Part shown: one piece after another, positions 1-64,000 of the stretch
Numbering within the stretch: the stretch's first letter is position 1
Layout: each line of letters begins with the position of its first letter
Assembly: GCA_017467165.1 (NCBI GenBank)
Contig: JAFTST010000051.1
Coordinates: 11,952 to 75,951, forward strand
DNA: 64,000 nucleotides
Reading direction: 5' to 3'
Source of the DNA: Clostridia bacterium
Lineage (GTDB): Bacteria > Bacillota > Clostridia > Oscillospirales > CAG-272
Notes under the pieces: model-generated
What the model was told of the DNA's origin: nothing
The model's database searches: none
Seen by the model: only the letters and a program-made list of their open reading frames with translations
Position numbers and translations under genes: made by a program

Positions 1-112
1 AGTAAGGCGCATTTTCGGAAAATATCCAACGACGAAAAAAGTATATTCTCTGCATCTTGGAGATACGCTTGACGTCTAGAGTCAGAGGCTCTTTCTCAAA
101 ATTCAGAAAAAC

Positions 113-160
113 GCGAGGTAGAATAGCTTTTCTGCCTCGCTTATCTTTTTATTCGGTTTT
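113..160 (+). terminator. Rho-independent terminator of an upstream, off-window gene
   Basis: 10-bp stem GCGAGGTAGA / TCTGCCTCGC (113-122 with 131-140, one G-T pair), followed by the T-rich tract TTATCTTTTTATTCGGTTTTTT. Confidence 0.65.
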
Positions 161-163
161 TTA

Positions 164-192
164 TTGACTAATCGCTCAATATATGCTATAAT
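164..192 (+). promoter_or_regulatory. Sigma-A type promoter upstream of alaS
   Basis: TTGACT (164-169), a 17-nt spacer, then TATAAT (187-192). It lies 44 nt upstream of the alaS ATG. Confidence 0.55.
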
Positions 193-235
193 CTTGCTTT
201 GGAAAAATATTTTAAAATTAAATTGGAGAAAAACA

Positions 236-2857
236 ATGAAGTGGACTTCACTCAATGACCTCAGAGAGAGCTTTCTCTCCTTCTTCGAGAGCAAGGGACA
301 TCACAGACTCCCCAGCTTTTCTCTTATTCCCAACAATGATAAATCGCTTCTTCTGATAAATTCGGGTATGGCGCCTATGAAAAAGTTTTTCACAGGCGAG
401 GAAACTCCCCCCAGCAAGAGAGTATGCACCTGCCAGAAGTGTATAAGAACGCCCGACCTCGAGAGAGTCGGACATACCGCGCGTCACGGCACATACTTCG
501 AGATGCTCGGTAACTTCTCCTTCGGCGACTACTTCAAGGAGGAGGCTATTCCGTGGGCTTGGGAATTTCTCACCGTGACCCTTGAGATTCCCGAAAACCT
601 GCTCTGGCCCTCGGTGTATGAGAAGGACGACGAGGCATACTCCATCTGGCGCGATAAGATTGGTGTGCCCGAGGAGCATATAGTCAGACTCGGCAAGGCG
701 GACAACTTCTGGGAGCACGGCTCGGGTCCCTGTGGCCCCTGCTCCGAGATATACTTCGACAGAGGAATAAAATACGGCTGTGGCTCACCCGACTGCAAGC
801 CGGGCTGTGACTGCGACAGATTCATGGAGATATGGAACAACGTATTCTCACAGTTTGACAACGACGGCAAGGGTAACTACACCGAGCTCGCTCAGAAAAA
901 TATCGACACGGGTATGTGACTTGAGCGTCTTGCCTGCGTTCTGCAGGGGGTTGACAATCTTTTCGAGGTTGACACCGTCAGACGAATCCTCGACACCGTG
1001 TGCGCCATAGCGGAAAAGACCTACGGCTCGGACAAGTCCGATGACGTTTCCATCCGTGTGGTCACCGACCATATAAGGAGCGCTACCTTCATGATTTCCG
1101 ACGGCGTTATCCCCTCCAACGAGGGCAGAGGCTACGTCCTTCGCCGTATCATTCGCCGCGCCTGCCGCCACGGCAAGCTGCTTGGCATCAACCGCAGCTT
1201 CCTTGAGGAGCTGTGCGAAATAGTTATCTCTCTGAATGAGAACGCGTATCCCGAGCTGAAAACCAAAAGGGAGTATATTCTAAAGGTTGTCAGACTTGAG
1301 GAGGAGCGCTTCAACGCTACCATCGACGCTGGTCTCGGTATTCTCTCGGGCATTATCACCGCCGCTGAGGCGGAGGGTAAGGATATCATCTCGGGTGACG
1401 ACGCCTTCAAGCTGTACGACACCTTCGGATTTCCTATCGACCTTGTCCGCGAGATTGCAGCCGAAAAATCCTTCAGCATAGACGAGGAGGCTTTCTCAAG
1501 GCTTATGAACGAGCAGAAGGCTCGCGCCAGAGCGGCGAGAGGTAACATCTCGGGCTGGGCAGACGGACAGGGCTCGCTGCTTGAGGGTATTCCGGCTACC
1601 GAGTTTCTCGGATATACCGAAAGCTCCTGCGAGGCTAAGGTTGTAGCTATCATCTCCGACGGAGAGAGAGTTGACACGCTTAATGAGGGCGAGTGCTCGG
1701 TTATCTTCGACCGCACCGTATTCTACGGAGAGGGCGGCGGACAGGTCGGCGACAGCGGCGAGGGAAAGAGCTCCGAGGTCAGCTTCTCCGTGCTCGATAC
1801 CAAGAAAACAAGCGGAATATATATCCACGAAATTAAGATAGAAAGCGGCAAGCTCTCGGTCGGCGACACCGTTACCCTCGCTATCGATAAGACAAGACGA
1901 GAGGCTATCGAAAGAAATCACTCGGCGTGCCATCTTCTTCAGGCGGCGCTCCGCTCCGTACTCGGAAATCACGTCGAGCAGGCAGGCTCCTACGTCGACG
2001 AGAACAGAGTCCGCTTTGACTTCACTCACCTTTCTGCCCTGACCGAGGACGAGCTTTCGAGGGTCGAGGCTATAGTTAATAAAAATATACTCCTGGCAGA
2101 GGAAAGCTGCATCACCGTTACCGATATGGCTACCGCCAAGCTGATGGGCGCTATGGCGCTATTTGGCGAGAAGTACGGAAACGAGGTAAGGGTTGTCAGA
2201 ATGGGTATGTCCTCCGTAGAGCTCTGCGGCGGTACTCACGTTTCCAACACGGGAAATATCGGTCTATTTAAAATCATATCCGAGACCTCGGTTGCCGCAG
2301 GTGTCAGAAGAATAGAGGCTACCACGGGACTTGGAGTTATAGCCCTGCTCAACGAGAAGCAGGAGCTTATCAACGAGTGCGCCCGCGAGCTGAAATCCCC
2401 CAACCCCAACAATATAGCCAAAAAGGCTCAGTCCGTGCAGACTGAGCTGAAGGAAGTAAGGCGCGAGCTCGACAGCCTCAACGCCAAGGTTGCAGAAATG
2501 AAGGCTGAGAGCCTTCTTGACGGAATGAAGACTATCGGCAGCTTCAGAGTACTGACAGCCAAGGTAGAGATGAAGCCCGACGCGGCAAGAGCGCTCACCG
2601 ACACCGTCAAGGCTAAATATCCCGACGGCGTGGCTATTCTCGCGGTAGTATTCGAAGGAAGGCTCAACTTCGTTGCCGCGGCAGGAAAGGACGCCGTAGC
2701 AGGCGGTGTGCACTGCGGAAATATTCTGCGCGAGGTTTCTGCTGTGACAGGCGGAAAGGGAGGCGGAAGACCCGACAGCGCTATGAGTGGCGGCAGAGAT
2801 ATCGATAAGATTGACGCGGCTCTGGCACGCGCTGTTGAGATTATCTCGGCGCTTTAA
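236..2857 (+). CDS. alaS: Alanine--tRNA ligase, interrupted by an in-frame TGA at 917-919
   Basis: ORFs 164..919 and 998..2857 are in the same frame. The translation reads ...[26 protein letters not shown]..., where AlaRS proteins have the universal DTGMGLER motif. Other class II AlaRS hallmarks are present (FTNSGM-like [11 protein letters not shown], and the C-terminal DHHA1-like GGKGGGRPD). A GGAGA RBS precedes the ATG at 236. Confidence 0.9.
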
Positions 2858-2870
2858 TTTAGTCTAAACC

Positions 2871-2903
2871 AAAAAGAGAGATGCTACGGCATCTCTCTTT
2901 TTC
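2871..2903. terminator. Bidirectional intrinsic terminator between alaS and a convergent small gene
   Basis: AAAAAGAGAGATGC tacg GCATCTCTCTTTTT is a perfect hairpin flanked by an A-tract and a T-tract. Confidence 0.8.
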
Positions 2904-2917
2904 TATAAATACACTCT

Positions 2918-3325
2918 TTAATTGATAAGCCCGTCCAAAACTCCGCTTATTGATACGAAGAGCGAAAACGCGCTGAAAACGAAGCCTACTATACCGACGA
3001 TAAGTCCGAAAACCGACATTTTGTCAAAATATCCGAGCTTTTTTCTCGATATAAGCGCGAAAACAACAGCGCCTACTGCTAAGGGAAAGGACACGTACCA
3101 GAAGGCGCAGAGCGCCACCGACAGCACAGACAGAGCCAGCGACAGAAGCGACCAACCCATAGACCTCTCCTTGGGCGAGGCGGGAAGGTCGTAGTATTCT
3201 ACCTCTTCTTTATAGGAGCCTTCCTTTTGGTCGGTATATTCCTCGTAGTCTATCTCGTCATTCTCCGGAGCCTCATCGGGCAGACTCTTCGGCAGATTAT
3301 CGTTTTCGTCAAAGCTACCTCTCAT
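2918..3325 (-). CDS. Small membrane protein with an acidic N-terminus and two C-terminal TM helices (DUF4190-like architecture)
   Basis: I chose the internal Met (MRGSFDEND...) because a GGAAGGAAAG RBS precedes it. The C-terminal half, WSLLSLALSVLSVALCAFWYVSFPLAVGAVVFALISRKK...GLIVGIVGFVFSAFSLFVSI, is hydrophobic. Confidence 0.6.
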   Translation of the reverse strand: MRGSFDENDNLPKSLPDEAPENDEIDYEEYTDQKEGSYKEEVEYYDLPASPKERSMGWSLLSLALSVLSVALCAFWYVSFPLAVGAVVFALISRKKLGYFDKMSVFGLIVGIVGFVFSAFSLFVSISGVLDGLIN

Positions 3326-3466
3326 ACTGCTTTCCTTCCTTTCTATATATAACGCGCGCATATATCCGACCTCGCGCGAGCTAACTATATTATATATCAC
3401 AATTTCAAAAAAAGCAACGAATAATTTAATTTCGCCGACAAATACTAGAAAAAAAGAGGTGAAAAA

Positions 3467-3925
3467 ATGAAGCAACTGACAAAAAACGAAAAGCTCGAGA
3501 TTATCAAGCGCCACACTCCAAAGAGTAAAACCTTAAGAAACTGTATATTAGCAGGGCTTATCGGGGGTACTATCTGCCTTGTGGCAGAGCTGTCGAGAAG
3601 GCTTTATCTCTACCTCGGTGTGAATAAGGACGACTCTACCCTGCTCGCCTCGCTGACTATAATTCTTCTGAGCGGACTTGCAACAGCGCTTGGCTTTTTC
3701 GACCGTATCGGAAGACACGCAGGAGCGGGAACCTTGGTGCCCATCAGCGGCTTTTCCAACTCTGTGGTATCGGGCGCTATCGACTCGCAGAGCGAGGGCT
3801 ATATATCGGGAGTCGGAATCAAGATTTTCTCGGTGGCTGGTCCCGTTATACTGTACGCTACGGTTTCGGGGGTAATCTACGGCCTTATTATATATATTAT
3901 AGGTGGAATTTCGGCTGTTATCTGA
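3467..3925 (+). CDS. spoVAC: Stage V sporulation protein AC
   Basis: A 152-aa polytopic membrane protein with the GAGTLVPISGFSNSVV motif typical of SpoVAC. It is followed by spoVAD and spoVAE. An RBS AGAGGTGA is present. Confidence 0.85.
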   Translation: MKQLTKNEKLEIIKRHTPKSKTLRNCILAGLIGGTICLVAELSRRLYLYLGVNKDDSTLLASLTIILLSGLATALGFFDRIGRHAGAGTLVPISGFSNSVVSGAIDSQSEGYISGVGIKIFSVAGPVILYATVSGVIYGLIIYIIGGISAVI

Positions 3926-4003
3926 CGCTTTTTCGGACGAAAAAGCAAACTTCGGTTTTCAAATCAAGGCTTCAAAAAATAAAATAAAGGTTTACATTAG
4001 CAA

Positions 4004-5032
4004 GTGAAAAGATTGATAAAATTAACCACGCCTGCCACCATTCGCTCATATTCTGCGGTTGGCGGCTACGAGGAGGGACGGGGACCTCTCGGAAAAAGCT
4101 TCGACCACATAGACGAGGGGTGTCTTTTCGGTAAGGACACCTGGGAGAAGGCAGAGGCGGAGATGTCGCGCACCTCGTTAAATCTCGCCCTGGCAAAGGC
4201 ATCTCTCAGTCATACTGAGCTCGACCTTATCGTCGCGGGCGACCTGCAGAATCAGTGCGTAGCCTCGGCTATCGGACTTTCCTCATTCGGTACGGGGTAT
4301 CTCGGAATATATGGCGCCTGCTCCTCCTGTGCCGAGGGACTCGTTATAGCTTCAAGCCTTCTGTCACAGGAGGGTGGAAGAGCGGCTGTCGTCACCTCAA
4401 GCCACAACAGCGCGGCTGAAAGACAGTTTCGTATGCCCGTGGAGTACGGCGGTCAGAGAACCCCCTCGGCAGGCTGGACCTCTACTGCCGCGGCGTCATT
4501 CATTCTTGAGGCCGAGGGCTCTTTGGGTGAGGTGTGCATATCAAACTGTCTTATCGGCAGAATGATAGACGGAGCGACCACAGACGGCTCTAATCTTGGC
4601 GGCGCTATGGCATTCGCCGCGCTCGACAGCATTCTCACCTATTTTGAGCTGAGCGGAGAGTCGGCCAGCGAGTTCGACTATATCGTCACGGGTGACCTTG
4701 GAAAGGTAGGCTCTCTCGTTCTCGGAGAGCTTCTCTCTGATGCTCTGCCCGCCGCAGCTCCCCGTCACGTTGACTGCGGAAACATTCTCTACGGAGGGCA
4801 GTGCGACGTACACGGCGGAGCGAGCGGCTGTGGCACCTCAGCGGCGGTTCTGGCTACCCATTTTCTCCCGAAGCTCCACTCGGGCGAGCTGTCGAATATA
4901 TTATTCTTCTCAACTGGCGCTCTGATGTCGCCCTCCTCTCTGCTGCAGGGAGAGAGCATTATCGGAATTGCCCACGGAGTTAAAATATCAAGGACGGATT
5001 TTCTGTCAAGAGAAAGGAGCTCTGGAGTATGA
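4004..5032 (+). CDS. spoVAD: Stage V sporulation protein AD (thiolase / beta-ketoacyl-synthase-like fold)
   Basis: 342 aa with a GTG start. It contains SpoVAD-like segments (GVGGYEEGRGPLGKSFD, GIYGACSS, SSHNSAAERQFRMPVEYGGQR) and sits between spoVAC and spoVAE. Confidence 0.85.
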   Translation: MKRLIKLTTPATIRSYSAVGGYEEGRGPLGKSFDHIDEGCLFGKDTWEKAEAEMSRTSLNLALAKASLSHTELDLIVAGDLQNQCVASAIGLSSFGTGYLGIYGACSSCAEGLVIASSLLSQEGGRAAVVTSSHNSAAERQFRMPVEYGGQRTPSAGWTSTAAASFILEAEGSLGEVCISNCLIGRMIDGATTDGSNLGGAMAFAALDSILTYFELSGESASEFDYIVTGDLGKVGSLVLGELLSDALPAAAPRHVDCGNILYGGQCDVHGGASGCGTSAAVLATHFLPKLHSGELSNILFFSTGALMSPSSLLQGESIIGIAHGVKISRTDFLSRERSSGV

Positions 5033-5388
5033 GCCTGGTTCTGACCTTCACCGTAGGGGCTGTGTGCTGTATAATTGCCCAGCTTCTTATCGACCTCACA
5101 GCCCTGACCCCCGCGAAAATTCTTGTAGGCTACGTCTGCGCAGGAGTTGCTCTTTTCGCCCTGGGAATATACGAGCCGCTTTTCGAGGTCGCAGGCTGTG
5201 GAATTTCCGTGCCTCTTTTCGGCTTCGGCGCGGCTATGGCGAGAGGTGTCAGAGAGGCTGTTGCCGAAAGCGGAGCTATCGGTATTCTCACCGGCGGTCT
5301 ATCCGCTACGGCAGGCGGAATAACCGCGGCTCTCTTTCTCGGTTTTTTTCTCTCCTTATTCTTTCGCGGACGGGAAAAGCGAATGTGA
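5029..5388 (+). CDS. spoVAE: Stage V sporulation protein AE (SpoVAEB-type)
   Basis: A 119-aa membrane protein with an ATGA start/stop overlap with spoVAD. The motif GCGISVPLFGFGAAMARG is typical of SpoVAE. Confidence 0.8.
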   Translation: MSLVLTFTVGAVCCIIAQLLIDLTALTPAKILVGYVCAGVALFALGIYEPLFEVAGCGISVPLFGFGAAMARGVREAVAESGAIGILTGGLSATAGGITAALFLGFFLSLFFRGREKRM

Positions 5389-5464
5389 CTCCACTCCCCC
5401 GATAATCCCACCTGCACATCACTATCAGATAGCGGTATTTCCCAAAAATCCCTACTTTCCTCCC

Positions 5465-5489
5465 GCCCGTCGCCCGACGGGCTTTTTTC
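5465..5489 (+). terminator. Intrinsic terminator after the spoVA operon
   Basis: GC stem GCCCGTC / GACGGGC followed by TTTTTT. Confidence 0.7.
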
Positions 5490-5534
5490 CCTGATAAAAG
5501 TATGCCGTTTTCCTATATTTTTCCGTTGCCGTAC

Positions 5535-5563
5535 TTGATTTTTAAATATTTATATGATATAAT
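5535..5563 (+). promoter_or_regulatory. Sigma-A type promoter upstream of dnaA
   Basis: TTGATT (5535-5540), a 17-nt AT-rich spacer, then TATAAT (5558-5563). Confidence 0.5.
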
Positions 5564-5699
5564 TTTGCTGATAAAGTATATTTATACGTGCGTGCGAGTC
5601 CGCGTGTGCGAGAGAGCGCGTGCGTGTGCGGCAATTCAAGCTTCACCTAACTTCACTCAGACAATCCGATTATTCTGAAAAAAGAGGTGAAAATTCAGT

Positions 5700-7115
5700 A
5701 TGAAAGGAAAGAATATGGACGAGTTTTCTCAAATTATGCAGGACGTTCTGAATGAAATCAAGAGCACCCTTGACACCGCTCCCTCGAGCTTCAAGCTCTG
5801 GTTTGGCGAGCTGAGGCTTGTCGCTCTTGACGACAGCTCCGCAACATTCGTTACCACCACAGACTTAAAGAAAAATATTCTGAACAATAAGTATAAGGAT
5901 ATAATAACTCTATGTCTTAAAAACACTATCGGCTTCGAGGTCAGAGTAACCATTCTCTCCGAGGACGAGTACAGTAGCTCAGAGCCGAATGACAGAGAGG
6001 TCGCTCCCAAGGCTCCGGATACCGACAATCAGCGCAGGGAGCGCGACAGAGAGGACGAGAGGACCATAACCGAGATTATCAACAACCCCTCGGTAGCGGG
6101 CACGGTTATCGAAAACTACACCTTCGACAACTTCGTCGAGGGCTCGTCGAACAAATTCGCCAAGGCTGCCTGCTTCGCTGTGGCTCAGGAGCCGAATACA
6201 TACAACCCGCTTTTCATATACGGTCACTCCGGACTCGGCAAGACGCATCTTCTCTATGCCGTTATCAACTATATGAAAAAGCATCATCCCTCCTTGAAAA
6301 TAGTCTATAAGAAGTGCGAGGGCTTCCTCGAGGAGCTTATAGCGGCTATCAAGAAGGGCTCTACGGCGGAATTCAAGGAGAAATACAGGAAGGCGGACGT
6401 TCTCCTTATCGACGATATACAGTTTCTCGCAGGAAAGGAGCAGACGCAGGAGGAGTTCTTCCACACCTTCTCGGCTCTGTATGAGAACGATAAGCAGATA
6501 ATCCTCACCTCAGACCGTCCTCCGAAGGAGATTGAGCCCCTGTCGGACAGGCTCCGCACCAGATTCGAGGGCGGACTTCTCGCCGACGTTCAGCCGCCGT
6601 CCTTCGAGTTGCGTATAGCTATAATCAAGAAGAAGGCGGATAATATGGGACTCACCATCTCCAACGAGATTATAGAGTACCTCGCAGAAAGACTGCACAA
6701 CAATATAAGACAGATTGAGGGTGTTCTGAAAAAGCTCTTCGCTCTGACCTCTCTGACCTCGACAGAGGTTACCAAGGAGAAGGTCGACGAGGTTATCTCA
6801 ATTATCGACCCGGGCAACATTCCCACCGAGGCTCTGGTCGAGAAGATACTTCTCGCTGTCGGAAAATCCTTCGGCGTCACGGTCGAGGACCTCAAGTCGA
6901 AGAAAAAGACCAACAACATAGCGAATGCGCGCCACGTCGCCATATACGTTATCAAGAAGCTCACAGAGCTCACCCTTCAGGAAATAGGCAGCATCTTCGG
7001 AAGAAACCACTCCACCGTTTCCTACTCTCTTGAAATCGCCGAGAGAAATATACGCACCGTCAATAACTACGACGCGCAGATAAAGCAGATTATCAAGGAG
7101 GTTAAGGGAGAATAA
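5700..7115 (+). CDS. dnaA: Chromosomal replication initiator protein DnaA
   Basis: AAA+ Walker A GHSGLGKTHLL, Walker B LLIDDIQF and sensor LTSDRPP are present. The C-terminal DNA-binding helix region is ARHVAIYVIKKLTELTLQEIGSIFGRNHSTV. An AGAGGTGA RBS is present. Confidence 0.97.
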   Translation: MKGKNMDEFSQIMQDVLNEIKSTLDTAPSSFKLWFGELRLVALDDSSATFVTTTDLKKNILNNKYKDIITLCLKNTIGFEVRVTILSEDEYSSSEPNDREVAPKAPDTDNQRRERDREDERTITEIINNPSVAGTVIENYTFDNFVEGSSNKFAKAACFAVAQEPNTYNPLFIYGHSGLGKTHLLYAVINYMKKHHPSLKIVYKKCEGFLEELIAAIKKGSTAEFKEKYRKADVLLIDDIQFLAGKEQTQEEFFHTFSALYENDKQIILTSDRPPKEIEPLSDRLRTRFEGGLLADVQPPSFELRIAIIKKKADNMGLTISNEIIEYLAERLHNNIRQIEGVLKKLFALTSLTSTEVTKEKVDEVISIIDPGNIPTEALVEKILLAVGKSFGVTVEDLKSKKKTNNIANARHVAIYVIKKLTELTLQEIGSIFGRNHSTVSYSLEIAERNIRTVNNYDAQIKQIIKEVKGE

Positions 7116-7405
7116 TTTGACAAATCCTCGTCGAAATGTCAAAAACAAGCTGTCGGTGCGCTGCCCGGAAATCGGTTGAAATCTATCGAATTTTTCAAGA
7201 CGGACAAACTGACAGCCCACAGTCGAATTCTGAAGCTGAGTTTTCCTATGAAGCATAAGGGTTTTCAGAGCTTCTCGACAAACTGACAGCCCCTACAACA
7301 ATAATAACAACCAATAATAAGATTTATTTTCCCATCTCCCTCTCGGGAGAGCGCGGCAAATAGGCGATACGGAACGAAATTATCCATACTGAAAAGGAGA
7401 AGAAA

Positions 7406-8563
7406 ATGAAATTTATAGTAAGCAAGCAGGAGCTTCTCAAAAAGCTGACACCCGCTATGGGCTCAATTTCCACCAAAAATACAGTACCCGCTATCGAGGG
7501 CGTTCTTATTGAAACGCTTGAAAACGGTCTTATACAGATTTCCACCTACGATATGACCAAGGGCTTCAGAGCCACCGTTCCTCCCGTTTCGATTGAGCGC
7601 GAGGGCAGATTCATCATCAACGCGCAGCGACTCTATCAGACCGTGAGGGTTATGCCCGACGACGACATCACCTTCGATATCAAGGACAACCTCAGCTGTG
7701 AGATATACAGCGGTCGCTCCTCCTTCACTATGATAGCTCAGAGGGGCGCGGATTTTCCAAATCTGCCCGACCTTGTAACCGAGAGGGGCTTCACCGTCGG
7801 AGCGGACAACCTCAGAAAAATGATTCAGAAGGTCAGCCACTCGGTAGCAACTCAGGACAACAGACCTATGCTCTGCGGAGCTTATTTCAAGATATACGAG
7901 GGCGGATTTGAGGTAGTGTCCTGCGACAGCCACCGCCTTTCCAAGTGTACCCTCACCTGCGATATCGGCTCTCTGGCTGATGACGGAGGAAAGGATTATT
8001 CCTTCATCATACCCGGTCACGCGCTCGGCGAGCTGACGAAAATTCTCTCCGAGGGCAAGGACGAGGAGGTCAGAATGTACCTCTCGAGAAAGCACGCCAT
8101 AGTCAACAAGGGTGACGTTACCTTCTTCTCGAGACTTATAGACAGCGAGTATATCGCCTATAACAGAATTATACCCCAGCGCAACGATATAGTAGTCAAC
8201 GTCGACAGAGAGCGCTTCCTCACAGGACTCGAGAGAGCTAATATCATAGCCGAGGAAAAGGTGCAGAACTCGGGCAGAAGCTACGTTAAGCTTTCCATAG
8301 CCGGCCATTATCTCAACCTCACCTCGCTTTCCGCTAACGGCGGAGTCAACGACGAGATGGACTGCGTGCACGAGGGCGGCGATATTGAGATTGGCTTCAA
8401 CTGCCGCTTCCTTATCGACAGCGTCAAGGCGTCCGAGGGCGAGAATATAGTTATCAAGCTCCTTAACAGCGAGAGCCCCATTCTCATCGAGCCCTACGAG
8501 CCCGACGAGGAGTTCAGCTACGTATATATGATTCTCCCCGTTAAAATGAAGGATAAGCTATAA
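7406..8563 (+). CDS. dnaN: DNA polymerase III beta sliding clamp
   Basis: 385 aa beginning MKFIVSKQELLKKL..., with a canonical position after dnaA and an AAGGAGAAG RBS. Confidence 0.95.
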   Translation: MKFIVSKQELLKKLTPAMGSISTKNTVPAIEGVLIETLENGLIQISTYDMTKGFRATVPPVSIEREGRFIINAQRLYQTVRVMPDDDITFDIKDNLSCEIYSGRSSFTMIAQRGADFPNLPDLVTERGFTVGADNLRKMIQKVSHSVATQDNRPMLCGAYFKIYEGGFEVVSCDSHRLSKCTLTCDIGSLADDGGKDYSFIIPGHALGELTKILSEGKDEEVRMYLSRKHAIVNKGDVTFFSRLIDSEYIAYNRIIPQRNDIVVNVDRERFLTGLERANIIAEEKVQNSGRSYVKLSIAGHYLNLTSLSANGGVNDEMDCVHEGGDIEIGFNCRFLIDSVKASEGENIVIKLLNSESPILIEPYEPDEEFSYVYMILPVKMKDKL

Positions 8564-8566
8564 TAT

Positions 8567-9653
8567 ATGAAAATCAAAAGGTTCAGAGCGGAGAATTTCC
8601 GGAACATAGTATCCTGCGATATCCGTTTTGGTGACCGTGTGAATCTGTTGTACGGAAAAAACGCTCAGGGAAAAACCAACGCGGTTGAGGGGATATATCT
8701 TTTCTCCCGCGGAAGGTCCCATCGCACCCAGGATGACAAAGAAATGATACGCTTCGGCTCGGAGGGCTTTCGGATATCTATTGAGTACGAGAGCCTCGGC
8801 TCTGAGGGGGTGCTTGAGTACGCCTGCTTCGGTCGCGAGAGACTCAGAAAGAGAAACGGATATAAGATTTCGAAGGTCTCTGATATGGTCGGGGATTTCA
8901 AGTCCGTGCTCTTCTATCCCGACAATCTTGATTTGGTCAAGGGTGGTCCCGAGGAGCGCCGCGCCTTTCTGAACGTTGCAATATCACAGTGCTACCCCGC
9001 ATATATCACCGAATACTCGCGCTTCAAGAGCGCTCTCGAAAACAGGAACAGTATCCTGAAGGCGGCGTCGAAGGGTCAATACTTTGACAACGGCGAGCTT
9101 ATAGCCTGGTCGGAAACGATGGCGGAGTATGCCGCCTATATCCATAAGAAAAGACGGGATTATATAGACCTGCTTCGTCCCTACGTCAGAGATATAGGAC
9201 TCGAGCTTTCCTCCGGAGAGGAGGATATCCATATAGCCCTGAAGAGCGATATAGCCTCTCAGGACAGCGAGCTTCCCTCACTGAAGGCGGAATACAGAGA
9301 TATTTTCACCGGAAATCTCGATAAGGAGAGGCTGGTAGGCACGTCGCTGTACGGTCCGCAGAGGGACGATATACAGATAGATATATCAGGACAGCCCGCC
9401 AGAAGCTTCGCCTCACAGGGACAGCAGCGCTCGATAGTTCTGGCTCTCAAGCTCGCGGAGGGCGAGGTTATCCGCCGTCTTTTCGGCGAGTATCCCGTGT
9501 TTTTGTTCGACGACGTATTGAGCGAGCTTGACAGGACACGCAGACGCTTCGTTATCGAGGGAATGCGCGACAGACAGGTTATCATAACCTCCTGCGAGGG
9601 CGAGGATATCATAGACGGAGCAGATACGGTTATAGAGGTTTCGGGAGGCGAGT

Positions 9654-9673
<20 letters not shown>
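8567..9673 (+). CDS. recF: DNA replication/repair protein RecF
   Basis: N-terminal Walker A GKNAQGKTN, the SMC-like signature SQGQQRS, and Walker B FLFDDVLSELD. Its position after dnaN is canonical. Confidence 0.95.
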
Positions 9674-11878
<2,205 letters not shown>

Positions 11879-11895
11879 GAGGGGAGGGTGAAAAA

Positions 11896-14472
11896 ATGGA
11901 ACATAGCTACAAGAGCTCCGATATTGAATTTCCAAATCAGCACATAGTTGAGCACGATATGGAAAAGGAGGTTAAGAAGTCCTTCATAGAGTATTCTATG
12001 AGCGTTATCACCTCCAGAGCGCTCCCCGACGTGCGCGACGGCCTGAAGCCGGGACAGCGCCGCATCCTCTACGCGATGTACGAGGATAACCTGACCTACG
12101 ATAAGCCCTTCAGAAAATCGGCTACCACGGTAGGTAACGTGCTTGGTAGATACCATCCGCACGGCGACGCCGCGGTATACGGCACTATGGTCAGAATGGC
12201 GCAGTCCTTCTCGCTCCGCTATCCCTTGGTTGAGGGACACGGAAACTTCGGTAACATCGACGGAGACGGCGCCGCGGCATACCGTTACACCGAGGCGAGA
12301 ATGTCGAAGATAGCCGACTATATGATGCGCGACATTGAGAAGTCGGTTGTACCTATGACGAGAAACTTCGATAACACCAGGGATGAGCCCACGGTGCTTC
12401 CCTCCCGCTTCCCTAACCTTCTGGTCAACGGCTCGGTAGGTATCGCTGTCGGTATGGCGACGAATATCCCGCCGCACAATCTCGGAGAGGTTATCGACGG
12501 TACTATATTCAGAATGGAAAACCCCGAGTGCTCCGTGGACGAGCTGATGGAATACATCAAGGGACCCGATTTTCCGACCGCGGCTATAATCTACGGCTCC
12601 CGCGGCATCAGAGAAGCCTACGAAACCGGCAAGGGCAAGATATATATCCGCGCCAGAGCCAGAATTGAGGATGAGCACAGAAGAATTATCTTCACCGAAA
12701 TACCCTATATGGTTAACAAGTCGATGCTTATCGAAAATATGGCTAATCTTGTTAAGGAAAAGAAAATCGAGGGTATCACAGCGCTCAGAGATGAATCGGG
12801 CAGAGGCGGTATGAGAATAGTCGTCGAGTACAGGAAGGATGCCAACGGAGAGGTTATTCTCAATCAGCTGTATAAATACACTCAGCTTCAGGACACCTGC
12901 TCTGTCAATATGCTGGTTATCGACGGCGGAGAGCCGAAAACTCTCTCGCTTCCCTCTATACTCGACAGATACATAGAGTTCCAGAAGAGCGTTATTATAA
13001 GAAGAACACAGTTCGAGCTTGATAAGGCGCTTCGCGAGATGCACATTCTCGAGGGCTATAAGACCGCTATCGACAACATCGACGAGGTTATCAGCATCAT
13101 CAAGACGAGCGAGAGCATTCCCAACGCTAAGGAAAGGCTCACCGAGCGCTTCGGACTCTCCGAAACACAGGCACAGGCGATAGTTGAGATGACTCTCGGA
13201 AAGCTCTCCGGACTTGAAAGACAGAAGGTCGAGGACAGAATTGCCAAGCTCACTCTGCTCGTTGCCGACCTCAGAGGCATACTTGCCGACGAGAAGAGAG
13301 TTATAGAGATAATCAGAAATGAGCTCACCGAGATAAAGAATAAGTTTGGCGACGCGCGCCGCTCAGAGCTCACCGAGGCTACCGAGGAGATTGACCTTGA
13401 GGACCTTATCGAGCGTCACACCTGCGTTATCACCGTCAGCCACACCGGTTATATCAAGCGTCAGAGAGCCGACGTCTACACCGCGCAGAACAGGGGCGGC
13501 AAGGGCATTATCGGTATGACCACCAAGGAGGACGACTTCGTCGAGGACGTCATAGTAGCCAACAGCCACGCATATCTGATGTTCTTCACCAACAAGGGCA
13601 GAGTCTACGCCAAGAAGGCGTACAGAATACCCGAGGCGGGCAGAACAGCCAAGGGAACCAATCTTGTCAATATCATAGAGCTTCAGGAGGGTGAGTACGT
13701 TACCGCTATCATTCCCATCACCGAGTTCTCCGAGGGTGAGTACCTGACTATGATAACCAAGCGCGGAGTTGCCAAGAGAACGCTTCTCACCGACTTCGCA
13801 TATCAGAGAAGAGCAGGAAAAATTGCCATCACTCTCGACGAAGGCGACGAGCTTATCTTCGTCCGTCACACCAAGGGCGACGAGAGCCTTATTATAGCTA
13901 CCCGCGACGGACTTGCCGTCCGCTTCGACGAGAACAACGTCAGAGGAATGGGAAGAGTTGCGCGAGGCGTGCGCGGTATCACCCTGCAGGGCGACGACTA
14001 CGTAGTCGGAGTTGCTGTGGTTGACGATGAAAAGTCGCTTCTCACCGTCACCGAAAACGGTATGGGTAAGAGAACGAGATTTGACGACTTCCGCCAGATG
14101 AAGCATAGAGGCGGCAAGGGCGTCACCTGCCACAATATCACCGAAAAGACGGGTAACCTCGCTACCGTTATCACGGTTGCCGACGACGACGATATAATGC
14201 TGATAACCAATGAGGGCACTATCATCAGAACCAACGTCAGCGGCATCAATATCTATTCGAGAACCGCTACGGGTGTCATTATAATGAGACTTAACGAGGG
14301 TAACACCATCAACAACGTGGCAAGGCTTGAGAAGGCTGAGGAGATTGAGGCGCAGAGCGCTGATATCGAGCGCGAGATTGAAAATACGCCGATGCCCGAG
14401 CCTGTACCCGAGCTTTCCGATGACACGGATGAGCTGACAGAGGATACTGACACCGATGAGGAGAGCATTTGA
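11896..14472 (+). CDS. gyrA: DNA gyrase subunit A
   Basis: Contains RALPDVRDGLKPGQRRILYAM, the active-site region AAYRYTEARM, and an acidic C-terminal tail. Confidence 0.97.
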   Translation: MEHSYKSSDIEFPNQHIVEHDMEKEVKKSFIEYSMSVITSRALPDVRDGLKPGQRRILYAMYEDNLTYDKPFRKSATTVGNVLGRYHPHGDAAVYGTMVRMAQSFSLRYPLVEGHGNFGNIDGDGAAAYRYTEARMSKIADYMMRDIEKSVVPMTRNFDNTRDEPTVLPSRFPNLLVNGSVGIAVGMATNIPPHNLGEVIDGTIFRMENPECSVDELMEYIKGPDFPTAAIIYGSRGIREAYETGKGKIYIRARARIEDEHRRIIFTEIPYMVNKSMLIENMANLVKEKKIEGITALRDESGRGGMRIVVEYRKDANGEVILNQLYKYTQLQDTCSVNMLVIDGGEPKTLSLPSILDRYIEFQKSVIIRRTQFELDKALREMHILEGYKTAIDNIDEVISIIKTSESIPNAKERLTERFGLSETQAQAIVEMTLGKLSGLERQKVEDRIAKLTLLVADLRGILADEKRVIEIIRNELTEIKNKFGDARRSELTEATEEIDLEDLIERHTCVITVSHTGYIKRQRADVYTAQNRGGKGIIGMTTKEDDFVEDVIVANSHAYLMFFTNKGRVYAKKAYRIPEAGRTAKGTNLVNIIELQEGEYVTAIIPITEFSEGEYLTMITKRGVAKRTLLTDFAYQRRAGKIAITLDEGDELIFVRHTKGDESLIIATRDGLAVRFDENNVRGMGRVARGVRGITLQGDDYVVGVAVVDDEKSLLTVTENGMGKRTRFDDFRQMKHRGGKGVTCHNITEKTGNLATVITVADDDDIMLITNEGTIIRTNVSGINIYSRTATGVIIMRLNEGNTINNVARLEKAEEIEAQSADIEREIENTPMPEPVPELSDDTDELTEDTDTDEESI

Positions 14473-15158
14473 TGAGGGGTAAGAAAATATTATACCTCGT
14501 CCTCGTCCTGTCAATTCTCATATCAACACTCAGCATCACCTCCTGCAACCGGAAATACGACGAAAATGAGGTAGTCACAGCAGCGACCGAGCTGCTTAAG
14601 GAAAGTGAGATGCTCAATTCCGTGCTTTTCGGCAGGGGTATAGACTGCGTTTCTTCAAATCATCAGAACGGCGCGTACTACGAGGCTGATTCCCTGCACC
14701 TCAGAGAGCTCGGATTTTCCACTGTCGACGAGCTTCGGGCGCTTATAGGGAAAACCTTCACCGAGGAGTATGCCGAGAATATCAACTCCACCGTTCTCTC
14801 CCCGATAATATCCGACGGCGTCAACTATTCTATGACCCGCTACTACCAGCTGTACGATGATCCTGTGAGCAAGACGGATCCTGTCTGTATAATGGTGTAT
14901 AAGGATTATGACTATCTTTTTCGCGACAGCGTGGAGTATAAGCTTGATACCGTGAGGGTTGAAGGGGTTAAAAAACAGACTCTTTATCTGTCCGTTGAGG
15001 CTACCGTTACCAACGGCAAGGGCGAGAGCCAGGTGAGAAAAATTGAGTTTGAGATGATAGAGGAAAGTGACGGTTGGCGCATCAATTCCCCCACTTATGC
15101 TAACTATAATTCGCATATTGACGAATATGATAACCTGAAGGACCAGGAAATCAAATAG
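14469..15158 (+). CDS. Putative lipoprotein of unknown function
   Basis: The signal peptide MMRGKKILYLVLVLSILISTLSITSC has a lipobox-like LSITSC. The start overlaps the gyrA stop (ATGA). Confidence 0.6.
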   Translation: MMRGKKILYLVLVLSILISTLSITSCNRKYDENEVVTAATELLKESEMLNSVLFGRGIDCVSSNHQNGAYYEADSLHLRELGFSTVDELRALIGKTFTEEYAENINSTVLSPIISDGVNYSMTRYYQLYDDPVSKTDPVCIMVYKDYDYLFRDSVEYKLDTVRVEGVKKQTLYLSVEATVTNGKGESQVRKIEFEMIEESDGWRINSPTYANYNSHIDEYDNLKDQEIK

Positions 15159-15228
15159 TTATTCAAGGTCAGATTGACCACAAATCAGATATAAATTTAA
15201 TAAGTAAAATAAAAAAAGGAGAAGGAAA

Positions 15229-15795
15229 ATGACCTTTAAAGAAAAACTTGTGAAGCTCAGAAAGCTCAAGGGGCTCACCCAGGACGAATTTGCCAGCGCT
15301 GTCGGTGTTTCAAGACAGGCTGTGTATAAGTGGGAGTCCGGACAGTCCTACCCGGAGGTACAGAAGCTTATTGAGATTAAGCTGATTTTTGGAATTTCCA
15401 TTGATGATCTTCTTGACGACAGCTACGAGGTAGTAGTTCCCGAGAAGAAGAAGAGAAAGAGACTCTCTACCGCGGCGAAAAAGGAAATAGAGAACAAGGT
15501 TGCCGCTGAGGAAGCGACTCCCGTAGCCGAGACTGCTCCCGTAGCAGAGGCTGCAGCTCCCACAGAGGAAGCACCCGCTCCTGCCGATGCAGCTCCTGTT
15601 GAAGAGCCCGTTGTGCTTGAGGATACTCCTGCTATAGAGGTAGCAGCTCCCGTCGAGGAAGAGCCTGCGCCCGAAGCAGCTCCCGCTCCCGTAGAGGAAG
15701 CTCCTGTTGAGGAAGCACCCGCTCCCGAAGCAGCTCCAGCAGATGCACCCAAGAAAAAGGGCTTCTTCGCCAGAATTTTCGGCGGCAAAAAGTAA
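15229..15795 (+). CDS. XRE-family HTH protein with a long Pro/Ala/Glu-rich tail and a basic amphipathic C-terminus
   Basis: The N-terminal LKGLTQDEFASAVGVSRQAVYKWESGQSYP is an HTH_3 signature. Residues from about 90 to 175 are low-complexity (APVEEAP-like repeats). The protein ends in KKKGFFARIFGGKK. Confidence 0.75.
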   Translation: MTFKEKLVKLRKLKGLTQDEFASAVGVSRQAVYKWESGQSYPEVQKLIEIKLIFGISIDDLLDDSYEVVVPEKKKRKRLSTAAKKEIENKVAAEEATPVAETAPVAEAAAPTEEAPAPADAAPVEEPVVLEDTPAIEVAAPVEEEPAPEAAPAPVEEAPVEEAPAPEAAPADAPKKKGFFARIFGGKK

Positions 15796-15930
15796 TTTCC
15801 CCACCTGTCGGACAAAGACTTCCCCGCCGTTCAATTTCGGCGGGGAAAATTAAAATTAAAGAATAATTTATTCCACCTATGACTACAATCTATTTGATAG
15901 GCGAAAAATGCCATATATCGGGAGGAATAA

Positions 15931-16197
15931 ATGCTAAGAGGATGTCAGAAAAAAGTAATTCACCTGAAAAATACGGAGAGCGATATATTTGACGAGGCTA
16001 TCTTTCTTGTCAGCGACACTGTAAGAGAAAATCTCAGGGATGAGGATTTTATCAAGGAGGCGAACCGTATCATCAGCGAAAACGTTATTCAGAGGGAAAG
16101 AAAAGAAAGAATTAATATCAAGCTCGGACTTGTATTTTTTCTTCTCGGCGCTCTCGCATTTGGCTTGGGAGCTTTGATTTTTAATTGGATTTTTTAG
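15931..16197 (+). CDS. Hypothetical small protein with a C-terminal TM helix
   Basis: An 88-aa ORF with a GGGAGGA RBS and the C-terminal hydrophobic segment LGLVFFLLGALAFGLGALIFNWIF. I do not recognise a family. Confidence 0.45.
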   Translation: MLRGCQKKVIHLKNTESDIFDEAIFLVSDTVRENLRDEDFIKEANRIISENVIQRERKERINIKLGLVFFLLGALAFGLGALIFNWIF

Positions 16198-16282
16198 AAA
16201 AATGCCCCGAATTTCTCTACACGGGGCGGTACATAATGAAAGAAAGGTATAAGGACTGTTTTTTCAGTCTTGATTTTAATAT

Positions 16283-17956
16283 ATGAAAAAGGATAACAGG
16301 AAAGGAAAAAAGCTAAGGGTAATGTGCCTTGGCGGTATTCAGGAAATCGGTAAGAATATGACCGTGCTTGAATATGGCGAGGACATCATAGTTATCGACT
16401 GCGGTATGGGATTTCCCGATGACGATATGCCGGGAGTTGACCTCGTTATTCCCGACGTCAGCTACCTCGTGCAGAACGCGCACAAGGTACGCGGAATACT
16501 TATCACTCACGGACACGAGGACCATATCGGCGCTGTTCCCTATATACTCCAGCAGCTGCACGCGCCAATCTACGGCACGCGTCTTTCACTGGGTATTATT
16601 GAGGGAAAGCTTGACGAAAACCCGACACCCACAGAGCCCGAGCTCTATACCGTAGACGCGGGCGACGTCATCAGCCTCGGAGTTTTCAAGGCTGAGTTTA
16701 TCCACGTCAATCACTCGATAGCCGACGCCTGCGCCATAGCCGTAAGGACTCCCGTAGGTACGGTTTTCCACACGGGAGATTTCAAGATTGACGTATCTCC
16801 CATAGACGGAAATATGATTGACCTGACTAGAATAGGCGAGATAGGCAGAGAGGGTGTTACCTTGCTTCTGTGCGAGTCAACCAACGCGGAAAGAGCGGGC
16901 TTCACTCCCTCCGAGCGCACAGTAGGCTCGTCACTCGAGCGCATCTTCGCGCAGTATGAGGACAGGCGACTTATTATAGCCACCTTCTCATCAAACGTGC
17001 ACAGAGTTCAGCAGATTATAGACACGTCCTACCGTCACGGCAGAAAGGTTGCCGTACTCGGCAGAAGTATGATTAACGTTATCGGCGCCGCCGCAGAGCT
17101 CGGATATATGGAGCTTCCCGACGGAGTGCTGATTGACGTCAATGAAATGAAAAAGTATAAGCCCGAGCAGATTACCCTCATCACGACGGGTAGCCAGGGC
17201 GAGCCAATGTCCGCGCTGTACAGAATAGCCTTTTCCGAGCACGATAAGGTCAAGCTCTCCTCCCGCGACGTTGTGGTGCTCTCCGCGCACGCGATACCCG
17301 GAAACGAGAAGCTCGTCGGAAAGATTATTAACGCGCTTGTCAGAAGCGGCGTCAAGGTGGTCAACGACTCCGTCGAGGACGTCCACGTATCAGGACACGC
17401 CTGCCGCGAGGAAATCAAGCTGCTTATGGGTTTATTGAAGCCGAGATTTTTCATGCCCATACACGGCGAGTACAGGCATCTGTACGCCAACAAGGATATA
17501 GCTGAATTTATGGGCATACCCTCGGAAAATATATTTATCACAGATATAGGAAAGGTGCTCGAGGTCGATAAGAGGAGCGCCGCCTTCGTAGGTGAGGTTC
17601 CCGCAGGTAAGGTGCTTGTCGACGGCGCAGGCGTGGGTGATATAGGAAGCGTCGTGCTTCGTGACAGAAAGCATCTGGCAGAGGACGGACTCGTGGTTGT
17701 TGTAGCCACTATTGACGACGGCTTTATCGTTTCGGGACCGGATATCGTGTCGCGCGGCTTCGTCTACGTCAAGGAGTCTGAGGAGCTTATGCGAAACGTC
17801 AAGGCGATAGCCGAGCAGTCTATAATGAGAATTATAGACAAGAAAATCAACGACTGGGTGCATATCAGGAATATCATACGCGACGATTTGGCGAAGTATA
17901 TCTTCCGCGAAACGAGAAGAAAGCCTATGATACTTCCTATAATTATGGATATATGA
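16283..17956 (+). CDS. rnj: Ribonuclease J (metallo-beta-lactamase / beta-CASP RNase)
   Basis: The HGHEDHIG metallo-beta-lactamase motif is present. The N-terminal LRVMCLGGIQEIGKNMTVLEYGEDIIVIDCG and the 557-aa length are typical of RNase J. Confidence 0.92.
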   Translation: MKKDNRKGKKLRVMCLGGIQEIGKNMTVLEYGEDIIVIDCGMGFPDDDMPGVDLVIPDVSYLVQNAHKVRGILITHGHEDHIGAVPYILQQLHAPIYGTRLSLGIIEGKLDENPTPTEPELYTVDAGDVISLGVFKAEFIHVNHSIADACAIAVRTPVGTVFHTGDFKIDVSPIDGNMIDLTRIGEIGREGVTLLLCESTNAERAGFTPSERTVGSSLERIFAQYEDRRLIIATFSSNVHRVQQIIDTSYRHGRKVAVLGRSMINVIGAAAELGYMELPDGVLIDVNEMKKYKPEQITLITTGSQGEPMSALYRIAFSEHDKVKLSSRDVVVLSAHAIPGNEKLVGKIINALVRSGVKVVNDSVEDVHVSGHACREEIKLLMGLLKPRFFMPIHGEYRHLYANKDIAEFMGIPSENIFITDIGKVLEVDKRSAAFVGEVPAGKVLVDGAGVGDIGSVVLRDRKHLAEDGLVVVVATIDDGFIVSGPDIVSRGFVYVKESEELMRNVKAIAEQSIMRIIDKKINDWVHIRNIIRDDLAKYIFRETRRKPMILPIIMDI

Positions 17957-18645
17957 TTTGGGTTGGTATTCTTTCGCATAAGGCTCTTTCTCGAAAAGAG
18001 AAATACACCTTTCGTGGCGAGGAGTTAAAGGCGGATAGCTATTCAGCGAGGCTTCTTCTTCTTTCAATGTATGAAAAGCTTTATTCAAGACCCCTGCCCG
18101 AAATACAATATACCCACGCAGGAAAGCCATATCTTTTGGGAGATGGCGAGCCACATATAAGCCTATCGCATAGCGACGGATATTCAGCCGTGTGTCTGTG
18201 TGATGAGTCCCCGTGCGGAGTAGATATCGAGGAGCCACAGGATGCCACAAGGCGAGCAAGAGTTGGAGAGCGTTATCTCAGCAAGGTAAACTATAATTTA
18301 CACTACCCTTCCTCTGAATGTGAAATTTCACTCTATGAATTTAACACGGGTGAGGATATATCAAGAATTTCGACGGCTTTCTTTCCCGTTATTAAAGAAG
18401 GGTATGACAATATCTCGGGTGAGAGCGGATTTTCTGTGTTTCTCTCACACTACACAGTCTTCGAGTCCGGCTGGACTTTGGTAGAGGCGGCGCTCAAATG
18501 CTCGGGCAAGGGTTTCCGCGCTTTTCCTGTTGTCTCTGTTCTCTTGGAAAGGTACTCTACCCTCTCGCTTGCCGCTCGTATAAATACCGAGTCATGCGAG
18601 GATAAGCTATACCTGTCGCTCGCGATAGGCGATACACCGTCATAA
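17953..18645 (+). CDS. 4'-phosphopantetheinyl transferase superfamily protein (Sfp-type)
   Basis: Motifs ISLSHSDGY, GVDIEE and WTLVEAALKCSGKG correspond to the PPTase motifs (ISHS, G-x-D-x-E, W-x-x-KEA-x-x-K). The start overlaps the rnj stop (ATGA). Confidence 0.65.
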   Translation: MIWVGILSHKALSRKEKYTFRGEELKADSYSARLLLLSMYEKLYSRPLPEIQYTHAGKPYLLGDGEPHISLSHSDGYSAVCLCDESPCGVDIEEPQDATRRARVGERYLSKVNYNLHYPSSECEISLYEFNTGEDISRISTAFFPVIKEGYDNISGESGFSVFLSHYTVFESGWTLVEAALKCSGKGFRAFPVVSVLLERYSTLSLAARINTESCEDKLYLSLAIGDTPS

Positions 18646-18658
18646 TATATTTTTTATA

Positions 18659-18737
18659 AGAAAACCGACAAGGAGTCAGTGATATACAGCCAAGGTTGCG
18701 TTTCTTGGCTTCACTGCCCTTTCGGTTTTCTTTTTTC
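18659..18737 (+). terminator. Long imperfect hairpin plus U-tract (terminator after the PPTase gene)
   Basis: Nested arms AAAACCGA..CAGTGA..AGCCAAG / CTTGGCT..TCACTG..TCGGTTTT are followed by CTTTTTTCTCC. Confidence 0.55.
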
Positions 18738-18860
18738 TCCGGTCTTATGGCCAGAAAGGTTGATTTGGAGATTATGCTGTACAAAATAATGCTCTAGGGC
18801 GGTTATTCAGCATTTTATTAAACTAAATTTGAATAAAGGTTTAACTTTTCTCAAAGTAGG

Positions 18861-18889
18861 TTGACCGGGGAGTAGAAATAAGCTATAAT
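18861..18889 (+). promoter_or_regulatory. Sigma-A type promoter
   Basis: TTGACC (18861-18866), a 17-nt spacer, then TATAAT (18884-18889). It lies 30 nt upstream of the ATG at 18919. Confidence 0.55.
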
Positions 18890-18918
18890 TAAGACAAAGA
18901 TATACAAAAGAGGTTTCT

Positions 18919-19491
18919 ATGAAGGAAATTATAAAGCAATTCTTCTCTGTTAACCTGAAGGATTACTCAAATCTCTGCGTAGACTTTGAGATTAACAAGG
19001 CGCTCGTTGTTCTGCTCGTTGTGCTCTGCTTCTCCTTCTTCTACATTCACATCAAGAGAAAGAATATGTACTACATAGTCAAGCAGCTAACAAGGCATAA
19101 CGCCACCGATGAGGAAAGCGCCAAAACGCTCGAGGCTCTTGGACTTTCGAATAATTTTGTACTCAAATGGATGCTATCGGGCTCAGGACAGCTCACAAGA
19201 CTTGTTAAAAGAGCGGGAGAGGTCACTCTGAGCTACGAGGAATACGTTGCCCTCGAGAAGGAAAAGAAGCTGAATAAGGAGAAAATTGACTTCACAGAGG
19301 CAAAATTTTATCTTTTTGATGCCCAGGACACCCGAGCTCAGCGCATACTCTCAAGATACAATATCCCACTTTTCAAAACAGTTATTCTCTGTGTCTTCGT
19401 CGTAGTGCTTTATTTCTGCATTATGCTTCTGATGCCCGAGCTGCTTATGCTTATTAACTATCTTGTGGGTCTTGTCAAGGGGATGTTTTAG
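18919..19491 (+). CDS. Hypothetical membrane protein
   Basis: 190 aa with an N-terminal TM helix (ALVVLLVVLCFSFFYIHI) and a C-terminal TM helix (VILCVFVVVLYFCIMLLMPELLMLINYLVGL). It has its own promoter and terminator. Confidence 0.55.
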   Translation: MKEIIKQFFSVNLKDYSNLCVDFEINKALVVLLVVLCFSFFYIHIKRKNMYYIVKQLTRHNATDEESAKTLEALGLSNNFVLKWMLSGSGQLTRLVKRAGEVTLSYEEYVALEKEKKLNKEKIDFTEAKFYLFDAQDTRAQRILSRYNIPLFKTVILCVFVVVLYFCIMLLMPELLMLINYLVGLVKGMF

Positions 19492-19527
19492 TTGCTTCAA
19501 TTATTAAAACATTATACCATTTTTATA

Positions 19528-19568
19528 AGCAGGAGAAAATGAAACAGCTCTCCTGCTTTTTTTATTTT
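19528..19568 (+). terminator. Intrinsic terminator
   Basis: AGCAGGAGA ... TCTCCTGCT stem followed by TTTTTTTATTTT. Confidence 0.8.
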
Positions 19569-19659
19569 CATAAGTCGCTCTGAAAGACTGACGCCCCTAT
19601 TTAAAAAATAGGGTTGATAATCAGATCAAAAGATAAAATAATTATATAGGTTTTTATAT

Positions 19660-19702
19660 ATAAAAAGAGCAGGGAGCGCGCAACCTAGCCGTATTCCCTG
19701 CC
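19660..19702 (-). terminator. Intrinsic terminator downstream of parB
   Basis: On the minus strand, a GCAGGGA ... TCCCTGC stem is followed by TCTTTTTATATAT. Confidence 0.55.
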
Positions 19703-19759
19703 CTATTAATTTTAACACGTATTCCTATTAATTTGGATTATGCAAACTTAAGTTTACAT

Positions 19760-20650
19760 TTATACCTCTTCGTAGAAGTTGTCGCCGAGAAGCAGCTTCA
19801 GCAGCTCGTCGAGGTCCTCGTTGTCCTCATAGAAGAGGGAGAGTGTCTTTTTCTTGCCCTTGTCCTGTATTTTTGCCTTTCTGCCAAGTATACGCTGTAT
19901 GCGAAGCTCGATTTCCCTTTTATAGTCAACCATAGGATCTGCCTCGGGCTCCTTCGGGGGCTTCTTTTTATTTATTCTCTTGACCTCCTCTGCGAGTACC
20001 TTCACCGACATACCCTGCTCTGCGGCAAGCTGCGCCAGAAGTATCATATCGTCGACGTCCTTAACTCCGAGAAGCGTTCTTCCGTGTCCTTCCGAAAGCT
20101 CACCTGACGCCACCATAGTCAATACGGGGTCAGGAAGATCAAGCAGACGCATTGTGTTGGCTATTGCGCTTCTACTCTTTCCAACCTTCTCGGATATTTT
20201 CTCCTGGGTCATACCGTAGTCGACAGAGAGTGTCTTGTAGCCCATTGCTTCTTCGATGGGATTGAGATCCTCTCGCTGAATATTCTCGATAAGCGCGAGC
20301 TCTGCTACCGATTTGTCATCTCGCTCGAGGATTATTGCAGGAATTTCGCTAAGCCCCGCTATTTTCGATGCTCTGAATCTGCGCTCACCTGCGATTATCT
20401 GGTATCTTCCGTCACCGTACTCACGTACAAGTATCGGCTGAAGGAGTCCGTTTTCTCTGATTGACTCGGCTAACTCCTCCAGAGCCTCCTTGTCAAAGTA
20501 TTTTCTCGGCTGATCGCCCTTTGGGTCGATTAAGGACAGCTTAATTAAGGTTATCTTGTTTTCGGAGCCGCCCCTCTCGTCGCTTGGACTGTTATCAAGA
20601 AATATTGCATCAAGACCTCTTCCGAGGCCACTATTCTTCTTTTTCGGCAT
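19760..20650 (-). CDS. parB: ParB/Spo0J chromosome partitioning protein
   Basis: Contains the N-terminal GLGRGLDAIF and the ParB box LLQPILVRE...YQIIAGERRFRA. The HTH region is GMTQEKISEKVGKSRSAIANTMRLL. Confidence 0.93.
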   Translation of the reverse strand: MPKKKNSGLGRGLDAIFLDNSPSDERGGSENKITLIKLSLIDPKGDQPRKYFDKEALEELAESIRENGLLQPILVREYGDGRYQIIAGERRFRASKIAGLSEIPAIILERDDKSVAELALIENIQREDLNPIEEAMGYKTLSVDYGMTQEKISEKVGKSRSAIANTMRLLDLPDPVLTMVASGELSEGHGRTLLGVKDVDDMILLAQLAAEQGMSVKVLAEEVKRINKKKPPKEPEADPMVDYKREIELRIQRILGRKAKIQDKGKKKTLSLFYEDNEDLDELLKLLLGDNFYEEV

Positions 20651-20674
20651 GATTTTTCCTTCCCTTTCTTTATA

Positions 20675-20725
20675 AATTCATTTTTTTATAACGTTTTATA
20701 ATTCATTTTTCTATAACGTTTTATA
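20675..20725. repeat. Tandem direct repeat of about 25 bp immediately upstream of parB
   Basis: AATTCATTTTTTTATAACGTTTTATA is followed directly by ATTCATTTTTCTATAACGTTTTATA. Each unit contains the palindrome AACGTT. Confidence 0.7.
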
Positions 20726-20969
20726 ATTTGTTAAAAAATATACTGTATATAAGCATTAACATAGTATTATGCTTTTTTAAGGTGTCAATTTCTACTTATA
20801 TTTCTAAACTATGCTCAAATACATTTTTATATTGTTTCAGGATGCTGTATAGCATTTTTTTGGATATTCAATTATTTCAGTCTGTTTTTTTGCTTCATTG
20901 AGAATTTATTCCGGATATATGCATCAATATAAAATATAGCTCGAAAAGATACAGAACCCCCTACTTTAG

Positions 20970-21190
20970 CCATGTTCTCAAGTTTTCAACAATTTTCAAC
21001 TTCTTTGTTGAAAAGTAACCGATTTTTGTACATTTCCGTCGAAAATTGCGGAATATTGTATTAAAATAACGTGATTTTCTCAACAATTCCACAATTTTTA
21101 TTGTTGAAAACTTATATACTGCTTGTCAATATATGGGTAAATCTATGAAAAATCGATAAGCAGCTTTCCACCTAGAGAATTATCAACATA
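20970..21190. promoter_or_regulatory. Cluster of DnaA-box-like 9-mers (TTTTCAACA / TTATCAACA class) in the parA-parB spacer
   Basis: TTTTCAACA (20983), TTTTCAACT (20993), TGTTGAAAA (21007), TTCTCAACA (21077), AATTCCACA (21086), TGTTGAAAA (21102) and TTATCAACA (21180). The consensus DnaA box is TTATCCACA, so these sit 1-3 mismatches away. Confidence 0.3.
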
Positions 21191-21311
21191 TCTGGAATAA
21201 TCTGTGACTTTATCGCTCCCTGTCTAGGTTGAATGCAGAAATAACATAGTTATAAAGTGAAATAAACTGAAAATTATTCTCTAAAATTGTACGGAAATCA
21301 ATCAAATATAT

Positions 21312-21327
21312 TGTTTCACGTGAAACA
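21312..21327. promoter_or_regulatory. parS: parS centromere-like site (perfect 16-bp palindrome)
   Basis: TGTTTCACGTGAAACA matches the Firmicute parS consensus exactly. It lies 34 bp downstream of the parA stop. Confidence 0.9.
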
Positions 21328-21360
21328 ATTTCAGTAACACTCTATTTGTATATCCAAATA

Positions 21361-22122
21361 TTATATCCTGAGCATTAGCTCCTTCGCTACCGCGGCATAT
21401 TCAAGCGAGCCCTTGCCGTATGGGTCGTGGTAACAAATAGGCTCTCCATAGCCCGGAGCCTCTGCTATTCTGACAGTTCTGGAGATTGGAACCTTGAAAA
21501 GCTTATCAGAATAGTACTTTTTGAGCTCGGCAACTACCTGACTTGTCAATGTAAGCCTTCCATTATACATAGTAAGGAGTATTCCAACTATCTGTAAGCC
21601 CGGATTATATAGCTGTTTTATCTTTTTTATAGTGTTAAAGAGCTGTGACATACCCTCAAGCGAGTAAAATTCGCATTGCATAGGTATAACAACGCCATCA
21701 GAAATAGACAAGGCCTTAACCGTGAGCATACCCAAGGAGGGCGGACAGTCGATAAATATGTAGTCAAAGCTGTCCTTTATACTATCCAGGGCGATTTTTG
21801 TGAAGTTTTCGTCCTCAGTGAGCTCATAAAGCTCCAGCTCAGCTCCTGCAAGGTCAATAGTGGCAGGAACAACGGACAAATTCTTGAATTTAGTCTTAAT
21901 AATAGCCTCTTTTATATCACATTTTCCAATTATGACGTCATAAATGGTCTTTTTTATCTTGGATTTTGATATTCCGAGTCCACTAGTGGCGTTTCCCTGC
22001 GGGTCCATATCTAATAAAAGCACCCTTTTGTCCTTTTTTGCTATCTGAGCAGCAATATTAACGCAGGACGTTGTTTTTCCAACTCCGCCCTTCTGATTTG
22101 AAAATGATACTACCTTAGCCAT
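21361..22122 (-). CDS. parA: ParA/Soj chromosome partitioning ATPase
   Basis: Deviant Walker A KGGVGKTT in MAKVVSFSNQKGGVGKTTSCVNIAA. At 253 aa it is a typical Soj. Confidence 0.93.
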   Translation of the reverse strand: MAKVVSFSNQKGGVGKTTSCVNIAAQIAKKDKRVLLLDMDPQGNATSGLGISKSKIKKTIYDVIIGKCDIKEAIIKTKFKNLSVVPATIDLAGAELELYELTEDENFTKIALDSIKDSFDYIFIDCPPSLGMLTVKALSISDGVVIPMQCEFYSLEGMSQLFNTIKKIKQLYNPGLQIVGILLTMYNGRLTLTSQVVAELKKYYSDKLFKVPISRTVRIAEAPGYGEPICYHDPYGKGSLEYAAVAKELMLRI

Positions 22123-22320
22123 ATTATCATCCTTTTGTTAACTTTAGAAAATAACATTAATGTTTTATCTAACAAAATAAAGCAAAATTAATACTAATTT
22201 ACTATATAAATTATAACATTTTTATACTATAAAGTCAATATTATAAAGAAAAAGCTTTAAAAATATATATAAAACACTCTTTTAGTGCTAAATTTCTGGA
22301 AAAAGACTATAAAACCAAAT

Positions 22321-22336
22321 TGTTTCACGTGAAACA
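22321..22336. promoter_or_regulatory. parS: parS centromere-like site (second perfect copy)
   Basis: TGTTTCACGTGAAACA lies about 200 bp upstream of the parA start. The flanks are the same as the first copy (ATTGTTTCACGTGAAACAAT). Confidence 0.9.
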
Positions 22337-22809
22337 ATGAATGTTGAATGTATTTTAGAATAATTTCTAATCAAACAGCGATTAATTAGTGGAAAGTGTG
22401 TTAATTCGGCTAAAAATAAGAATAAAGCTTTAAAGCGATATCGAAATTCAAAATTTGAGAAAAATATGAAATTCTATTTATTAATTGGAAAAATATGGAT
22501 AAAACTTCTGCTGTGGTGATTTATTCGTTGTTTTTCTGCAATTTCGAGTGTTTTTGCATATTTTGGTTGTAAAAAATGCGAATATTATTAAGTTAAAGAA
22601 AATTTAATACAAAAAACGGCTAATTTATTCTGTTTTTGCTTCAGAAATGAACTATAAAATACAAAAAATCCGTTTTAGTTCGTACATAGTACGAAAGAAT
22701 TAACATATTTTTATTGCTTAATTAAACTCGAATATTATAATAATATTCTATCTCTTGTATTTTTAGGATAAATCTGTTATACTATAAAGGATGAAAAAAG
22801 GAGCGAAAA

Positions 22810-23457
22810 ATGAAGACAATAATTTATCTTATAAGGCACGGTGAAAGCGTTGGAAACGTCAACCGAATATGCCTTGGACATACTGATTTGGGGCTTACTG
22901 ACAGAGGTACGAAGCAGGCGGAGCTAACTGCAAAAAAGTTATCAGACGTTATAGTATCCGCAGTATATTCCTCTGATTTAATTCGCGCATACAACACAGC
23001 TCTACCCCACGCAAATCTCAGGGGAATCACGGTGAAAACGTCGGAAGAGCTCAGAGAGCTATATTTCGGAGAATGGGAAAACCGTGCCGTAGCAGAGCTT
23101 GTCAGCGAATACGGCGATATGTTTCCTGTCGGCTGGCGTCAGAATTTCGCAAGCTTCACCCCTCCGTGTGGGGAAAATGTACAGGCGTGCGCTGTGAGAA
23201 TGGAAAGAGAGCTTAAAAGGCTTGCAGCAGGGCATTTTGGCGAGCAGATAATAGTTGTTTCTCACGCAGCGGCAATCAGAGCATTGTGGGGAAAAATTCT
23301 TGGCCTTTCGACAAAAGAGGCAACCTCGGCTATCAGCTTTCCTTCAAATGCCTCGTATTCGGTTCTTGAGTATGACGGAGATTGTGACAGACTTGTTCCT
23401 GTATCATATTCAAACGACGAGTATCTGGCAGAGCTTGTAACCGTTATACCGCAGTAA
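22810..23457 (+). CDS. Histidine phosphatase family protein (phosphoglycerate mutase-like)
   Basis: The N-terminal LIRHGES catalytic RHG motif occurs in MKTIIYLIRHGESVGNV. VVSHAAAIRAL follows later (the second His motif). Confidence 0.8.
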   Translation: MKTIIYLIRHGESVGNVNRICLGHTDLGLTDRGTKQAELTAKKLSDVIVSAVYSSDLIRAYNTALPHANLRGITVKTSEELRELYFGEWENRAVAELVSEYGDMFPVGWRQNFASFTPPCGENVQACAVRMERELKRLAAGHFGEQIIVVSHAAAIRALWGKILGLSTKEATSAISFPSNASYSVLEYDGDCDRLVPVSYSNDEYLAELVTVIPQ

Positions 23458-23528
23458 ATTCACACGGTACGGCACTAAACTTACTCTGTAAGAATCAGTT
23501 GTTTTTTCTGATGTAAACTAATATTTAC

Positions 23529-23566
23529 AAGCGGCATACTGCTTTGTCAGGGGTGCCGCTTTTTTC
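23529..23566 (+). terminator. Intrinsic terminator after the phosphatase gene
   Basis: AAGCGGCA ... TGCCGCTT stem followed by TTTTTC. Confidence 0.65.
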
Positions 23567-23579
23567 TAAGTAATTTTCT

Positions 23580-23935
23580 TGAGTGGGGAGATTTTAGTAA
23601 AAATAATTGAAAACATTGATTGAAAATAAGATTAACCAACAAGGATATACACAAAGTGGGGATAATATACCTAAATAAGACCCAATTATAAAATATTGAC
23701 TCTCCTGGTATGATAAAAGAAAATCAAGTATTTTCGTCGAGTGTCCAATAGTTTTTTCTGTGTTTTGATTATCTGAATATCAAAATAATTAAAAGTGGTG
23801 TTCGACATACAATAATAAATCAAAAACAATGGACAAGTGGGTAATACATTATATGTCACAGGCGAAAGTATTATTAAAGTGGGGTGAGAACACAAATTCC
23901 TAAATAATAATCTGTGTAATGTGGGGAAGTATTAT
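23580..23935. repeat. Dispersed array of six AGTGG(G/T)G-like motifs in a roughly 600-bp non-coding AT-rich region
   Basis: GAGTGGGGAG (23581), AAAGTGGGGAT (23653), AAAGTGGTGTT (23802), CAAGTGGGTAA (23834), AAAGTGGGGTG (23876) and AATGTGGGGAA (23918). Two copies are followed by CCTAAATAA, and two are adjacent to AAGTATTAT. Confidence 0.35.
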
Positions 23936-24159
23936 CTCAAAACTAAAGTTTTTCTACATATAATCCCTCCATTTAGCTTCAAAAAAGCTCTATTGTGTTA
24001 GGGAAGCTGACGCCAAAGGGGCACTAGGGATTGTTTTTCGCTCTGAGTTCTGATAAAGTACCTTTGTCACGTTATTTAAAAAAGCTTCGATGTCTTGTAA
24101 TCTTGTTTTTAAATCAGCTTCTCCGTGTTGGATTCCTTTAACTATTTGTCACTAATTTT

Positions 24160-24202
24160 TTTAAAAGTGAAAAAGGACAGAGAATGATGTCATTCTCTGT
24201 CC
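24160..24202 (-). terminator. Intrinsic terminator downstream of lacZ
   Basis: Perfect hairpin GGACAGAGAATGA / TCATTCTCTGTCC. On the minus strand it is followed by TTTTTCACTTTTAAAAAAA. Confidence 0.75.
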
Positions 24203-24254
24203 TACTGTCAGTGGGTGATAACCCAATAAATCATCACGGGCTTAGCTTTTAAGT

Positions 24255-27356
<3,102 letters not shown>

Positions 27357-27360
27357 TTAA

Positions 27361-28170
27361 TTAACAGTCGAGCCTCAGCGTAACCTCTCCTGTGATAAGC
27401 GACACCCTCTCGCCGTCAGCGCGCTCTACAAGAAGCTCGAAGCTCTCGCCAATGCCAAGGACGGTGGCGACGTATTCATCGGTGGGGGTTACAACCCTGA
27501 CGCGTCTGCCGATAAGGAAGCACCTTTTTCGGTACTCTTCAAGGACGGTGTTTCGGTTGTTCTCCTCTGAAAGCTCCAGGATTTTCGCTGTTATCCTTGC
27601 CGCAAGCTCACACCTATCAAGGCGCATACCGCATTCCGACTCAATATCCGTCGCTAGGCTCTCGACTCCCTCGCGCACACCCCGTGTGACGTTTAAGCCG
27701 ATTCCGACGACAGCGTATTTCATTTTATCAGAGAAGGGAAGGGCAGAGCCCTCGGTGAGAATACCGCATAGCTTTTTCTCTCCGATATATATATCGTTGA
27801 CCCACTTGATTTTGGGTCTGAGGGGGGTCAGCTCCTCGATAACCAAGCATACCGCTACGGCGGCGAGCGCAGTCAGATAACCGCCGTCAGAGAGTGAGAG
27901 CTCGGGGTAGAGAAGAATGCTCATATACAGCCCGCAGCCTGGGGGCGACTGAAAGCTTCTGCCGAGTCTGCCTCTTCCACCCGTCTGCGAGTTGGCTATG
28001 AAAAGTGTACGCCGTCCCGTGTCCTGCCGTGACTTTGCTTCTGTGTTGGTGGAGGGGATAGTATCAAAATATATGACCTCGGGCGAATCCTTGACGCCAA
28101 GTGTCGCGAGGGATTTTTCAATTTTTTCAGCGGATATATGGTTTTTGTTTTTCTTTCCCAAGAGCGCCAT
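27361..28170 (-). CDS. birA: Biotin--[acetyl-CoA-carboxylase] ligase (group I, no N-terminal HTH evident)
   Basis: The GGRGRLGRSFQSP motif corresponds to the BirA GRGRxGRxW loop. KWVNDIY is also present, and the 269-aa length fits. Confidence 0.85.
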   Translation of the reverse strand: MALLGKKNKNHISAEKIEKSLATLGVKDSPEVIYFDTIPSTNTEAKSRQDTGRRTLFIANSQTGGRGRLGRSFQSPPGCGLYMSILLYPELSLSDGGYLTALAAVAVCLVIEELTPLRPKIKWVNDIYIGEKKLCGILTEGSALPFSDKMKYAVVGIGLNVTRGVREGVESLATDIESECGMRLDRCELAARITAKILELSEENNRNTVLEEYRKRCFLIGRRVRVVTPTDEYVATVLGIGESFELLVERADGERVSLITGEVTLRLDC

Positions 28171-28291
28171 TTTCTCACCTCGGCATAAATTAATAATATA
28201 ATATGATTTTACTATATGACACTTCTTTTGTCAACCGATAAATATTTTCACTCCTCTCGGGCAAAATATAGAAAAAGAAAAGGAGAGGGCA

Positions 28292-28468
28292 ATGTTTGGA
28301 AAAAGCGAAAGAAAGAGAAGAAATCCCACGCTGACTCTCGCGGTTGGCGCTCTGGCGGCTATTGGCGCTGTCAGTATAGTCAAGTGCGGAAAGAAAATTG
28401 CCGGCGAGGTGGGAAGGAAGATGAAGGCGATAATAAGAGGAGCGTCTGAAGAGTGCGACTCTCCTTAA
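28292..28468 (+). CDS. Possible 58-aa small membrane protein
   Basis: It falls below the ORF-track cutoff. An AAGGAGAGGG RBS lies 2 nt before the ATG. The product is MFGKSERKRRNPTLTLAVGALAAIGAVSIVKCGKK..., with one TM helix after a basic N-terminus. A strong terminator follows directly. Confidence 0.45.
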   Translation: MFGKSERKRRNPTLTLAVGALAAIGAVSIVKCGKKIAGEVGRKMKAIIRGASEECDSP

Positions 28469-28499
28469 CAAGGACGCCCTCACACGCATACTATATATA

Positions 28500-28530
28500 G
28501 GGGCAGGGAGTGACTCCCGCCCCTTTTTTC
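28500..28530 (+). terminator. Intrinsic terminator
   Basis: GGGGCAGGGAG tgac CTCCCGCCCC followed by TTTTTTT. Confidence 0.75.
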
Positions 28531-28553
28531 AGAACCTGACAATAGGAGAGGAT

Positions 28554-29297
28554 ATGACTGTAATTACTTATGAGAAAAACGAAAGAGGGGAGGCGTGTCG
28601 CGAAATGCTGCTCGCCTCCGAAATTATATCCGACTATAAAATGTTAACAATACTTCCCATTCCGTTCACTCGCGACGGGGTTAATCTCTCCTCGGGGGAT
28701 ATATCCGTGAGCGAGCTGTGCTCGGGTGACTTCGAGGGGGGTCTTGTCGTTGGATACGGGATACCTGTCGAGGTTAAGGCTCGCCTTTCTGAGCTTGGCG
28801 CTGTGGTGGTGGACTGCGAGGGTGACGAGAGATTTCTCCTCGAGAACGCTTATCTTACAGCGCTCGCTACGGTGAGGGTGATACTCGGCGACGGCGCTCG
28901 CTCGCCCGAGGAGCTCGGGATTGGTATCGTTGGCTATGGCAGGATAGGGAGGTCGCTTGCCCGTATGCTTCTCTCGCTCGGCGCCTCGCCCGTGGTCTAC
29001 ACCTCAAGAGAGGACGTGGCTATCTGCCTCGGTGAGTCGGGTGTCAGCTGCGAGAGGGTTTCGGATATCCGTGAGATTTCGGGGCTTGACTATCTTATCA
29101 ACACCTCGCCCTCGCCATATCTTCTCGAGTGTGAGATTGATATGGGAGTGAGGATTCTCGAGCTCTGCCCCGGGGATAACTTTTCCGGCGGTACGGTTCA
29201 AAGACTCCCGGCACTCCCAGCTCGTTATTTCCCTGTAACCGCGGGACACAGGTGGGCGCAGTCCGCTCTTAGGCTTCTTTCGGAGGTGAAAAGATGA
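28554..29297 (+). CDS. dpaA: Dipicolinate synthase subunit A
   Basis: Rossmann motif IGIVGYGRIGRSLARML. The start/stop overlaps the flavoprotein-like dpaB, and the 247-aa size is typical of SpoVFA. Confidence 0.75.
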   Translation: MTVITYEKNERGEACREMLLASEIISDYKMLTILPIPFTRDGVNLSSGDISVSELCSGDFEGGLVVGYGIPVEVKARLSELGAVVVDCEGDERFLLENAYLTALATVRVILGDGARSPEELGIGIVGYGRIGRSLARMLLSLGASPVVYTSREDVAICLGESGVSCERVSDIREISGLDYLINTSPSPYLLECEIDMGVRILELCPGDNFSGGTVQRLPALPARYFPVTAGHRWAQSALRLLSEVKR

Positions 29298-29860
29298 CAA
29301 GGCTGGGTTATTGCTTCACGGGCTCGTTCTGTACCTTCGAGCGCTCCTTCGAGGCTCTGCGCGGCCTTGTCAACGCGGGGTATGACGTACAACCGATAAT
29401 GAGCGAAAACGCCTATTATACCGACACCAGATTCGCCGTCGCGGAGGAGTTTTCGCACAGGGTAGAGGAGCTGACGGGAAGGAAAATCATACACACGGTC
29501 AAGGACGCCGAGCCTCTCGGGCCGAAAAATCCGCTCGACCTTCTGGTTATCGCGCCCTGCACGGGCAACACTCTGGCGAAGCTTGCCCGAGGAATAACCG
29601 ACACCTCGGCTACAATGGCGGCGAAGGCGCATCTCAGGCGCGACAGACCCCTCTTGATAGCCCTGTCCTCGAATGACGCTATGTCCCAGAACCTGTCGGG
29701 AATATCTATGCTGCTGACAAGAAAGAGCGTGTACTTTCTTCCCATGAGCCAGGACGACCCAACAGGAAAGCCCTATTCTCTAGTCGCAGATTTCACTCTG
29801 ATGCGCGAGGGGGTGCTCGCCGCGCTGTCGGGCGAGCAGTTAAGACCGCTATTTATCTGA
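29294..29860 (+). CDS. dpaB: Dipicolinate synthase subunit B (flavoprotein family)
   Basis: RLGYCFTGSFCTF...APCTGNTLAKLARGITDT is a signature of SpoVFB / flavoprotein-family subunits. Confidence 0.8.
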   Translation: MTRLGYCFTGSFCTFERSFEALRGLVNAGYDVQPIMSENAYYTDTRFAVAEEFSHRVEELTGRKIIHTVKDAEPLGPKNPLDLLVIAPCTGNTLAKLARGITDTSATMAAKAHLRRDRPLLIALSSNDAMSQNLSGISMLLTRKSVYFLPMSQDDPTGKPYSLVADFTLMREGVLAALSGEQLRPLFI

Positions 29861-29887
29861 CAAATCCCGGGTGATTTTCTCTGCTCG

Positions 29888-29916
29888 TTGACTTTTTCCT
29901 GTCAATATGTTAAAAT
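29888..29916 (+). promoter_or_regulatory. Sigma-A type promoter with an extended -10
   Basis: TTGACT (29888-29893), a 17-nt spacer ending in TGT, then TAAAAT (29911-29916). Confidence 0.5.
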
Positions 29917-29949
29917 TATAGGAAAAAAACAGTCAACGGATGTATATAT

Positions 29950-32022
29950 ATGAGAATAGAAAAGGGATTACCCGAGCTTCTTGCCCCTGCGGGAGATTTT
30001 GAATGTCTTTTGGCGGCGGTCAAGGGCGGAGCGGACGCCGTCTACGTCGGCGGCAGAAGCTTTGGAGCGAGAGCTTATGCTAAAAATTTTGATACAGACG
30101 AGCTGAGGGCGGCGGTGGTGTATTGTCACCTCCACGGTGTGAAGCTGTACGTTACGGTCAACACCCTGCTTGACGACGCGGAGCTTATCTCTGCGGTTGA
30201 GTTCGCCTTCGAGCTGTACAGGATTGGCGTTGATGCGCTGATCGTCGCAGACCTCGGTTTGATAAGAGAGCTTCGCAGGCTGCTTCCCGAGATGGAGCTG
30301 CACGCCTCGACACAGGTATCTGTACACAACTCGCTCGGCGCTGACGAGGCGTACAGGCTGGGTTGCTCGCGCGTTGTGCTGGCAAGAGAATGCTCCGAGA
30401 GAGATATAGCAGAGATAACCGAGAGCTGTCTTGCATATACCGAGGTGTTCCTGCACGGTGCGCTCTGTGTCTGCCATTCGGGGCAGTGCCTGTTTTCCTC
30501 TCTCGTAGGAGGAAGGAGCGGAAATCGCGGAGAGTGCGCTCAGCCCTGCCGTCTTCCGTACGCCGACGGGGGTTATCCGCTCTCGCTCTCCGACCTCTCG
30601 CTCGCATCTCACGTGCCGTCGCTTATCAGGGCGGGTGTTGCATCGCTCAAGATTGAGGGAAGAATGAAGGCGCCCGACTACGTCTATACCGTTACATCGA
30701 TATACCGCAGACTGCTCGACGAGGGCAGGGCGGCAACTCGCGAGGAGATAAGAGCGCTCGAGCGAGCCTTCAGCCGAGGCGGATTCACCGACGGTTACTA
30801 TACAGAAAAAACCGAGAGCAGGGCTATGCTCGGAGTCAGGTCAAGGGAGGATAAGGAGGCGACCAAGGAAGCGCGAAAAGAGGGTGCGGAAGCCGCCTTT
30901 CTGCCAACCCGTGTGAAGATTTTCGCCGAGGCGGAGATAAGAAGGGGGGAGCCGTCAAGGCTTACTCTTATGACAGGGGACGGCAGGCGCGCCGTCGCTC
31001 TTGGTGCTGTGGCGGATGAGGCTATATCAAGATCGCTGACACAGGACGAGGTCAAATCAAGGCTTGCTAAGATGGGTAACACCTTCTTCGAGCTGTCGGT
31101 GTCGGATATTGAACTCACTCTTGACGATGGTGTAAATCTTTCTCCCAAGGACATCAACGAGCTTCGTCGCGAGGCGGTAGCACATCTTGAGGGAGTATAT
31201 TCCGGCGGCGGTGAGGCAGAGCTCGATAAGAGCCTGATTGGAAAGGGCATCTCAGAGCCGTTATATGTCGACAAGGTCAGGACTACGGCGGTATTTTATC
31301 GTCCCGAGGAGTATTTTTCTCTGTCTTCCGACTCTTCGCAGATGATTGACCTCGCTTTTCTTCCACTCTGGAACACCGATTTCTCCGGGGTAGACCCCGA
31401 GCGCGTGGGAGTTATGCTTCCTCCCGTGGTGATGGAAAGAGAGCTTGGAGAGGTGAGGGCTATGCTTACCAAAGCTCGCGAGGCGGGAGTGAAATACGCC
31501 CTCGCAGGAAACCTCGGACACCTATCGCTTGCCAGAGAGGCGGGGCTTGTCGTCCTTGGAGATTTCAGATTCAATATAACAAATTCCTGCACGGGTGACG
31601 TTTTAACCTCGCTCGGTGTAAATAATAATTTACTTTCGCCTGAGTTAAATCCTGCGGCGGCGAGGGCTATTGGCGGAAGCGTCGTGGCTATGGGAAGAAT
31701 ACCTCTGATGATAACCGAGCGTTGCTTCATGCGTGATGCCTGCGGCTGCTCGGGCTGCTCCGAGTGCTCGCTCGTTGACAGAAGGGGAGCGGCGTTTCCA
31801 ATGATGCGCGAGTATAAGCATCGCACGCTGATTTTCAACTCCGCCCTGACCTATATGGGCGACAGGCAGGATGAGCTGCGCGGCATCAGGGGAAGACACT
31901 TCATATTCTCCACGGAGAGCGCAGGAGAAATAACATCTCTCATAAGAGCCTTCACCCGTGGCGAGAAGATGCCCCTATCCATGCCCCTCAGGAGAATGGG
32001 AAGGCGCGTAGTCAAGGGCTAA
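29950..32022 (+). CDS. Peptidase U32 family protein (long form with a C-terminal extension)
   Basis: The N-terminal PELLAPAGDFECLLAAVKGGADAVYVGG and the later Cys-rich EVFLHGALCVCHSGQCLFSS...GNRGECAQPCR are U32 hallmarks. Confidence 0.85.
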   Translation: MRIEKGLPELLAPAGDFECLLAAVKGGADAVYVGGRSFGARAYAKNFDTDELRAAVVYCHLHGVKLYVTVNTLLDDAELISAVEFAFELYRIGVDALIVADLGLIRELRRLLPEMELHASTQVSVHNSLGADEAYRLGCSRVVLARECSERDIAEITESCLAYTEVFLHGALCVCHSGQCLFSSLVGGRSGNRGECAQPCRLPYADGGYPLSLSDLSLASHVPSLIRAGVASLKIEGRMKAPDYVYTVTSIYRRLLDEGRAATREEIRALERAFSRGGFTDGYYTEKTESRAMLGVRSREDKEATKEARKEGAEAAFLPTRVKIFAEAEIRRGEPSRLTLMTGDGRRAVALGAVADEAISRSLTQDEVKSRLAKMGNTFFELSVSDIELTLDDGVNLSPKDINELRREAVAHLEGVYSGGGEAELDKSLIGKGISEPLYVDKVRTTAVFYRPEEYFSLSSDSSQMIDLAFLPLWNTDFSGVDPERVGVMLPPVVMERELGEVRAMLTKAREAGVKYALAGNLGHLSLAREAGLVVLGDFRFNITNSCTGDVLTSLGVNNNLLSPELNPAAARAIGGSVVAMGRIPLMITERCFMRDACGCSGCSECSLVDRRGAAFPMMREYKHRTLIFNSALTYMGDRQDELRGIRGRHFIFSTESAGEITSLIRAFTRGEKMPLSMPLRRMGRRVVKG

Positions 32023-32044
32023 TGTGATATAGTAACTTTTTTTG

Positions 32045-32075
32045 AAAGGGCGGTTTTCGGACCGCCCTTTTTTTG
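32045..32075 (+). terminator. Intrinsic terminator (upstream boundary of the novel cluster)
   Basis: GGGCGGT tttcgg ACCGCCC followed by TTTTTTTT. Confidence 0.8.
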
Positions 32076-32215
32076 TTGAAATCCTAGTATGGATAAATAT
32101 ATCACGCGTTTTTGAAAAATGTCGGACTAATCCTGCGAAAGCCCAAAGGAGGCGCCGTTAAGGCTGTGAGGGGAGATTTTTCCGGCGAAAAATTAAAAAA
32201 TCCATTTATTCGCTG

Positions 32216-32244
32216 TTGACATACTAATGTGCGTGTGTTAAAAT
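32216..32244 (+). promoter_or_regulatory. Consensus sigma-A promoter with an extended -10, driving the Hsp70/GTPase cluster
   Basis: TTGACA (32216-32221), a 17-nt spacer ending in TGT, then TAAAAT (32239-32244). It lies 55 nt upstream of the ATG at 32300. Confidence 0.6.
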
Positions 32245-32299
32245 ATTATTAATTTATTAATAAAATAAAAACGATTTATAAATCAGGAAGGAATGAATT

Positions 32300-33463
32300 A
32301 TGGACGAAAAAATCAATTCGGTGCCCGAGGCTACCGAAGAAGTGTCTTCGAACAACGTGACGGTTGCTGACGTTTTCGTTGACAATCAGGACGACGAGGT
32401 AGAATGCGTTGCCGCTGCGAAGGCTGTCGAGTGCGCCACTCCCGCTGTTGAGGCTGCCCAGTGCGAGGAGCCTGCTGTCGAGTGCGAGGAGTCCGTGTGT
32501 GAGGCTGCCACCGAGGCAGAGCCCGCTGTGGTTCCCGGCGCAAGCGTTGAGGAGATTAAGCAGCTTCTCGAGCTTATCGCTCCCCACCTTGCCGCAGTAA
32601 GAAATCAGATAGTTCACTACAAGGAAAAGGATGTGAATATCACCAAGGCCAACAAAATAATGCAGGATTACCGCGAGGGCTTCGAGGAGAAGATGTTCAA
32701 ATCCGTTGCTATGGAGCTTATCTCGCTTCGCGAGAGCTGCAGAAAGACCGTCAGGGAGTTTGGTATGCGCCAGCTCTCGCTCGACGAGTACAAGAAGTAC
32801 CTCGGCTTCCTCGTGTATGACTACGAGGACTTGCTCGTTAACCTCAACATCGTTATTGACGGCGATAAGGTTATCTACAACAAGAGAGATATATCCGAGG
32901 CTCCCGTGAGCAAAATTACCCTCGCCGAGATTGAGGAGCAGACCTACCCCGAGCTTCCCGAGATAACCGACTACACCTTCGAGGGAATAGCGAATTATCT
33001 CGCCAGCGTCGAGAGCTACTATGACTCGCTTCTCAAGGACAACGCCGTGCGTGACAGGGCAATAGGCACCTATATCGACCACGCGGCGCTCTACGAGCAG
33101 GGCGTGTATCAGGTTATGCTCTATCCCGTTATCTCGAGAATCGCGAGATTCTACGACAAGCTCTCGGCAGACGTCAAGGAGTGCGTTGAAAATCTCACAG
33201 AGGATAACGCAGGAGAGCTCTACTGCGGCTGTATGACACGCACCGCCAACGCTCTTGAGGGGATGCTCAACGAGTGCGGAGTGCTTATCGACGAGTACGT
33301 TTCGGACAGCTATGAGCTCAGAAAGCACAGGCTCTTAAAGACCGTGCCCACCGACGACCCCGCCCTGAACGGCAGAATCGTCAAGAGATACTGCGACCTC
33401 TACACTATGGGTAACGAGGTTATCTATCAGATGAAGGTCGACGTGTATAAGGCGACTACTTAA
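32300..33463 (+). CDS. Hypothetical protein with an acidic Cys-containing repeat N-terminus and a helical region with weak GrpE-like character
   Basis: 387 aa with a GGAAGGA RBS. The N-terminus carries VECVAAAKAVECATPAVEAAQCEEPAVECEESVCEAATEAE. The central segment KANKIMQDYREGFEEKMFKSVAMELISLRES...LVYDYEDLLVNLNIVIDGDKVIYN resembles the GrpE dimerisation helix plus beta-domain pattern by eye only. Confidence 0.7.
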   Translation: MDEKINSVPEATEEVSSNNVTVADVFVDNQDDEVECVAAAKAVECATPAVEAAQCEEPAVECEESVCEAATEAEPAVVPGASVEEIKQLLELIAPHLAAVRNQIVHYKEKDVNITKANKIMQDYREGFEEKMFKSVAMELISLRESCRKTVREFGMRQLSLDEYKKYLGFLVYDYEDLLVNLNIVIDGDKVIYNKRDISEAPVSKITLAEIEEQTYPELPEITDYTFEGIANYLASVESYYDSLLKDNAVRDRAIGTYIDHAALYEQGVYQVMLYPVISRIARFYDKLSADVKECVENLTEDNAGELYCGCMTRTANALEGMLNECGVLIDEYVSDSYELRKHRLLKTVPTDDPALNGRIVKRYCDLYTMGNEVIYQMKVDVYKATT

Positions 33464-33517
33464 TCAAAGCGCGATATTAAAATTCATATAAAAACAAAAT
33501 CCAAAAGGAGAAACAAA

Positions 33518-35125
33518 ATGGCAAAGAAAATCGGAATTGACCTTGGTACCACATATTCCTGCGTGAGCTACGTAGACGAAATGGGTATCGTCAGAATCCT
33601 CGACAACAGAGAGGGCGAGCAGACCACTCCCTCGGTTGTATTTTTCGAGGAGGACGGCAGAGCAGTAGTTGGATCTACTGCAAGAGACGCGGGCGCTATG
33701 AACCCTGAGAGAATCGTTGAGAGAGTTAAAAACTACATGGGTGACGCTGACTACCGCTTCTACGCTAACGGTAAGGAGTACTCTGCGGCGGCAGTTTCCT
33801 CTCTTATCCTGAAGAAGCTTATCGAGGACGCTGAGCTTGCTCTCGGCGACGAGATCGAGGGCGCGGTTATCACCTGTCCCGCATACTTCGGCGACGGCGC
33901 GAAGTACGCTACCAGAGCGGCAGGCGAGAACGTAGTTCTCTCCAACGGACAGAACCTCCAGGTTCTCCGTATCCTTGACGAGCCTACCTCCGCGGCTATC
34001 GCATACTGCAACTCCAAGCACGAGGATATGGACAAGACCGTTCTTATCTACGACCTTGGCGGCGGTACCTTCGACTGCACGGTTATGAAGATAACCATCA
34101 ACGGCGACGAGAAGGTCAGACAGGCTATCACCACCGGCGGTAACCACCAGCTCGGCGGTAAGGACTGGGATGCGGCTCTGGCTGAGATAGTCAGAAGCAA
34201 GTTCTGCGACGCTACCGGCGCTGACGAAAACGAGATGATGGCTGACCCCGAGTGCATCGCTTGGTTCAGCGAGAACATCGAGAAGGCTAAGAAGAACCTC
34301 ACTTCCAGAGAGTCCACCACCCTCACCCTCAACTGGGGCGGCTACAAGGAGAGAATCGAGGTTACCCGCGAGGAGTTCGAGGAAGCAACCGCTCCCCTTC
34401 TTGACCAGACTATACTTCTTGTCAACGATATGTTCGAGAAGAAGGGAATGAACGTTATCAGCGATATCGACGAGATTATCCTCGTCGGCGGTTCTACCTA
34501 CATGCCTCAGGTTACCAACAGACTCAACGCAGAGTACAACAAGCCCCTCACCAGCTACGAGCCCAACAAGGCAGTTGCAATGGGCGCGGCTATCGTTGCA
34601 AGCGAGTGGACCGAGCAGCAGGAGGCACCCCTTCCCATCGGCTTTGGCGGAGCAGGCGACGAGCAGCAGGAGACCCCCGTCGTTACCGACGCTATTCTTT
34701 CCAAGAGCTACGGTCTTCGTATCGTGAGCGGCGGCGAGTACAAGGTTCTCAACCTCGTATATAAGGACAGCCCCAAGCCCTGCGCAGGCAACTCCGCAGA
34801 CGCAGGTCAGCCCCTCGTTATCACCAACAGCGCAGACCTCGTTGATGAGGTTCCGATTCTCGTCCTTGAGAACACCAGCTTCGAGAGAATTATCTCTCTT
34901 GACGAGTGTGACCCCGTATTCGTAGAGGAGCCCATCAAGTTTGACGGCGCAGTTCCCGGAAATAACGCGGTATCCGTTGAGATAGCGGTTGATATCGACG
35001 GTATAGTTACCCTTTCTCTTACCGACCTCGTTACCGGAAGAACCTATCAGATGAGACCCAAGAGAAAGCTCGACGACGTAGTTTCCATCGGTATGGCAGA
35101 CGCTCAGAGCACCTCTCTGATGTAA
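33518..35125 (+). CDS. Hsp70-family ATPase, short form lacking the alpha-helical lid (paralog 1)
   Basis: Contains GIDLGTTYS (phosphate 1), IYDLGGGTFD (phosphate 2) and ILVGGSTYMPQ (adenosine motif). At 535 aa it is shorter than the roughly 610-640 aa of DnaK. The C-terminus keeps only a beta-rich segment. Confidence 0.9.
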   Translation: MAKKIGIDLGTTYSCVSYVDEMGIVRILDNREGEQTTPSVVFFEEDGRAVVGSTARDAGAMNPERIVERVKNYMGDADYRFYANGKEYSAAAVSSLILKKLIEDAELALGDEIEGAVITCPAYFGDGAKYATRAAGENVVLSNGQNLQVLRILDEPTSAAIAYCNSKHEDMDKTVLIYDLGGGTFDCTVMKITINGDEKVRQAITTGGNHQLGGKDWDAALAEIVRSKFCDATGADENEMMADPECIAWFSENIEKAKKNLTSRESTTLTLNWGGYKERIEVTREEFEEATAPLLDQTILLVNDMFEKKGMNVISDIDEIILVGGSTYMPQVTNRLNAEYNKPLTSYEPNKAVAMGAAIVASEWTEQQEAPLPIGFGGAGDEQQETPVVTDAILSKSYGLRIVSGGEYKVLNLVYKDSPKPCAGNSADAGQPLVITNSADLVDEVPILVLENTSFERIISLDECDPVFVEEPIKFDGAVPGNNAVSVEIAVDIDGIVTLSLTDLVTGRTYQMRPKRKLDDVVSIGMADAQSTSLM

Positions 35126-35497
35126 AATCACCCAAGGGTGAGAAAACTCCCACCGCCGAGAAATCGGCGGTGGGTATAAAAAGAAAATGACACCAGGGCT
35201 CTGTCGGAAAAACGCGGACAGACGCCTGTGGCAAGGATATACGACCGGGAAAAAGCACTTGAAAATAAGAGTGACAGGGCGCCCCCGGCGAGCCCTGCGA
35301 GCCGTCACGGCTCGGAATAAAGGCGGGATGCGGTGGAAAAACGGCTCACCGCGAAATACAGGTCGCGGCGCGCAGAGGTCAAAGGGCTGTGAGATGCCGC
35401 GGGAATGACTTTCCTGAGGGAATAAAGATGCTTCTGACCTTTCGGAAAATGATAAATTGAAAGCAACAGCCCCGAGAGGGACTTAAAGGAGATATAT

Positions 35498-37096
35498 ATG
35501 GCGAAAAGAGTAGGAATAGATTTAGGTACGTCCAACTCCTGTGTCAGCTACGTCGACGGTAGGGGAATAGTCAGAATCCTCGACAACAGCGAGGGCGAGC
35601 AGACTACTCCATCTGTCGTTTTCTTCGAGAAGAACGGCAGAGCGGTCATAGGAAAAAGCGCGCGAAGCGCGGGCGCGCTCGAGCCCGAGAGAGTGGCAGA
35701 GCGAGCTAAGGAGCATATAGGCGACGCGGATTATTGCTTCGAGGTGAATAACAGAGAGTATTCTGCCGCGGCGATATCCTCGCTGATAATCAAAAAGCTG
35801 GTTGAGGACGCGGAGGCGGCGCTCGGCGAGGAGATAGAGGGCGCGGTTATCACCTGCCCCGCATACTTCGGCGACGGAGCGAAGTACGCCACGAGAGTAG
35901 CGGGAGAAAACGTTACCCTCTCGGGCGGCAGAAGCCTTAACGTGCTCAGAATTCTCGACGAAACCACCGCGTCGGCTATCGCGTACTGCGACGCCATACA
36001 CACCGACGTTTCCAAGACCGCGCTTATCTACGACCTTGGCGGCGGTACCTTTGACTGCACCGTTATGAAAATAGACGTGCGCGGCGAGGAGAAGAAAAGA
36101 CAGGCTATCACCACCGGCGGCGAGCACGGACTCGGCGGCAAGGATTGGGACGCGGCTCTCGAAAAAATAATCAGAGAAAAGCTCTGCGAGAGTATGCAGA
36201 TTGACGCAGACTATCTCTCCGAGGACCCCGAGTACTCCGAGTGGATATGCGAAAACCTTGAAAAGATAAAGAAAATGCTCACCACCAAGGATATGGCGGT
36301 GATATCGGTTGACTGCGAGGAGGGCAGGTGCGTCGTGGACGTCACCCGCGCCGAGTTTGAAGAGGCAACTCAGCATCTGCTCGCGAGAACCGTACATATA
36401 ATAGACGATATGCTCGAAAAAAGAGGGCTTGATGCCGAGAGGGATATAGATGAGATTATCCTCGTCGGCGGAGCGTCGAGAATGCCTCAGATAAAAAGAG
36501 CGCTCACCGAAAAATACAAAAAGCCCATAACCCCCTTCGAGCTTGACCGCGCGGTTGCTCTGGGAGCGGCGATAGTCGCAGAGAGCTACTCTACCAAGAA
36601 AGAGGCCGCGCTTGCCTTTGGAGCGGCGGCGCTACATTCGAGCGAAATGAAGGCAACCGACAGTATTCTCTCAAAGAGCTACGGCATCCGTATCGTCAGC
36701 GGAGGAGAGTACAAGGTTCTCAACCTGCTCTACAAGGACACTCCGAAGCCCGCCAGAGGCGACTCGAAGTCGGCGGGAATTGAGCTTCGTCTTTCCAACA
36801 ACTACGGCTACGTTTCGGAGGCGCCGATACTCGTGCTCGAAAACACGAGCAGGGAAACGCTGGTGCCCATATCCGAGTGCGACCCCGTGTTCGTCGAGGA
36901 GCCTATCCGCTTCGGCGGCTCGGTGTTCGGAAAGAACAAGGTTTCCATCGAGATTGCCGTGGATATTGACGGCATAGTTACCCTGTCCTTGAAGGACCTC
37001 GACGTTTCACATTCCTTCAAGATGCGCCCGACAAGAAAGCTCGACAGCGTTATTGACCTCGGAATGGAGGAGGCGCAGAGCATCACCCTGGCATAA
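35498..37096 (+). CDS. Hsp70-family ATPase, short form lacking the alpha-helical lid (paralog 2)
   Basis: Contains GIDLGTSNS, IYDLGGGTFD and ILVGGASRMPQ. It aligns along its whole length with paralog 1, with long identical runs such as IEGAVITCPAYFGDGAKYATR and LIYDLGGGTFDCTVMKI. Confidence 0.9.
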   Translation: MAKRVGIDLGTSNSCVSYVDGRGIVRILDNSEGEQTTPSVVFFEKNGRAVIGKSARSAGALEPERVAERAKEHIGDADYCFEVNNREYSAAAISSLIIKKLVEDAEAALGEEIEGAVITCPAYFGDGAKYATRVAGENVTLSGGRSLNVLRILDETTASAIAYCDAIHTDVSKTALIYDLGGGTFDCTVMKIDVRGEEKKRQAITTGGEHGLGGKDWDAALEKIIREKLCESMQIDADYLSEDPEYSEWICENLEKIKKMLTTKDMAVISVDCEEGRCVVDVTRAEFEEATQHLLARTVHIIDDMLEKRGLDAERDIDEIILVGGASRMPQIKRALTEKYKKPITPFELDRAVALGAAIVAESYSTKKEAALAFGAAALHSSEMKATDSILSKSYGIRIVSGGEYKVLNLLYKDTPKPARGDSKSAGIELRLSNNYGYVSEAPILVLENTSRETLVPISECDPVFVEEPIRFGGSVFGKNKVSIEIAVDIDGIVTLSLKDLDVSHSFKMRPTRKLDSVIDLGMEEAQSITLA

Positions 37097-37218
37097 CCGA
37101 TGAAGGGCTGCCGCGCGGCAGAAAAGAGCTTTCGCGCGGGGTGGGGTCACTACAGCCCGAAGAAACAGTCAAAAAAATAAAAAACATATAGGCTCGTATG
37201 AGCCAAAAGGAGACGAAA

Positions 37219-39324
37219 ATGGCAAAGATTAACGTTGGTATCGACCTTGGCACAACCTATTCTGCGGTTGCGACCTTCTCCAAGGAGGAGGGAAAGGTTA
37301 AGCTTCTCAAAAACAGCTACGGCAAGGAGTTCACTCCCTCTGTTCTGTGGATTGAGAACGGCAAGGTATCCATCGGTGAGGACGCGAAGGCAGAGCAGAA
37401 GGCGGGAAATACCAGCACGGTAGCCTTCTACAAGAGTATGATGGGTGACGATAACTATCGCGCCTACATCGACGGCAAGGAATACTCCGCTATGGAGCTT
37501 TCCACTATGTATCTTCGTGAGCTCAAGGCGGAGATTGAGAGAGAAAACGGCGTACAGATCGGCGGCGCGGTTATCACCGTACCCGCATACTTCAACGAAA
37601 AGCAGAGAAATCAGACAAGACTCGCAGGAGAGAAGGCGGGCTTCAAGGTATTCATGCTTCTCAACGAGCCCACCTCGGCTATTATCGCCTACGGTCTGAC
37701 GGGCGGCGGAAAGAAAAACGTGCTCGTCTATGACCTTGGAGGAGGTACCTTCGACGTTACCGTAGCGGAGGTTAACGGAACTGCCATCAACGTTCTCGCT
37801 ACCAACGGTAACCACCAGCTCGGCGGCAAGGACTGGGACCAGGCGCTTCTTGACGAGATTGTTGACAGATTCAGATACGAGCACGGAGTGGATATCAAGT
37901 ATTATCCCAACGAGCTCTCCGAGCTTCAGGTAAAGTGCGAGGACGCTAAGAAAAAGCTCTCCAGCCTTTCCTCCACCACCATCTCCATCGTCTGCGACGG
38001 CGTAACCGGCAGATTTGACGTCACCCGCGAGGAGTTTGACGAAAAGACCTCCGGTCTTCTCAACGAGACCTACCTGCTTATCAACGATACCTTCAACGAG
38101 ATTGGCGCGGCAAGAGGAACCTCCTTCGGCTGGGCTGATATCGACGAGGTTGTTCTCGTCGGCGGCTCTACCAGAATGCCTCAGGTAAGAGATATGATAG
38201 TCGCAGAGTACGGCAGAGCTCCCATCACCAAGGATATCAACGTAGATACCATCGTAGCATCCGGCGCGGCAATGCAGGCTGAGCTCTGTGTCAGCAGCAC
38301 CATCTGCCTGACCGTAGTCGACAAGAAGGCTACCCAGGCAACGGGAAAAACTCAGGTTGCTACCCTTACCATATCCAACGCGGATATCAAGGATATCACC
38401 GCGCACAGCCTCGGTATGCTCGCTATGGCGGCAGACGAAAAGAGCTATGTCAACAGTATAATTATCCCCAAGAACAGCAACGTCAACGTTCCCTTCGCCA
38501 AGGATTTCGTCTTCGGCGGCAAGAAGCTTGACGTCTACGTCCTTCAGGGCGAGTCGAGAGACCCCCATCAGACCGCTATCATAGGCAGATATGAGATTAC
38601 CGGTATGAAGGGCGATAAGAAGGAAAATATCACCGTCACCTTCCTCTACAACTCCGACGGAGTAGTCGAGGTTACCGCCCGTATCAAGGGAGGAGCCGAG
38701 CTTCGCGTCGAGAGAAAGGACGTAGCGGAGGATATGACCGATATAATCAACCGTCTCAAGAAGGAGGCGGACGAGGCCAAGAATGCAAGAAAGGTCGAAA
38801 TCACCGTTATCATCGACGTATCGGGAAGTATGAGCGGCGACAGAATCGAGAAGGCTCGTCAGGCGGCTCGCGGCTTCGTTGACGACGTTCTGAAGATTCC
38901 CGGAGCTACCATTTCTCTTATCGGATTCGCAGACAGCGAGCAGTATGCCTGCAAGAAGTCTAGAGATAAGCAGGCTCTCTACGATGCTATCGCGGGCATC
39001 TGGAACCTTCCCGTAGGCGGCGGCACCAGCGGTAAGCCCATCGCATACTGCTACCGTGACTATGACAGAGACGCGGCTAAGGTAATGATAGTCCTCACCG
39101 ACGGATATTGGGGCAACCAGTCCTCCGAGATTTCCGCATCCGACGCGGCAAAGGCAGAGGGCATCATAATCTACGGTATAGGCATCGGCGAGGCAGACCA
39201 GACATTCCTTGATCGCATCTCCAGCGGCAAGGGCAAGAAGGTTGACCTCTCCAACCTCGGCGGCGCGTTCCGTGAGGTTGCCAGCAGCATCGCTACCGAG
39301 ACGGGCAACGGCTCGCTTATCTAA
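37219..39324 (+). CDS. Hsp70-family ATPase fused to a C-terminal von Willebrand factor A (vWA) domain
   Basis: I chose the start at MAKINVGIDLGTTYSAV because an AAGGAGA RBS precedes it. DLGGGTFD and LVGGSTRMPQ are present. The C-terminal part (roughly 38790-39324) has the MIDAS motif IIDVSGSMSGD plus LTDGYW and IYGIGIG. Confidence 0.9.
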   Translation: MAKINVGIDLGTTYSAVATFSKEEGKVKLLKNSYGKEFTPSVLWIENGKVSIGEDAKAEQKAGNTSTVAFYKSMMGDDNYRAYIDGKEYSAMELSTMYLRELKAEIERENGVQIGGAVITVPAYFNEKQRNQTRLAGEKAGFKVFMLLNEPTSAIIAYGLTGGGKKNVLVYDLGGGTFDVTVAEVNGTAINVLATNGNHQLGGKDWDQALLDEIVDRFRYEHGVDIKYYPNELSELQVKCEDAKKKLSSLSSTTISIVCDGVTGRFDVTREEFDEKTSGLLNETYLLINDTFNEIGAARGTSFGWADIDEVVLVGGSTRMPQVRDMIVAEYGRAPITKDINVDTIVASGAAMQAELCVSSTICLTVVDKKATQATGKTQVATLTISNADIKDITAHSLGMLAMAADEKSYVNSIIIPKNSNVNVPFAKDFVFGGKKLDVYVLQGESRDPHQTAIIGRYEITGMKGDKKENITVTFLYNSDGVVEVTARIKGGAELRVERKDVAEDMTDIINRLKKEADEAKNARKVEITVIIDVSGSMSGDRIEKARQAARGFVDDVLKIPGATISLIGFADSEQYACKKSRDKQALYDAIAGIWNLPVGGGTSGKPIAYCYRDYDRDAAKVMIVLTDGYWGNQSSEISASDAAKAEGIIIYGIGIGEADQTFLDRISSGKGKKVDLSNLGGAFREVASSIATETGNGSLI

Positions 39325-39471
39325 GACATATTCGGGAATGGAATAACCCATTTTCAAAAGCCGACGCTTCGATGCGTTGAAAAAACAATTCAAGCCACGG
39401 GCTGTGACGGATTTTTCCCAAGGATTTCGCATCATAGCCCGATGCATAACGTCTGACTGAAAGGTATAAAA

Positions 39472-42400
39472 ATGGCAGTTGTAAGGACACCTGACGAATT
39501 AAAAAATCCGGATTTTAACTATTATCTGGCGTTCCAGATAGACCCCAAGGAAAGAGATTCAAAGAAAATAGATGAAAAGCTGCGTACCAGACTCGGTAAC
39601 GCGGGCGGCTCGCTTATGACAAGAAGATACAACGAGCTCCGTACCGATATAATCGAGATAATGGTCAACGACTCCATATACGACGCCCAGAAGGACAGCT
39701 ATATTCAGGGCAAGGGCGGAAGAGCGAAGGAGCTAGCGGCGGCTAAGAAGTTCAAGCTCGACGAGGCAAGAGAACTCGCAGAGGACAGATGCAAGAAGAA
39801 CAAGGTTGTTCTTCGCTCGCAGCTTGACGATATATATAACGCTATCAACAGACAGTCGGTATACTTCACCAAGGATGAGTATAACGCCGAAATAAAATAT
39901 CTCGAGCAGCAGACCACTATCATAGAAGACGACTCCAAGGAGATACCCTTTGGCCAGTATGAAAAGCTGGACGATTATCTGACTACGCTCGGATATGAAA
40001 ACGTGTTCGCCTTTCTTTCTTCATCAGGCTCGACAATCACCGAAAAGAGCCCGCCCGACGAGATAAAGAAGGCGAAGGACGCCGTCTACTCCTTGGGAAA
40101 CAAGACTGCCGATATGAAGAAAAAGCAGGCGACGAGCAACCTGTGCGGTATCGTCGAAACCATAATGGTCAAGGACCCCAAGGGCGCTCGTACCTACTCC
40201 AACTATCTCGCTACGCGCGGCGTGGTATGGGATAAGATGGCTCACAAGAAGAGGGTCGGACTCACGGATATGACTCTCGACGAGTTCACAGGCTTCGTTC
40301 AGGAGATAATGGGTATCCTCGGGCTTTCGCTTGCCGAGGCTCAGAAAATGCTCGCTATCGGCTGCAGATACTTCCGCGTGGTGCTGGTAGACGTTACCCC
40401 GGGACAGAAGGAGGACTACCTCGTTGAGTGTCCCTACGACGACTGCGGCAGAGTGTTCAAGAAGGGGCTCAAGATTTGTCCCCACTGTAACCGCTCCATA
40501 GAAGCGCCCTGCTGGAACTGCGGAACGCTCATCAATCTTAACGCGGCGAAGAAGGGCTGCTCCGCTTGCGGAGCGACCACCGGCTCAAGAGCCATACTCG
40601 AGAGAAAGTGCTCGGAGCTTGACAGCCTTTTGGTCAAGACCGACGTTTCGGTTCCCGACCTCAAGTCCAAGCTCCAGGAAATCAAGGGAGTTGTGCCCGG
40701 CTACGAAAAGCACAGGAACTCCGAGGTAATGAGAAGAGTTACCAGGTACGAGGCGTCCGTGCAGAGCCGAGTCAAGCTTGAGGAAAACACAGGCAACGCA
40801 TACAGGGCGGAGGTCGATAAAGTCCGCACACTCGTCGGAGAAAAGAAATATCAGACCGCCTACCAGATGGCAAGGGGTCTTAAATCAAAGTACAGCTCGT
40901 ACAATACTCAGAACACCGATAAGCTCATAGCGGATATCAAGAAGGTGGTCGACGTTGCCGACAGGCATATGGAGCAGGCGAAGCAGGCAATGCTCCGCGG
41001 TGACGAAAGGAACGCTATTGAGTACGCTATCAAGGTCAATGAGCTCTGTTCTGACTACAGCGATACAAGACTTATTTTCCTTAAATTTCCCCCGAAGACT
41101 CCCGTCGGAATCAGAGCCGCTCTTGAGGGCGAGAAGGTTCGCATAGAGTGGGCAGAGGGAGCAAAGCAGGATTATATCACCTACACTGTTATCAAGAAAA
41201 ACGGCGTTCCCCCGTCATCTGCCGACGACGGCTCGGTGCTCGAGGGAGGAATATCCATTCGCTACGCCGAGGACAAAAATATCGTTTCCGCCGTACCCTA
41301 CTACTACGCGGTATACGCGGAGCGCTTCGGAATAAAGTCATCCCTGTCTATAACTCCCACACCCGTGTCGATATTCAAGGAGGTAGAGGACGCTGAGCAG
41401 CTGTTCCTCACTCCGGGTATAAAGGTTACCTGGCGTCCTCCCCAGAACGTCGCCTCGGTTGAGGTCTGGAAAAAGCAGGGCGTAGTCGCTCCCATAAAGG
41501 CAGGCGACGGTGTCAAGGTTCCCACAGACGGAAAGAGCTTCTACGATGAGAAGGCAGTCGGAGAAAACTCCTACCTGATTATATGCAACTACAGGGTTGG
41601 CACTCAGGCAGTTCAGTCCAAGGGTATAAGGCTCGTTCTGAAGCCCTTCGAGAACATAGCCCCCGTTACCTCCGCGAGTTTTTCGCACGTAGGGGATAAC
41701 AAATTCGCCTTCACCTCCGACCCCGTCAAAACGGGCAACGTATATCTCTACTTCTCGCCCACCAAGCCCTCGATACAGTATTCGGTTGCGCAGAGATTTA
41801 TCGATTTCGGCACCGTTTGTCCCGGATTTTCGAGGCTGACGGCTACCACGGGCGCAGACGGAGCGCTGAGGGTTATAGTTCCCAGAGAGAAAATCGGCTA
41901 CGTCTATCCCATAGTGATGACAGACCAGCTCTTCGTGGTTTCCGAGCCCTTCGCGGTAAATACCCTTTCGGGTATCAAGGACCTTCAGTATTCCTTCGCG
42001 GCCAACAGAGGCGTGGTTACCGTCGAGGGCAAGCTTCACCCATCGGCGAAGAATATCGTGGCGAAGATAAGCCATAAGGACTTCCCCGAAACGATGGAGA
42101 GCGAGGGAGAAAACTTCACCTTCACCGCCGACGACTTCAAGCAGGACGGAAGAATAGAGATAAACCTCCGCACCAACACGATAAACTACATAACCCTTTT
42201 CGTAGAGTTCTACGAAAACGGAAGCACGACCTACTCGCTCCCCGTCACTCTTGATACTCCCATAGATTACAGAGAAACGGTAAGGGTGAAGTACTGTATC
42301 AACTACAAGACCTCAGCTGTCAAAAAGTTCGACGTGGTTATCACCTACGAGGCGACCGAGGCGGTTACCATTCCCTCGGTGGTGCTGGTGAAGGGTGACC

Positions 42401-42597
42401 CCATACCCCTCAGAAAGAGCGCGGGAGAGCTCTGCGAAAGGCTCGACCCCGTAGACCTCGATTATAGCTTCATCTCGAAGAAGTATAAGAAAAAGGTTAC
42501 GGTGAAGGTTGACCCTGTCAGAACGGGAATGAAGTTTGAGATTTTCCCGAGCGCCGAGGGCGGACACGTCAAGCTTATCGCGGTCGATAAGCTCTGA
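39472..42597 (+). CDS. Large (1041 aa) protein with a central double zinc ribbon and C-terminal beta-rich (Fn3/Ig-like) modules
   Basis: The Cys clusters CPYDDCG...CPHCN...CWNCG...CSACG lie at roughly 40425-40575. Two segments have an Fn3-like pattern (VRIEWAEGAKQDYITYTVIKK..YYYAVYA; IKVTWRPPQNVASVEVWKK..SYLIICNY). I do not recognise an enzymatic motif. Confidence 0.8.
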   Translation: MAVVRTPDELKNPDFNYYLAFQIDPKERDSKKIDEKLRTRLGNAGGSLMTRRYNELRTDIIEIMVNDSIYDAQKDSYIQGKGGRAKELAAAKKFKLDEARELAEDRCKKNKVVLRSQLDDIYNAINRQSVYFTKDEYNAEIKYLEQQTTIIEDDSKEIPFGQYEKLDDYLTTLGYENVFAFLSSSGSTITEKSPPDEIKKAKDAVYSLGNKTADMKKKQATSNLCGIVETIMVKDPKGARTYSNYLATRGVVWDKMAHKKRVGLTDMTLDEFTGFVQEIMGILGLSLAEAQKMLAIGCRYFRVVLVDVTPGQKEDYLVECPYDDCGRVFKKGLKICPHCNRSIEAPCWNCGTLINLNAAKKGCSACGATTGSRAILERKCSELDSLLVKTDVSVPDLKSKLQEIKGVVPGYEKHRNSEVMRRVTRYEASVQSRVKLEENTGNAYRAEVDKVRTLVGEKKYQTAYQMARGLKSKYSSYNTQNTDKLIADIKKVVDVADRHMEQAKQAMLRGDERNAIEYAIKVNELCSDYSDTRLIFLKFPPKTPVGIRAALEGEKVRIEWAEGAKQDYITYTVIKKNGVPPSSADDGSVLEGGISIRYAEDKNIVSAVPYYYAVYAERFGIKSSLSITPTPVSIFKEVEDAEQLFLTPGIKVTWRPPQNVASVEVWKKQGVVAPIKAGDGVKVPTDGKSFYDEKAVGENSYLIICNYRVGTQAVQSKGIRLVLKPFENIAPVTSASFSHVGDNKFAFTSDPVKTGNVYLYFSPTKPSIQYSVAQRFIDFGTVCPGFSRLTATTGADGALRVIVPREKIGYVYPIVMTDQLFVVSEPFAVNTLSGIKDLQYSFAANRGVVTVEGKLHPSAKNIVAKISHKDFPETMESEGENFTFTADDFKQDGRIEINLRTNTINYITLFVEFYENGSTTYSLPVTLDTPIDYRETVRVKYCINYKTSAVKKFDVVITYEATEAVTIPSVVLVKGDPIPLRKSAGELCERLDPVDLDYSFISKKYKKKVTVKVDPVRTGMKFEIFPSAEGGHVKLIAVDKL

Positions 42598-42685
42598 TGA
42601 CTTTGAGAATAAGTAACACTTCAGCAGAGTAAAATGAAACAGGCAGGGCGCCACGCGGGCGCCCAAGCCAAAAGGAGATTTAAAA

Positions 42686-43837
42686 ATGAGCAAGTTCACC
42701 TGCCCGTACTGCTACCGGATCCACGAGGAAAAGACCTGCGGCGTCAAGTGCTCCTATCGCAACCACAGAAACGTGATGGAAACCTGTGTCGACGCATCAA
42801 AGCCCGGCTTCGTTGACAGGAAGGACCAGTACGGATATATACTTCCGCAGTTCAGAAAGACCTGCGCTAAATGTAAGTCGGCGGGAATGAAATACTACTG
42901 CAACGTAGCTAACAAGGAAATCCCCCGCGACTTCCTCAACGGCCCCAGCTTTTCGGTAGCTATACTCGGAGCGAAGGCGTCGGGAAAGTCGAATTACATA
43001 GGCGTTCTTATCAACTCTATCAAAAACGAGATGTCCAAGAGCTTTAACTGTATTCTAAATACAGCGGCGAGCGAGGAGTCCTGGGACCAGTACAACAACC
43101 ACTACTACGAGCCCCTTTTCAATCAGAAGGTAGTTATTCCCGCTACGGCTAACGATATTCTGCCTCCTATGATATTCCCCCTTCGCTTCCTCGAGTCGAA
43201 GATGTTCAACAAGAATCAGTACAAGGTCGACAAGGTTGCCGCCCTGACCTTCTACGACACCGCGGGAGAGAAGCTTAACTCCACGGACACGATGCTGGCA
43301 GAGAACCAGTACATCACCAACGCTAACGGCATTATTCTTCTGCTCGACCCGCTTCAGGTTCCCTCTGTCAGAGAGCAGCTCCGCGGAAAGATGCAGCTCC
43401 CCGCGCAGAACTCGGATACCGCCGAGGTTCTGGCGAAGATTATTGAGACCATAAGAATGGTGAATAAGGTCAGAGGAATAATAGATATTCCCATCGCGCT
43501 CGTATTCACTAAAATAGACGTGCTTGAAAAGTTTGACCTTCTCAGAGAGAACAGCGTTCTGTATCAGGAGTCGGAGCATCTGGCGAGAGGTATTTTCGTC
43601 AAGGATGACTTCAACGCGGTTAACCGCGAGATGCGCGCACTGATAGACAACTGGGTGGACAGCGACCTGTCACAGCAGCTCAAAAACTTCAAGACTGTCG
43701 CTATGTTCGGCGTTTCGGCGCTTGGCGGAATTCCCGTCGGCGCAAAGCTTGAGGCGGGTAAGATAACCCCCCGCCGTGTGCTTGATCCTCTCCTGTGGCT
43801 GTTCGCAGAGAAGAAGTACATCAAAACCGATAGATAA
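42686..43837 (+). CDS. Zinc-ribbon-fused P-loop GTPase (soluble; TRAFAC-type motifs)
   Basis: N-terminal CPYC...CGVKC...CAKC...YYC. GTPase motifs are G1 GAKASGKS, G3 YDTAGE, G4 FTKID and G5-like VSALG. An AAGGAGA RBS is present. Confidence 0.85.
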   Translation: MSKFTCPYCYRIHEEKTCGVKCSYRNHRNVMETCVDASKPGFVDRKDQYGYILPQFRKTCAKCKSAGMKYYCNVANKEIPRDFLNGPSFSVAILGAKASGKSNYIGVLINSIKNEMSKSFNCILNTAASEESWDQYNNHYYEPLFNQKVVIPATANDILPPMIFPLRFLESKMFNKNQYKVDKVAALTFYDTAGEKLNSTDTMLAENQYITNANGIILLLDPLQVPSVREQLRGKMQLPAQNSDTAEVLAKIIETIRMVNKVRGIIDIPIALVFTKIDVLEKFDLLRENSVLYQESEHLARGIFVKDDFNAVNREMRALIDNWVDSDLSQQLKNFKTVAMFGVSALGGIPVGAKLEAGKITPRRVLDPLLWLFAEKKYIKTDR

Positions 43838-43852
43838 TTATAGGAGGATAAT

Positions 43853-46800
43853 ATGAAGGCTTATCAGATGGTATACACCGCCTGCGGAAAGACCAAGAAC
43901 GGCGACTACGACGTTTGGGGACACTCCTCCGCTCTTGACTACAAGGAGTGCGGTGAAATTGACAAGATAATGAGCTATCAGCGCCCCAACGGCGCTCCCT
44001 TCCAGCCCACCGAGGAGGAGATAAAGCAGTATTTCCCGAAGAAGTACGGCTACTTCTACACCTCGTCGGGAAAGGCGTGTATAGCGCAGTCCTCTCACGT
44101 CGGACGCGTCTACTCGGACGTTGACGAGAGATGGGGTAACTATGTTACTCACGCGCTCTGCTTCGCATCGGATATTGATTTTTCTCCCTTTGATATATTC
44201 GGCGCTCCCGTTTTCAAGGATAAGCTCACCTACAAGGAGTGGCACGACGACCCCTCGCCCGAGAGTCTTCCCGAGATAGAGGTAACGATACCGAAGGGAA
44301 GGGCAGTATCGGGTGTGCCCGCGCTTCTTTCAGACAGCAGAAAGAAGAATATGCTCCCCGCATTCGTGCAGGCGGTTATCAATACCCTTGAGACTAACGA
44401 TAAGGCTGTCGTGGTTTCTCTTTCTGACGAGGAAATACCCACTCTGCTCGCGCTTGTCGGCGTGGCTCTGCCGAAATTTATGCACAAGAAGGTCACCTTC
44501 CAGACTCAGTACAGGGCTACGGGCAACTACGGTGACACCACCGTGCGCGCAAGAGTACAGTTCCCCCTCAACAGATCGACCTACGGCTTCGTTGACGATA
44601 TGAGAGCGGGAAAGACCGTCTTTAACTTTGACACGGGAGATTTCACCGACGTTAAGGTTGGCGGATACGTCAAGGGTGTATTTGCCGCGCTGAACGGTGG
44701 AATTGACGCGGCGGAGAGATACGCCGCATCTATCGGCAAGGCTATGACCGAGCTTCACTGCGATATTGAGGCGGCGGCGCTCGTTGGCGCGCTTATGGGC
44801 GGAAAGTACAATGATTTCGACAGCCCCGCTCACTACGAGAGCGTGCTTAATATGCTGATCGACGCTAAATATATTAATAAGGAGGAGTATGCCTCCAGAG
44901 TGTACAGCGAGATAGTTGCTAAGGCAATCTGGCCCTTCAACACCGAGCTGTCGGGGCTTATCCGCTTCGCCTACGAGAACGGCGGACAGAGCATCAGAAA
45001 CGAGCTCGTCTTCAGGGTTATGAAGTCGCTGTCTGCGTTTGGTATCACGCTCGCCTCGCCCACAGAGCAGGCGTTTGACTCCTTCAAGAGAGGACTTCCC
45101 ATTGACTACAAGGGAGTTGTTTCAGCTGCTCTCACCGACCAGCGCTGGACTGCTCTTACCGAGAGCGCTGACGAGGCTCTCACCTACGTTATCCTGAGAA
45201 TCTATATAGACGCTCTCAAAACTCCGTCCGCCTCTACCGCAGAGAATTATATTCTCAGAATAGCGAAGAAGGCGTATGAGAAGGCCGGACTTGACGCGCT
45301 TGTGACAAATCTCTCGCTGCTCGGCGATAACAAGCAGCTTGCCGACAGGCTTATATACTCCACCGTTGGCGCGCTCTTCGGAAAGGGCTCACTCAGCGAA
45401 AAGGAGCTCTCGCTCGCATTTGACGGCGCGCTTCTTCTTTCTACAAGAGGGGCAAGACGCGACGCCACCCTCGCTATTATCAAGGGCAGCCTCAATTCGC
45501 CCGCTCTCATTTCGGTCTATACCGACAAAAAGGCGGCAAATCCTCAGGCGTTCGCAGAGCTTGAGAGGGAGCTGTCGGGCGAGGCAGAGTTCGTAGAGTT
45601 CGTCAAGAGGTGCAGACTTCTTGAGTTCAAGAATAAACAGACGGTTACTCCCGCAGAGCTTGACCGCTACTTCAAGGAATACTATATCACAGGCGAGGAC
45701 GACGGCACTTACCTGAAGAAGCTCGACGCGCTTATCGGCGCGAAGCGCCAGGTCGGCGACGCTGTCGAGGCGCTTTTGGACGTCTATACCAAAAACTGTC
45801 CCGCTGACGATAGCTCCGCGCTCTGTCTTGACGTGGTTTCCTATATCGAGAAAAAGATATTCTCCTACCCTCTGTCCGAGCTTATCAAGCTTCGCGCATC
45901 GGTAATTAATCAGGTAGCGCAGATTGACGCAAGGCTCAAGGGAGCTCGCCGCCAGACCAGCGGTCAGTATGAGCTTCTCTATACCGCGATGCTCATCAGC
46001 AGAAAGACACCGAGAGAGGTTCTCTACGCGGCTGTTGAGGGCAAGAAGATATACGAAAGACTTTCGCCCGAAAAGCTGGAGCTTTTCGCTCGCAGCTTCA
46101 CTACCGAGGCTGTTGCTCTGTACGTTGATATGAAAAGGAAGGATAAGAAGCTCGGCAAGCAGCAGCTTATGACGGCTATCATTCATCCTCTTCTCAGCAA
46201 GGTTAAGGATAGTAACCTGTACTTCACCAAGGCAATCAAGGCGCAGAGATTCGAGGACGGAGCAGAGCTCGTCGCTGACCTTATGTGCTACGCCTTCAAC
46301 ACCGAGGGCGGATTTGCTGACAGGGCTCGCGATTTCGTTAAGTACTACGTTTCTACCCTGAAGCGTCCCGAATATAAGAAGCTCTTCAAGCTTATCAAGG
46401 CAATTCTCACGCCCAAGGAGTACGCAGGCCCGAAGAAGTTCATCAACGACCACCTCAACAACAACCGCAGCTTCCTTGAAAAGCTCTTCGGAGCGAAGAA
46501 GGCGGGCGATGACGATGAGGATGAGGACGACGAGGACGAGGACGAAAAGGAAAGCGACTCGGAAAAGAATAAGCCTGTCGAAAATAAGAAGGACGAAAGG
46601 CGTCCTGACGGAAAGCAGAGCGCAGAAAGGCGCCCCGACGGGAAGACCCCTGAAAGACCCGACCCGAGGAAAAACGAGCATAGAAGACCCGATACGAGAA
46701 ATTGGGAGGACAGACCCACCGACAGCTCGAAGCACAACGAGAAAAACAGAAAGTGCCAAAGATGCGGCAATTACTATTCCTCCGAAAAGTTCAGCGCCTG

Positions 46801-46984
46801 CCCGAGATGCGGCGAGGTTGCAAGACGCCCCGAGGGTGAGAAGGAAAATGGACACAGATGCCCCGAGTGTGGCGCTCCCTATACGGAGAAGGACAGATTC
46901 TGCTCGAGCTGTGGAAAGCCCGTAGGAAAAAAGAGCGTTGATTGGAAAAAGAACAATGGCATAGACGAGGACGATAATGGCTGA
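43853..46984 (+). CDS. Large (1043 aa) mostly helical protein with an acidic/basic low-complexity tail and two C-terminal zinc ribbons
   Basis: AGGAGG RBS. The tail reads DDDEDEDDEDEDEKESD...RRPDGKQSAERRPDGKTPERPDPRKNEHRRPDTR, followed by CQRCG..CPRCG and CPECG..CSSCG. Confidence 0.8.
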   Translation: MKAYQMVYTACGKTKNGDYDVWGHSSALDYKECGEIDKIMSYQRPNGAPFQPTEEEIKQYFPKKYGYFYTSSGKACIAQSSHVGRVYSDVDERWGNYVTHALCFASDIDFSPFDIFGAPVFKDKLTYKEWHDDPSPESLPEIEVTIPKGRAVSGVPALLSDSRKKNMLPAFVQAVINTLETNDKAVVVSLSDEEIPTLLALVGVALPKFMHKKVTFQTQYRATGNYGDTTVRARVQFPLNRSTYGFVDDMRAGKTVFNFDTGDFTDVKVGGYVKGVFAALNGGIDAAERYAASIGKAMTELHCDIEAAALVGALMGGKYNDFDSPAHYESVLNMLIDAKYINKEEYASRVYSEIVAKAIWPFNTELSGLIRFAYENGGQSIRNELVFRVMKSLSAFGITLASPTEQAFDSFKRGLPIDYKGVVSAALTDQRWTALTESADEALTYVILRIYIDALKTPSASTAENYILRIAKKAYEKAGLDALVTNLSLLGDNKQLADRLIYSTVGALFGKGSLSEKELSLAFDGALLLSTRGARRDATLAIIKGSLNSPALISVYTDKKAANPQAFAELERELSGEAEFVEFVKRCRLLEFKNKQTVTPAELDRYFKEYYITGEDDGTYLKKLDALIGAKRQVGDAVEALLDVYTKNCPADDSSALCLDVVSYIEKKIFSYPLSELIKLRASVINQVAQIDARLKGARRQTSGQYELLYTAMLISRKTPREVLYAAVEGKKIYERLSPEKLELFARSFTTEAVALYVDMKRKDKKLGKQQLMTAIIHPLLSKVKDSNLYFTKAIKAQRFEDGAELVADLMCYAFNTEGGFADRARDFVKYYVSTLKRPEYKKLFKLIKAILTPKEYAGPKKFINDHLNNNRSFLEKLFGAKKAGDDDEDEDDEDEDEKESDSEKNKPVENKKDERRPDGKQSAERRPDGKTPERPDPRKNEHRRPDTRNWEDRPTDSSKHNEKNRKCQRCGNYYSSEKFSACPRCGEVARRPEGEKENGHRCPECGAPYTEKDRFCSSCGKPVGKKSVDWKKNNGIDEDDNG

Positions 46985-47279
46985 GTTAATCACGGGAATA
47001 CTTAGTGTTGCCATAGTGATAGCGGCGGCAATTCTCGCTATATTCGCTCTTGTGGCTTCCTGCTTCGCAGGAGCTGTTGCGGGAAGCGTGGGTGGCGGTG
47101 GAGCAGGACTTTTCCACACGCTAAAGACCTGCTTTCACACCGTCGACGTCGGCATTAAGAGCAAGGCTATGAGAATTGCAGTATTCGTTCTGCTCGGTCT
47201 TGTCGCTCTTCTTGCCGTAGGGCTCGCGGTGTACGCGATATGCCTGATTATCCCTCTGATAGCTAAGGGGGGCGTATGA
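46977..47279 (+). CDS. Small (100 aa) membrane protein with three predicted hydrophobic helices
   Basis: It overlaps the stop of the upstream gene by 8 nt and has an ATGA overlap with the downstream GTPase gene. Hydrophobic segments are ILSVAIVIAAAILAIFALVASCFAGAVAG and IAVFVLLGLVALLAVGLAVYAICLIIPLI. Confidence 0.65.
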   Translation: MAELITGILSVAIVIAAAILAIFALVASCFAGAVAGSVGGGGAGLFHTLKTCFHTVDVGIKSKAMRIAVFVLLGLVALLAVGLAVYAICLIIPLIAKGGV

Positions 47280-48724
47280 CGGATCCTGCTAAAATAAGCT
47301 ATATGTTCACCCTTGCGCCGATGGAATATTCCGACTCGGTGAAGGAAATATTTGAGGACTATATCAACGTTATCAAGAAGAATTTCGGCAAGCTGGAAAA
47401 CAAGTTCATTGACTTAACAAGGCTTGATTTCTCCGGAAACTTCTTTAACAGTCTGAAGTTCGGAAGCCTTTTCGCCTTGCAGCTTGGCTTTTTCTTCGGC
47501 GAGCTTTTGCTGCACGCGGTTCTTAGCGCGCTGTTTGGCGGTTTATTTATACTTCTGTACGGCGCGGCGGTCTATGGAATGAAGCTGTACGGATACGTGA
47601 CGATGGGTATTCTTCTTTCTATAGAGTACCTTTTCTCATTCTTCAAAAGAATTGCCTTTAGCTGTCCGAACTGTCAGGCGAAGCACAAAATGCCAACTTA
47701 TCTTTGCAAATGCGGCAGAAAACACAAAAAGCTGATGCCCTCGAGCGCCGGACTTCTCAAAAGAGAGTGTGTCTGCGGAGAAAAGCTCGCCTGCTCGCTG
47801 TTTTCGGGAAGGCACAGGCTCTCGGGAAGGTGGCTCTGTCCCGACTGCGACTATGAGATAGGTGGACCCTTGCATACGGATATACCGATTCCCGTTGTCG
47901 CAGGACCCAACGCGGGAAAAACCTGCTTTATCATCTCGGCTATAATGGAGCTCGAGAAGAATTCTGAGAGAAAGCACGACCTTCTTTTCGAGTATCACGA
48001 AAACCCGCAGCTTGGCGACGACTACTACGATAACAAGAGGCAGATAGAGAGGGGCAACGCTCCTCTGAAAACACGCGACAGCAGGCTTCGCTACTATCAG
48101 TTCTATCTTACCCCCAGGGGCAAAAAGATAAGAAATATGGTATCGCTGTGCGACGTCGCGGGAGAGGTATTCGCGCACGGGGACGACGTTATTCAGCCCG
48201 GCTTCAAAAACGCGGCGGCGTATCTTATTATCGTCGACCCGCTGTCAATCCCCGCCCTGAGAGCCGACCTCGACCCTGCCGTTGTGGCAAGGACACGCTT
48301 CAGCACGCGTCCTATGGACGAGGTAGTCAATATACTTATCAAGACCCTTGAGCTTTTCGGTGTCAAGGAGTCACAGCACGCGCATATCGATATAGCGGTA
48401 GTGTTCACCAAGTGCGACACTCCCGGTATCGACGACATCATAGGCAACAGGGCGGTTATGAGGACTATGCAGACCTCGGGTATTGAGTCAAGGCTCGAGG
48501 CGCAGAATGCCGTCTGTCAATCCGCGCTTATGAAATACGGCGAGGCTAACTTTCTCAACGCCATTCGCTCGCAGTTCAGAAGCCTGCAGTTTTTCACCAC
48601 CTCTGCTCTTGGCGAGAGTGGACAGGCATTTAATCCCATTGGCGTTGACGAGCCGATTCTCTGGCTTGTCGACAAGGTGAGCCCGGATATTAATCTGAAG
48701 GCGAAATGGGGAAAGAAAATTTAA
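47276..48724 (+). CDS. Membrane-anchored zinc-ribbon GTPase (paralog 2)
   Basis: The N-terminal hydrophobic region (about residues 60-125) is followed by CPNC..CKCG..CVCG..CPDC. GTPase motifs are G1 GPNAGKT, G3 CDVAGE, G4 FTKCD and G5-like TSALG. The C-terminal tail is INLKAKWGKKI. Confidence 0.85.
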   Translation: MTDPAKISYMFTLAPMEYSDSVKEIFEDYINVIKKNFGKLENKFIDLTRLDFSGNFFNSLKFGSLFALQLGFFFGELLLHAVLSALFGGLFILLYGAAVYGMKLYGYVTMGILLSIEYLFSFFKRIAFSCPNCQAKHKMPTYLCKCGRKHKKLMPSSAGLLKRECVCGEKLACSLFSGRHRLSGRWLCPDCDYEIGGPLHTDIPIPVVAGPNAGKTCFIISAIMELEKNSERKHDLLFEYHENPQLGDDYYDNKRQIERGNAPLKTRDSRLRYYQFYLTPRGKKIRNMVSLCDVAGEVFAHGDDVIQPGFKNAAAYLIIVDPLSIPALRADLDPAVVARTRFSTRPMDEVVNILIKTLELFGVKESQHAHIDIAVVFTKCDTPGIDDIIGNRAVMRTMQTSGIESRLEAQNAVCQSALMKYGEANFLNAIRSQFRSLQFFTTSALGESGQAFNPIGVDEPILWLVDKVSPDINLKAKWGKKI

Positions 48725-48887
48725 GCTCCGCGGTACACAGTCAATCCGTGACCCGTATCGCCCAAGAAAAAAAGACACGGGTGGTGTCATAGACCGATAC
48801 ACCGCCCGTGAATAAAATGAATAAGCGTATTTTTCTGTCCCCGTCGGCGACGCGGATAGGGCAATAAGCTTATCCTATGGAGGAAAA

Positions 48888-49553
48888 ATGGTTTTTTATA
48901 TCAGCTTTGGTATCATTCTTCTGGCTTTTGGAATATTCAACTACGTAGCGTCGATTTTATCCTCGAAGGGAAGACCGATATCGAGCTACGCTATGGCGGC
49001 GGTGCTCAGGTGCTTCGCGGTTGCCATTATGCTCGCCGTGACGGTCTGTCTGTGGTTCGCGACGCCTCGCCTTATCGATTTAGACTGGGATTATGAGGGC
49101 AGGGGGCTGCTTATAGTGGTTTCCTTATTCAACTCCATCATTCTGTGCAGTCTGCCCCTGCCGCTCGTTATACGCAGATTCGGCTCGTCCTTTAACTATA
49201 ACAGAACGAAATTCATGACCGCGTATATAGCGAATATTCTGGCGCTGCTTGCTATCGGATTTGTTGAAACGACGCTTATCTCGCTTGTGACCTACTCCAA
49301 CGCGCTATTTTATCACAGGGATTTCTGGGTCTATGCCTTCTACTTCATTTTCGCAGTCTGCGCGGGCGCGGCGGGATTTTTCTCCGCTTTCTCGGGCGAG
49401 GACGGAATTATCGACAGCTTCACCAGAGATAACTCGTCGATGTGGAATTATATAATGGGCTTCGGAGTATTTCTCCTTGCGGGATTCGCCGGAAACTACG
49501 TTATTATGTTCGTGGTATGGGTTATCCGCGGAATTATCGGTCTTTTCACTTAA
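48888..49553 (+). CDS. Polytopic membrane protein related at its N-terminus to the type A array proteins
   Basis: 221 aa with a GGAGGA RBS. The N-terminal IILLAFGIFNYVASI shares the G-x-x-NYV motif found at the N-termini of the type A proteins. Confidence 0.7.
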   Translation: MVFYISFGIILLAFGIFNYVASILSSKGRPISSYAMAAVLRCFAVAIMLAVTVCLWFATPRLIDLDWDYEGRGLLIVVSLFNSIILCSLPLPLVIRRFGSSFNYNRTKFMTAYIANILALLAIGFVETTLISLVTYSNALFYHRDFWVYAFYFIFAVCAGAAGFFSAFSGEDGIIDSFTRDNSSMWNYIMGFGVFLLAGFAGNYVIMFVVWVIRGIIGLFT

Positions 49554-49639
49554 AGCTCTCAATTATGTCATCAATCAAATAGGTTAAACTCTTCATTAAT
49601 TAAGTAATTAATAAATAAAAAATATAAAGGAGCAACACA

Positions 49640-51058
49640 ATGCAAAAACAACCTGCTCAAAAAAGTTACTTTTTTGACAAGGGCTACAAGGACGTCGGGA
49701 ACATTCTGAAAAAGACCTGGACCACCGCCTTCCGCCCTGTCACCAACGAGTTTTCGAGGGTGGTACAGCTTTTTGCCGACAACGTAGTTGCGGCAATCTT
49801 CACCGTCGTCGTTGACCTCGTCGTATTTTCCATCGTCACCGCGGCGATACTGCTCGGAGTTCTTATCTTCTCGGCAGTCTTCATCGCGGGTATTGCGGCA
49901 GCGGGCGTAGTGGTCTACGTTTTCTACTCGCTTCTGTTTCTGGCTGACTTCGTGTTCTGTCTTATTCAGCATATTTCCTCGCACTGCAGCGTGTGTCAGA
50001 ACAAGTTCCGTCTGCCATATTACAGATGCCCCAACCCCGCCTGCTCAAACGTACATACCGCCCTGCGCCCCAGCGTGTACGGTATTCTGAAAAGAAAGTG
50101 TAACTGCGGCAGAAAGCTGCCCACAACCTTCTTCAACGGCAGACAGAAGCTCGAGGCTATCTGTCCTCACTGTAACAAGAGAGTTGACGGCGGCGGAGAG
50201 CACACCGAGATAATGATTCCCATCGTCGGCGGCTCAAACTCGGGAAAGACCTGCTTCGTCAATATGGCTATCAAGCAGATTGAGGCCTGCGCCTCCCAGA
50301 ACGACCTCGTGTTCGAATACAATCCCACCCTTGACGATAATATGGGTGATATAAGAGCTACTATGGGCAGGGGTATGCTCCCCCCCAAGACCCGTGAGGA
50401 GAGAATGACCTACTACCGCTTCTACCTCACTCCCAAGGGAAAGAAGGTCAAGACCCTTATTTCTCTTTGTGACGTTGCGGGAGAGGCGTTTGACAACAAG
50501 GATAAGATTGGCGAGCAGATAGGCTACAAGAACGCTAACGCCTTCGTTATGGTGGTTGACCCGCTTTCCATTCCTGCCTTCTATATGGATCAGCAGAAGA
50601 AGATGAACGTCAATAACTACGCCAGAAGCACCAAGGCGCTTGACACCGTTCTCAACAACCTTATAGTAACGCTCGAGAGCCTTAAGTGCATCGACGCCAA
50701 GACTATGATAAAGACCGACGTCGTGGTGGTGTTCACCAAGTGCGATATTCCCGACCTGGTTAAGCGTATGGGTCCGCAGGCTGTACAGCAGTATATGTTT
50801 GACAACAATCTGCCCTCGAAGTTCGTCGCGCAGAACAAGCTGTGTGAGCAATTCCTGCTCGAGTACGGAGAGGCGAACTTCTTAAACTCTCTGCGCTCCA
50901 AGTTCCGCAGTATTCAGTTCTTCCCGACCTCTGCTCTCGGTCACGTACAGAACGGTATGAAATACGCTCCTCAGGGTGTTGAGGATCCTATTCTCTGGAT
51001 TATCGACAAGATTTCCGCGGGAATCAACCTCAAGAACAAGTGGGGCAAGAAAATTTAA
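49640..51058 (+). CDS. Membrane-anchored zinc-ribbon GTPase (paralog 3)
   Basis: It has the same architecture as 47276..48724. Cys motifs are CSVC..CPNPAC..CNCG..CPHC. GTPase motifs are G1 GGSNSGKT, G3 CDVAGE, G4 FTKCD and G5-like TSALG. The tail is INLKNKWGKKI. Confidence 0.85.
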   Translation: MQKQPAQKSYFFDKGYKDVGNILKKTWTTAFRPVTNEFSRVVQLFADNVVAAIFTVVVDLVVFSIVTAAILLGVLIFSAVFIAGIAAAGVVVYVFYSLLFLADFVFCLIQHISSHCSVCQNKFRLPYYRCPNPACSNVHTALRPSVYGILKRKCNCGRKLPTTFFNGRQKLEAICPHCNKRVDGGGEHTEIMIPIVGGSNSGKTCFVNMAIKQIEACASQNDLVFEYNPTLDDNMGDIRATMGRGMLPPKTREERMTYYRFYLTPKGKKVKTLISLCDVAGEAFDNKDKIGEQIGYKNANAFVMVVDPLSIPAFYMDQQKKMNVNNYARSTKALDTVLNNLIVTLESLKCIDAKTMIKTDVVVVFTKCDIPDLVKRMGPQAVQQYMFDNNLPSKFVAQNKLCEQFLLEYGEANFLNSLRSKFRSIQFFPTSALGHVQNGMKYAPQGVEDPILWIIDKISAGINLKNKWGKKI

Positions 51059-51074
51059 CACGGGGGTTATATAA

Positions 51075-52040
51075 ATGCTTTTGATTGGCATACTGCTCGG
51101 CGTATTTATAATTACGGCGGGCGTTATCAACTACATATTCGTTGTCAGAAATCCGAACAGCTCGGGAGGAATATTCAACTTCCTTGGCTTCGCGGTTTCG
51201 GTTATGGTGACTACGCTGGCGCTTATTGTGATTAACACTCTGGGCGTATTTATACCTCAGTTTGTTTTCACCAATATTCACTGGGGCTGGCTGCTTGGCA
51301 TCAGCATCGTTTTGCTGATAACTATCTTCATTTTTGTGATAGCAGCCTTTAGTAGCTATTCTCGCTCTGATGCTGAGGAAACTATAGTCGGCATTACGGG
51401 ATTTATGCTTATTCCTCTGCTCGTTGTGCTGATTATGGCTCCTGTGAGAGCCGATATACATACCTACGAGCTCTCGGAAGCGAGGGACTTCAACCTTCTT
51501 AACAATCTTCCCACCGACTCGAAATATATCTATCACTTTGAGGTGACCGACGATATAGACTTCGAGGGTGAGAAAACGAGAATTGTCTACGGCAGGGAAA
51601 AGTTCACCTATTATATTGACGGAAACGGTCACACCCTCTCGGGCTTCGTCTGCGAGGATGATATCAAGGAGGACTGCTCGCTCTTCACGGCGGGTTATAT
51701 CGTCCTGGCTAATAGCGACGTCTATTACTCTAAAATTTCAAACATTACCCTCGACGGCTTCGTCCTGACCGTTGCTCCCAACGGATACGACAAGGAAAAC
51801 CGCGTAGGACTCAATCTCAATTACTCAATCTTCGATAAGGATATCGAGCTTGAGGGCGTTACTCTTAAGGCAGAGGTTATCATAGCGGACGAGGTTATCT
51901 ACAACCGCTCGCTGACCCCCTCTACCATAGCCTCGGTTTTGCCCGAGAGCGGTGAGGACGATAGGGGAAATAAATTCAACGTTACCGTCACAGGAGAGCT
52001 CTACAAGCCCGAGCCCGAGCCCGAGACGGACGCAGAATAA
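51075..52040 (+). CDS. Array protein type A, copy 1 (four N-terminal TM helices plus a roughly 190-aa C-terminal domain)
   Basis: Contains the NYI/NYV N-terminal motif, the HWGW motif (NIHWGWLLG), DIDFEGEKTRIVYGREKFTYYIDGNGHTLSGF, and LTVAPNGYDKE. Confidence 0.8.
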   Translation: MLLIGILLGVFIITAGVINYIFVVRNPNSSGGIFNFLGFAVSVMVTTLALIVINTLGVFIPQFVFTNIHWGWLLGISIVLLITIFIFVIAAFSSYSRSDAEETIVGITGFMLIPLLVVLIMAPVRADIHTYELSEARDFNLLNNLPTDSKYIYHFEVTDDIDFEGEKTRIVYGREKFTYYIDGNGHTLSGFVCEDDIKEDCSLFTAGYIVLANSDVYYSKISNITLDGFVLTVAPNGYDKENRVGLNLNYSIFDKDIELEGVTLKAEVIIADEVIYNRSLTPSTIASVLPESGEDDRGNKFNVTVTGELYKPEPEPETDAE

Positions 52041-52049
52041 GGAGGAAAA

Positions 52050-53057
52050 ATGATATTACCAATCGCTCTGGTCGTCATATTTGCCCTGACGGTCGGTGTC
52101 TACAACTACGTTACTATCAGCCGCGGCTCGTCGGGAAGGGGCTTTGCACTGGAAAGTCTTTATCTTGCCACCTTCGTTTCCTGCGGAATTATGCTGGTAG
52201 TCGGACTTTTGGCTATGAGAGCCCCGAGCTTTATTTTCACTTATATCCACTGGGGCTGGTTTCTCGCGTGCAGTATCGTCGTATTTTTGCTCTGCATATT
52301 TATGATGATACTTTTGATAAATGACAGCGCGGAGGCTTATTGGTCTGCTCTTGTTACCTTTATAGGCATTTTGGTTATAGTTTTCGGCATTGTAGCTCCC
52401 GTGAGAGCTGACAAGCACACCTATGAAATCAGCAAGCCCCAGCACTTCAACCTTCTCACCAACCTCCCCGGAGATAAGAAGAACGTCTACTACTTCGAGC
52501 TTGGCGATGATATCGACTTCACGGGCAAGAAGGTCAAGGACAGCTATGGCAGCAAGAGAGTGTGCTACCGCATCGACGGAAACGGACACTCTATTAAGGG
52601 TATATCCTATACCGCGGAGCTGAAGGAGGACGGATGTCTTTTCATTGGCGGAGAGGCGCAGGATGGCACAGGCAGCTATTATAGCTCTCGCATATCCAAC
52701 GTTGTCTTTGAGGATATGGTTCTCATTCTGACTCCCAACGCCTACGACGAGGACAGACACGAGGGTCTGTCGGTTAACTTCAATATGTTTTCCGAAATCG
52801 GCACAAGCCGTCACGTAAGCCTGGATAACGTTACCGTCAAGGCTAACGTCAGGGTTACCGAGGCTGTGGAAAATTATCGCTCTATAAATCCCTCCGAGGT
52901 TGGCGCTATCAATCTTGGAGAAGTAGACAGCGCGTACGTTGTCAACGAGAGTGACTTCGCTATAACCATCAATGATACCGAGGTTGCCTCTAAGGGTAAC
53001 TACACGCTTAATTATGAAATTCCCGAGGAAAATAACGGCGAGGAGGTAGAAGGATAA
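52050..53057 (+). CDS. Array protein type A, copy 2
   Basis: AAGGAGG RBS. Contains YIHWGWFLA, DIDFTGKKVKDSYGSKRVCYRIDGNGHSIKGI and LILTPNAYDED. Its stop overlaps the start of the type B gene at 53057. Confidence 0.8.
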   Translation: MILPIALVVIFALTVGVYNYVTISRGSSGRGFALESLYLATFVSCGIMLVVGLLAMRAPSFIFTYIHWGWFLACSIVVFLLCIFMMILLINDSAEAYWSALVTFIGILVIVFGIVAPVRADKHTYEISKPQHFNLLTNLPGDKKNVYYFELGDDIDFTGKKVKDSYGSKRVCYRIDGNGHSIKGISYTAELKEDGCLFIGGEAQDGTGSYYSSRISNVVFEDMVLILTPNAYDEDRHEGLSVNFNMFSEIGTSRHVSLDNVTVKANVRVTEAVENYRSINPSEVGAINLGEVDSAYVVNESDFAITINDTEVASKGNYTLNYEIPEENNGEEVEG

Positions 53058-54247
53058 TGGTAGCTATAACCTATCTTGTTATCGCGGCGATAGTCGGAAT
53101 TATCGCGGCTATTGGCTTTATCGGTGTATTTAACTTCTTCGGCACCTTCTTTATCACCTTTATCGCCGCCTTCTGTATCGGTATGTTCATAGAAACCGTA
53201 GACCAGGGCTGTAACACCGGTCTTGACTCGGCTAACGAGGTGTTCGAGGTGCTGGGTATAGATTACGGCGGACTGTGGGTGCTTTTAGGATTACCCGGAC
53301 TCGTCTATATAGTTATGTTCCTTTTCTGCGGCGTATTTATGGCTCCCTTCTGGTTCTTGGTCGAGGATTGCAGGACATATAAGACGGTCACCAGAACGGT
53401 GCAGTGGGTTGCCGTTGGTATTCTCTCAATTTCGACGGTGGTCTGCGCCCTTATGTTCCTCGCTCCCACCTTCCTTTACTCGCTTATGCACTGGGGCTGG
53501 CTGTTCGGTATTCTTATTGCAGCGTCTGTGCTCGTTATAGTTGCTCTGCCGATGGTTGATAACAACTACTACTCCTTCGGCGGCCCGCTATACAACATTC
53601 TTCTTATCGTGGCTATCGCTATTATTCCCGTGACTGTCACGGGTCTTATCGTGTCCTCGAATCACACTCACTTTATCGGAAGCGCGTTTGAGATGAACGC
53701 CTTCGGAAACGCTCCTCAGGGCAAGAATACCGTTTTCGTGCTTGAAAACGACATTGATTTTGAGGGCGAGGAGGTTCGCTGGTTCGGAGAGTACAAGAAC
53801 TTCAAGGGTATGTTCAACGGTCAGGGACACACTCTCTCCAACTTCAAGGTTACAGACAGGGTGAGAAATCTCAAGACCGAGGGCGATTACAAGGGCACCG
53901 GCCTTGTTATCAGCAACAACGGTATATTCAGAGATCTGAAGATTGACGGCGCTCTTATCTCCGTGGAATTGCCGAAGGAATACTACGGCACTATCAATGT
54001 TGGTATGTTTGCCGCGGAAAACCTGAACGGAAAATACCTCAACTGCGTGACCACAGGCTCGGGCATAAGAATAGAAAAAAATGAAACCTACGACAGCCAA
54101 AAGGTATATAGGAGCTTCAGAGTAGGAAATTGGAACAACGGCGTTGAGGGTATAAGCGCTAGTAACAACGGCGGAGAGCATCGCTTCCCTGAGGAAATGC
54201 GAAATGATACGACTAAGCGCTGGGAATATTACCCCGAAACCGAATAA
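53057..54247 (+). CDS. Array protein type B, copy 1 (longer polytopic TM region plus C-terminal domain)
   Basis: Contains LMHWGWLFG, MNAFGNAPQGKNTVFVLENDIDFEGEEVRWFGEYKNFKGMFNGQGHTLSNF and GLVISNNGIFRDLKI. Confidence 0.8.
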   Translation: MVAITYLVIAAIVGIIAAIGFIGVFNFFGTFFITFIAAFCIGMFIETVDQGCNTGLDSANEVFEVLGIDYGGLWVLLGLPGLVYIVMFLFCGVFMAPFWFLVEDCRTYKTVTRTVQWVAVGILSISTVVCALMFLAPTFLYSLMHWGWLFGILIAASVLVIVALPMVDNNYYSFGGPLYNILLIVAIAIIPVTVTGLIVSSNHTHFIGSAFEMNAFGNAPQGKNTVFVLENDIDFEGEEVRWFGEYKNFKGMFNGQGHTLSNFKVTDRVRNLKTEGDYKGTGLVISNNGIFRDLKIDGALISVELPKEYYGTINVGMFAAENLNGKYLNCVTTGSGIRIEKNETYDSQKVYRSFRVGNWNNGVEGISASNNGGEHRFPEEMRNDTTKRWEYYPETE

Positions 54248-54259
54248 CGGAGAATTTTT

Positions 54260-55231
54260 ATGTACTTATTTTTGATTATTGCGGGCGTTTTCGTGCTTAT
54301 CGCGGGTGGAACTAACTACGTTCTCGTTCTGAAAAATCGCTCTGCCAGATCAATGGTCAGCTCGAAGGGCTTGCTCGTCGCATTCTTTGTGGCGAGCCTG
54401 TTGACGTTTCTTTATAACGTCCTTGTCAACGTTGCTCCTAAGTATGCCTTTTTGTACGTGCATTACGGCTGGTTTTACGGAATAAGCATCGCTGTGTTTA
54501 TTCTCTCCTTGATACTCGGCGTTTTGCAGCTGTTTATCTACAACAAGCATAGCTTTGAGAGAAAGACTAACCTCGGCGTATCGCAGATACTCGTCGGTAT
54601 ATGCGTGCTTATACTAATGATCGGAGGTGGCAAGGCGGCGGCAAGCGGCGCCTACGAGCTATCGGAGCCCCGCGACTTCAAGCTTTTAGAAAATATTCCC
54701 TCGGAGGACGACAGCTATTCGTATTTTTATCTTTCCTCGGACATTGACTTCGAGGGGCAGACGGTGACAGAGCCCTTCGGCAGAGAGGGAGCGAGATACA
54801 CCATCAACGGCAACGGACACACCATCTCCAATCTCAACGCAGAGCTTGTCCTGACGGAAAAGGTGAGCGCACTGTTTTTAAACTCGTATAGCGTTGCGTC
54901 CGATGGATATACGGGTGGAATATCTATATCAAGGCAAGTAAACTCTATATATGATCTGAAATTTGACGGCTGCTCCTTCACCCTGACGCCTAACGGATAT
55001 GACGAGGACAGCTTTTCGTCCTATAAGTGCGACTTTGCTCTGATGAAAAAGAGCGATGCGGAGGCTATCGCGGGCAGCGAAATAACTATGACTAATACTA
55101 CCGTGACGGTTAAGCCTGCCATAGAAAATATCCGCTCCATTGATAAAACCTCGATTGGCGAGATATTCGCGGAGCTTGTGGGAAGCGACCTTTTGGGACT
55201 TAATATAGTCAGAGAGGAGGAGAGCGAATGA
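54260..55231 (+). CDS. Array protein type A, copy 3
   Basis: Contains YVHYGWFYG, DIDFEGQTVTEPFGREGARYTINGNGHTISNL and FTLTPNGYDED. It has an ATGA overlap with the next type B gene. Confidence 0.8.
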   Translation: MYLFLIIAGVFVLIAGGTNYVLVLKNRSARSMVSSKGLLVAFFVASLLTFLYNVLVNVAPKYAFLYVHYGWFYGISIAVFILSLILGVLQLFIYNKHSFERKTNLGVSQILVGICVLILMIGGGKAAASGAYELSEPRDFKLLENIPSEDDSYSYFYLSSDIDFEGQTVTEPFGREGARYTINGNGHTISNLNAELVLTEKVSALFLNSYSVASDGYTGGISISRQVNSIYDLKFDGCSFTLTPNGYDEDSFSSYKCDFALMKKSDAEAIAGSEITMTNTTVTVKPAIENIRSIDKTSIGEIFAELVGSDLLGLNIVREEESE

Positions 55232-56415
55232 TTATTTTTCTGTTTTCCCTCTTTCTCGGATTTATGATGGGATTTGCGCTTGGTAGCGGCGGAGCCTTTA
55301 TTCTCGTTTCTGTTGGCTCATTCTGGCTTCTGACCTTCGTTAATACGGTGGCGAACCGTACGAATCTCGGCTTTCGCGGCGCTGTAAATGGATTTTTAGC
55401 GCTTGCTCAGCACCCTTTTCTCTGGTTTATTCAGCTTTTGCCCCTGCAGGTTTTCGTCTGGTGCGCTCTTTTCGGCGGCATCGGACTTGCTCCCCTGTGG
55501 TATATGATAGACCACGGAAAGGCATTCTTCCGCGCGCTGGGAAGGTTCTTTCGCTTTATATGGAAGCTCTTTATTATGGCGATACCGTTTGTCCTCGCGC
55601 CTGTTATCCTTCTTGGCTTGGCGGCGGGTGTTATCTTGATAATTAAGCCCGTATTTGTATACTCTTATTTACATTGGGGTGTTCTTATCGCTATATCGGC
55701 GGGTGTTTTGCTGCTCAGTGTATTCTTCTGTTCGCTTGCGATAAGAAAGCACTATGTTACTCGCGTGTACAACAGGATTGCAAGGGTCTTGGGTATTATC
55801 GTTCTTCCGCTGGTTATTTTGGGTGTTATGCTTTCTCTTGGAAAGACCTTTGAGATTTCCACAGCCAGAGAGATGAACGCCTTTGGAAACGCGCCCTGTA
55901 CCAAGAATACGCTCTTCATCATAACCGAGGATATTGACTTCGGGGGAGAGGAAGTAGGCTGGTATTCTGCGTATGAGGATTTCAAGGGTGCTATCGACGG
56001 CAGAGGACACACGCTCTCGAATTTTGAGGCGGAGGTTCCGGTTAAGAAAACCAAGAGCGACACCAGCGTCGGACTTGTCAGGAAAAACCACGGACTTATC
56101 AAGAACCTGAGCTTCAGGGACTCAAAAATCTACGTAACCTCGGACGGATATTTCTATCTTAATGCAGTCGGCGTCATCGTTGGCGAAAACTACGGAAAGG
56201 TTGCAAGTTGCTCGGTCGAGGGCGTTGAACTCTATATAGCGCAGGGCATCGAGGTGCGGGACGATGATTATTCGCTCACCGTTGGTTGGGACAACGAGTT
56301 GCGGGTTGGGGTTATCGACGTTTTGGGAAAAATTCCCGAGTATCCCGAGCCTGATGAGTATGACGGTTATTATTACAGAAAGGGCATTCCCTACAACGCG
56401 GTTTTTGAGGAATAA
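55228..56415 (+). CDS. Array protein type B, copy 2
   Basis: Contains YLHWGVLIA, MNAFGNAPCTKNTLFIITEDIDFGGEEVGWYSAYEDFKGAIDGRGHTLSNF and GLVRKNHGLIKNLSF. Confidence 0.8.
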   Translation: MIIFLFSLFLGFMMGFALGSGGAFILVSVGSFWLLTFVNTVANRTNLGFRGAVNGFLALAQHPFLWFIQLLPLQVFVWCALFGGIGLAPLWYMIDHGKAFFRALGRFFRFIWKLFIMAIPFVLAPVILLGLAAGVILIIKPVFVYSYLHWGVLIAISAGVLLLSVFFCSLAIRKHYVTRVYNRIARVLGIIVLPLVILGVMLSLGKTFEISTAREMNAFGNAPCTKNTLFIITEDIDFGGEEVGWYSAYEDFKGAIDGRGHTLSNFEAEVPVKKTKSDTSVGLVRKNHGLIKNLSFRDSKIYVTSDGYFYLNAVGVIVGENYGKVASCSVEGVELYIAQGIEVRDDDYSLTVGWDNELRVGVIDVLGKIPEYPEPDEYDGYYYRKGIPYNAVFEE

Positions 56416-56424
56416 GCAGCAATT

Positions 56425-56796
56425 ATGTATTTCACTTATCTTTTCTGGATTGCCGTGGCGCTTGCCTGCAGCACGGTTAACTACGTCTATGCTGTGAAAA
56501 ACAAGAAAAGCATCGAACCGAAAACGGTTTTAGGGATTTCCCGTCGCTATGGCTTTTTCACTGCGTCCGCTGTGATTTTTGTCTATACCGTTATTCTTCT
56601 TGCGGATTCGAGCCTCGCGTATGTCCTTGGAAGACCCGCTACCGTGTTTTTCTACTCGGTTATAGTCGCCATAGACGCCACGGTAACGCTGGCTATGGAT
56701 TTGCGCGCCTTTATAAGAAACAGGACGCTTCGTGTCAGCGACGTTATCTATATCGCGGCTTCCTTTTTCTCGCTTATTGTTCTATCAACCTTTTGA
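56425..56796 (+). CDS. TM-only type A module (123 aa), either truncated or a stand-alone version
   Basis: It aligns with the N-terminal TM region of 57470..58396 (STVNYVYAVKNKK versus GTVNYVYAVKRKK). It stops exactly where the C-terminal domain would begin. The RBS is weak. Confidence 0.55.
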   Translation: MYFTYLFWIAVALACSTVNYVYAVKNKKSIEPKTVLGISRRYGFFTASAVIFVYTVILLADSSLAYVLGRPATVFFYSVIVAIDATVTLAMDLRAFIRNRTLRVSDVIYIAASFFSLIVLSTF

Positions 56797-56931
56797 GATT
56801 TGACGTACCGTTTATTAGATATGGGGCGAGCGCGGGGTTAAATATGCCCTAAGATTGACACGCCCCACCCCCTCTAAGCTCCGCGGATCTTTTTATCGAA
56901 GTGCTTTTTATCAAAAAACGGAGAGTTTTAT
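56797..56931 (+). repeat. Conserved intergenic element, copy 1 (GGGGCG ... TTGACACGCCCCACC ... TAAGCTC ... AAAAAACGGAG)
   Basis: It shares the 15-nt core TTGACACGCCCCACC and most flanking positions with 57328..57469. Confidence 0.7.
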
Positions 56932-57327
56932 ATGTATTTAATTATTATTATATTGGCTGTCGCGGTGATTACCAGCGGTGTGTTTAACTACGTACATGCG
57001 CTGAAAAACAATAACGTTCTTTTGCCGAAAATCATTTTTGCTCTTTCCAGAAGAGCTGCCTTCAGGTCGGCGGCATCCGTGCTTCTTGCGTACGTTATCC
57101 TGTATTTCATATCTCCCGACACAGCGCTCGTGCTGGCTCGTCCCGCTACGGCGCTCATTCCTGCGGTTATCGTCGTTATAGACGCCGCGATAACGCTGTT
57201 CTGGACTGTGTTTGTCTTTATCAAATATAAGGTGTCGCTTCGTTCAAGCCTGATTATCAGATACGTCCGCGATTTTATTTATATTGCGGCTTCGGTTTTC
57301 TGTCTGATTGCTATTTCGAGCTTTTAA
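56932..57327 (+). CDS. TM-only type A module (131 aa), second copy
   Basis: GGAGAG RBS. It begins MYLIIIILAVAVITSGVFNYVHALKNNN and ends IYIAASVFCLIAISSF, parallel to 56425..56796. Confidence 0.6.
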   Translation: MYLIIIILAVAVITSGVFNYVHALKNNNVLLPKIIFALSRRAAFRSAASVLLAYVILYFISPDTALVLARPATALIPAVIVVIDAAITLFWTVFVFIKYKVSLRSSLIIRYVRDFIYIAASVFCLIAISSF

Positions 57328-57469
57328 GTTTTTTTAAGACTTGAATTTTTTCTGACGGGGCGTGCAGAGGGGCTTGATTTCCCAAGGGTTGACACGCCCC
57401 ACCTCTTTTAAGCTCGGCTTGGGTATTTCTGTAAATTGACGCCCGAGTCGAAAAAACGGAGTATTTTCT
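57328..57469 (+). repeat. Conserved intergenic element, copy 2
   Basis: Contains the inverted repeat GGGGCGTG ... CACGCCCC, the core TTGACACGCCCCACC, TAAGCTC, and the leader AAAAAACGGAGTATTTTCT before the ATG. Confidence 0.7.
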
Positions 57470-58396
57470 ATGTACTTACTTATTATTCTTGGCGTTGCCG
57501 TGGCGCTCAGCTGCGGCACTGTAAATTACGTTTATGCTGTGAAAAGAAAAAAAGGCACCTCGTCCGCGGGAGCAGCTGTGGTGACCTATCACGCGGCAAT
57601 GATGTCGGCGATGGCGGTGGTGCTTATTTTCAATGCTCTTCTCGTGAGCTCGCCCGAGTTCGCTCTCAGGCTTGCAGACTGGAAAACCGCTCTTATTATC
57701 AGTATCATCGTTATGGCTGACAGGGGAGCGGTGTGCGCCGTTCTGGGCTATAAATATGCGAACAAGCATCTTGTGTCAAGCTACGCTCACACGATCTCCT
57801 TCACTATGGCGGCAATGGCGCTGGTATTTCTTTTATACAGCTCATTTACTATTGATAAGCACGTGTTCGTTGTGGACGAGGCGAGCGACCTTGAAATAAT
57901 CGAGAGGCTGCCCGCGGGGGACAGGGTATATACCTTCGTTCTGGAGAGTGACCTGGATTTTTCGGATGAAGAATTACGTTTCGAAGGCTACGGCAGCGAG
58001 AAGGTGTCGTACGTCATTGACGGTAAGGGTTACACCGTCAGTGGAATAAGATATTACGCAGAGCTTACAGGCAACTTCACTCTTTTCCGCTCAAGCGGCT
58101 CTGACGAGTGCGCGGTGAGAAATCTGACGCTTGCTGACTGCACCTTCGCTATCGCTCCGAACAGTTATGACAATTCCACTCACAAGGGTCTTGGCTGCGG
58201 CTTCTATTTTTCAAGCCTTGATAAGTCGGCGCTTGAAAACGTGACCGTCAGGGAGGTTGAGATAATAGTTAAGCCGGCGGTCGAGAATATCAGAGCGAAT
58301 AACCTATCGTACGTGTACGACGAGCTTGTTGATACCGAGTATCACGAGGGTGACGTTTCTTTAAGCATCAAGGTTACAAGGGAGGAACAGCCGTGA
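57470..58396 (+). CDS. Array protein type A, copy 4
   Basis: Contains DLDFSDEELRFEGYGSEKVSYVIDGKGYTVSGI, FAIAPNSYDNS and KPAVENIRANN. It overlaps the GTG start of the next type B gene. Confidence 0.8.
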   Translation: MYLLIILGVAVALSCGTVNYVYAVKRKKGTSSAGAAVVTYHAAMMSAMAVVLIFNALLVSSPEFALRLADWKTALIISIIVMADRGAVCAVLGYKYANKHLVSSYAHTISFTMAAMALVFLLYSSFTIDKHVFVVDEASDLEIIERLPAGDRVYTFVLESDLDFSDEELRFEGYGSEKVSYVIDGKGYTVSGIRYYAELTGNFTLFRSSGSDECAVRNLTLADCTFAIAPNSYDNSTHKGLGCGFYFSSLDKSALENVTVREVEIIVKPAVENIRANNLSYVYDELVDTEYHEGDVSLSIKVTREEQP

Positions 58397-59628
58397 TTTA
58401 TTTAATAACCTCTGTCGCCCTCGCGATAGTGTTCGCCGTCGCCTTTGGCGGAGTGATGGGGCTCGTTTTTGCCTTTATCGTGGGCTTCTGGTGCGCGTTT
58501 TCCCTGATGGCGTCTGTTGACACCCTTGTTACAGGAAACAACAGAGGAGTCGATTGGGCGAAAAACACACTCCTCCTCGGACTTCGAAATCTTTATAAGG
58601 GCTGGTATTTCCTGCTTGTTCCGCTTTCCGCGGTCGTGCTTGTTGTGTGCGGATTTCTTCTTGCGCCCCTGTGGTTTCTTTTGCAATACTTATATAATCT
58701 CGGTAGCAGGGTTGATAACATTGCAGCACAGGCGGGGGCGAAAATTATCTCGTTTTTTGACACGGTATGGTACGTCCCGTATATTCTTGGCATTTGTGTG
58801 CTTGCCGGACTTTCCATATTCACCTTCGCGGCGCCCGCGCAGATATATAGACATATGCATTGGGGCTGGTGGATTGCTATAATTTCACTTCTTTGTATTC
58901 TGCTTGTGGTCGTCGTGGGAATAAGGCGCAGCGACCGCTATATCAAGAGCGGCAGAGCTACCTTCGCTTTGTGCCTCCTTTCTCTTGCCGCTATACCCGT
59001 GGTTGCGCTCGCGATACACTCCTCGACTAACGAGATATATTATATCAGCGACCGGGGAGATATGCGTATTTTCGGTAACGCGCCACAGAATCAGGATACC
59101 GTATTCGTGCTTGAGAACGATATTGACTTCGGTGGAAAGCGCGTGCGCTGGTTTGGAAAGTATACCGAATTCAAGGGCGTTTTCGACGGCAAGGGTTATA
59201 CCCTCTCGAATTTTAAGGTAAAGAAGAACGCGGTCTCAACGAACAGCAGCTATACCGATGGCACGGAGGGACTATCTTTGCCGCATGCGCTTGGATTGGT
59301 CGTGAGAAATCACGGCGTACTTCGCAACCTCAATATCTCTGATGCTAAAATTACTATGGGCTATAACTCACTTATGCCAAACGTGTGCTACGGCACCCTC
59401 GCGGGTATCAATGCCTCGGGCGGCAGCGTCGTTGATTGCTCGGTTGTGGATTGCATCGCAACGTACGTCAAGCCGAAAAGGGATACTATCAGAGCTTTTA
59501 TGACCGTCGGCAAGAACGTGGGAGAGGTGAGAGTTACGGAGAGCTATTCTCCCGACTACAAGCCTGATGCGTCCTTTGTTCAGGAGGGATGGGTGCTCGT
59601 TCCTCAGATTTCAGGAACTACGGAGTAG
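58393..59628 (+). CDS. Array protein type B, copy 3
   Basis: GTG start with a GGGAGGA RBS. Contains HMHWGWWIA, IFGNAPQNQDTVFVLENDIDFGGKRVRWFGKYTEFKGVFDGKGYTLSNF and GLVVRNHGVLRNLNI. Confidence 0.8.
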   Translation: MIYLITSVALAIVFAVAFGGVMGLVFAFIVGFWCAFSLMASVDTLVTGNNRGVDWAKNTLLLGLRNLYKGWYFLLVPLSAVVLVVCGFLLAPLWFLLQYLYNLGSRVDNIAAQAGAKIISFFDTVWYVPYILGICVLAGLSIFTFAAPAQIYRHMHWGWWIAIISLLCILLVVVVGIRRSDRYIKSGRATFALCLLSLAAIPVVALAIHSSTNEIYYISDRGDMRIFGNAPQNQDTVFVLENDIDFGGKRVRWFGKYTEFKGVFDGKGYTLSNFKVKKNAVSTNSSYTDGTEGLSLPHALGLVVRNHGVLRNLNISDAKITMGYNSLMPNVCYGTLAGINASGGSVVDCSVVDCIATYVKPKRDTIRAFMTVGKNVGEVRVTESYSPDYKPDASFVQEGWVLVPQISGTTE

Positions 59629-59630
59629 GT

Positions 59631-60662
59631 ATGGTTAACGAGTACTATAAATCAAGGCTCCCCGCGCATCAGAGAAAGGTGTATGAGGATGCGGTAAGGG
59701 TTTTCTCGGAGGGAGGATGTCGAGTTCATTTCACCACAACGCACGAGCAGGCGTTCGACACTTATACCGCGGTGTATAACGACCACCCCGAGCTGTTTTA
59801 TATGTCCAACGGCGCCAAGGCAGAGGTGAGAAGCATTCTCGGGGGTATAAGGTGCGGTACGCTTATATCCGAGCATATATATACGCCGCATGAGATTATC
59901 CGCTTCAAGACGGGTATGAAAAGAGAGCTCTTCAAGCTGAGGGAGCTGACACGGGGCTGTACTTCTCAGCTCGAGGTCGAGAAGATAGTCTGCGATTATA
60001 TTATCGAGAACGTCACGTATTCTGTCAACCACAGGTTTCATCAGAACGCAGCCTCGGTGCTGGTCAATTTCATCGGTCAGTGCAGCGGTATATCCAAGGC
60101 GGTCAAGTATCTTTTTGACAATCTCGGTATTGAGTGCATCTACGTCACGGGTGAGGGCGGAGACCCGACGGGAGCTGAGCCCTGGGGACCTCACGCCTGG
60201 AATATAGTCAAGATTGACGGTGTGTATTATCACCTTGACGTCACCTTCATGCTCGGCTGTAACCCCCTCAAGAAGAAGCCCTACTATCGCGGCTACCTCA
60301 ACTGGTCGGACGCAGATATGGCGGACAGCCACGTCTGGAAAAGAGGGGATTTCCCCGCTTGTACAAGCAGTATGAAGGGCGACGAGGTAGAGGACCTGAT
60401 GACTATCAAGCGCGAGGACGTCGGCGATACGGTTATCAGCTCGTACGCGGAGTTCAGAGTCAGACTGACAGAGGCGCTTGAAAAAAGAGCGCCCTCGCTG
60501 TGCTTCACCTCGGAGATTGCAGAGCCTAACCAGAAAAGGCTGATGCAGAGGCTGATGGCGGATACCAAGCTCGTGGCGGAGAAGCTCGGCGTTGGTATGG
60601 GTGTGAGCCTCACCTGCCAGAATAACAGGGTGAAGCTGGAATTTACCTGGAGTGACGAATAA
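59631..60662 (+). CDS. Transglutaminase-like (papain-fold Cys-His-Asp) domain protein
   Basis: I chose the start at MVNEYYK, 3 nt after the stop of the preceding gene, with a GGAG RBS. The catalytic-core pattern is GQCSGISKAVKYLFDNLGIECIYVTG...GPHAWNIVKIDGVYYHLDVTF. No signal peptide or TM helix is present. Confidence 0.75.
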   Translation: MVNEYYKSRLPAHQRKVYEDAVRVFSEGGCRVHFTTTHEQAFDTYTAVYNDHPELFYMSNGAKAEVRSILGGIRCGTLISEHIYTPHEIIRFKTGMKRELFKLRELTRGCTSQLEVEKIVCDYIIENVTYSVNHRFHQNAASVLVNFIGQCSGISKAVKYLFDNLGIECIYVTGEGGDPTGAEPWGPHAWNIVKIDGVYYHLDVTFMLGCNPLKKKPYYRGYLNWSDADMADSHVWKRGDFPACTSSMKGDEVEDLMTIKREDVGDTVISSYAEFRVRLTEALEKRAPSLCFTSEIAEPNQKRLMQRLMADTKLVAEKLGVGMGVSLTCQNNRVKLEFTWSDE

Positions 60663-60685
60663 CCTCCGAAAGAGAGGAATGAAAA

Positions 60686-60712
60686 AAAGGAGAGGCAAAT
60701 TGCCTCTCCTTT
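60686..60712. terminator. Bidirectional intrinsic terminator between the cluster and the convergent ileS
   Basis: AAAGGAGAGGCA aat TGCCTCTCCTTT is a perfect hairpin flanked by an A-tract and a T-containing tract. Confidence 0.8.
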
Positions 60713-60731
60713 CGCTATATATGCGGTTATA

Positions 60732-63700
60732 TTAAACTCTCTCAACCGAGATTTTGACCTTCTCGCCGTTGATATTCCATTCCTTCTCGTTTTCGAGAAC
60801 GGTGTCAAGGAGAACCTCGTCGGCGAGCGTCTGCTCGCATATCTCGTCCTTGTTTCTTTCGACTATTCCGTCGATGACGCTGTTGCCCGAAAATGCGACA
60901 CGGATGCGGTCCATTACCTCAAAGCCCGAGTCCTTTCTCATCGTCTGAATCTTGGAGATAATCTCGCGCACGTTGCCTTCCTCGATAAGCTCGGGGGTGA
61001 GGCGCTTGTCGATAACCACGGTAACTCCCTTGTCGGAGAGCGACTCGAAGCCCTCCTTCTTGGTCATCTCGATAAGCAGGTCGTCGCGGGTGAGCTCTAT
61101 TTTGACTCCGCCAATATCAAGGGTGAGAAGTCCCGTCGCATCTATCTCGTCCATAGCGGTGTTGCCGTCAAGGGTGGAAAGGGCGTTTCTGATGCCGCCG
61201 AGATACTTACCGTACTTGGGACCCACGGTACGAAGCTGGGGCTTGAAGCTGTAGGTGGTGAATTCGCGCACGTTGTCGGTGAAGACCACCTCCTTGACGT
61301 TAAGCTCCTCGCGGATGATGGAAACGTAGCTCTCGTCCTGCGCCTTGTCTGCTCTGACGTACATCTTCGCTATGGGCTGACGGTTCTTGATAGCCGCGGC
61401 GTTTCTTGCCGCTCTGCCGAGAACGACGACGTCGACTACCTTCTTCATATTTTCCTCAAGGTCCTTGTCAACGAGCGACATATCCGCCTCGGGGAAGGAG
61501 CAAAGGTGCACCGAGATGGGCGCGCTCTTGTCGACCGAGCATACGAGATTTCTGTATATCTCCTCGGTCATGAAGGGAATCATAGGCGCGGATATCTTCG
61601 CGATGGTGACAAGAGAGGTGTAGAGGGTCATATATGCGTTGACCTTGTCGGTGGGCATATCCTTCACCCAGAAGCGCTCGCGACAGCGGCGCACGTACCA
61701 GTTGGATAGCTCGTCGACAAGATTTTCGAGTACTCTCGTTGCCTCGGTAATCCTATAAGCGTCGAGAAGCTCGTCAACCGACCTGACAGCAGAGTTCAGC
61801 TTGGAGAGAATCCATCTGTCCATTACCGACAGGCTGTCCTTGTCGAGAGTGTATTCTGTCGGGTTGAAGCCGTCGATATTGGCGTAGAGCACGTAGAACG
61901 CGTAGGTGTTCCAGAGCGTTCCCATGAACTTTCTCTGTCCCTCGACAACGGCGTCGCCGAAGAAGCGGTTGGGAAGCCAGGGAGCAGAGTTGGAGTAGAA
62001 GTACCAGCGGATAGCGTCAGCACCGTAGGTGGAGAGCGCCTCGAAGGGATCAATCGCGTTGCCCTTCGATTTGGACATCTTCTGTCCCTCCTTATCGAGC
62101 ACGTGGCCGAGAACGAGAACGTTCTTGTAGGGCGCGCAGTCGAAGATAAGGGTGGATATAGCCATCAGCGAGTAGAACCAGCCGCGCGTCTGGTCGACGC
62201 CCTCACTGATGAAATCTGCGGGGAACTGGCTGTGGAATAGCTCCTTGTTTTCAAAGGGGTAGTGCCACTGAGCGAAGGGCATCGAGCCAGAGTCAAACCA
62301 GCAGTCGATAACCTCGCTGACGCGCCTCATCTCGCCCTGACACTCGGGACAGCGGAGAGTGACCTCGTCTATGAAGGGACGGTGAAGCTCGATATTCTCG
62401 GGGCAGTTGTCCGACATTGAGCGGAGCTCCTCGATAGAGCCAACTGCGTGGCGGTGACCGCAGGAGCACTCCCAGATGTTGAGGGGAGTTCCCCAATATC
62501 TGTTTCTCGAGAGTCCCCAGTCCTGTACGTTTTCAAGCCAGTCGCCAAAGCGGCCCTTGCCTATATTTTCGGGAATCCAATTAACCGTGTTGTTGTTTCT
62601 GATAAGATTTTCGCGCACCTCGGTCATTCTGATAAACCAGGTGTCACGAGCGTAGTAGATAAGGGGCGTGTTGCATCTCCAGCAGTGCGGATACTCGTGC
62701 TCGAACTTGGGAGCGGAGAACAGCTTGCCTGCCTTGTCGAGGTCGGCTATGATGAGCGGGTCAGCGTCCTTGACGAAGATTCCCGCGTAGTCGGTAGCCT
62801 CGGTTAACTCACCCTTTCCGTCGACGAACTGCACGAAGGGCAGACCGTATTTCTTTCCGACCCTCGAGTCGTCCTCACCGAAGGCGGGAGCGATGTGTAC
62901 TATACCCGTACCGTCGGACATAGTGACGTAGCTGTCGCAGACGACGAAGTGAGCCTTCGCCTTCTGTCTTTCCGCTTCCTTGCCCGCGCACTCGAAAAGA
63001 GGCTCATACTCGCGGTACTCGAGCTCCTTGCCCTTCATTTCGGAAAGAATTTCATAGGCAGACTCGCCCTCCTTAGCCAATGGGGAGAGAACGGTGTCGA
63101 GAAGCTCCTTAGCCATATAGTAGACCCTGCCGTCGCAGCAAGCTACCTTGCAGTAGGTGTCCTCGGGGTTAACGCAGAGGGCGACGTTGGAGGGAAGTGT
63201 CCAGGGGGTAGTCGTCCAGGCGAGGAAATAAGCGTCCTCGTCCTTGCACCTGAAGCGCGCTACGGCAGAGCGCTCCTTGACGGTCTTGTAGCCCTGCGCT
63301 ACCTCGTGGCTGGAGAGGGGTGTGCCGCAGCGGGGGCAGTAGGGAACAATCTTGAAGCCTTTGTAGAGAAGGCCCTTGTCCCAGATTTTCTTCAGCGCCC
63401 ACCACTCGGACTCGATGAAATCGTTGGTGTAGGTGACGTAGGGGTGCTCCATATCAGCCCAGAAGCCGACGGTGCCCGAGAAGTCCTCCCACATTTCCTT
63501 GTATTTCCATACCGATTCCTTACAGTGTGCGATGAAGGGCTCGAGGCCGTACGCCTCTATCTGCTCCTTGCCGTCGATGCCGAGCTTTTTCTCGACCTCA
63601 AGCTCAACGGGCAGACCGTGTGTGTCCCAGCCCGCCTTTCTGAGAACCCTCTTTCCCTTCATGGTCTTGTAACGGGGAATCATATCCTTGATAACTCTGG

Positions 63701-63887
63701 TCAGGACGTGACCGATATGAGGCTTTCCGTTGGCGGTGGGCGGACCGTCGAAGAAGGTGTAGTTTTCGCAGCCCTCGCGGAGCTCGATGCTCTTCTCGAA
63801 GATCGCGTTCTCCTCCCAGAAGCGACGCTGACAGCGCTCGCGCTCGACGAAGTTAAGGTTCGGTTGTACCTTTTCGTAGATTTCCAT
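60732..63887 (-). CDS. ileS: Isoleucine--tRNA ligase (long, type 2-like form)
   Basis: The HIGH motif is in PPTANGKPHIGHVL and the KMSKS motif in GQKMSKSKGN. A CP1 editing insert is present. Length is 1051 aa. Confidence 0.96.
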   Translation of the reverse strand: MEIYEKVQPNLNFVERERCQRRFWEENAIFEKSIELREGCENYTFFDGPPTANGKPHIGHVLTRVIKDMIPRYKTMKGKRVLRKAGWDTHGLPVELEVEKKLGIDGKEQIEAYGLEPFIAHCKESVWKYKEMWEDFSGTVGFWADMEHPYVTYTNDFIESEWWALKKIWDKGLLYKGFKIVPYCPRCGTPLSSHEVAQGYKTVKERSAVARFRCKDEDAYFLAWTTTPWTLPSNVALCVNPEDTYCKVACCDGRVYYMAKELLDTVLSPLAKEGESAYEILSEMKGKELEYREYEPLFECAGKEAERQKAKAHFVVCDSYVTMSDGTGIVHIAPAFGEDDSRVGKKYGLPFVQFVDGKGELTEATDYAGIFVKDADPLIIADLDKAGKLFSAPKFEHEYPHCWRCNTPLIYYARDTWFIRMTEVRENLIRNNNTVNWIPENIGKGRFGDWLENVQDWGLSRNRYWGTPLNIWECSCGHRHAVGSIEELRSMSDNCPENIELHRPFIDEVTLRCPECQGEMRRVSEVIDCWFDSGSMPFAQWHYPFENKELFHSQFPADFISEGVDQTRGWFYSLMAISTLIFDCAPYKNVLVLGHVLDKEGQKMSKSKGNAIDPFEALSTYGADAIRWYFYSNSAPWLPNRFFGDAVVEGQRKFMGTLWNTYAFYVLYANIDGFNPTEYTLDKDSLSVMDRWILSKLNSAVRSVDELLDAYRITEATRVLENLVDELSNWYVRRCRERFWVKDMPTDKVNAYMTLYTSLVTIAKISAPMIPFMTEEIYRNLVCSVDKSAPISVHLCSFPEADMSLVDKDLEENMKKVVDVVVLGRAARNAAAIKNRQPIAKMYVRADKAQDESYVSIIREELNVKEVVFTDNVREFTTYSFKPQLRTVGPKYGKYLGGIRNALSTLDGNTAMDEIDATGLLTLDIGGVKIELTRDDLLIEMTKKEGFESLSDKGVTVVIDKRLTPELIEEGNVREIISKIQTMRKDSGFEVMDRIRVAFSGNSVIDGIVERNKDEICEQTLADEVLLDTVLENEKEWNINGEKVKISVERV

Positions 63888-64000
63888 TTTTCATTCCTCT
63901 ATTTTTAAATTATTTTCAATAAAAAAACCGTCCCCATACGGAAACGGAAAATAACCACCTATTTCACATATCTATCAATATGCGCCCGATAACGCGGGGC
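63888..64000 (-). promoter_or_regulatory. Probable T-box leader (3' part only; truncated by the window edge) with a terminator hairpin upstream of ileS
   Basis: The minus strand reads AAATAGGTGGTTATTTTCCGTTTCCGTATGGGGACGGTTTTTTT. AGGTGGT resembles the T-box core GGGTGGTACC. The CCGTTTCC / GGGGACGG hairpin plus U-tract lies about 35 nt before the ATG. Confidence 0.45.

Follow-up and report, generated by a model that had tools for sequence, protein, structure and literature searches.

Organization of the locus

A cluster of co-directional genes spanning ~19 kb (32300-51058, + strand) was delineated in the window, that is, the whole 64-kb stretch of DNA analyzed (dnaA to ileS), and contains all three Hsp70 genes. 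A terminator-like hairpin at 32044-32071 ends the preceding U32-peptidase gene. The operon start given below is a predicted one, because the promoter-like site is a consensus match only.

32216-32244, + strand: promoter-like site TTGACA-17-TAAAAT with extended TG, upstream of the first gene (consensus match)
32300-33463, + strand: GrpE-like nucleotide-exchange factor, 387 aa (orthologue profile against PDB)
33518-35125, + strand: lidless Hsp70 copy A, 535 aa (Pfam HSP70, AlphaFold model)
35498-37096, + strand: lidless Hsp70 copy B, 532 aa (Pfam HSP70; duplicate of copy A)
37198-39324, + strand: Hsp70-vWA fusion, 708 aa (Pfam HSP70 and VWA)
39472-42597, + strand: scaffold protein with HPD-less J-like domain and double zinc ribbon, 1041 aa (profile matches)
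42686-43837, + strand: DO-GTPase2 paralogue 1, 383 aa, soluble (PF19993)
43853-46984, + strand: GAP1-N2 protein, 1043 aa (PF20013)
47276-48724, + strand: DO-GTPase2 paralogue 2, 482 aa (PF19993)
48888-49553, + strand: polytopic membrane protein, 221 aa (without family match; membership from position)
49640-51058, + strand: DO-GTPase2 paralogue 3, 472 aa (PF19993)
51075-59628, + strand: array of nine paralogous membrane proteins (no Pfam domains; membership in the system uncertain)

The three Hsp70 proteins

The initial annotation described two short Hsp70 paralogues followed by an Hsp70-vWA fusion, and the three reading frames were recovered with the positions, strand and lengths listed above. 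Pfam HSP70 was matched with E = 4.9e-82 (copy A), 6.1e-75 (copy B) and 1.4e-95 (Hsp70-vWA). The ATPase motifs from which it had proposed probable catalytic competence were found in all three translations (GIDLGTT or GIDLGTS; DLGGGTFD; LVGGSTYMPQ, LVGGASRMPQ or LVGGSTRMPQ), and equivalents of DnaK D8, K70, E171, D194, T199 and D201 were all present; these positions were invariant across 51 lidless and 55 vWA-fused family members.

As had been claimed, the two short proteins aligned over their full length (61% identity and 77% positives across 534 residues, with 3 gaps), and the ATPase domain of the Hsp70-vWA protein shared ~43% identity with each. Copy A shared 62-67% identity with orthologues from other genomes. 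For copy B, the nearest relative was copy A (61.8%), and other members of the hit set reached at most ~54%, except its own cluster representative (P0173, 98.5%). Copy B was placed on a long branch in a neighbor-joining tree, retains the catalytic motifs, and is a lineage-specific, faster-diverging duplicate of copy A.

Pfam and PDB sequence matches of the lidless Hsp70 ended at approximately residue 362-372. In the AlphaFold model (pLDDT 89.5, pTM 0.88), an ATPase domain (1-365) was followed by a disordered linker (369-387) and a beta domain (397-512), and superposition on ATP-state DnaK and lid-truncated DnaK gave TM values of 0.82-0.84. Structure prediction, which had been proposed as a check on the C-terminal beta segment, indicated a genuine SBD-beta that superposes on that of DnaK; the helical lid is predicted to be missing, since only two tiny helices were modeled after the beta domain. 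The absence of an EEVD tail was likewise borne out, but the description of the C-terminus needed amendment in that both Hsp70 families have a conserved tail of their own. The best structural matches were lid-truncated constructs of DnaK (7kzu/7krt) and BiP (5o4p/7a4u), with TM values of 0.80-0.84 over the ATPase domain and SBD-beta; those truncations were engineered from housekeeping chaperones, whereas the truncated form found here occurs naturally, with conservation across phyla. The lid-truncated BiP structure 7a4u was deposited as an oligomeric state.

In the Hsp70-vWA protein, the ATPase domain (9-366), an insert (368-393) and SBD-beta (405-507) are followed by a single helix (513-529), which occupies the position of the lid, and then by the vWA domain (532-703; Pfam VWA, 62.4 bits vs. 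a cutoff of 23.8). Both types of Hsp70 were thus modeled as an ATPase domain with a docked SBD-beta and no lid. The MIDAS motif reported as intact was located at DVSGS (540-544) and LTDG (633-636), with D540, S542, S544 and D635 invariant across the family and T or N at the MIDAS Thr position (GGGTS in the window protein). The vWA domain therefore has the DxSxS, Thr and Asp pattern of a metal-coordinating MIDAS, and metal binding is predicted.

To place the three proteins relative to housekeeping chaperones, scores were compared with the NCBIfam equivalog cutoffs. They scored 238-306 bits against the DnaK models (TIGR02350 / PRK00290, cutoffs 648-822), which agrees with the previous reading of accessory Hsp70s that are not DnaK. 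DnaK was rejected as an identity on this score, on the missing alpha-helical lid and on the lack of an hrcA-grpE-dnaK-dnaJ context; HscA was rejected at 225-277 bits vs. the TIGR01991 cutoff of 708, with no isc genes in the cluster. That one of the three could nevertheless be the housekeeping DnaK or HscA-type chaperone of this organism was considered, as DnaK and then HscA came out on top in NCBIfam and PDB, and a canonical dnaK operon was not found within the 64-kb window. It is extremely improbable, given scores less than half of both cutoffs, the absence of a lid and of hrcA/dnaJ or isc context, and orthologues that sit in a GTPase operon and are missing from most genomes.

GrpE-like protein and J-like scaffold

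The 387-aa protein upstream of the Hsp70 genes gave no match in Pfam or NCBIfam when searched alone. A profile of its family (19 orthologues) matched GrpE structures in PDB (1dkg_A, E = 3e-5; 4ani_A, 3e-4; and human GRPEL1), and the orthologue in locus L003 had a weak Pfam GrpE match. The protein, which carries a long, acidic, Cys-rich N-terminal extension, is a divergent GrpE homologue.

No canonical J-domain or HPD motif had been noticed in the cluster. HPD is indeed absent from the scaffold family (0/20, the window protein plus 19 homologues), but the 1041-aa scaffold does carry an HPD-less J-like domain at approximately residues 176-245 (nt 39997-40206): family profiles matched J-domain structures, and all 28 matches of the sub-domain profile at E <= 0.01 were J-domain proteins (best E = 1e-6). 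It is termed J-like and not a canonical J-domain, because HPD is absent despite the fold-level sequence similarity. The scaffold also has a double zinc ribbon (residues ~320-367; the DZR model matched 20/20 family members) and a coiled region, and its C-terminal half is rich in beta structure. Evidence for FNIII in the family was weak: Pfam fn3 matched one of the 20 members, and an Fn3-like structure in PDB was hit at E = 0.016.

Taken with the Hsp70s, these neighbors make up, by homology and synteny, a self-contained, non-housekeeping Hsp70 machine with its own GrpE-like exchange factor. Shared with canonical DnaK-DnaJ-GrpE are an actin-fold ATPase with all catalytic residues, SBD-beta, a GrpE-fold factor and a partner protein with a J-domain fold. 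The module differs from it in the absence of the SBD-alpha lid and of HPD, in the 150-200-aa extension of the GrpE homologue, in a J-like domain embedded in a 1041-aa zinc-ribbon protein, and in its sub-equivalog scores, different operon and patchy taxonomy.

GTPases, GAP1-N2 protein and downstream genes

Three proteins exceeded the cutoff of 27 bits for DO-GTPase2 (PF19993), at 31.2 (383 aa), 35.4 (482 aa) and 47.3 bits (472 aa). Paralogue 1 has an N-terminal CxxC zinc ribbon, Walker A GAKASGKS, DTAGE and TKID; paralogue 2 has N-terminal TM-like segments, CxxC, DVAGE and TKCD; and paralogue 3 has N-terminal TM-like segments and CxxC motifs, with orthologues that come after GAP1 in many related loci. 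Paired CxxC was found in all three, and a crude hydropathy scan gave TM-like windows in the 482-aa and 472-aa proteins, so that two of the three GTPases are predicted to be membrane-anchored. Directly downstream of the 383-aa GTPase lies the GAP1-N2 gene (PF20013, 56.4 bits vs. a cutoff of 24), whose product has a weak GAP1-M match (E = 0.0068) and Zn_ribbon/DZR matches. This protein also contains a poly-acidic stretch (nt 46508-46546) and a region of basic repeats, with zinc ribbons at its C-terminus.

The 221-aa membrane protein was assigned to the system from its position only; in a close relative (L084) it occupies the same position with 97% identity. The nine proteins of the downstream array share an HWGW TM core and a DIDFxGE...IDGxGHTLSNF domain. 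The array is hypervariable (41-94% identity in comparison with a relative, against 95-99% for the flanking genes) and may represent variable components of the system.

Conservation and linkage across genomes

Linkage was evaluated at 64 Hsp70-vWA loci from many phyla, 48 of which had enough upstream and 49 enough downstream flank. Upstream of Hsp70-vWA, a lidless Hsp70 was present at 46/48 loci and the GrpE-like gene at 47/48; downstream, the scaffold was present at 44/49, a DO-GTPase at 39/49 and GAP1 at 38/49. The GrpE-like, lidless Hsp70 and Hsp70-vWA genes were almost always linked, and this trio was also found without the GTPases. Distribution was patchy, extending over distant phyla and archaea, with genomic neighborhoods that differ between genomes: the triad lies beside caspase and ankyrin genes in Poribacteria and beside helicase-REase and IS genes in Clostridium, and in L003 a TraG-like gene is inserted inside the operon, as is a toxin/immunity pair.

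The trees of the two Hsp70 clades were largely parallel, and two natural fusions were found, one joining the lidless Hsp70 to Hsp70-vWA (P0002, 1233 aa) and one joining a degenerate ATPase domain to a lidless Hsp70 (P0122). Near-obligate linkage, parallel phylogenies and fusions that set Hsp70 units in tandem would also be expected if the lidless protein were not a clamp but an Hsp110-like exchange or holdase partner of Hsp70-vWA, acting ATPase domain to ATPase domain, with the duplicate providing two alternative partners; fold matches included Sse1 (2qxl) and the Hsp110:Hsc70 complex (3c7n). This is quite unlikely, as the module already conserves a separate GrpE-like exchange factor, the lidless protein resembles a working Hsp70 in its docked SBD-beta and full set of catalytic residues, and the extended lid and insertions of Hsp110 are absent.

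Probable assignment to a predicted conflict system

GAP1-N2-type DO-GTPase conflict systems were predicted computationally by Kaur, Burroughs, Iyer and Aravind (eLife 2020, PMC7159879). Their HSP70 theme, described from Firmicutes and Actinobacteria, brings together HSP70 and GrpE, a truncated second HSP70, and a scaffold in which FNIII repeats are joined to TPR repeats or to a DnaJ domain. According to the account of this theme in PMC7159879, it shares with the present operon a GAP1-N2 protein, DO-GTPases that bear zinc ribbons and TM segments and have a Walker-B Glu, HSP70 with GrpE, the second truncated HSP70, a large DnaJ-type scaffold and a Firmicutes lineage. The match rests on gene content, because that account does not mention an HSP70-vWA fusion, whereas the full-length HSP70 here is fused to vWA. 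The present operon also differs in that its J-like domain lacks HPD and its lidless gene is duplicated in tandem. The second HSP70 is described there as missing its peptide-binding domain and as occurring in a subset of systems, whereas here a cryptic SBD-beta is kept, only the lid is absent, and the gene occurs at nearly all loci in the present sample.

The reading that we favor is therefore that the three genes probably supply the Hsp70 part of a GAP1-N2-type DO-GTPase conflict operon at ~32300-51058, with a putative role against invaders. The earlier description of accessory Hsp70s was in part incomplete, in that the genes appear to belong to the described DO-GTPase/GAP1-N2 system; its suggestion of a role other than general folding agrees with the conserved operon context. 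As this type of system was already predicted computationally in 2020, the locus is interesting but of a catalogued kind. No experimental study on any member of the system was found in the literature.

Differing neighborhoods, the L003 insertions, the caspase/ankyrin and helicase-REase/IS neighbors and the hypervariable adjoining array suggest a conflict flavor. Evidence for a defense role is circumstantial; the window copy lies among housekeeping genes near oriC and not in an obvious defense island. Such a core-gene setting in a spore-former would suit Hsp70s that serve as dedicated assembly chaperones, folding or assembling GAP1, the TM GTPases and the 1041-aa scaffold, i.e. the very large or membrane-anchored products of their own operon; the operon would then serve an envelope- or cytoskeleton-like process, housekeeping or developmental, instead of conflict. 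The full list of chaperone-like parts (Hsp70, GrpE homologue and J-like domain), the TM segments in two GTPases, the TM proteins downstream and the lack of a meaningful match to PADLOC models of known defense systems fit this explanation as well. We nonetheless consider it unlikely: the patchy spread over distant phyla and archaea with differing neighbors, the triad without scaffold and GTPases beside caspase and ankyrin genes, and the toxin/immunity and TraG-like genes inside the L003 operon argue against it, and the loss of both HPD and lid speaks against classical client cycling.

For the favored conflict system, a sensor-switch-clamp order can be inferred. GAP1 and the scaffold would sense the trigger, with the GTPases acting as the switch; the Hsp70 pair would then clamp or assemble partners through ATP binding and hydrolysis, instead of folding them, and would be reset by the GrpE-like protein. 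The HPD-less J-like domain may tether the Hsp70s to the scaffold rather than fire the ATPase in the classical manner. The vWA MIDAS may capture an acidic peptide, candidate sources being an invader protein or a component of the system, e.g. GAP1 with its poly-acidic tail. The lidless Hsp70 would be the obligate partner of Hsp70-vWA, as a heterodimer or a chain.

Two further types of system were compared. The MoxR-vWA ternary systems of PMC7159879, and MoxR/vWA pairs in general, similarly join an NTPase remodeler with a MIDAS vWA thought to bind peptides, and the ternary systems are, as described there, multi-gene systems with variable components; here the ATPase is an Hsp70 and not an AAA+ protein, is covalently fused to vWA, and is encoded in a cluster without MoxR. 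CnuD/CnuCD of Type III CoCoNuT (Bell et al., eLife 2024, PMC11090510) are likewise Hsp70 ATPase-plus-SBD units in GTPase-containing predicted conflict systems. They are described as having degenerate ATPase motifs, a linkage to McrB-type GTPases and predicted RNA binding, whereas the present operon combines intact ATPase motifs with DO-GTPases of the TRAFAC class.

Organization of the cluster and sequence of its Hsp70 proteins

The three Hsp70 genes were found within a single co-directional cluster, with the following features (window coordinates; strand given for the Hsp70 genes).

32044-32071, terminator-like hairpin downstream of the preceding U32-peptidase gene
32216-32244, strong promoter-like site 5' of the first cluster gene
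32300-33463, GrpE-like protein, 387 aa; a 19-orthologue profile matches the GrpE structures 1dkg_A (E = 3e-5) and 4ani_A, and human GRPEL1
33518-35125, + strand, lidless Hsp70 copy A, 535 aa; Pfam HSP70 E = 4.9e-82
35498-37096, + strand, lidless Hsp70 copy B, 532 aa; Pfam HSP70 E = 6.1e-75
37198-39324, + strand, Hsp70-vWA, 708 aa; Pfam HSP70 E = 1.4e-95
39472-42597, scaffold protein, 1041 aa; J-like domain and double zinc ribbon
42686-43837, DO-GTPase2 (Pfam)
43853-46984, GAP1-N2 protein; poly-acidic stretch and C-terminal zinc ribbons
47276-48724, DO-GTPase2 with TM-like segments
48888-49553, membrane protein, 221 aa
49640-51058, third DO-GTPase2

The initial annotation was correct on the three Hsp70 reading frames, all recovered at exactly the coordinates it had claimed and well above chance, and the Hsp70 motifs it had quoted are legible in the window translations. 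By the Pfam E-values, Hsp70-family membership of all three is unambiguous. The two short proteins, described there as alignable along their full length, were 61% identical over that length, and each shared ~43% identity with the ATPase domain of Hsp70-vWA. The equivalents of the DnaK catalytic residues D8, K70, E171, D194, T199 and D201 were invariant across the lidless and vWA-fused families. The DxSxS residues and the LTDG aspartate were invariant in the Hsp70-vWA family, pointing to an intact MIDAS, as had been proposed.

Matches of the short Hsp70s to the Pfam HSP70 model and to the sequences of solved DnaK structures ended at residue ~362-372, so that their last 170 residues are invisible to sequence models. 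For Hsp70-vWA, the HSP70 model match reached profile position 520 of 599, and the vWA domain followed at residues 535-679. Membership of DnaK or HscA was rejected (225-306 bits for the three Hsp70s vs. NCBIfam cutoffs of 620-822). The ranking of NCBIfam scores, taken as a proxy for a reference phylogeny, put DnaK ahead of HscA and well ahead of the PRK11678 'molecular chaperone' model. A housekeeping DnaK role was rejected on score, architecture and context within the window, and a DnaK label is inappropriate for these genes.

Predicted structures

A model of the 535-aa lidless protein was generated with AlphaFold2 from an alignment of 51 family members (mean pLDDT 89.5, pTM 0.88). It comprised an ATPase domain (residues 1-365), a disordered linker (369-387) and a beta-rich domain (397-512), followed by two very short helices. 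The best structural matches were the open, ATP-bound form of full-length DnaK (4b9q; query-normalised TM = 0.82, 572 columns, rmsd = 3.6 A) and a lid-truncated DnaK (7kzu; target-normalised TM = 0.84), and structures of the ATPase domain alone gave a TM of only ~0.6. On these matches, the C-terminal beta segment is predicted to be a genuine SBD-beta, cryptic at the sequence level, that docks against the ATPase domain. The model has no alpha-helical lid, which bears out the earlier description of these proteins as lidless.

Iterated profiles retrieved 140 ORFs when seeded with the lidless C-terminal domain and 135 when seeded with the SBD-beta of Hsp70-vWA; these near-equal yields are consistent with homology of the two domains. 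The model of the 708-aa Hsp70-vWA (pLDDT 86, pTM 0.67) contained an ATPase domain (9-366), a small insert (368-393), an SBD-beta (405-507), a lone helix (513-529) and the vWA domain (532-703), and matched lid-truncated BiP with a TM of 0.80.

The tandem lidless pair

Among the 46 related loci with a lidless gene, 39 had one copy, 5 had two and 2 had three, and the additional copies were of independent origin in several lineages (NJ tree). Copy A shared 62-67% identity with proteins of other genomes and thus behaves as an orthologue. The nearest relative of copy B was copy A (61.8% identity); its identity to the remaining family members was at most ~54% (median 49%), with the exception of its own cluster representative (P0173, 98.5%). 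Judged from these identities, copy B is therefore a lineage-specific, faster-diverged duplicate, and one in which the catalytic motifs are kept.

A perfect 11-bp GC-rich palindromic hairpin (CCCACCGCCGA...TCGGCGGTGGG, 35149-35174) was observed directly 3' of the copy A stop codon. The 372-bp gap between the lidless genes was searched for small ORFs, with nothing convincing found apart from the GC-rich palindrome.

Other components of the cluster

The scaffold family profile matched J-domain structures at residues ~176-245, and all 28 matches of the sub-domain profile at E <= 0.01 were J-domain proteins (best E = 1e-6). The HPD tripeptide was absent from the window scaffold and from 19/19 homologues examined. 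The initial annotation had reported no canonical J-domain in the cluster, which stands as regards the HPD motif; it had overlooked the HPD-less J-like domain that the profile matches indicate. Its reading of the genes as accessory, non-folding, lidless Hsp70s, one with a vWA domain, held in broad terms, and it had missed the surrounding system and the GrpE homologue. The double zinc ribbon was present in 20/20 scaffold family members, and sequence evidence for FNIII repeats in the scaffold was marginal. A second J-like domain at the scaffold N-terminus was rejected (profile-profile comparison against the genuine J-like region gave 1.4% probability, and there was no PDB match).

Stand-alone homologues of the N-terminal third of the scaffold (~260-310 aa) were located between Hsp70-vWA and the full-length scaffold in several related loci:
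L003, 12211-13134
L005, 6239-7126
L009, 11093-11977
L017, 261-aa ORF

The family-defining Walker-B glutamate (DTAGE/DVAGE) was present in the DO-GTPases. The GAP1 protein carries a 13-residue run made up entirely of Asp and Glu (nt 46508-46546, residues 886-898), with basic 'ERRPDGK'-type repeats 3' of it and then four C-terminal CxxC motifs (zinc ribbons, 46750-46984).

Distribution and linkage

Relatives of Hsp70-vWA formed >120 clusters at the 90% identity level (51-63% identical to the window protein), and the lidless family was of similar size. With the SBD-plus-vWA half as the query, 320 representatives were retrieved at E <= 1e-10 from a library of 1.84 billion proteins (clustered at 50% identity); most of the matches listed were 680-740 aa long and aligned in the same place. 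Scanning the GTDB species representatives yielded 79 loci, the ORFs of which were annotated by iterative profiles, and 64 distinct loci had an Hsp70-vWA gene, including 5 from outside that scan. The closest loci were from Clostridia and Christensenellaceae (50-56% identity over the C-terminal SBD-vWA query), and the remainder were from other Bacillota, Spirochaetota, Bacteroidota, Lentisphaerota, Planctomycetota, Chloroflexota, Poribacteria and Methanosarcina. Plasmid carriage was rejected, as a tblastn search of 72,556 plasmids with Hsp70-vWA returned no close relative and the matches listed were to ordinary DnaK/Hsp70-family proteins (<60% identity).

Where at least 4 kb of upstream flank was available (n = 48), a lidless Hsp70 gene was found in 46 loci and a GrpE-like gene in 47, and both loci without the lidless gene were cut by contig ends. 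Where at least 9 kb of downstream flank was available (n = 49), the scaffold was found in 44 loci, a DO-GTPase in 39 and GAP1 in 38. The trio of GrpE-like, lidless Hsp70 and Hsp70-vWA genes occurred alone, in the order Hsp70-vWA, GrpE-like, lidless, in a subgroup including Poribacteria, and Clostridium and Methanosarcina loci had the trio and the scaffold, with GTPase absent within the flank. Since the trio is present without GTPases in some loci, it is, by gene content, a separable module. In the sole poribacterial locus scanned (L063), it was flanked by CARDB-caspase and ankyrin-repeat genes (5518-8424, 14180-18081). In Clostridium neuense (L037, 1161-6314), an SF1 helicase fused to REase_MTES_1575 and an IS1595 transposase lay upstream.

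In the L003/L004 loci (Hadza gut metagenome relative), a faintly matching Syd-like gene and a Tox-HNH-HHH toxin gene were inserted between the two lidless genes (6953-8097), and a TraG/VirD4-like ATPase gene was inserted 3' of the scaffold gene (16471-17805).

A role restricted to biogenesis of the large and membrane proteins of the operon is possible; the portability of the trio, its conflict-type neighbours and the gene insertions inside the L003 operon speak against it.

An NJ tree of the ATPase domains split cleanly into vWA-fused and lidless clades with largely parallel branching. Two natural fusions were found, one of a lidless Hsp70 with an Hsp70-vWA (P0002, 1233 aa) and one of a degenerate-motif (YDIGATYTKC) ATPase domain with a lidless Hsp70 (P0122, 921 aa). 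Together, the parallel branching and the fusions suggest that the paralogues may act jointly in physical contact. The fusions are also compatible with the lidless protein being an Hsp110-like exchange subunit, a role for which the conserved GrpE homologue leaves less need.

Relation to described systems

The gene set of the window matches what is described as the "second theme" of GAP1-N2-type DO-GTPase systems (Kaur, Burroughs, Iyer and Aravind, eLife 2020; PMC7159879). As described there, this theme combines HSP70 and GrpE with a repeat-containing protein fused to DnaJ and, in a subset of systems, an extra HSP70 without the peptide-binding domain; it occurs in Actinobacteria and Firmicutes and was proposed to be a thresholded conflict system. 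In one supplementary file of that paper, checked for the HSP70-vWA architecture, the strings HSP70, GrpE and DnaJ were absent. The Hsp70-like units of CoCoNuT systems (PMC11090510) are a separate case, in which the ATPase motifs are described as degenerate. Full-text literature searches returned no further paper on these systems and no experimental study, and a PADLOC scan of nine cluster proteins for known defence systems gave chance-level matches only.

The locus is thus a further case of a computationally described system type predicted in 2020. The refinements added here are the cryptic SBD-beta, the near-obligatory trio (also without GTPases), the loss of HPD, the natural fusions, the shared tail motif and the fast-diverging duplicate. 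Concrete biochemical hypotheses follow from the SBD-beta, the trio, and the fusions with the tail motif.

C-terminal tails and proposed mechanism

Both Hsp70 families ended in a conserved tail, of the form [ST]-L-[KR]-COOH in the Clostridia group. Across families P0001-P0240, lidless proteins ended in ...GMTL[RK] and Hsp70-vWA proteins in ...GNSL[KR]; the window proteins encoded at 33518-35125, 35498-37096 and 37198-39324 ended in TSLM, ITLA and GSLI. Tails of more distant members were a short hydrophobic run, which in the lidless proteins follows basic residues. The tail of the lidless model was confidently placed (pLDDT ~92), with a beta-bridge at residue 534. Hsp70 clamps favour Leu-centred peptides with basic flanks, so these Leu-centred, basic-flanked tails could be built-in pseudo-substrates for self-docking or chain formation.

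Hsp70s are the textbook protein-folding machine. By homology and synteny, the cluster encodes a dedicated Hsp70 machine equipped with an exchange factor of its own, a scaffold-borne J-like anchor, a lidless beta clamp and a MIDAS adhesion domain, all coupled tightly to the GTPase/GAP1 core. The GTPases and GAP1 would serve as sensor and switch. The Hsp70 pair, by ATP binding and hydrolysis and with reset by the GrpE homologue, would perform capture or assembly instead of folding, and the HPD-less J-like domain would be a tether for the Hsp70s, not a trigger. The MIDAS site of the vWA domain may bind an acidic peptide ligand, with GAP1 residues 886-898 as a speculative candidate.

We consider it rather unlikely that the trio is an autonomous, portable effector module whose Hsp70 cycle now serves regulated self-assembly in place of folding, with an immune-type clamp or polymer as the result. 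The tails would then dock into the SBD-beta of their own or the next protomer to give ATP-controlled hetero-oligomeric chains, and the MIDAS site would catch an acidic peptide of a partner or invader.

A conserved cross-phylum system that kept the ATPase, beta clamp, GrpE and J-like anchor, lost the lid and HPD switch and gained a metal-dependent adhesion domain would be a natural experiment in redeploying the Hsp70 cycle in signalling or immunity. The window provides a compact and complete example: of its GTPases one is soluble and two are membrane proteins, and GAP1, the scaffold and an additional, diverging Hsp70 copy are present as well.

Flanking regions

Downstream of the operon, at 51075-59628, lie nine co-directional paralogous membrane proteins of two alternating subtypes (~310-335 and ~395-411 aa), along with two short ones. 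Common to them are a TM core with HWGW and a domain of the form 'DIDFxGE...IDGxGHTLSNF'; no Pfam match was obtained for this array. Compared with the close relative L084, the array was 41-94% identical and differently arranged in copies, against 95-99% identity of the flanking genes, and is therefore hypervariable. It may be a source of variable components for the GTPase system. A collection scan with a single TM paralogue of the array returned one close relative. A protein with a transglutaminase-like core (PF01841, 59589-60662; 95% conserved in L084) ends the array just 5' of ileS.

Positions 1-18000 correspond to the chromosomal origin neighbourhood (alaS fragment, dnaA at 5700-7115, dnaN, gyrB, gyrA and RNase J), placing the Hsp70/GTPase operon ~25 kb from dnaA. 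From 18000 to 24000 the G+C content was 34-42%, much below that of the flanks (~50%), and this stretch, with the genes below, may be of foreign origin or mark a join in the assembly.

19760-20650, - strand, parB
21361-22122, - strand, parA
22810-23457, histidine phosphatase

Follow-up and report, generated by a model that had tools for sequence, protein, structure and literature searches.

Gene content of the locus

The analysed window (64,000 nt of chromosomal sequence from an uncultured Clostridia bacterium of the gut) encodes three paralogous zinc-ribbon P-loop proteins on the forward strand, as the initial annotation had described. These are hereafter referred to as G1 (383 aa), G2 (482 aa) and G3 (472 aa), and lie in a run of genes with the same direction (Table 1). 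The genes, all on the same strand, overlap or are separated by gaps of 1–163 nt, which is consistent with a single long operon or a few of them. Between positions 42000 and 61000 the sole strong terminator-like site is the hairpin that separates the transglutaminase-like gene from the convergent IleRS gene.

Table 1 Features of the locus. Positions are those of the window; TM, transmembrane helix.
Feature	Position	Strand	Remarks
387-aa protein	32300..33463	+	No Pfam match; homologue precedes the Hsp70 gene in a Treponema locus (L029)
Hsp70 paralogue, 535 aa, nucleotide-binding part only	33518-35125	+	
Hsp70 paralogue, 532 aa, nucleotide-binding part only	35498-37096	+	
Hsp70 with C-terminal vWA (fusion), 708 aa	37198..39324	+	HSP70, 321 bits, aa 13-530; VWA, 62 bits, aa 535-679
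1041-aa protein, double zinc ribbon (aa 320-366), putative FNIII-like repeats in C-terminal half	39472..42597	+	
G1, soluble DO-GTPase, 383 aa, two Zn sites then G domain	42686..43837	+	
GAP1, N2 type, 1043 aa, polar low-complexity tail, C-terminal zinc ribbons	43853..46984	+	
Small 100-aa membrane protein, 2-3 TM	46977..47279	+	Hydropathy; overlaps both neighbouring genes
G2, membrane-anchored DO-GTPase, 482 aa, canonical core copy	47276..48724	+	Groups with copies that follow GAP1 and a small TM protein
221-aa polytopic protein, ~6 TM, NY motif in TM1 (FGIFNYVASIL)	48888..49553	+	Hydropathy
G3, membrane-anchored DO-GTPase, 472 aa, accessory clade	49640..51058	+	
Array of nine paralogous membrane-protein genes	51075..59628	+	Paralogue alignments
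Array, A type (4 TM and beta-rich C-domain)	51075-52040, 52050-53057, 54260-55231, 57470-58396	+	
Array, B type (~6 TM and the same C-domain)	53057-54247, 55228-56415, 58393-59628	+	
Array, TM-only members	56425-56796, 56932-57327	+	
Transglutaminase-like protein, 357 aa, last system gene in the window	59589..60662	+	Pfam Transglut_core, 46.5 bits
Hairpin, 13-bp stem, between convergent transglutaminase-like and IleRS genes	60685..60713	.	Likely terminator

The 387-aa protein is possibly the first gene of the system, and its membership is tentative. The two Hsp70 paralogues that follow match Pfam HSP70 with 276 and 253 bits, over model positions 2–372 and 2–378 only, and the Hsp70-vWA fusion has both the nucleotide- and the substrate-binding regions. 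Hsp70 fragments or full copies also precede the Hsp70-vWA gene in related loci (L010, L012, L014, L024, L026, L029, L030 and L037). No Pfam match to GrpE, DnaJ or TPR was found in the ORFs at 32300–42597, a search that divergent forms may escape.

The double zinc ribbon of the 1041-aa protein scored 20.4 bits against DZR, which is below the cutoff. Its FNIII-like character is suggested by a 20-sequence profile of aa 545–760, for which the PDB entry 3mpc ('Fn3-like protein') was the top match with a weak E value of 0.0025; Pfam fn3 gave no match in this protein even at E ≤ 10. GAP1 (GTPase-associated protein 1) starts 15 nt past the end of G1 and matched GAP1-N2 with 56.4 bits (cutoff 24), GAP1-M weakly (17 bits), and Zn_Ribbon_1 and DZR at aa 968–1024.

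Family assignment and nucleotide motifs of the GTPases

All three proteins passed the gathering cutoff of Pfam DO-GTPase2 (PF19993; 27 bits), with 31.2 bits for G1, 35.4 for G2 and 47.3 for G3, so they are predicted to be TRAFAC-type GTPases and not generic ATPases, as originally proposed. A total of 974 homologues of the soluble G1 were found, nearly all of those listed having a precomputed PF19993 annotation, and DO-GTPase/GAP1 systems are in this sense widespread.

The P-loops read GAKASGKS (aa 95–102) in G1, AGPNAGKT in G2 and GGSNSGKT (aa 197–204) in G3. The Walker B/G3 motif is DTAGE (aa 191–195) in G1 and DVAGE in both G2 and G3, G4 is TKID (aa 275–278) in G1 and TKCD in the other two, and a G5-like SAL is present in each protein. 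These motifs are placed where the initial annotation had put them, as is the basic C-terminal tail common to the two long forms (INLKAKWGKKI and INLKNKWGKKI). Among 81 membrane-type homologues (41–58% identity) GxxxxGKT, D278xxG281E282, K367 and D369 are invariant, S431-A-L433-G is near-invariant, and G4 takes the form T/S/N-K-x-D (T, n = 52; S, n = 24; N, n = 3). FYDTAGE is invariant in 119 soluble homologues, in which SAL is without conservation. The alignments show conservation, too, of a switch-I Thr that was absent from the original list of motifs (K250-T251 of the membrane forms; T154 of the soluble homologues). Judged from these alignments, the conservation of the motifs is well above chance.

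The four Cys pairs that had been reported directly N-terminal to all three P-loop domains are present in both long forms (CxxC, CxC or Cx4C, CxC, CxxC; in G2, CPNC, CKC, CVC and CPDC), but the soluble form has CPYC, CGVKC, CAKC and single Cys residues. In the soluble family, the ligands conserved across the 119 homologues are C6, C9, H13, C22, C34, C60, C63 and C72, which make up two Zn sites. Each GTPase copy has eight conserved Zn ligands, and the family profile over this segment gave weak matches to Zn-ribbon proteins.

Could the three proteins instead be plain Ras-like, dynamin-like or septin-type GTPases whose membrane-protein neighbours are coincidental? Matches to Roc (17.7 bits; cutoff 27), MMR_HSR1 (~15 bits; cutoff 21.9) and NCBIfam small_GTP (17.8 bits; cutoff 42.5), together with a structural resemblance to Rab and Ras, point that way, yet all three are under their cutoffs while DO-GTPase2 exceeds its own. 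No Ras-like, dynamin-like or septin family, the classification that the initial annotation had suggested checking, scored above cutoff; Pfam Dynamin_N and Septin had no match in the GTPase ORFs, and a sequence-level search of the PDB found no related chain. Gene order relative to GAP1 and the other system genes is also kept across dozens of loci; together with the family HMM scores this effectively refutes the reading, to which we give almost no weight. It is very unlikely, too, that any of the copies is only a scaffold, whether as a degenerate pseudo-GTPase or as an ATPase. G2 has Ala at the first position of its P-loop and Glu in place of a near-invariant Asp (D103), G4 is T/S-K-x-D and not the canonical NKxD, and SAL is not conserved among soluble homologues. 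However, [AG]xxxxGK[ST] is a standard Walker A, and the G2 P-loop fits [AG]xxxxGKT; TKxD is the G4 form of dynamins; the K, T, D, G and E of motifs G1–G3 and the K and D of G4 show little or no variation across the 81 and 119 homologues. G1, G2 and G3 all retain intact G1–G5 motifs.

Fold and membrane anchor

The AlphaFold2 (AF2) model of G3 (pLDDT 87.6, pTM 0.81) had 494 Foldseek matches in the PDB at E ≤ 0.001, with translation-factor and Ras-like GTPases on top (EF1alpha, eEFSec, EF-Tu, Rab, Ras and Rac, with E values of 4e-8 to 5e-6). The target-normalised TM-scores were 0.6–0.7 for small GTPases, and sequence identity to the closest structures was 11–17%. In this predicted model the motifs map onto a GTPase fold, the point on which the original assignment had been made to depend. 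The G-domain fold and the order of G1–G5 are like those of Ras and translation-factor GTPases (EF1alpha, 3vmf/3wxm; eEFSec, 5izl; EF-Tu, 1eft; Rab27B, 2zet; Rab33, 2g77; KRAS), from which the proteins differ in the T/S-K-x-D form of G4, in a larger domain with inserts, and in the N-terminal zinc ribbons and membrane hairpin. Whereas Ras has Gln after DxxG, DO-GTPases have Glu.

Two of the three GTPases, G2 and G3, are predicted to be membrane-anchored, as first noted, based on an N-terminal hydrophobic stretch. This region had been estimated at about 110 aa; the N-terminal extension indeed measures ~115–129 aa, but only ~40 residues of it are uninterruptedly hydrophobic (by hydropathy, aa 65–102 in G3 and 65–104 in G2). 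The stretch is 38–41 residues long and uncharged, with K/R before it and D103 and then K/R after it. These charged flanks fit a helical hairpin with both ends in the cytoplasm. D103 was found in 80 of 81 membrane-type sequences. Ahead of the hairpin there is an amphipathic helix, together with a motif at the N terminus, MxKQPAxxNYFFxxGY, that is near-invariant. Neither a C-terminal TM helix, in place of which there is the basic tail, nor four clear N-terminal TM helices were detected in the long forms.

Gene order in related loci and an accessory GTPase clade

The locus was compared with 38 genome loci from Clostridia, Treponema, Anaeroplasma, Erysipelotrichaceae and a Bacteroides-labelled bin. 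The usual order is Hsp70-vWA, a ~1035-aa protein, the soluble GTPase, GAP1, one to three membrane GTPases and often a transglutaminase-like gene. The position of the Hsp70-vWA gene is conserved, the ~1035-aa homologue is upstream of G1 (adjoining or two genes off), and G1 adjoins GAP1 on its upstream side in most related loci for which that side is covered. The slot after G1 is occupied by GAP1 in most. The slot before the membrane GTPase holds a 60–103-aa protein with 2–3 TM in most related loci, and several of these small proteins carry the NY motif described below. In L023, L024, L026, L028 and L034–L037 the gene after the membrane GTPase encodes an analogue of the 221-aa protein (216–239 aa, 6–7 TM) whose NY helix is C-terminal. 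A transglutaminase-like homologue is downstream of the membrane GTPase(s) in ~25 of the 38 loci, in many of them followed by a ~300-aa protein with 7–8 TM.

G2 and G3 fall into separate clades. The G3 clade includes L002_10001, L003, L004_10001, L005, L007 and L008_10001, and its members in L003, L005 and L007 are solitary, neither G1 nor GAP1 being encoded within 10 kb of them. A core system is nevertheless present in the MAGs from which L005 and L007 come (L009 and L022), and up to four GTPases are encoded in L004 and L013. G3 belongs to a paralogous accessory clade with interchangeable membrane proteins that can stand alone elsewhere in a genome. The partners kept across loci are the soluble GTPase and GAP1-N2, along with the ~1035-aa protein and Hsp70-vWA; the array is a lineage-specific, strain-variable add-on.

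Comparison with GAP1-N2 systems

Kaur, Burroughs, Iyer and Aravind (eLife 2020) computationally predicted GAP1-N2 GTPase-centric conflict systems, including an Hsp70 theme, and considered DO-GTPase/GAP1 a major class of NTP-regulated conflict systems (PMC7159879). A literature search with DO-GTPase/GAP1 terms found only this prediction and no biochemical or genetic study of any member (PMC7159879). The published description includes two N-terminal zinc ribbons, a Walker B Glu, a second copy with an N-terminal TM, a protein whose FNIII repeats evolve rapidly and the Hsp70 theme, the last comprising Hsp70 (with copies lacking the peptide-binding domain), GrpE, and DnaJ or TPR fused to the FNIII protein (PMC7159879). 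The locus here has in common with these systems TRAFAC DxxGE GTPases with two zinc ribbons in a soluble and TM-anchored pair, a GAP1-N2 gene that comes after a GTPase gene, a large protein with putative FNIII-like repeats, vWA, several Hsp70 genes (some without the peptide-binding domain), TM-rich variable genes in arrays, and an origin in Firmicutes. The three GTPases are no new class, their classification being already known (PF19993, PF20013; PMC7159879).

The locus also differs from the published systems. There are three GTPases here and up to four in relatives, whereas Kaur et al. speak of one or two (PMC7159879). Hsp70 is fused to vWA, and GrpE and DnaJ were not detected. The recurrent transglutaminase-like gene is absent from the paper's account of these systems, and the G3 clade with its solitary copies, the NY motif and the GLUG-like array are not described there (PMC7159879). 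The anchor is a single ~40-residue hairpin combined with a basic C-terminal tail, in contrast to the published generalisation of four N-terminal and a C-terminal TM, which is no strict criterion (PMC7159879). The host, a gut Clostridia bacterium, is not obviously multicellular. What is new here is a duplicated membrane-anchored GTPase copy that travels with fast-changing membrane proteins having a common helix-end motif.

Array proteins and a common helix-end motif

Each membrane-anchored GTPase gene had been described as followed by a polytopic protein of type A. This is true of the gene after G3, the first of the array, but the 221-aa protein after G2 belongs to the type only loosely: it aligned with the array 4-TM module with an hhalign probability of 82% (E 1e-5) and has the same NY motif, and it is without the C-terminal domain. 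The NY motif is a TM-helix end, G-x-[IF]-N-Y-[IVL]-x-x-[VIL]-K/R, that was found in 6 of the 222 ORFs in the window, all of them encoding array proteins or the 221-aa protein; in the array it is in TM1 of the A-type and TM-only members. In related loci it was found in 24 of 68 TM ORFs adjoining a membrane GTPase versus 1 of 646 other TM ORFs, a comparison in which the motif was defined post hoc from examples and the count of 24 is swollen by near-identical loci. The proposed pairing of the membrane GTPases with array proteins is thus backed by the near-exclusive presence of the motif in flanking membrane proteins and by array-family genes next to a membrane GTPase in L005 and L008, but the array is linked mainly to the accessory G3 clade and not equally to both long forms.

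A profile search with the array proteins retrieved 57 full-length relatives at E ≤ 1e-30, and the AF2 model of a 321-aa member has four TM helices and a beta domain (pLDDT 75). The C-domain (with DIDFxGE and IDGNGHTLS) gave matches to modules that recur within giant GLUG-motif proteins of 1–7 thousand aa. Its closest known counterparts are GLUG-motif surface proteins and the M26 IgA1-protease N-terminal region (PF07581, PF05342); in the array proteins, however, the module is present once and is joined to one of 4 or 6 TM. Neither a Pfam Glug match nor a significant structural match was obtained for the array proteins.

In a close strain, the core is 97.7–99.1% identical and the transglutaminase-like protein 99.1% identical, whereas array proteins are 46–94% identical and three extra genes are present. 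The faster divergence of the array is accompanied by high dS values (0.12–2.4) and a dN/dS of 0.21–0.34, which points to allele replacement and not to demonstrated positive selection.

Proposed mechanism and function

We consider it probable that G1, G2 and G3 are DO-GTPases of a GAP1-N2-type, Hsp70-associated 'GTPase-centric' system that works as a relay. The G domains would be nucleotide-dependent dimerising switches, the name 'double GTPase' implying that the soluble copy pairs with one in the membrane. The hydrophobic hairpin, with the near-invariant Asp at its cytoplasmic end, would hold the membrane copies in place, and we infer that variable membrane proteins dock on this hairpin via their NY helix (the GLUG-like array here, beta-helix/Gly-rich or PPC-repeat proteins in relatives). 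An envelope event may then be passed to the GTPase pair and GAP1, and from GAP1 to the FNIII-like protein and the Hsp70 and Hsp70-vWA chaperones. In line with the prediction of Kaur et al., the system most likely senses invaders or envelope damage, or responds to them; from the sequences we infer a GTP switch that is coupled to the membrane and acts in sensing or defence.

With the family assignment unchanged, the system could alternatively be a housekeeping envelope machine in which the membrane GTPases, the Hsp70/vWA chaperones and the transglutaminase-like enzyme insert, fold, anchor or cross-link variable surface proteins (GLUG-like, beta-helix or PPC-repeat), a reading we regard as unlikely, though less so than those weighed above. 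The locus is chromosomal, near oriC (~25–55 kb from dnaA) and between housekeeping genes, the family had no matches in phages, and no classical toxic effector domain was detected in the window. Counting against a defence role, the locus is in no obvious defence island, megaplasmids gave only two distant matches, and PADLOC-DB 2.0 contained no matching defence model (only chance-level matches of ~13 bits). A housekeeping role would also suit the recurrence of the transglutaminase-like gene in most related loci, with the 7–8-TM protein after it in many, the mostly purifying selection on the array, and the variable partners, which resemble surface proteins and share their domains with giant GLUG adhesin-like proteins. 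Against it, the distribution over unrelated phyla is patchy (Treponema, Anaeroplasma, a Bacteroides-labelled bin) and cassette content varies between close strains, both more typical of conflict or accessory systems, and the published analysis places these systems among diversifying conflict systems (PMC7159879).

With the GTP-switch relay as the preferred reading, the locus gives a compact picture of the possible membrane wiring of such systems: a soluble and membrane GTPase pair with GAP1, an accessory clade and the NY motif, a mark of those membrane proteins that probably couple to the membrane GTPases. The strain-level cassette turnover in this gut Clostridia lineage points to a role in interactions with phages, other cells or the host, and suggests natural variants to compare.

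More tentatively, the NY helix end could be a transmembrane 'plug' that docks unrelated, fast-exchanged membrane proteins to the interfacial Asp of the DO-GTPase hairpin, with G3 and its cassette as a semi-autonomous satellite. If so, the plug code would amount to modular receptor-to-GTPase signalling across a bacterial membrane, loosely like receptor-coupled G proteins, and the G3 satellite could function even when far from the GAP1/Hsp70 core. The logic is similar to that of the adaptors EADs and GAAD, small domains through which variable effectors are coupled to a constant core, and in which a short common element is likewise found on unrelated variable proteins beside a constant component (PMC7159879); the element there is a soluble domain, whereas here it is a TM-helix end (N-Y followed by basic residues). 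The plug-bearing proteins would comprise the GLUG-like array, beta-helix/Gly-rich and PPC-repeat proteins, and small proteins with 2–7 TM.

The GTPases belong to a predicted conflict-system family

The window encodes a soluble GTPase (G1) and two membrane-anchored long forms (G2 and G3), all present as the initial annotation had proposed and all on the plus strand. A regex scan recovered their P-loops (GAKASGKS, AGPNAGKT and GGSNSGKT in G1, G2 and G3, respectively), the Walker B or G3-type motifs (DTAGE, DVAGE and DVAGE), the G4 motifs (TKID, TKCD and TKCD) and SAL (3/3), and the basic tail INLK[AN]KWGKKI was common to both long forms. Across 81 aligned membrane-type homologues (41–58% identity), the P-loop G/GKT, D278, G281, E282, K367 and D369 were invariant, S431-A-L433-G was near-invariant, switch-I K250-T251 was conserved, and G4 read T/S/N-K-x-D (52 T, 24 S and 3 N). 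The soluble family (n = 119) retained the P-loop, T154, FYDTAGE and FTKxD. Judged from these alignments, the GTPase motif features are under selection, and the original observation held overall for ORFs and motifs. Its claim of four Cys pairs in all three proteins failed for the soluble copy, whose conserved ligands (C6, C9, H13, C22, C34, C60, C63 and C72) are eight Cys/His residues and not four pairs, but still form two Zn sites.

Coordinates of the principal features in the window and of the extra genes in the close strain L042
Feature	Sequence	Coordinates	Strand	Description
G1	window	42686-43837	+	383 aa, soluble
G2	window	47276-48724	+	482 aa, long form
G3	window	49640-51058	+	472 aa, long form
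N-terminal motif region, G2	window	47276-47330		near-invariant across homologues
N-terminal motif region, G3	window	49640-49690		near-invariant across homologues
Transglutaminase-like gene	window	59589-60662		last gene of the system in the window
Origin neighbourhood	window	5700-14472 and 19760-22122		dnaA, dnaN, gyrB, gyrA; parB and parA on the minus strand
Extra gene	L042	5992-6702		236-aa paralogue of the 221-aa protein
Extra gene	L042	9015-9971		318-aa A-type
Extra gene	L042	17318-18463		381-aa B-type

The Pfam model DO-GTPase2 matched G1, G2 and G3 with 31.2, 35.4 and 47.3 bits, all above its gathering score of 27 bits, and family membership is established. All three were under cutoff for Ras/Roc, MMR_HSR1 and NCBIfam small_GTP, and NCBIfam gave no name to the GTPases, GAP1 or the array proteins. 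Kaur et al. 2020 (PMC7159879) described these GTPases as TRAFAC members with a Glu in Walker B and two N-terminal zinc ribbons, and with a second copy bearing N-terminal transmembrane (TM) segments. Their systems also include an FNIII-repeat protein, Hsp70 genes in about 14% of neighbourhoods (some without the peptide-binding domain), and variable components encoded in arrays whose linked genes are often rich in TM segments; an anti-invader role was predicted. The terms DO-GTPase and GAP1-N2 occurred in no other paper of the literature searched, so the family is known from the 2020 prediction alone. The initial interpretation, membrane-proximal switches paired with array proteins, is partly supported, for a family already described and modelled in Pfam. 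New here, and absent from the published description, are the GTPase trio with its accessory clade, solitary GTPase modules, an Asn-Tyr (NY) helix-end motif, a recurrent transglutaminase-like gene, and a strain-variable, GLUG-like array.

Predicted fold and membrane anchor

Neither single-sequence nor 81-sequence profile searches of the PDB found a solved structure for the GTPases. The AF2 model of G3, built on the 81-sequence alignment (pLDDT 87.6, pTM 0.81), gave 494 Foldseek matches in the PDB at E ≤ 0.001, led by EF1alpha, eEFSec, EF-Tu, Rab, Ras and Rac (E 4e-8 to 5e-6, 11–17% identity), with target-normalised TM-scores of 0.6–0.7 against small GTPases. Given these matches, we consider the fold established: the model places the G1–G5 motifs on a GTPase fold, in agreement with the first reading of these genes.

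Column-wise hydropathy and charge were profiled across the 81 membrane-type homologues. The N-terminal peptide MxKQPAxxNYFFxxGY was near-invariant (A6, Y10 and F12 invariant) and was followed by an amphipathic stretch to ~aa 47, a moderately hydrophobic stretch, and an uncharged, unbroken hydrophobic run of ~38–41 residues (aa 65–102). This run was flanked N-terminally by a K/R column and C-terminally by D103 (80/81 sequences) and then K/R at 107, 110 and 111. It can be read as a helical hairpin whose two ends face the cytoplasm, which fits the G domain's need to reach GTP. In this the long forms differ from the generalised four N-terminal and one C-terminal TM segments of Kaur et al. (PMC7159879). 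The conserved basic C-terminal tail, I-[DN]-L-K-x-K-W-G-K-K-I, may contact the membrane surface.

A conserved gene order surrounds the soluble and membrane GTPases

The 1043-aa gene starting 15 nt 3' of G1 encodes GAP1, with an N2-type N-terminal domain (GAP1-N2, 56.4 bits) and a polar low-complexity tail followed by zinc ribbons at its C-terminal end. At aa 850–965 (window 46400-46750), before the zinc ribbons, an acidic run, DDDEDEDDEDEDE, is followed by repeated ERRPDGK-like basic units, a stretch resembling the "highly polar C-terminal extension" of Firmicute GAP1 proteins (Kaur et al., PMC7159879). Upstream lie, in order, two Hsp70 paralogues matching only the nucleotide-binding part of the Hsp70 model, an Hsp70-vWA fusion, and a 1041-aa protein that carries a double zinc ribbon. 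When this 1041-aa protein and GAP1 were cut into sub-fragments and searched with Pfam, no FNIII, DnaJ or GAP1-C was found. Genes of the system overlap or are separated by gaps of 1–163 nt, and the single strong terminator-like hairpin lies 3' of the transglutaminase-like gene. Long antisense ORFs over Hsp70-vWA (37150-39447, minus strand, 765 aa) and GAP1 (45389-47119, minus strand, 576 aa) have low-complexity translations without support and are most likely artefacts of composition.

Scanning a single genome of each species yielded 38 related loci, all ORFs of which were searched with the window proteins. Hosts were mainly gut Clostridia MAGs, along with Treponema, Anaeroplasma, Erysipelotrichaceae and further groups; the best match was an uncultured Christensenella MAG (56% identity). 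The recurrent order was Hsp70 (nucleotide-binding type), Hsp70-vWA, a ~1035-aa protein, the soluble GTPase and GAP1-N2, often then a small protein with 2–3 TM, and the membrane GTPase. This was sometimes followed by a 216–239-aa protein with 6–7 TM and in most loci (roughly 25/38) by the transglutaminase-like gene, after which many loci, but not the window, encode a ~300-aa protein with 7–8 TM. Synteny of the GTPases with GAP1, the FNIII-like protein and Hsp70-vWA is established.

Most loci had one membrane GTPase, while two were found in L001/2/6 (near-identical copies of one arrangement), L008, L014 and L017, and three in L004 and L013. These counts show that the window trio combines one soluble copy with a membrane copy that has been duplicated. 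With their three membrane GTPases, L004 (860-2254) and L013 (8392-13150) hold four DO-GTPases each, and in L004 one of the membrane GTPases is encoded upstream of the soluble GTPase.

In a rough neighbour-joining tree the membrane GTPases fell into two clades. The G2 clade contains the copy that lies 3' of both GAP1 and the small TM protein; the G3 clade comprises the 472-aa window copy, L003, L005, L007, and the ORFs starting at position 10001 of L002, L004 and L008. Those of L003, L005 and L007 (each 10001-11400) are solitary, with neither a soluble GTPase nor GAP1 within 10 kb, and are adjoined by NY-helix proteins. The MAGs of L005 and L007 hold a complete core on another contig (L009 and L022, respectively), an assignment that rests on binning.

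Pairs of ~445/400-aa genes separate the FNIII-like gene from the soluble GTPase in L011, L018, L027 and L028. As candidates for the tubulins of the "tubulin theme" they were ruled out by the L018 pair (3289-5834), in which one protein is a TrwB/VirD4/HerA-FtsK-like ATPase (Pfam TrwB_AAD_bind, 149 bits) and the ~400-aa partner has no Pfam match. This TrwB-like accessory theme is not one of the three themes of the 2020 paper.

Membrane proteins next to the GTPases share a helix-end motif

The array 3' of G3 consists of nine genes: four A type (4 TM and a beta-rich C-domain), three B type (~6 TM and the same domain) and two TM-only. A word-indexed search found five relatives only, whereas 57 full-length representatives were recovered at E ≤ 1e-30 by a full profile search. 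In that search the C-domain also gave thousands of partial hits to modules that recur within giant proteins, labelled GLUG by Pfam (one also matching M26_N). The AF2 model of an array protein (pLDDT 75) showed 4 TM helices and a beta domain, without any significant Foldseek match in the PDB (best E 1.5). A beta-helix was not called, as beta-helix pectinases and IgA1 protease appeared at noise level only.

The proposed pairing of each membrane GTPase with an array-type protein stood in part. Array-family proteins also adjoin the membrane GTPase in L005 and L008, and the NY motif supports the pairing, but the 221-aa protein after G2, assigned to type A in the initial annotation, shows only a loose relationship to the array proteins. 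Other G3-clade genes are flanked by 623–687-aa proteins with 4–5 TM and beta-rich and Gly-rich regions, or by a PPC-repeat protein of 640 aa that is anchored at its C terminus.

The motif, G-x-[IF]-N-Y-[IVL]-x-x-[VIL] with basic residues (K/R) at a TM helix end, is common to the array, the large G3-clade neighbours, and the small upstream and 216–239-aa downstream proteins. In the window it matched 6 of 222 ORFs (48888-58396), all array genes or the 221-aa protein. Among the related loci it occurred in 24/68 TM ORFs near a membrane GTPase (≤400 nt, same strand) versus 1/646 TM ORFs elsewhere, the lone match still lying within a system. The enrichment (Fisher p ~1e-25) is indicative only, because examples had been seen before the motif was drawn up and near-duplicates are present among the loci. 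Both the motif and its link to membrane GTPases are established, and its specificity for their neighbours is striking. N-Y also occurs within the N-terminal MxKQPAxxNYFFxxGY peptide, which might compete with partner NY helices for one site.

The array diverges faster than the core between strains

In the close strain L042 the locus is also present, with the same genes on either side. Core proteins (GAP1, the small TM protein, G2, the 221-aa protein, G3 and the transglutaminase-like protein) were 97.7–99.1% identical to those of the window, whereas four array genes were 92–94% and others 76%, 49% and 46% identical (46–49% for the last ones), and L042 has three extra genes. Cassette turnover between strains is established, and the array cassette has therefore been replaced or recombined faster than the core. 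By the Nei-Gojobori method, dN/dS was 0.04–0.21 in the core (dS 0.03–0.14) and 0.21–0.34 in seven full-length array genes (dS 0.12–2.4); one 115-codon TM-only array gene reached 0.77 with very few changes. Gene-wide positive selection, which had been expected in the array, is not shown by these dN/dS values, and with the raised dS the excess divergence is better explained by older or recombined alleles.

Possible mechanism and genomic setting

The G domains may form nucleotide-dependent dimers between the soluble and a membrane copy, and GAP1 would read the GTPase state and engage the FNIII-like protein and the Hsp70/vWA proteins. The variable membrane proteins would be docked by their NY helices onto the GTPase hairpin close to D103, with extracytoplasmic domains that may sense something at the envelope. 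The main rival to an anti-invader role is housekeeping surface-protein biogenesis.

A PADLOC scan of eight system proteins gave chance matches only and no matching model. For the soluble GTPase, the phage collection gave no match and the plasmid collection just two distant ones, both on Rhodococcus megaplasmids. The window also contains dnaA, dnaN, gyrB, gyrA, RNase J and parAB, and IleRS lies downstream of the system, which is therefore chromosomal and near the replication origin. At 18–24 kb of the window, G+C is markedly lower (0.34–0.42 versus ~0.50).

Follow-up and report, generated by a model that had tools for sequence, protein, structure and literature searches.

Conflict systems of the GAP1-N2 type, in which DO-GTPases occur together with an HSP70 theme, were described by Kaur, Burroughs, Iyer and Aravind (2020, eLife 9:e52696; PMC7159879). 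SH3, PEGA and other wall-binding domains are found on some of their DO-GTPases and were proposed as envelope tethers (PMC7159879). We found no experiment in the literature showing that GAP1-N2 systems defend against anything. The window, i.e. the whole 64,000 nucleotide stretch of clostridial DNA analyzed here, resembles these systems in carrying GAP1-N2, three DO-GTPase2 paralogs, Hsp70 paralogs and a vWA domain. Likewise, one of the DO-GTPase2 proteins has N-terminal transmembrane (TM) helices and zinc ribbons, TM components with ectodomains are present, and the components vary between close relatives. In contrast to the published systems, FNIII, DnaJ and GrpE gave no Pfam match among the operon ORFs scanned. 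Furthermore, a TM family with GLUG/beta-helix domains, an A-B gene pair and a transglutaminase-like partner are not mentioned in the text and one supplement file of PMC7159879.

At its 3' end, directly after the membrane-anchored GTPase, the operon carries an array of nine plus strand ORFs from position 51075 to 59628 in the order A, A-B, A-B, a, a, A-B (Table 1). This array is the fast-changing end of the GTPase/Hsp70 conflict operon. Its A and B proteins are best read as variable sensors or anchors which would serve the GTPase/Hsp70 machinery on the extracytoplasmic side.

Table 1. Features of the array and its surroundings (positions within the window)
Feature	Position	Strand	Description
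Hsp70 paralog	33518-35125	+	Pfam
Hsp70 paralog	35498-37096	+	Pfam
Hsp70 paralog	37198-39324	+	carries vWA; Pfam
GAP1-N2 system core	33518-48724	+	Pfam; HSP70 theme as in PMC7159879
Zinc-ribbon protein	39472-42597	+	1041 aa; Pfam scan of core
DO-GTPase2	42686-43837	+	Pfam
GAP1-N2	43853-46984	+	Pfam
Second DO-GTPase2	47276-48724	+	Pfam
Multi-TM protein	48888-49553	+	221 aa; A-profile E 0.003; G-x-x-N-Y-V motif
Membrane-anchored DO-GTPase2	49640-51058	+	472 aa; PF19993 E 2.6e-12; immediately 5' of array
A1	51075-52040	+	type A, 321 aa, 4 TM helices, GLUG-like head; TM1 with G-x-x-N-Y-I then basic loop; HWGW at residue 69; no B gene after A1
A2	52050-53057	+	type A, 335 aa; stop overlaps B1 start (TAATG); AlphaFold2 model (pLDDT 82) with four long helices (2-24, 31-57, 68-89, 93-118), then beta-rich head
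B1	53057-54247	+	type B, 396 aa, 6 TM helices, GLUG-like head; family profile; AlphaFold2 model with six long helices and head (pLDDT 84, pTM 0.73)
A3	54260-55231	+	type A, 323 aa, HYGW; stop overlaps B2 start (ATGA); weak Pectate_lyase_5 match (Pfam, E 0.03)
B2	55228-56415	+	type B, 395 aa, HWGV; sub-threshold Pfam Glug match (14.1 bits)
a1	56425-56796	+	TM-only type A relative, 123 aa; A-profile E 1.6e-5; no head, no HWGW
38-nt intergenic repeat, copy 1	56847-56884	+	after a1; contains TTGACA; 82% identical to copy 2
a2	56932-57327	+	TM-only type A relative, 131 aa; profile E 4e-8
38-nt intergenic repeat, copy 2	57381-57418	+	after a2
A4	57470-58396	+	type A, 308 aa, degenerate motifs; stop overlaps B3 start (GTGA)
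Replaced segment	57700-59620	+	most of A4 and all of B3; blastn vs relatives
B3	58393-59628	+	type B, 411 aa, GTG start; N-terminus matches other B proteins
Transglutaminase-like thiol peptidase	59631-60662	+	343 aa from ATG at 59631; PF01841 E 5e-12
Hairpin terminator, strong	60685-60713	-	between transglutaminase-like gene and convergent IleRS gene

The initial annotation had described nine paralogous membrane protein genes of two types. This was borne out by the ORFs, which lie where it had placed them, and by similarities far beyond chance. Pairwise BLASTP of the array proteins gave E values of 1e-20 to 1e-65 within A and within B and of 1e-7 to 1e-14 between the two types. When all 518 ORFs of the window were searched with hmmsearch, exactly the seven full-length array genes matched (E 1e-21 to 1e-135), followed by the TM-only genes a1 and a2 (E 4e-8 to 7e-5); beyond these, only the TM protein at 48888-49553 was matched, and weakly. 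A and B genes are present in a ratio of 4:3, plus the two TM-only genes, and thus not 1:1. All array proteins besides a1 and a2 carry a small beta-helix head. Pfam, NCBIfam and PADLOC contain no model of the type A or type B family, and PADLOC gave no match.

The overlaps at the three A-B junctions were found exactly as claimed before, with the B start codons 1-4 nt inside the A stop. In seven other cassettes B begins 1-10 nt beyond the A stop, and an SD sequence is located within the final A codons in four cassettes (those with the junction read). The conserved A to B order and this coupling suggest that the A and B proteins may pair, although A genes outnumber B genes in the array.

Both types are best explained as polytopic membrane proteins with a common three-helix core. 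This core would consist of a TM helix, an outer-face H[WFY]GW loop, a second TM helix, a basic inner loop and a third TM helix, followed by a short GLUG-type beta-helix head outside. Type A would add to the core one N-terminal helix (N-out) with G-x-x-N-Y-[IV] and then a basic loop, and type B three helices. The head lies very probably outside the cell. This had been predicted before, and the prediction is supported by loop charges, which agree with the positive-inside rule, as well as by domain fusions. Type B proteins have 2.7 basic residues in the TM3-4 loop and 2.1 in the TM5-6 loop versus 0.8 in the HWGW loop, and type A proteins have 2.4 in the TM1-2 loop. In other organisms the module of three TM helices and head follows cytoplasmic TIR-TPR regions of 750-970 aa, and a TIR domain was located ~500-800 residues upstream in 8 of 10 large proteins with this module at the C-terminus. 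In lineage L055, a Ser/Thr-kinase-like domain, a zinc ribbon and three TM helices are joined to an A head within one protein. In P0094, P0085 and P0042 the head is followed by LRR_5 or C-type lectin domains. Additionally, a secreted PPC-repeat protein is anchored at its C-terminus by the same G-x-x-N-Y-I helix.

PASTA Ser/Thr kinases (PknB/PrkC) and Toll-like receptors are single-pass proteins that link an ectodomain to a signalling domain in the cytoplasm. The relatives, which join an outside head, sometimes an LRR, TM helices and a cytoplasmic kinase-like or TIR domain, are similar by functional analogy only; no homology of the heads to these ectodomains is claimed. However, the relatives have three TM helices instead of one and the reverse order, with the cytoplasmic part at the N-terminus, and the A and B proteins of the window lack a cytoplasmic domain and would depend on a partner.

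Judged by profile comparison, the head at the C-terminus is a homolog of the GLUG-type beta-helix domains found in giant surface proteins, a likeness to which the initial annotation had pointed. A search of the B-family profile against 1.84e9 representatives gave 6582 matches, and the head region (profile positions ~195-340) occurs 3-13 times in proteins of 1000-7000 aa. The B-family profile and Pfam Glug converge on GLUG-rich giant proteins, with E values of 1e-25 to 1e-50 and of 1e-41 to 1e-52, respectively. The heads have the cap DIDFxG...FxGxFDGxGHT[LI]SN and the next rung GL[VF]..N.G.I.NL in common with PF07581 GLUG domains, e.g. of the M26 IgA1 protease N-terminal region. They differ in being single and short (~180-200 aa) on a base of 3-6 TM helices, whereas GLUG proteins are secreted giants with repeats, and in type A the GLUG rung is replaced by the motifs PN[GAS]YD and ENIR. 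The Pfam Glug gathering score was not reached by the window proteins. The HWGW motif is generally common to both types as reported, with the exceptions of A3 (HYGW), B2 (HWGV) and A4, which lacks the motif and has ADWK; the spacer between DIDFxG and [FI][DN]GxG, given as 8-13 residues, is in fact 15-16 residues long. A4 furthermore has DLDFSD, and A2 deviates with GHSIKG. Foldseek gave no significant structural match for the A2 and B1 models; the weak matches included pectate lyases, tailspikes, a phage 'IgA1 protease' and the IgA1 protease structures 7uvl/7jgj.

The gene order around the cassette is conserved. In four of seven informative lineages (the window, L003, L053 and L054) A-B is found directly behind the TM-anchored DO-GTPase2 in the order TM-GTPase, A, B and, in part, transglutaminase-like gene, with core proteins 30-62% identical and GC contents of 35% vs 50%. 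The linkage to GTPase/Hsp70 genes proposed earlier is supported but not universal, as no GTPase genes were within reach of A-B in L010, L052 and L055. Since the cassette also occurs outside GAP1-N2 systems, it is not an obligate part of them. The anchored GTPase is composed of an N-terminal tail, a TM hairpin, zinc ribbons and the GTPase domain. Its hairpin is the least conserved region (19% invariant), so that a fixed TM-TM interface is not indicated.

A transglutaminase-like gene is located downstream of B in five of six informative lineages. The Cys/His/Asp residues of the peptidase are invariant, and no signal peptide was found. The A-B pair followed by this thiol peptidase is a conserved cassette, and the array is best explained as its lineage-specific expansion, with B translationally coupled to A. 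Neither this partner nor the published GAP1-N2 framework had been mentioned in the initial annotation.

With a probability of about one half, A/B complexes provide the GAP1-N2 system with a variable recognition layer on the extracytoplasmic side. Their heads would bind a cue at the envelope, e.g. a phage, a neighbouring cell or damage to the cell wall. Crossing the membrane, the signal would reach the TM-anchored GTPase and go on to GAP1, to the Hsp70/vWA machinery and to the peptidase. The presence of several diverged and often exchanged heads would widen the specificity, and the array might serve in defence.

Alternatively, A/B could be autonomous envelope proteins, i.e. adhesin-like, cell-wall or polysaccharide-binding surface modules, which vary under host or phage pressure on antigens and share a locus with the GTPase operon without signalling. 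GLUG domains are typical of large surface proteins, A-B has housekeeping or envelope genes as neighbours, namely Flg_new lipoprotein and Acyl_transf_3 in L010 and GlyRS and rnpA in L052, L009 has a PGA_cap neighbour, and copy number and alleles differ among strains. This alternative survives best but is still unlikely, given the gene order held across diverged lineages, the fusions of the TM-head module to TIR or kinase-like domains and an array in which no plus strand terminator-like site has more than 8 stem pairs or more than 4 G-C pairs. The terminator count across the region is at chance level.

Strain-level turnover was observed. The terminal A-B cassette is replaced although the flanks are 97-98% identical to relatives (L005); by blastn the replaced segment has no nucleotide similarity to these relatives, which carry A305-B381-B419 instead. 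The proteins share 46-49% identity and dS is saturated. L005 has one extra A gene as well as an ortholog of a1, which is absent from L001. The A to B order is kept in relatives, whereas copy number and the last cassette differ even between genomes with 97% identical flanks. The paralogs had been called old and retained rather than recent duplicates. They are indeed old (20-39% identity) and under purifying selection, but recent duplication, loss and cassette replacement have occurred as well. The dN/dS values of 0.1-0.35 between these genomes indicate that the genes are maintained; dN/dS is 0.1-0.5 throughout, with no sign of positive selection. In A2 and A3, dS is elevated in the heads, with 0.8-1.3 vs 0.25-0.47 in the TM parts.

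This diversity also bears on a second alternative, in which the heads would be non-sensing tethers that hold the GTPase/Hsp70 assembly at a fixed site in the envelope, such as a wall polymer or the septum. Peptidoglycan-binding ectodomains are found on GAP1-N2 components (Kaur et al., PMC7159879), glycan binding is common in beta-helix domains, and the weak pectate lyase and tailspike matches would fit. However, a pure anchor should have no need of 7-9 diverged, quickly exchanged heads, and we rank this explanation behind the previous one as improbable. Least likely are A/B and the TM-only a proteins to be effectors, whose helical bundles would permeabilize or remodel the membrane upon a GTPase switch like the SLATT-type pore formers of related systems: TM effectors often terminate GAP1-N2 systems (PMC7159879), orthologs have well-conserved TM regions and a2 is kept by purifying selection (dN/dS 0.09-0.22), but a pore former needs no conserved extracytoplasmic ligand-type head, the module is the input end and TIR or kinase the output in the fusions, A/B resemble neither SLATT nor any other pore family, and constitutive multi-copy toxin arrays without obvious immunity genes would be unusual.

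The multi-TM protein encoded upstream of the anchored GTPase may be a remote TM-only relative of the array genes, as its first helix carries the G-x-x-N-Y-V and basic signature seen in A and a. An additional copy of this type with 236 aa was present in both L001 and L005.

The array consists of nine ORFs on the + strand in the order A1, A2-B1, A3-B2, a1, a2, A4-B3. Here, type A proteins have four and type B proteins six TM helices before a C-terminal head, and a1 and a2 are TM-only relatives of A. An ORF check confirmed the positions and the three A-B overlaps (TAATG, ATGA and GTGA) given by the initial annotation. The paralogy is certain, with BLASTP E-values of 1e-20 to 1e-65 within a type and of 1e-7 to 1e-14 between A and B. 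The quoted motifs were found as well, with variant residues in A2, A3 and B2; however, the spacer of the head signature comprises 15-16 residues, not the length first described, and A4 lacks the HWGW motif of the predicted outer-face loop.

Among the 518 ORFs of the window, the family HMMs picked out the seven full-length and both TM-only genes. The only extra match was weak (E 0.003) and concerned a multi-TM protein of 221 aa encoded between two DO-GTPase2 genes. Its N-terminal helix carries G-I-F-N-Y-V and basic residues, the signature of the A and a genes. This gene is also variable in number, with an extra 236-aa copy in L001 and L005, two relatives' loci. AlphaFold2 models on the family alignment showed long helices followed by an all-beta head with short regular strands, the helices numbering six in B1 (pLDDT 84, pTM 0.73) and four in A2 (pLDDT 82, pTM 0.75).

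Additionally, a 38-nt repeat containing TTGACACGCCCCACC...TAAGCTC is present in two copies, which are 82% identical. It may be an internal promoter or the remnant of a duplication unit of an a gene and its spacer. The promoter scan did not flag it, and an Rfam scan of the window found no RNA family.

Positions of the features discussed, in the window or in the locus of a relative
Feature	Locus	Positions	Remarks
gyrB and gyrA	window	9920-14472	
RNase J	window	16283-17956	
Low-GC stretch	window	18-24 kb	34-42% GC vs ~50%
ParB	window	19760-20650	- strand
ParA	window	21361-22122	- strand
DO-GTPase2	window	42686-43837	PF19993
GAP1-N2 protein	window	43853-46984	PF20013, E 4.4e-15
DO-GTPase2	window	47276-48724	PF19993
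Multi-TM protein, 221 aa	window	48888-49553	
DO-GTPase2, membrane-anchored (TM-GTPase)	window	49640-51058	PF19993
A/B array	window	51075-59628	
38-nt repeat, copy 1	window	56847-56884	after a1
38-nt repeat, copy 2	window	57381-57418	after a2
Replaced segment	window	57700-59620	most of A4, all of B3
Peptidase, longest ORF	window	59589-60662	overlaps B3 by 40 nt
Peptidase, indicated start	window	59631	ATG
681-aa gene	L054	11190-13235	
Kinase-A cassette region	L055	8003-12156	
113-115-aa and 299-301-aa genes	L003	12205-13472	after peptidase
113-115-aa and 299-301-aa genes	L053	12177-13434	after peptidase

The genes upstream of the array form a DO-GTPase system of the GAP1-N2 type, probably with the HSP70 theme of Kaur et al., a class predicted computationally in 2020 (PMC7159879). 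As in the definition of this class, GAP1-N2 is located next to DO-GTPase genes. The system contains three Hsp70 paralogs, one of them fused to vWA, a 1041-aa protein with zinc ribbons only according to Pfam, DO-GTPase2, GAP1-N2, a second DO-GTPase2 and the 221-aa TM protein. The last gene, ending 16 nt before A1, encodes a DO-GTPase2 that carries zinc ribbons and a TM hairpin. The HSP70 theme was described with Hsp70 paralogs and GrpE as well as a protein in which FNIII repeats are joined to DnaJ or TPR (PMC7159879). The window has three Hsp70 genes; no Pfam match to GrpE, DnaJ or FNIII was present among the operon ORFs scanned.

On the downstream side, B3 is followed after 3 nt by the gene for a transglutaminase-like thiol peptidase, whose Cys-His-Asp triad is intact and which lacks a signal peptide. 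The longest ORF of this gene begins within B3; the orthologs of 341-343 aa, which start 3 nt after the preceding gene, indicate an internal ATG as the real start. The sole strong terminator hairpin lies after the peptidase. PADLOC-DB 2.0 gave no meaningful match for A1, B1, the GTPases, GAP1, Hsp70-vWA or the peptidase.

The A and B proteins of the window belonged to no Pfam family, with Glug and Pectate_lyase_5 appearing below threshold only, and NCBIfam and PADLOC scans gave no significant family. For Glug (PF07581, gathering score 20.5 bits) the sole match in the window was B2 with 14.1 bits (E 0.064); B381, the ortholog in L001, scored 17.5 bits. An exhaustive HMMER search with the B-family profile against 1.84 billion representatives recovered 6582 proteins, among them about 22 clusters of full-length B proteins. 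Many matched in the head region only, with 3-13 repeats in proteins of 1000-7000 residues, and the remaining ones carried the head and its preceding helices inside larger multidomain proteins. The giant proteins scanned (P0043, P0051, P0059 and P0039) matched the B profile with E-values of 1e-27 to 1e-35 and Pfam Glug with 1e-41 to 1e-52, and one of them also matched the IgA1-protease N-terminal region. P0007, another database protein, has a cap in common with the A/B heads (Glug E 6e-5). Since the B profile matches bona fide Glug-repeat proteins, the A/B head is, judged by profile-level homology, most probably a short GLUG-type beta-helix, as the initial annotation had suggested.

Foldseek gave no match with E < 0.07 for the B1 and A2 models against the PDB or for B1 against BFVD. 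The best weak matches of B1, all with E of at least 0.07, were beta-helices (pectate lyase, SV2 luminal domain, IgA1 protease and tailspikes); A2 against the PDB gave nothing, and neither did the B profile when searched against PDB sequences. A metagenome scan returned mostly generic GLUG matches, and a third word-indexed protein search added nothing. Phage and plasmid collections contained no tblastn match to B1.

Four independent arguments predict that the head lies outside the cell. The initial annotation had placed it there by a basic loop and the positive-inside rule; the same charge pattern was recovered, and fusions and trailing domains point the same way. Basic residues are concentrated in the TM1-2 loop of A and in the TM3-4 and TM5-6 loops of B, the HWGW loop being poor in them. 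The B profile also matches the C-termini of proteins of 950-1500 aa with its last three helices and head. A TIR domain is located near residue 180-290 in 8 of 10 of these large proteins, TPR repeats are usually present, and a K/R-rich stretch precedes the first helix. Three helices following a cytoplasmic N-terminal region of 750-970 residues would therefore leave the head outside. Some relatives carry BspA-type LRR (LRR_5) or C-type lectin domains behind the head. The locus L055 has, in place of the A gene, a gene for a 664-aa fusion protein, which joins a Ser/Thr-kinase-like domain (PDB phmmer E 1e-5) and a zinc ribbon to three HWGW-containing helices and a head of type A (A-head profile E 2e-85). 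The helix at the N-terminus of A, of a and of the 221-aa protein (G-x-x-N-Y-[IV], then basic residues) recurs in L053, where it anchors the C-terminus of a secreted PPC-repeat protein; this argues for an N-out, C-in orientation of the helix.

The TIR proteins (P0074, P0073, P0094, P0040, P0045, P0050, P0077 and P0086) come from other organisms and are composed of a zinc ribbon, TPR, TIR, TPR, a K/R-rich coil, three helices and a GLUG-like head, a layout reminiscent of a Toll-like receptor. In P0094 BspA-type LRRs follow the head. The TIR-type gene of the locus L050 is preceded by a gene with Band_7_1 and a double zinc ribbon.

The A/B family is rare and apparently confined to Clostridia-like metagenome genomes. 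An A-type gene directly precedes B, with gaps of 1-10 nt, in every lineage with a readable upstream gene, and in the four cassettes whose junction was read a Shine-Dalgarno sequence lies in the last A codons.

Neighbours of the A-B genes in the window group and in relatives' loci
Lineage	TM-GTPase directly upstream	Peptidase downstream	Remarks
Window, L001, L005	yes	yes	expanded array
L003	yes	yes	single A-B pair
L053	yes	yes	single A-B pair
L054	yes	yes	681-aa gene between B and peptidase
L010	no	no	envelope-gene neighbours
L052	no		contig ends before downstream; housekeeping neighbours; A-B then a-B
L055	no	yes	kinase-A fusion, B, peptidase
L051			short contig, uninformative

The proposed link to the GTPase and Hsp70 genes was thus seen in four lineages and not in three. 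Core proteins of the four linked lineages are 30-62% identical, with GC contents of 35% versus 50%. Because the order is kept across lineages, the conserved unit is A-B(-peptidase), which is plugged into a GAP1-N2 system often but not always. A and B may also be autonomous surface proteins, in which case the array would provide a clean example of cassette turnover in a family without a Pfam, NCBIfam or PADLOC model. The window array has expanded from the single pair that L003, L053 and L054 carry.

In L055 a PP2C phosphatase and two LRR_5 surface proteins are encoded upstream, with no GTPase within 10 kb. The 681-aa protein of L054 combines an A-type TM region with a different and much larger head, which ends in a Gly-rich (GGxGG) tail, so the A-type membrane base can carry other heads.

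Comparison of the window with L005 showed 97-98% DNA identity in the flanks and ~91% in the array interior. The segment covering most of A4 and all of B3 had no nucleotide similarity to L005 beyond ~200 nt of the head core, and the relatives carry A305-B381-B419 in its place. Furthermore, L005 has an extra A before A1, and L001 lacks a1. The dN/dS values were 0.10-0.34 for array genes, compared with 0.03-0.21 for the flanks, and 0.09-0.22 for the TM-only a2; these low values argue that all are maintained. The copies had been regarded as old and retained. Retention agrees with the low dN/dS, but cassettes are currently being replaced and copy number changes between relatives. In A2 and A3 the divergence of the heads far outpaces that of the TM parts, but dS is high in proportion (0.8-1.3), which points to an exchange of old alleles. 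Positive selection on the heads was rejected, as dN/dS did not exceed 0.5 and the divergence comes with high dS. Long, near-identical DNA repeats and inverted repeats were absent from the array, hence there is no sign of a diversity-generating retroelement, an invertible segment or recent gene conversion.

We propose that A and B are membrane-embedded receptors with outward-facing beta-helix heads, whose multiplicity and turnover would provide a recognition repertoire. Without a cytoplasmic domain of their own they would act with a membrane-anchored partner, here DO-GTPase2, and a signal would pass from the head via GTPase, GAP1 and Hsp70/vWA to the peptidase. Gene order and translational coupling suggest that A and B may form heteromers; A genes outnumber B genes in the array. 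The TM hairpin of the GTPase was considered as a conserved docking site and discarded, being the least conserved segment of the protein; any contact may therefore lie in the conserved juxtamembrane tails. A and B may instead be a passive wall anchor. They may also be membrane effectors, although as pore-formers they had no Pfam, NCBIfam or PADLOC match in the TM regions to SLATT-like or other pore families and no significant Foldseek match.

In its general form, our receptor reading takes the module of three TM helices and a GLUG head as an outside-in pattern-recognition receptor of Gram-positives that feeds interchangeable immune outputs, to which we give a probability of roughly 0.3. It is a tentative extension that such a receptor would report phage adsorption, cell contact or wall damage to TIR, Ser/Thr kinases or DO-GTPase with GAP1, Hsp70/vWA and thiol peptidase. 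Equally tentatively, arrays of exchangeable A-B heads would serve as a germline-encoded receptor repertoire. If true, bacteria would have in these proteins a counterpart to Toll-like receptors and receptor kinases, and a first input would be proposed for the GAP1-N2 systems, which are uncharacterised.

Most conflict systems are thought to detect invaders inside the cell. Heads that sense envelope events would thus represent an unusual mode, and most of the interest lies in this idea that a bacterial conflict system senses from the outside in, which can be tested; under this condition the sensing question would become directly testable. The array is a concrete candidate input layer with a small, clonable A-B-peptidase cassette and a head predicted to face outward. 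Elsewhere the same module occurs in fusions with TIR or kinase domains, and it has been swapped between near-identical strains. The system class and the type of head domain are known. In the literature searched, the A/B family, its pairing with a transglutaminase-like peptidase, the array expansion with cassette replacement and the TIR or kinase fusions are not described, and no paper reported an experimentally defined trigger or sensor for GAP1-N2 systems. The main text and one supplement of the 2020 study mention neither a GLUG/beta-helix TM family nor a transglutaminase in these systems (PMC7159879).

The window is chromosomal, carrying gyrB, gyrA and RNase J, and its low-GC stretch contains ParB, ParA and unannotated ORFs. 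The A-B pairs of L052 adjoin rnpA/rpmH. In L003 and L053 the peptidase is followed by genes for a conserved small protein and a multi-TM protein (113-115 and 299-301 aa), which are 33-44% identical between the two loci and absent from the window, where IleRS directly follows the peptidase.

Follow-up and report, generated by a model that had tools for sequence, protein, structure and literature searches.

The window, by which we mean the whole 64,000-nt stretch of Clostridia DNA that was analysed, carries an array of genes in the order A A B A B m1 m2 A B (Table 1). The stop codon of an A gene overlaps the start codon of the B gene behind it by 1, 4 and 4 nt in successive A-B pairs. Full-length proteins of both types have ectodomains that carry a DIDF...G.GHT motif; this C-terminal, beta-rich ectodomain is not found in the two short ORFs m1 and m2, which encode transmembrane (TM) helices only and whose closest full-length relative is A4. 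Judged from its sequence, m1 is an A-type paralog without ectodomain and falls in the A4 subfamily.

Upstream of the array, on the forward strand from 33518 to 51058, lies a system of HSP70, zinc-ribbon, DO-GTPase2, GAP1-N2 and TM proteins. GAP1-N2-type DO-GTPase conflict systems, with a HSP70 theme, have been described (Kaur, Burroughs, Iyer, Aravind, eLife 2020, PMC7159879). In the passages of that paper drawn upon here, such a system combines a type 2 DO-GTPase with a GAP1 bearing an N2-type N-terminal domain, a FNIII-repeat protein is also expected, and the HSP70 theme adds GrpE or DnaJ (PMC7159879). The locus in the window encodes DO-GTPase2 three times and GAP1-N2 once, plus three HSP70 proteins; with a cutoff of E ≤ 0.001, the scanned proteins gave no match to FNIII, GrpE or DnaJ. 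By these predicted domains, the locus matches a GAP1-N2-type GTPase conflict system with a predicted defence function. PADLOC gave no meaningful match.

Table 1. Positions in the window of the upstream system, the array genes and the elements of the duplicated units.
Feature	Position	Strand	Description
HSP70 gene	33518-35125	+	Pfam
HSP70 gene	35498-37096	+	Pfam
HSP70 gene	37198-39324	+	Pfam; vWA fusion
Zinc-ribbon protein	39472-42597	+	1041 aa; Pfam zinc-ribbon match only
DO-GTPase2 gene 1	42686-43837	+	PF19993, E 2.2e-7
GAP1-N2 gene	43853-46984	+	PF20013, E 4.4e-15
DO-GTPase2 gene 2	47276-48724	+	PF19993, E 1.2e-8
TM protein	48888-49553	+	upstream system
DO-GTPase2 gene 3	49640-51058	+	PF19993, E 2.6e-12; N-terminal TM segments and zinc ribbon
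A1	51075-52040	+	array gene
A2	52050-53057	+	array gene
B1	53057-54247	+	array gene
A3	54260-55231	+	array gene
B2	55228-56415	+	array gene
m1	56425-56796	+	123-aa ORF, four TM helices only; stop TGA, end ...LIVLSTF
Spacer 1	56797-56931	+	135 nt, non-coding, homolog of spacer 2
Candidate hairpin 1	56823-56866	+	arms GGGGCG 56823-56828 and CGCCCC 56861-56866
15-nt core TTGACACGCCCCACC, copy 1	56855-56869	+	15-mer search
m2 leader AAAAAACGGAG	56913-56931	+	GGAG 56920-56923, 8 nt 5' of ATG
m2	56932-57327	+	131-aa ORF, four TM helices only; stop TAA, end ...LIAISSF
Spacer 2	57328-57469	+	142 nt, non-coding
Candidate hairpin 2	57357-57400	+	arms GGGGCGTG 57357-57364 and CACGCCCC 57393-57400
15-nt core TTGACACGCCCCACC, copy 2	57389-57403	+	15-mer search
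A4 leader AAAAAACGGAG	57451-57469	+	GGAG 57458-57461, 8 nt 5' of ATG
A4	57470-58396	+	full-length A-type: four TM helices and beta-rich ectodomain
B3	58393-59628	+	B-type partner, 4-nt overlap with A4 stop

A first-pass annotation of this DNA had proposed a tandem duplication of roughly 0.5 kb, and re-measurement bears this out. The ATG codons of m1, m2 and A4 lie at 56425, 56932 and 57470, a spacing of 507 and 538 nt, and the two units of ORF and spacer (56425-56931 and 56932-57469) are homologous. An 89-nt repeat at the 5' end of the coding sequence (D1) is present three times, its further copies being 65% and 73% identical to copy one, and additional repeat pairs (D2-D4) have 74-82% identity. 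The N-terminal peptides of the three ORFs read as that annotation had quoted them. It had also assigned one leader to all three starts; we find AAAAAACGGAG-N8-ATG at m2 and A4, and a different leader at m1. The A3 start at 54260 is preceded by a leader similar to that of m2 and A4, and CGGAG followed after 7-8 nt by ATG is common to m2, A4 and A3.

Both short ORFs encode four hydrophobic helices and stop after helix 4, in agreement with the earlier claim that they end at the border between TM domain and ectodomain. In AlphaFold models, the helices of m2 (residues 2-25, 32-60, 62-68, 71-99 and 105-130; pLDDT 78.4, pTM 0.69) match those of A4 (2-25, 32-60, 62-68, 71-97 and 105-130), in which the first beta strand runs from residue 132. 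The cluster representatives of m1 and m2 match positions 1-124 of the A-type profile with E-values of 3e-31 and 1.5e-30. Protein identity over the TM domain is 38% between m1 and m2, 28-32% between either of them and A4, and 34-37% between either of them and A4-alt, the allele of A4 carried by other strains. The N19-Y20 pair at the end of helix 1, invariant in the A-type family, is kept in both m1 and m2, and an Asp in helix 3 is common to m1, m2, A4 and A4-alt. An H-W-G-W motif before helix 3 is missing from m1 (GRPAT) and m2 (ARPAT); because it is missing from A4 (ADWKT) and A4-alt (SSFKT) as well, its lack is a mark of the subfamily and no loss special to the short ORFs. A truncation at this border is also seen in another strain, where A4-alt is present as a 133-aa TM-only protein (P0190) and a 149-aa ectodomain protein (P0187), which were paired on the basis that both are listed on a contig of size 1854. 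Outside the species, a search of 1.84 billion representatives gave one TM-only relative (P0105, 170 aa) among the 150 matches listed, and an ESM Atlas search with m2 returned unnamed small proteins only. Complex prediction for m2 with the B3 membrane domain gave a score of 0.00, which counts neither for nor against pairing.

Three readings of this arrangement had been offered in the first-pass annotation, namely decaying remnants of A-type genes, stand-alone TM subunits accompanied by a cis-regulatory RNA element, and footprints of recombination, and as a set they are partly supported by our data. If the first holds, then m1 and m2 are dead genes that persist between selected ones and are open by luck. 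Among 15 pairs compared, m1-m2 is the only one in which dS is unsaturated (0.78; the others are at least 1.6 or not computable), with a dN of 0.49 and a ratio of 0.63 (synonymous versus non-synonymous, Fisher p = 0.027). Identities at codon positions 1, 2 and 3 are 0.55, 0.70 and 0.58, indicating that position 2 is preferentially kept (position 2 versus 1 and 3, Fisher p = 0.013). The constraint is weak, because a dN/dS of 0.63 is high and codon positions 1 and 3 are no better kept than the spacer; both this ratio and a position 1 that is no better kept than position 3 are what dead genes would be expected to give. The indels of the ORF alignment, by comparison, are all in frame (1 and 7 codons), with gaps of 3 and 4 nt in the spacers, and both copies remained open in only 0.7% and 1.1% of neutral simulations (3000 each, with uniform substitutions from a proxy ancestor). 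Frames that stay open over a dS of 0.78 in about 1% of simulations, together with coding-type constraint, mean that decay fits the present state of m1 and m2 poorly.

Strain variants bear on the same question. Both m1 and m2 are open in 15 of 15 listed variants (clusters of 15 and 21 members, respectively), a count that is biased because the clusters were made at 90% identity and badly broken copies would go unlisted. The m1 variants end in STF in 5 of 15 cases and in STFSEV in 10 of 15, and a later start was called in 4 of 15; m2 has a length of 131 aa in all 15. Compared in pairs, the variant proteins differ on average by 5.3% (m1) and 3.1% (m2), mainly through V/I, L/F and K/R exchanges. 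Thus m1 looks looser than m2, with two stop alleles, later starts and 1.7 times the protein diversity. The varying ends of m1 are consistent with dead remnants, as is the near-absence of a TM-only family outside the species (the one singleton excepted, among the matches listed), and the fresh break in A4-alt demonstrates that truncation at this same border occurs as damage. The constant length of m2, its intact Shine-Dalgarno (SD) leader, and the retention of N19-Y20 and the helix-3 Asp argue against this, and we consider it unlikely that m1 and m2 are dead. The idea of a remnant holds for the origin of the short ORFs, an A-type gene cut after helix 4 as in the P0190/P0187 break, and is a weak account of their present state. 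From the pattern of substitutions m1 and m2 look like kept genes, and they are probably produced as small four-helix membrane proteins.

In one strain, a long contig of 15.9 kb follows 47000-61000 collinearly and shows 212 differences and 15 gaps relative to it. Among the indels listed, the only one within 56425-57469 lies in spacer 1, whose A-run is longer by one A, at 56912. Cover was low over 56807-57740 in run X11.

The spacers had been described as homologous to each other, and their similarity is indeed far above that of shuffled sequences: they align with 58% identity, and matches per length come to 0.549 compared to 0.324 ± 0.07 (maximum 0.444) for 200 shuffles. Identical columns make up 43/63 of a central block, 19/60 of the flanks and 16/19 of the leader. 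With up to two mismatches allowed, the 15-nt core has two matches in the window compared to 0.02 expected, and none of 100 shuffles gave two. A third copy was not found in the 1.38-Mb assembly at up to one mismatch, and the exact pattern of core plus TAAGCT had 0 matches in JGI metagenome contigs.

The core and hairpin could in principle form a functional intercistronic cis element that sets downstream output, by RNA processing or stability, as a weak attenuator, or as protein-binding DNA. Several observations point this way. The perfect run of 15 nt is a little longer than shuffled columns give (P = 0.0046 for the spacer by itself, 0.029 for the unit); the central block is better kept than the flanks (Fisher p = 6.5e-5, for a block picked after inspection); the GGGGCG/CGCCCC arms are present in both copies; the minus-strand fold of copy 2 has a z-score of -2.2; and a 323-nt contig from an RNA library, which may contain DNA, covers 57110-57431, from m2 through the core, and is the single hint of expression. 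Set against these, the identity of the central block (68%) equals that of the four-fold synonymous sites of m1-m2 (17/25). The plus-strand folds, taken over the central 58 nt, are matched by shuffled sequences in 30 of 200 cases for hairpin 1 (-18.4 kcal/mol, z -0.96) and 12 of 200 for hairpin 2 (-22.4 kcal/mol, z -1.72). Whole-spacer folds give z-scores of +0.22 for spacer 1 and -2.08 for spacer 2. The loops are 28-32 nt long, and at the one position beside the stem where the copies differ, copy 1 has A and copy 2 has T, each facing an A, with no compensating change. Rfam 15, searched over 56300-57600 for a structured RNA of the kind that had been suggested, returned only a chance-level match to rli61 (18.2 bits versus a gathering threshold of 50, E 2.7) that lies outside the core. 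The terminator scan found no terminator-like site in either spacer, and copy 1 is followed by ACCCCCTCTAAG, with no U-tract. That the TTGACA of the core lacks a suitable -10 box had been noted before, and the sigma-70 scan lists no site starting at 56855 or 57389; the shared TAAGCT sits 14 nt downstream of TTGACA (sigma-70 spacing being 16-18 nt), and the single promoter-like site that touches the spacers starts at 56927, at the end of spacer 1, with 9/12 matches. The lack of a third genomic copy or an exact JGI metagenome match also counts against a cis element, which we regard as quite improbable. Of the conserved structured element previously proposed, then, the core and the complementary arms are there at both spacers, and the structure is not above chance by its fold z-scores.

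Coding origins for the spacers were also considered. To the eye, both copies show GRA.G...DTPH in frame 0, as a relic of ectodomain coding might; this was ruled out by an A-type profile score below 0 in all reported frames and, in our own reading, by differences of 5, 8 and 7 over the codon positions. Descent from a B gene or another array gene was not supported (8 targets, local-alignment z-scores of -1.11 to 2.17), the best spacer-to-array alignment being a brief stretch of leader similarity at the B1/A3 junction. The spacers contain ORFs of 21-28 aa, none of them in a shared frame with a start and SD sequence in both copies. In the reading we prefer, the spacers are non-coding DNA that was inherited, and the one stretch in them with a clear function is the leader that binds the ribosome for the gene behind. 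The similarity of hairpin and core requires no function, and some constraint may, to go by the sequence of the two copies, still act on the 15-nt core.

The remaining reading takes the modules and spacers for scars or sites of recombination that exchanges A-B cassettes among strains. Exchange at the neighbouring A4-B3 pair is real. Strains have either the A4 of the window or A4-alt, 48% identical to it, and in the latter the place of B3 is taken by a B gene of the P0072 cluster with 42% identity to it. We inferred gene linkage across strains from equal contig sizes, not from DNA: m2 shares contig sizes with A4-alt in four cases (280409, 127376, 4671 and 1758) and with window-type A4 in two (80005 and 8632), and the P0072-cluster partner occurs on contigs of size 280409, 127376 and 4671. 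In strains carrying the other A4-B3 allele m2 is at least 93% identical, and since m2 is constant beside a swapped pair, the locus borders the swapped cassette. The later m1 start in a strain with no listed A3 or B2 cluster member, and the three similar 5' repeats, which could act as cross-over sites, would also suit such a role. However, identity between A4 and A4-alt is 92% for residues 1-25 and 16-56% thereafter, and a divergence step about 25 codons inside A4 places the break in A4, not in the spacer. No recombination joint within 56425-57469 was found in three DNA runs (contigs can hide rare forms), the long contig is collinear over 14 kb, Pfam gave no recombinase domain for the 45 ORFs of the window that were searched, and no extra ectodomain copies were found elsewhere in the 73.5%-complete assembly. 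It is very unlikely that the modules and spacers are themselves recombination scars or sites. What is exchanged are gene pairs and not the ectodomain cassettes that had been suggested, and no observation links the spacers with the exchange. A more elaborate proposal would make the m1-spacer-m2-spacer segment the conserved anchor of a cassette-exchange locus, with sensor-less subunits tuning an extracellular-sensing GTPase/HSP70 immune complex, core and hairpin marking cassette borders or setting the ratio of sensor-less to sensor-bearing subunits, and strains swapping A-B sensor pairs alongside; we hold this to be highly doubtful.

The reading we prefer, with a probability of roughly 0.6, is that m1 and m2 are truncated four-TM A-type paralogs that were duplicated, kept and probably translated, and that the spacers are non-coding DNA inherited with them. 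The starting point would have been an A-type gene of the A4 subfamily, cut directly after helix 4 to give a four-TM ORF and about 140 nt of non-coding DNA. This unit would then have been duplicated in tandem, the simplest route being unequal recombination at the 5' ends of adjacent A-type genes, which are alike where they code for helix 1, and weak purifying selection would since have held both short ORFs open. The products would join, or compete in, the A/B membrane assemblies of the adjacent DO-GTPase/GAP1-N2/HSP70 system, where as sensor-less subunits they could serve as filler, decoy or damper. Where the earlier proposal coupled stand-alone TM subunits to a cis-regulatory RNA, its protein part is the best supported of the earlier readings, and its RNA part is not borne out.

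That a truncated paralog has been duplicated in tandem belongs to the ordinary turnover of gene families, here in an unusual and poorly studied system. To our knowledge, DO-GTPase/GAP1-N2 systems are known from comparative genomics only, and their function is itself predicted. The locus provides a compact natural series, with A-B pairs of full length, two alleles of one such pair that alternate among strains, and two membrane-only copies, which could be used to ask if the membrane domain alone assembles with partners and if the ectodomains are variable sensing parts.

No relatives were found in 40 related genomes or in 212 genomes of the same genus; among 398 further genomes from the class, 33 had partial matches only, within larger ORFs. 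A search of genome contigs yielded one locus, in a second Clostridia MAG (L011), where a single TM/ZnR-DO-GTPase2 gene stands before one A gene and one B gene; metagenome contigs gave 9 loci with a weak ectodomain motif (L012-L020). The A and B ectodomains weakly resemble GLUG (PF07581; Glug, E 0.064) and pectate-lyase-like (PF20585; Pectate_lyase_5, E 0.03) domains, both below the curated thresholds, and their best fold match is PDB 3n6z (E 3.2e-3, probability 0.97, TM-score 0.24). Unlike beta-helix surface proteins of the GLUG and pectate-lyase-like kind, m1 and m2 are without this domain entirely.

Two further points of comparison are the GC-rich intercistronic hairpins with a role in stabilising or processing the mRNA of operons, and the attC sites of integrons. 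The spacers would resemble these by analogy, as an imperfect inverted repeat between cistrons or at a cassette border. They differ from both in that the repeat is not present elsewhere in the genome, folds no better than shuffled sequences and has a loop of 28-32 nt, and from attC sites in that the scanned ORFs gave no integrase.

As far as the passages of Kaur et al. used here extend, the system described there and the locus in the window share DO-GTPase2, GAP1-N2, HSP70, membrane components and parts that vary among close relatives (PMC7159879). The A/B pairs, each protein with a multi-pass TM domain and a small beta-rich ectodomain, and the TM-only copies are not named in those passages; FNIII, GrpE and DnaJ gave no match in the proteins scanned here. 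The same passages mention decoy copies (PMC7159879).

The retention of truncated or inactive paralogs as decoy or regulatory subunits is a general idea for immune gene arrays. The constraint on m1 and m2 is weak, and decoy action is only putative; by analogy, they would be comparable to decoy paralogs in that, within a variable conflict locus, they retain the part for assembly and have lost the part for sensing.

The segment 56425–57469 consists of two head-to-tail units, each made up of a short ORF (m1 or m2, an ectodomain-less paralog of the A-type genes with four membrane helices) and a non-coding tail. Repeat analysis confirmed the first-pass annotation's description of three similar gene starts, finding an 89-nt 5' coding segment three times at spacings of 507 and 538 nt, and it revealed three more repeat pairs of 74–82% identity between units m1 and m2. 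The leader said to be common to all three starts, AAAAAACGGAG-N8-ATG, is present ahead of m2 and the full-length gene A4 and absent ahead of m1; a near version precedes A3, another full-length A-type gene. In the reading we favor (probability roughly 0.6), an A-type gene would have lost its outer domain, leaving a membrane ORF with a non-coding tail, and this truncated gene and tail would then have undergone tandem duplication. Both copies would have been retained under weak selection as small membrane subunits, the likeness of their spacers being due to inheritance plus the ribosome-binding leader.

Features of the duplicated units and the gene that follows them
Feature	Coordinates	Length	Description
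m1	56425-56796	123 aa	short ORF of unit 1
spacer 1	56797-56931	135 nt	non-coding tail of m1
m2	56932-57327	131 aa	short ORF of unit 2
spacer 2	57328-57469	142 nt	non-coding tail of m2
A4	57470-58396	308 aa	full-length gene directly after unit 2

The alternative that m1 and m2 are dead remnants is unlikely in our judgment, and several observations speak for retained genes. The two ORFs share 38% identity at the protein level and 61% at the DNA level, with a dS of 0.78 (the sole unsaturated value among 15 paralog pairs), a dN of 0.49 and a dN/dS of 0.63. Identity is higher at codon position 2 (0.70) than at positions 1 and 3 (0.55 and 0.58; p = 0.013), there is more synonymous than non-synonymous change (p = 0.027), and gaps in the ORF alignment are in-frame only, those in the spacers being 3 and 4 nt. 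Neutral substitution was also simulated up to equal divergence in sets of 3000 runs, of which 0.7% and 1.1% left both frames uninterrupted. The m2 model (pLDDT 78.4) reproduces the helices of the A4 membrane domain; both ORFs retain the family N-Y pair, and their helix-3 Asp is common to A4 and its second allele, A4-alt. Among public protein clusters (15 members for m1, 21 for m2), all 15 listed strain variants of each ORF are open, although these clusters were built at 90% identity and broken copies could be absent from them. There are two stop alleles of m1, with STF as the C-terminus in five variants and an extension of three residues in the other 10; a later start is called in 4 of the 15, and protein diversity averages 5.3% in m1 vs 3.1% in m2; on this basis m1 appears less constrained than m2. 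A gut metatranscriptome contig, from a library that may contain DNA, spans 57110–57431, from within m2 past the 15-nt core of spacer 2.

The spacers are homologous, as had been proposed, with an overall identity of 58% and a matches/length ratio of 0.549 vs 0.324 ± 0.07 in 200 shuffles. The likeness sits in a central block (43/63 columns) and in the leader (16/19), the flanks matching at 19/60, and conservation of the central block is no better than that of four-fold synonymous sites in the ORFs (17/25). We regard a functional core or hairpin as quite improbable. The shared core, TTGACACGCCCCACC, does occur at 56855 and 57389, and this perfect 15-nt run is the sole feature to rise above column shuffles (P = 0.029 over the unit, 0.0046 within the spacer); no third copy was found in the window or the 1.38-Mb assembly (73.5% complete). 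The earlier proposal of a structured element was not borne out by folding, the hairpins having energies of −18.4 and −22.4 kcal/mol at z-scores of −0.96 and −1.72, and the whole spacers z-scores of +0.22 and −2.08. The sole stem-adjacent difference lengthens the stem in copy 2 and is a mismatch in copy 1, and thus provides no compensation. Rfam, terminator and promoter scans gave no result for the spacer element. The spacers were also considered as relics of an ectodomain or a B-type partner gene, and no trace of either sequence was found.

A third possibility, that the units are recombination scars or sites, is very doubtful. Variation does occur nearby: A4 has a second allele 48% identical to it (cluster P0003, 12 members), as does the following B-type gene B3 (P0072, 5 members, 42%). 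Contigs of the same sizes are listed for m2 variants and A4-alt (280409, 127376, 4671, 1758) and for m2 variants and the B3 alternative (280409, 127376, 4671), a linkage inferred from equal contig size and not read from DNA. Since m2 is nearly unchanged (no two of the listed variants diverge by more than 6.9%) beside these very different allele pairs, the array apparently varies among strains by whole gene pairs (57470–59628 vs P0003 and P0072). Identity between A4 and A4-alt is 92% at residues 1–25 and 16–56% thereafter, a step that places the edge of the replaced segment inside A4 and not at the spacer. Over 47000–61000, a 15.9-kb contig from one strain is collinear with the window (212 differences, 15 gaps), its only listed indel within 56425–57469 being an extra A at 56912, and three DNA runs list no joints in the m1-m2 region. 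In one strain, A4-alt itself appears in two parts, a TM-only product of 133 aa and an outer-domain product of 149 aa, each listed with a contig size of 1854; this split is a recent instance of the kind of break from which the m1/m2 ancestor must have arisen.

Other strain differences were recorded around the array. In a contig of run X7, 864 other letters stand in place of 89 nt at 48788–48878, a site that separates the first array-proximal DO-GTPase2 gene from a 221-aa TM gene. The Pro-Glu repeat tail of A1 varies in length while keeping its frame, with an additional AGCCCG at 52005 in three DNA runs. Near the B2 3' end (56302–56307), run X4 lacks one nucleotide and has gained another 5 nt away, which together make a compensated frameshift. 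Elsewhere in the window, alanyl-tRNA synthetase occupies two ORFs (164–919 and 998–2857; Pfam profile positions 2–226 and 257–551), a split that a frameshift, a stop or a misassembly could explain. The presence of dnaA, dnaN, recF, gyrB and gyrA at 5700–14472 places the window at the chromosome origin, and GC content is low (0.34–0.42 vs about 0.50) at 18000–24000 around parA/parB.

The tandem array runs A1 A2 B1 A3 B2 m1 m2 A4 B3 (51075–59628). Proteins of the A type begin with four membrane helices and end in a beta-rich C-terminal domain of ~180 aa; the predicted A4 structure (pLDDT 83.3) has as its top solved-structure match, a weak one, the beta-helix protein 3n6z (E 3.2e-3). In B-type proteins the membrane domain is longer and the outer domain is related to that of the A type. 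The A stops overlap the next B starts by 1, 4 and 4 nt, which suggests that A and B form pairs. Membrane proteins can be oriented by the positive-inside rule, and the KNKK loop after helix 1 would accordingly put the A-type C-terminal domain outside the cell. In P0017 (654 aa), from another organism, a protein-kinase-like N-terminal half is joined to the outer domain of an A-type protein together with its final two helices, a fusion hinting that the outer domain may signal to cytoplasmic modules. Directly after the array, a transglutaminase-like gene is listed at 59589–60662, which gives it a 40-nt overlap with B3; an alternative start at its second Met (59631) lies 3 nt past the B3 stop.

A-type genes are rare. 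Searches of 24 genomes from the genus, 16 from the order and a further 212 from the genus found none, and among 398 other genomes in the class, 33 had partial matches only, within larger ORFs. Searching 1.84 billion representatives with a profile gave 548 proteins at E <= 0.001 and 23 at E <= 1e-30; among the 150 matches listed, the TM-only ones are the m1 cluster, the m2 cluster and the singleton P0105 (170 aa).

Upstream of the array lie three HSP70 genes (one a vWA fusion), a zinc-ribbon protein, three DO-GTPase2 genes (one carrying TM segments and a zinc ribbon), a GAP1-N2 gene and a TM protein. Long ORFs antisense to the HSP70 genes, at 33464–35308 (−) and 37150–39447 (−), match PF10712 (NAD-GH), which we take to be the known antisense-of-HSP70 artefact; the real genes there are the + strand HSP70 genes. 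A second Clostridia MAG locus holds a minimal form with one TM/ZnR-DO-GTPase2 gene, one A and one B. The m1/m2 duplication is itself ordinary paralog turnover, and its interest lies in a natural series of sensor-bearing and sensor-less subunits. The type of system is already in print, solely as a prediction in the available text of Kaur et al. 2020 (PMC7159879), which describes GAP1-N2-type GTPase-centric conflict systems with an HSP70 theme. The A/B pairs are not named in that text, and the gene set upstream of them here has the make-up of the systems it describes.
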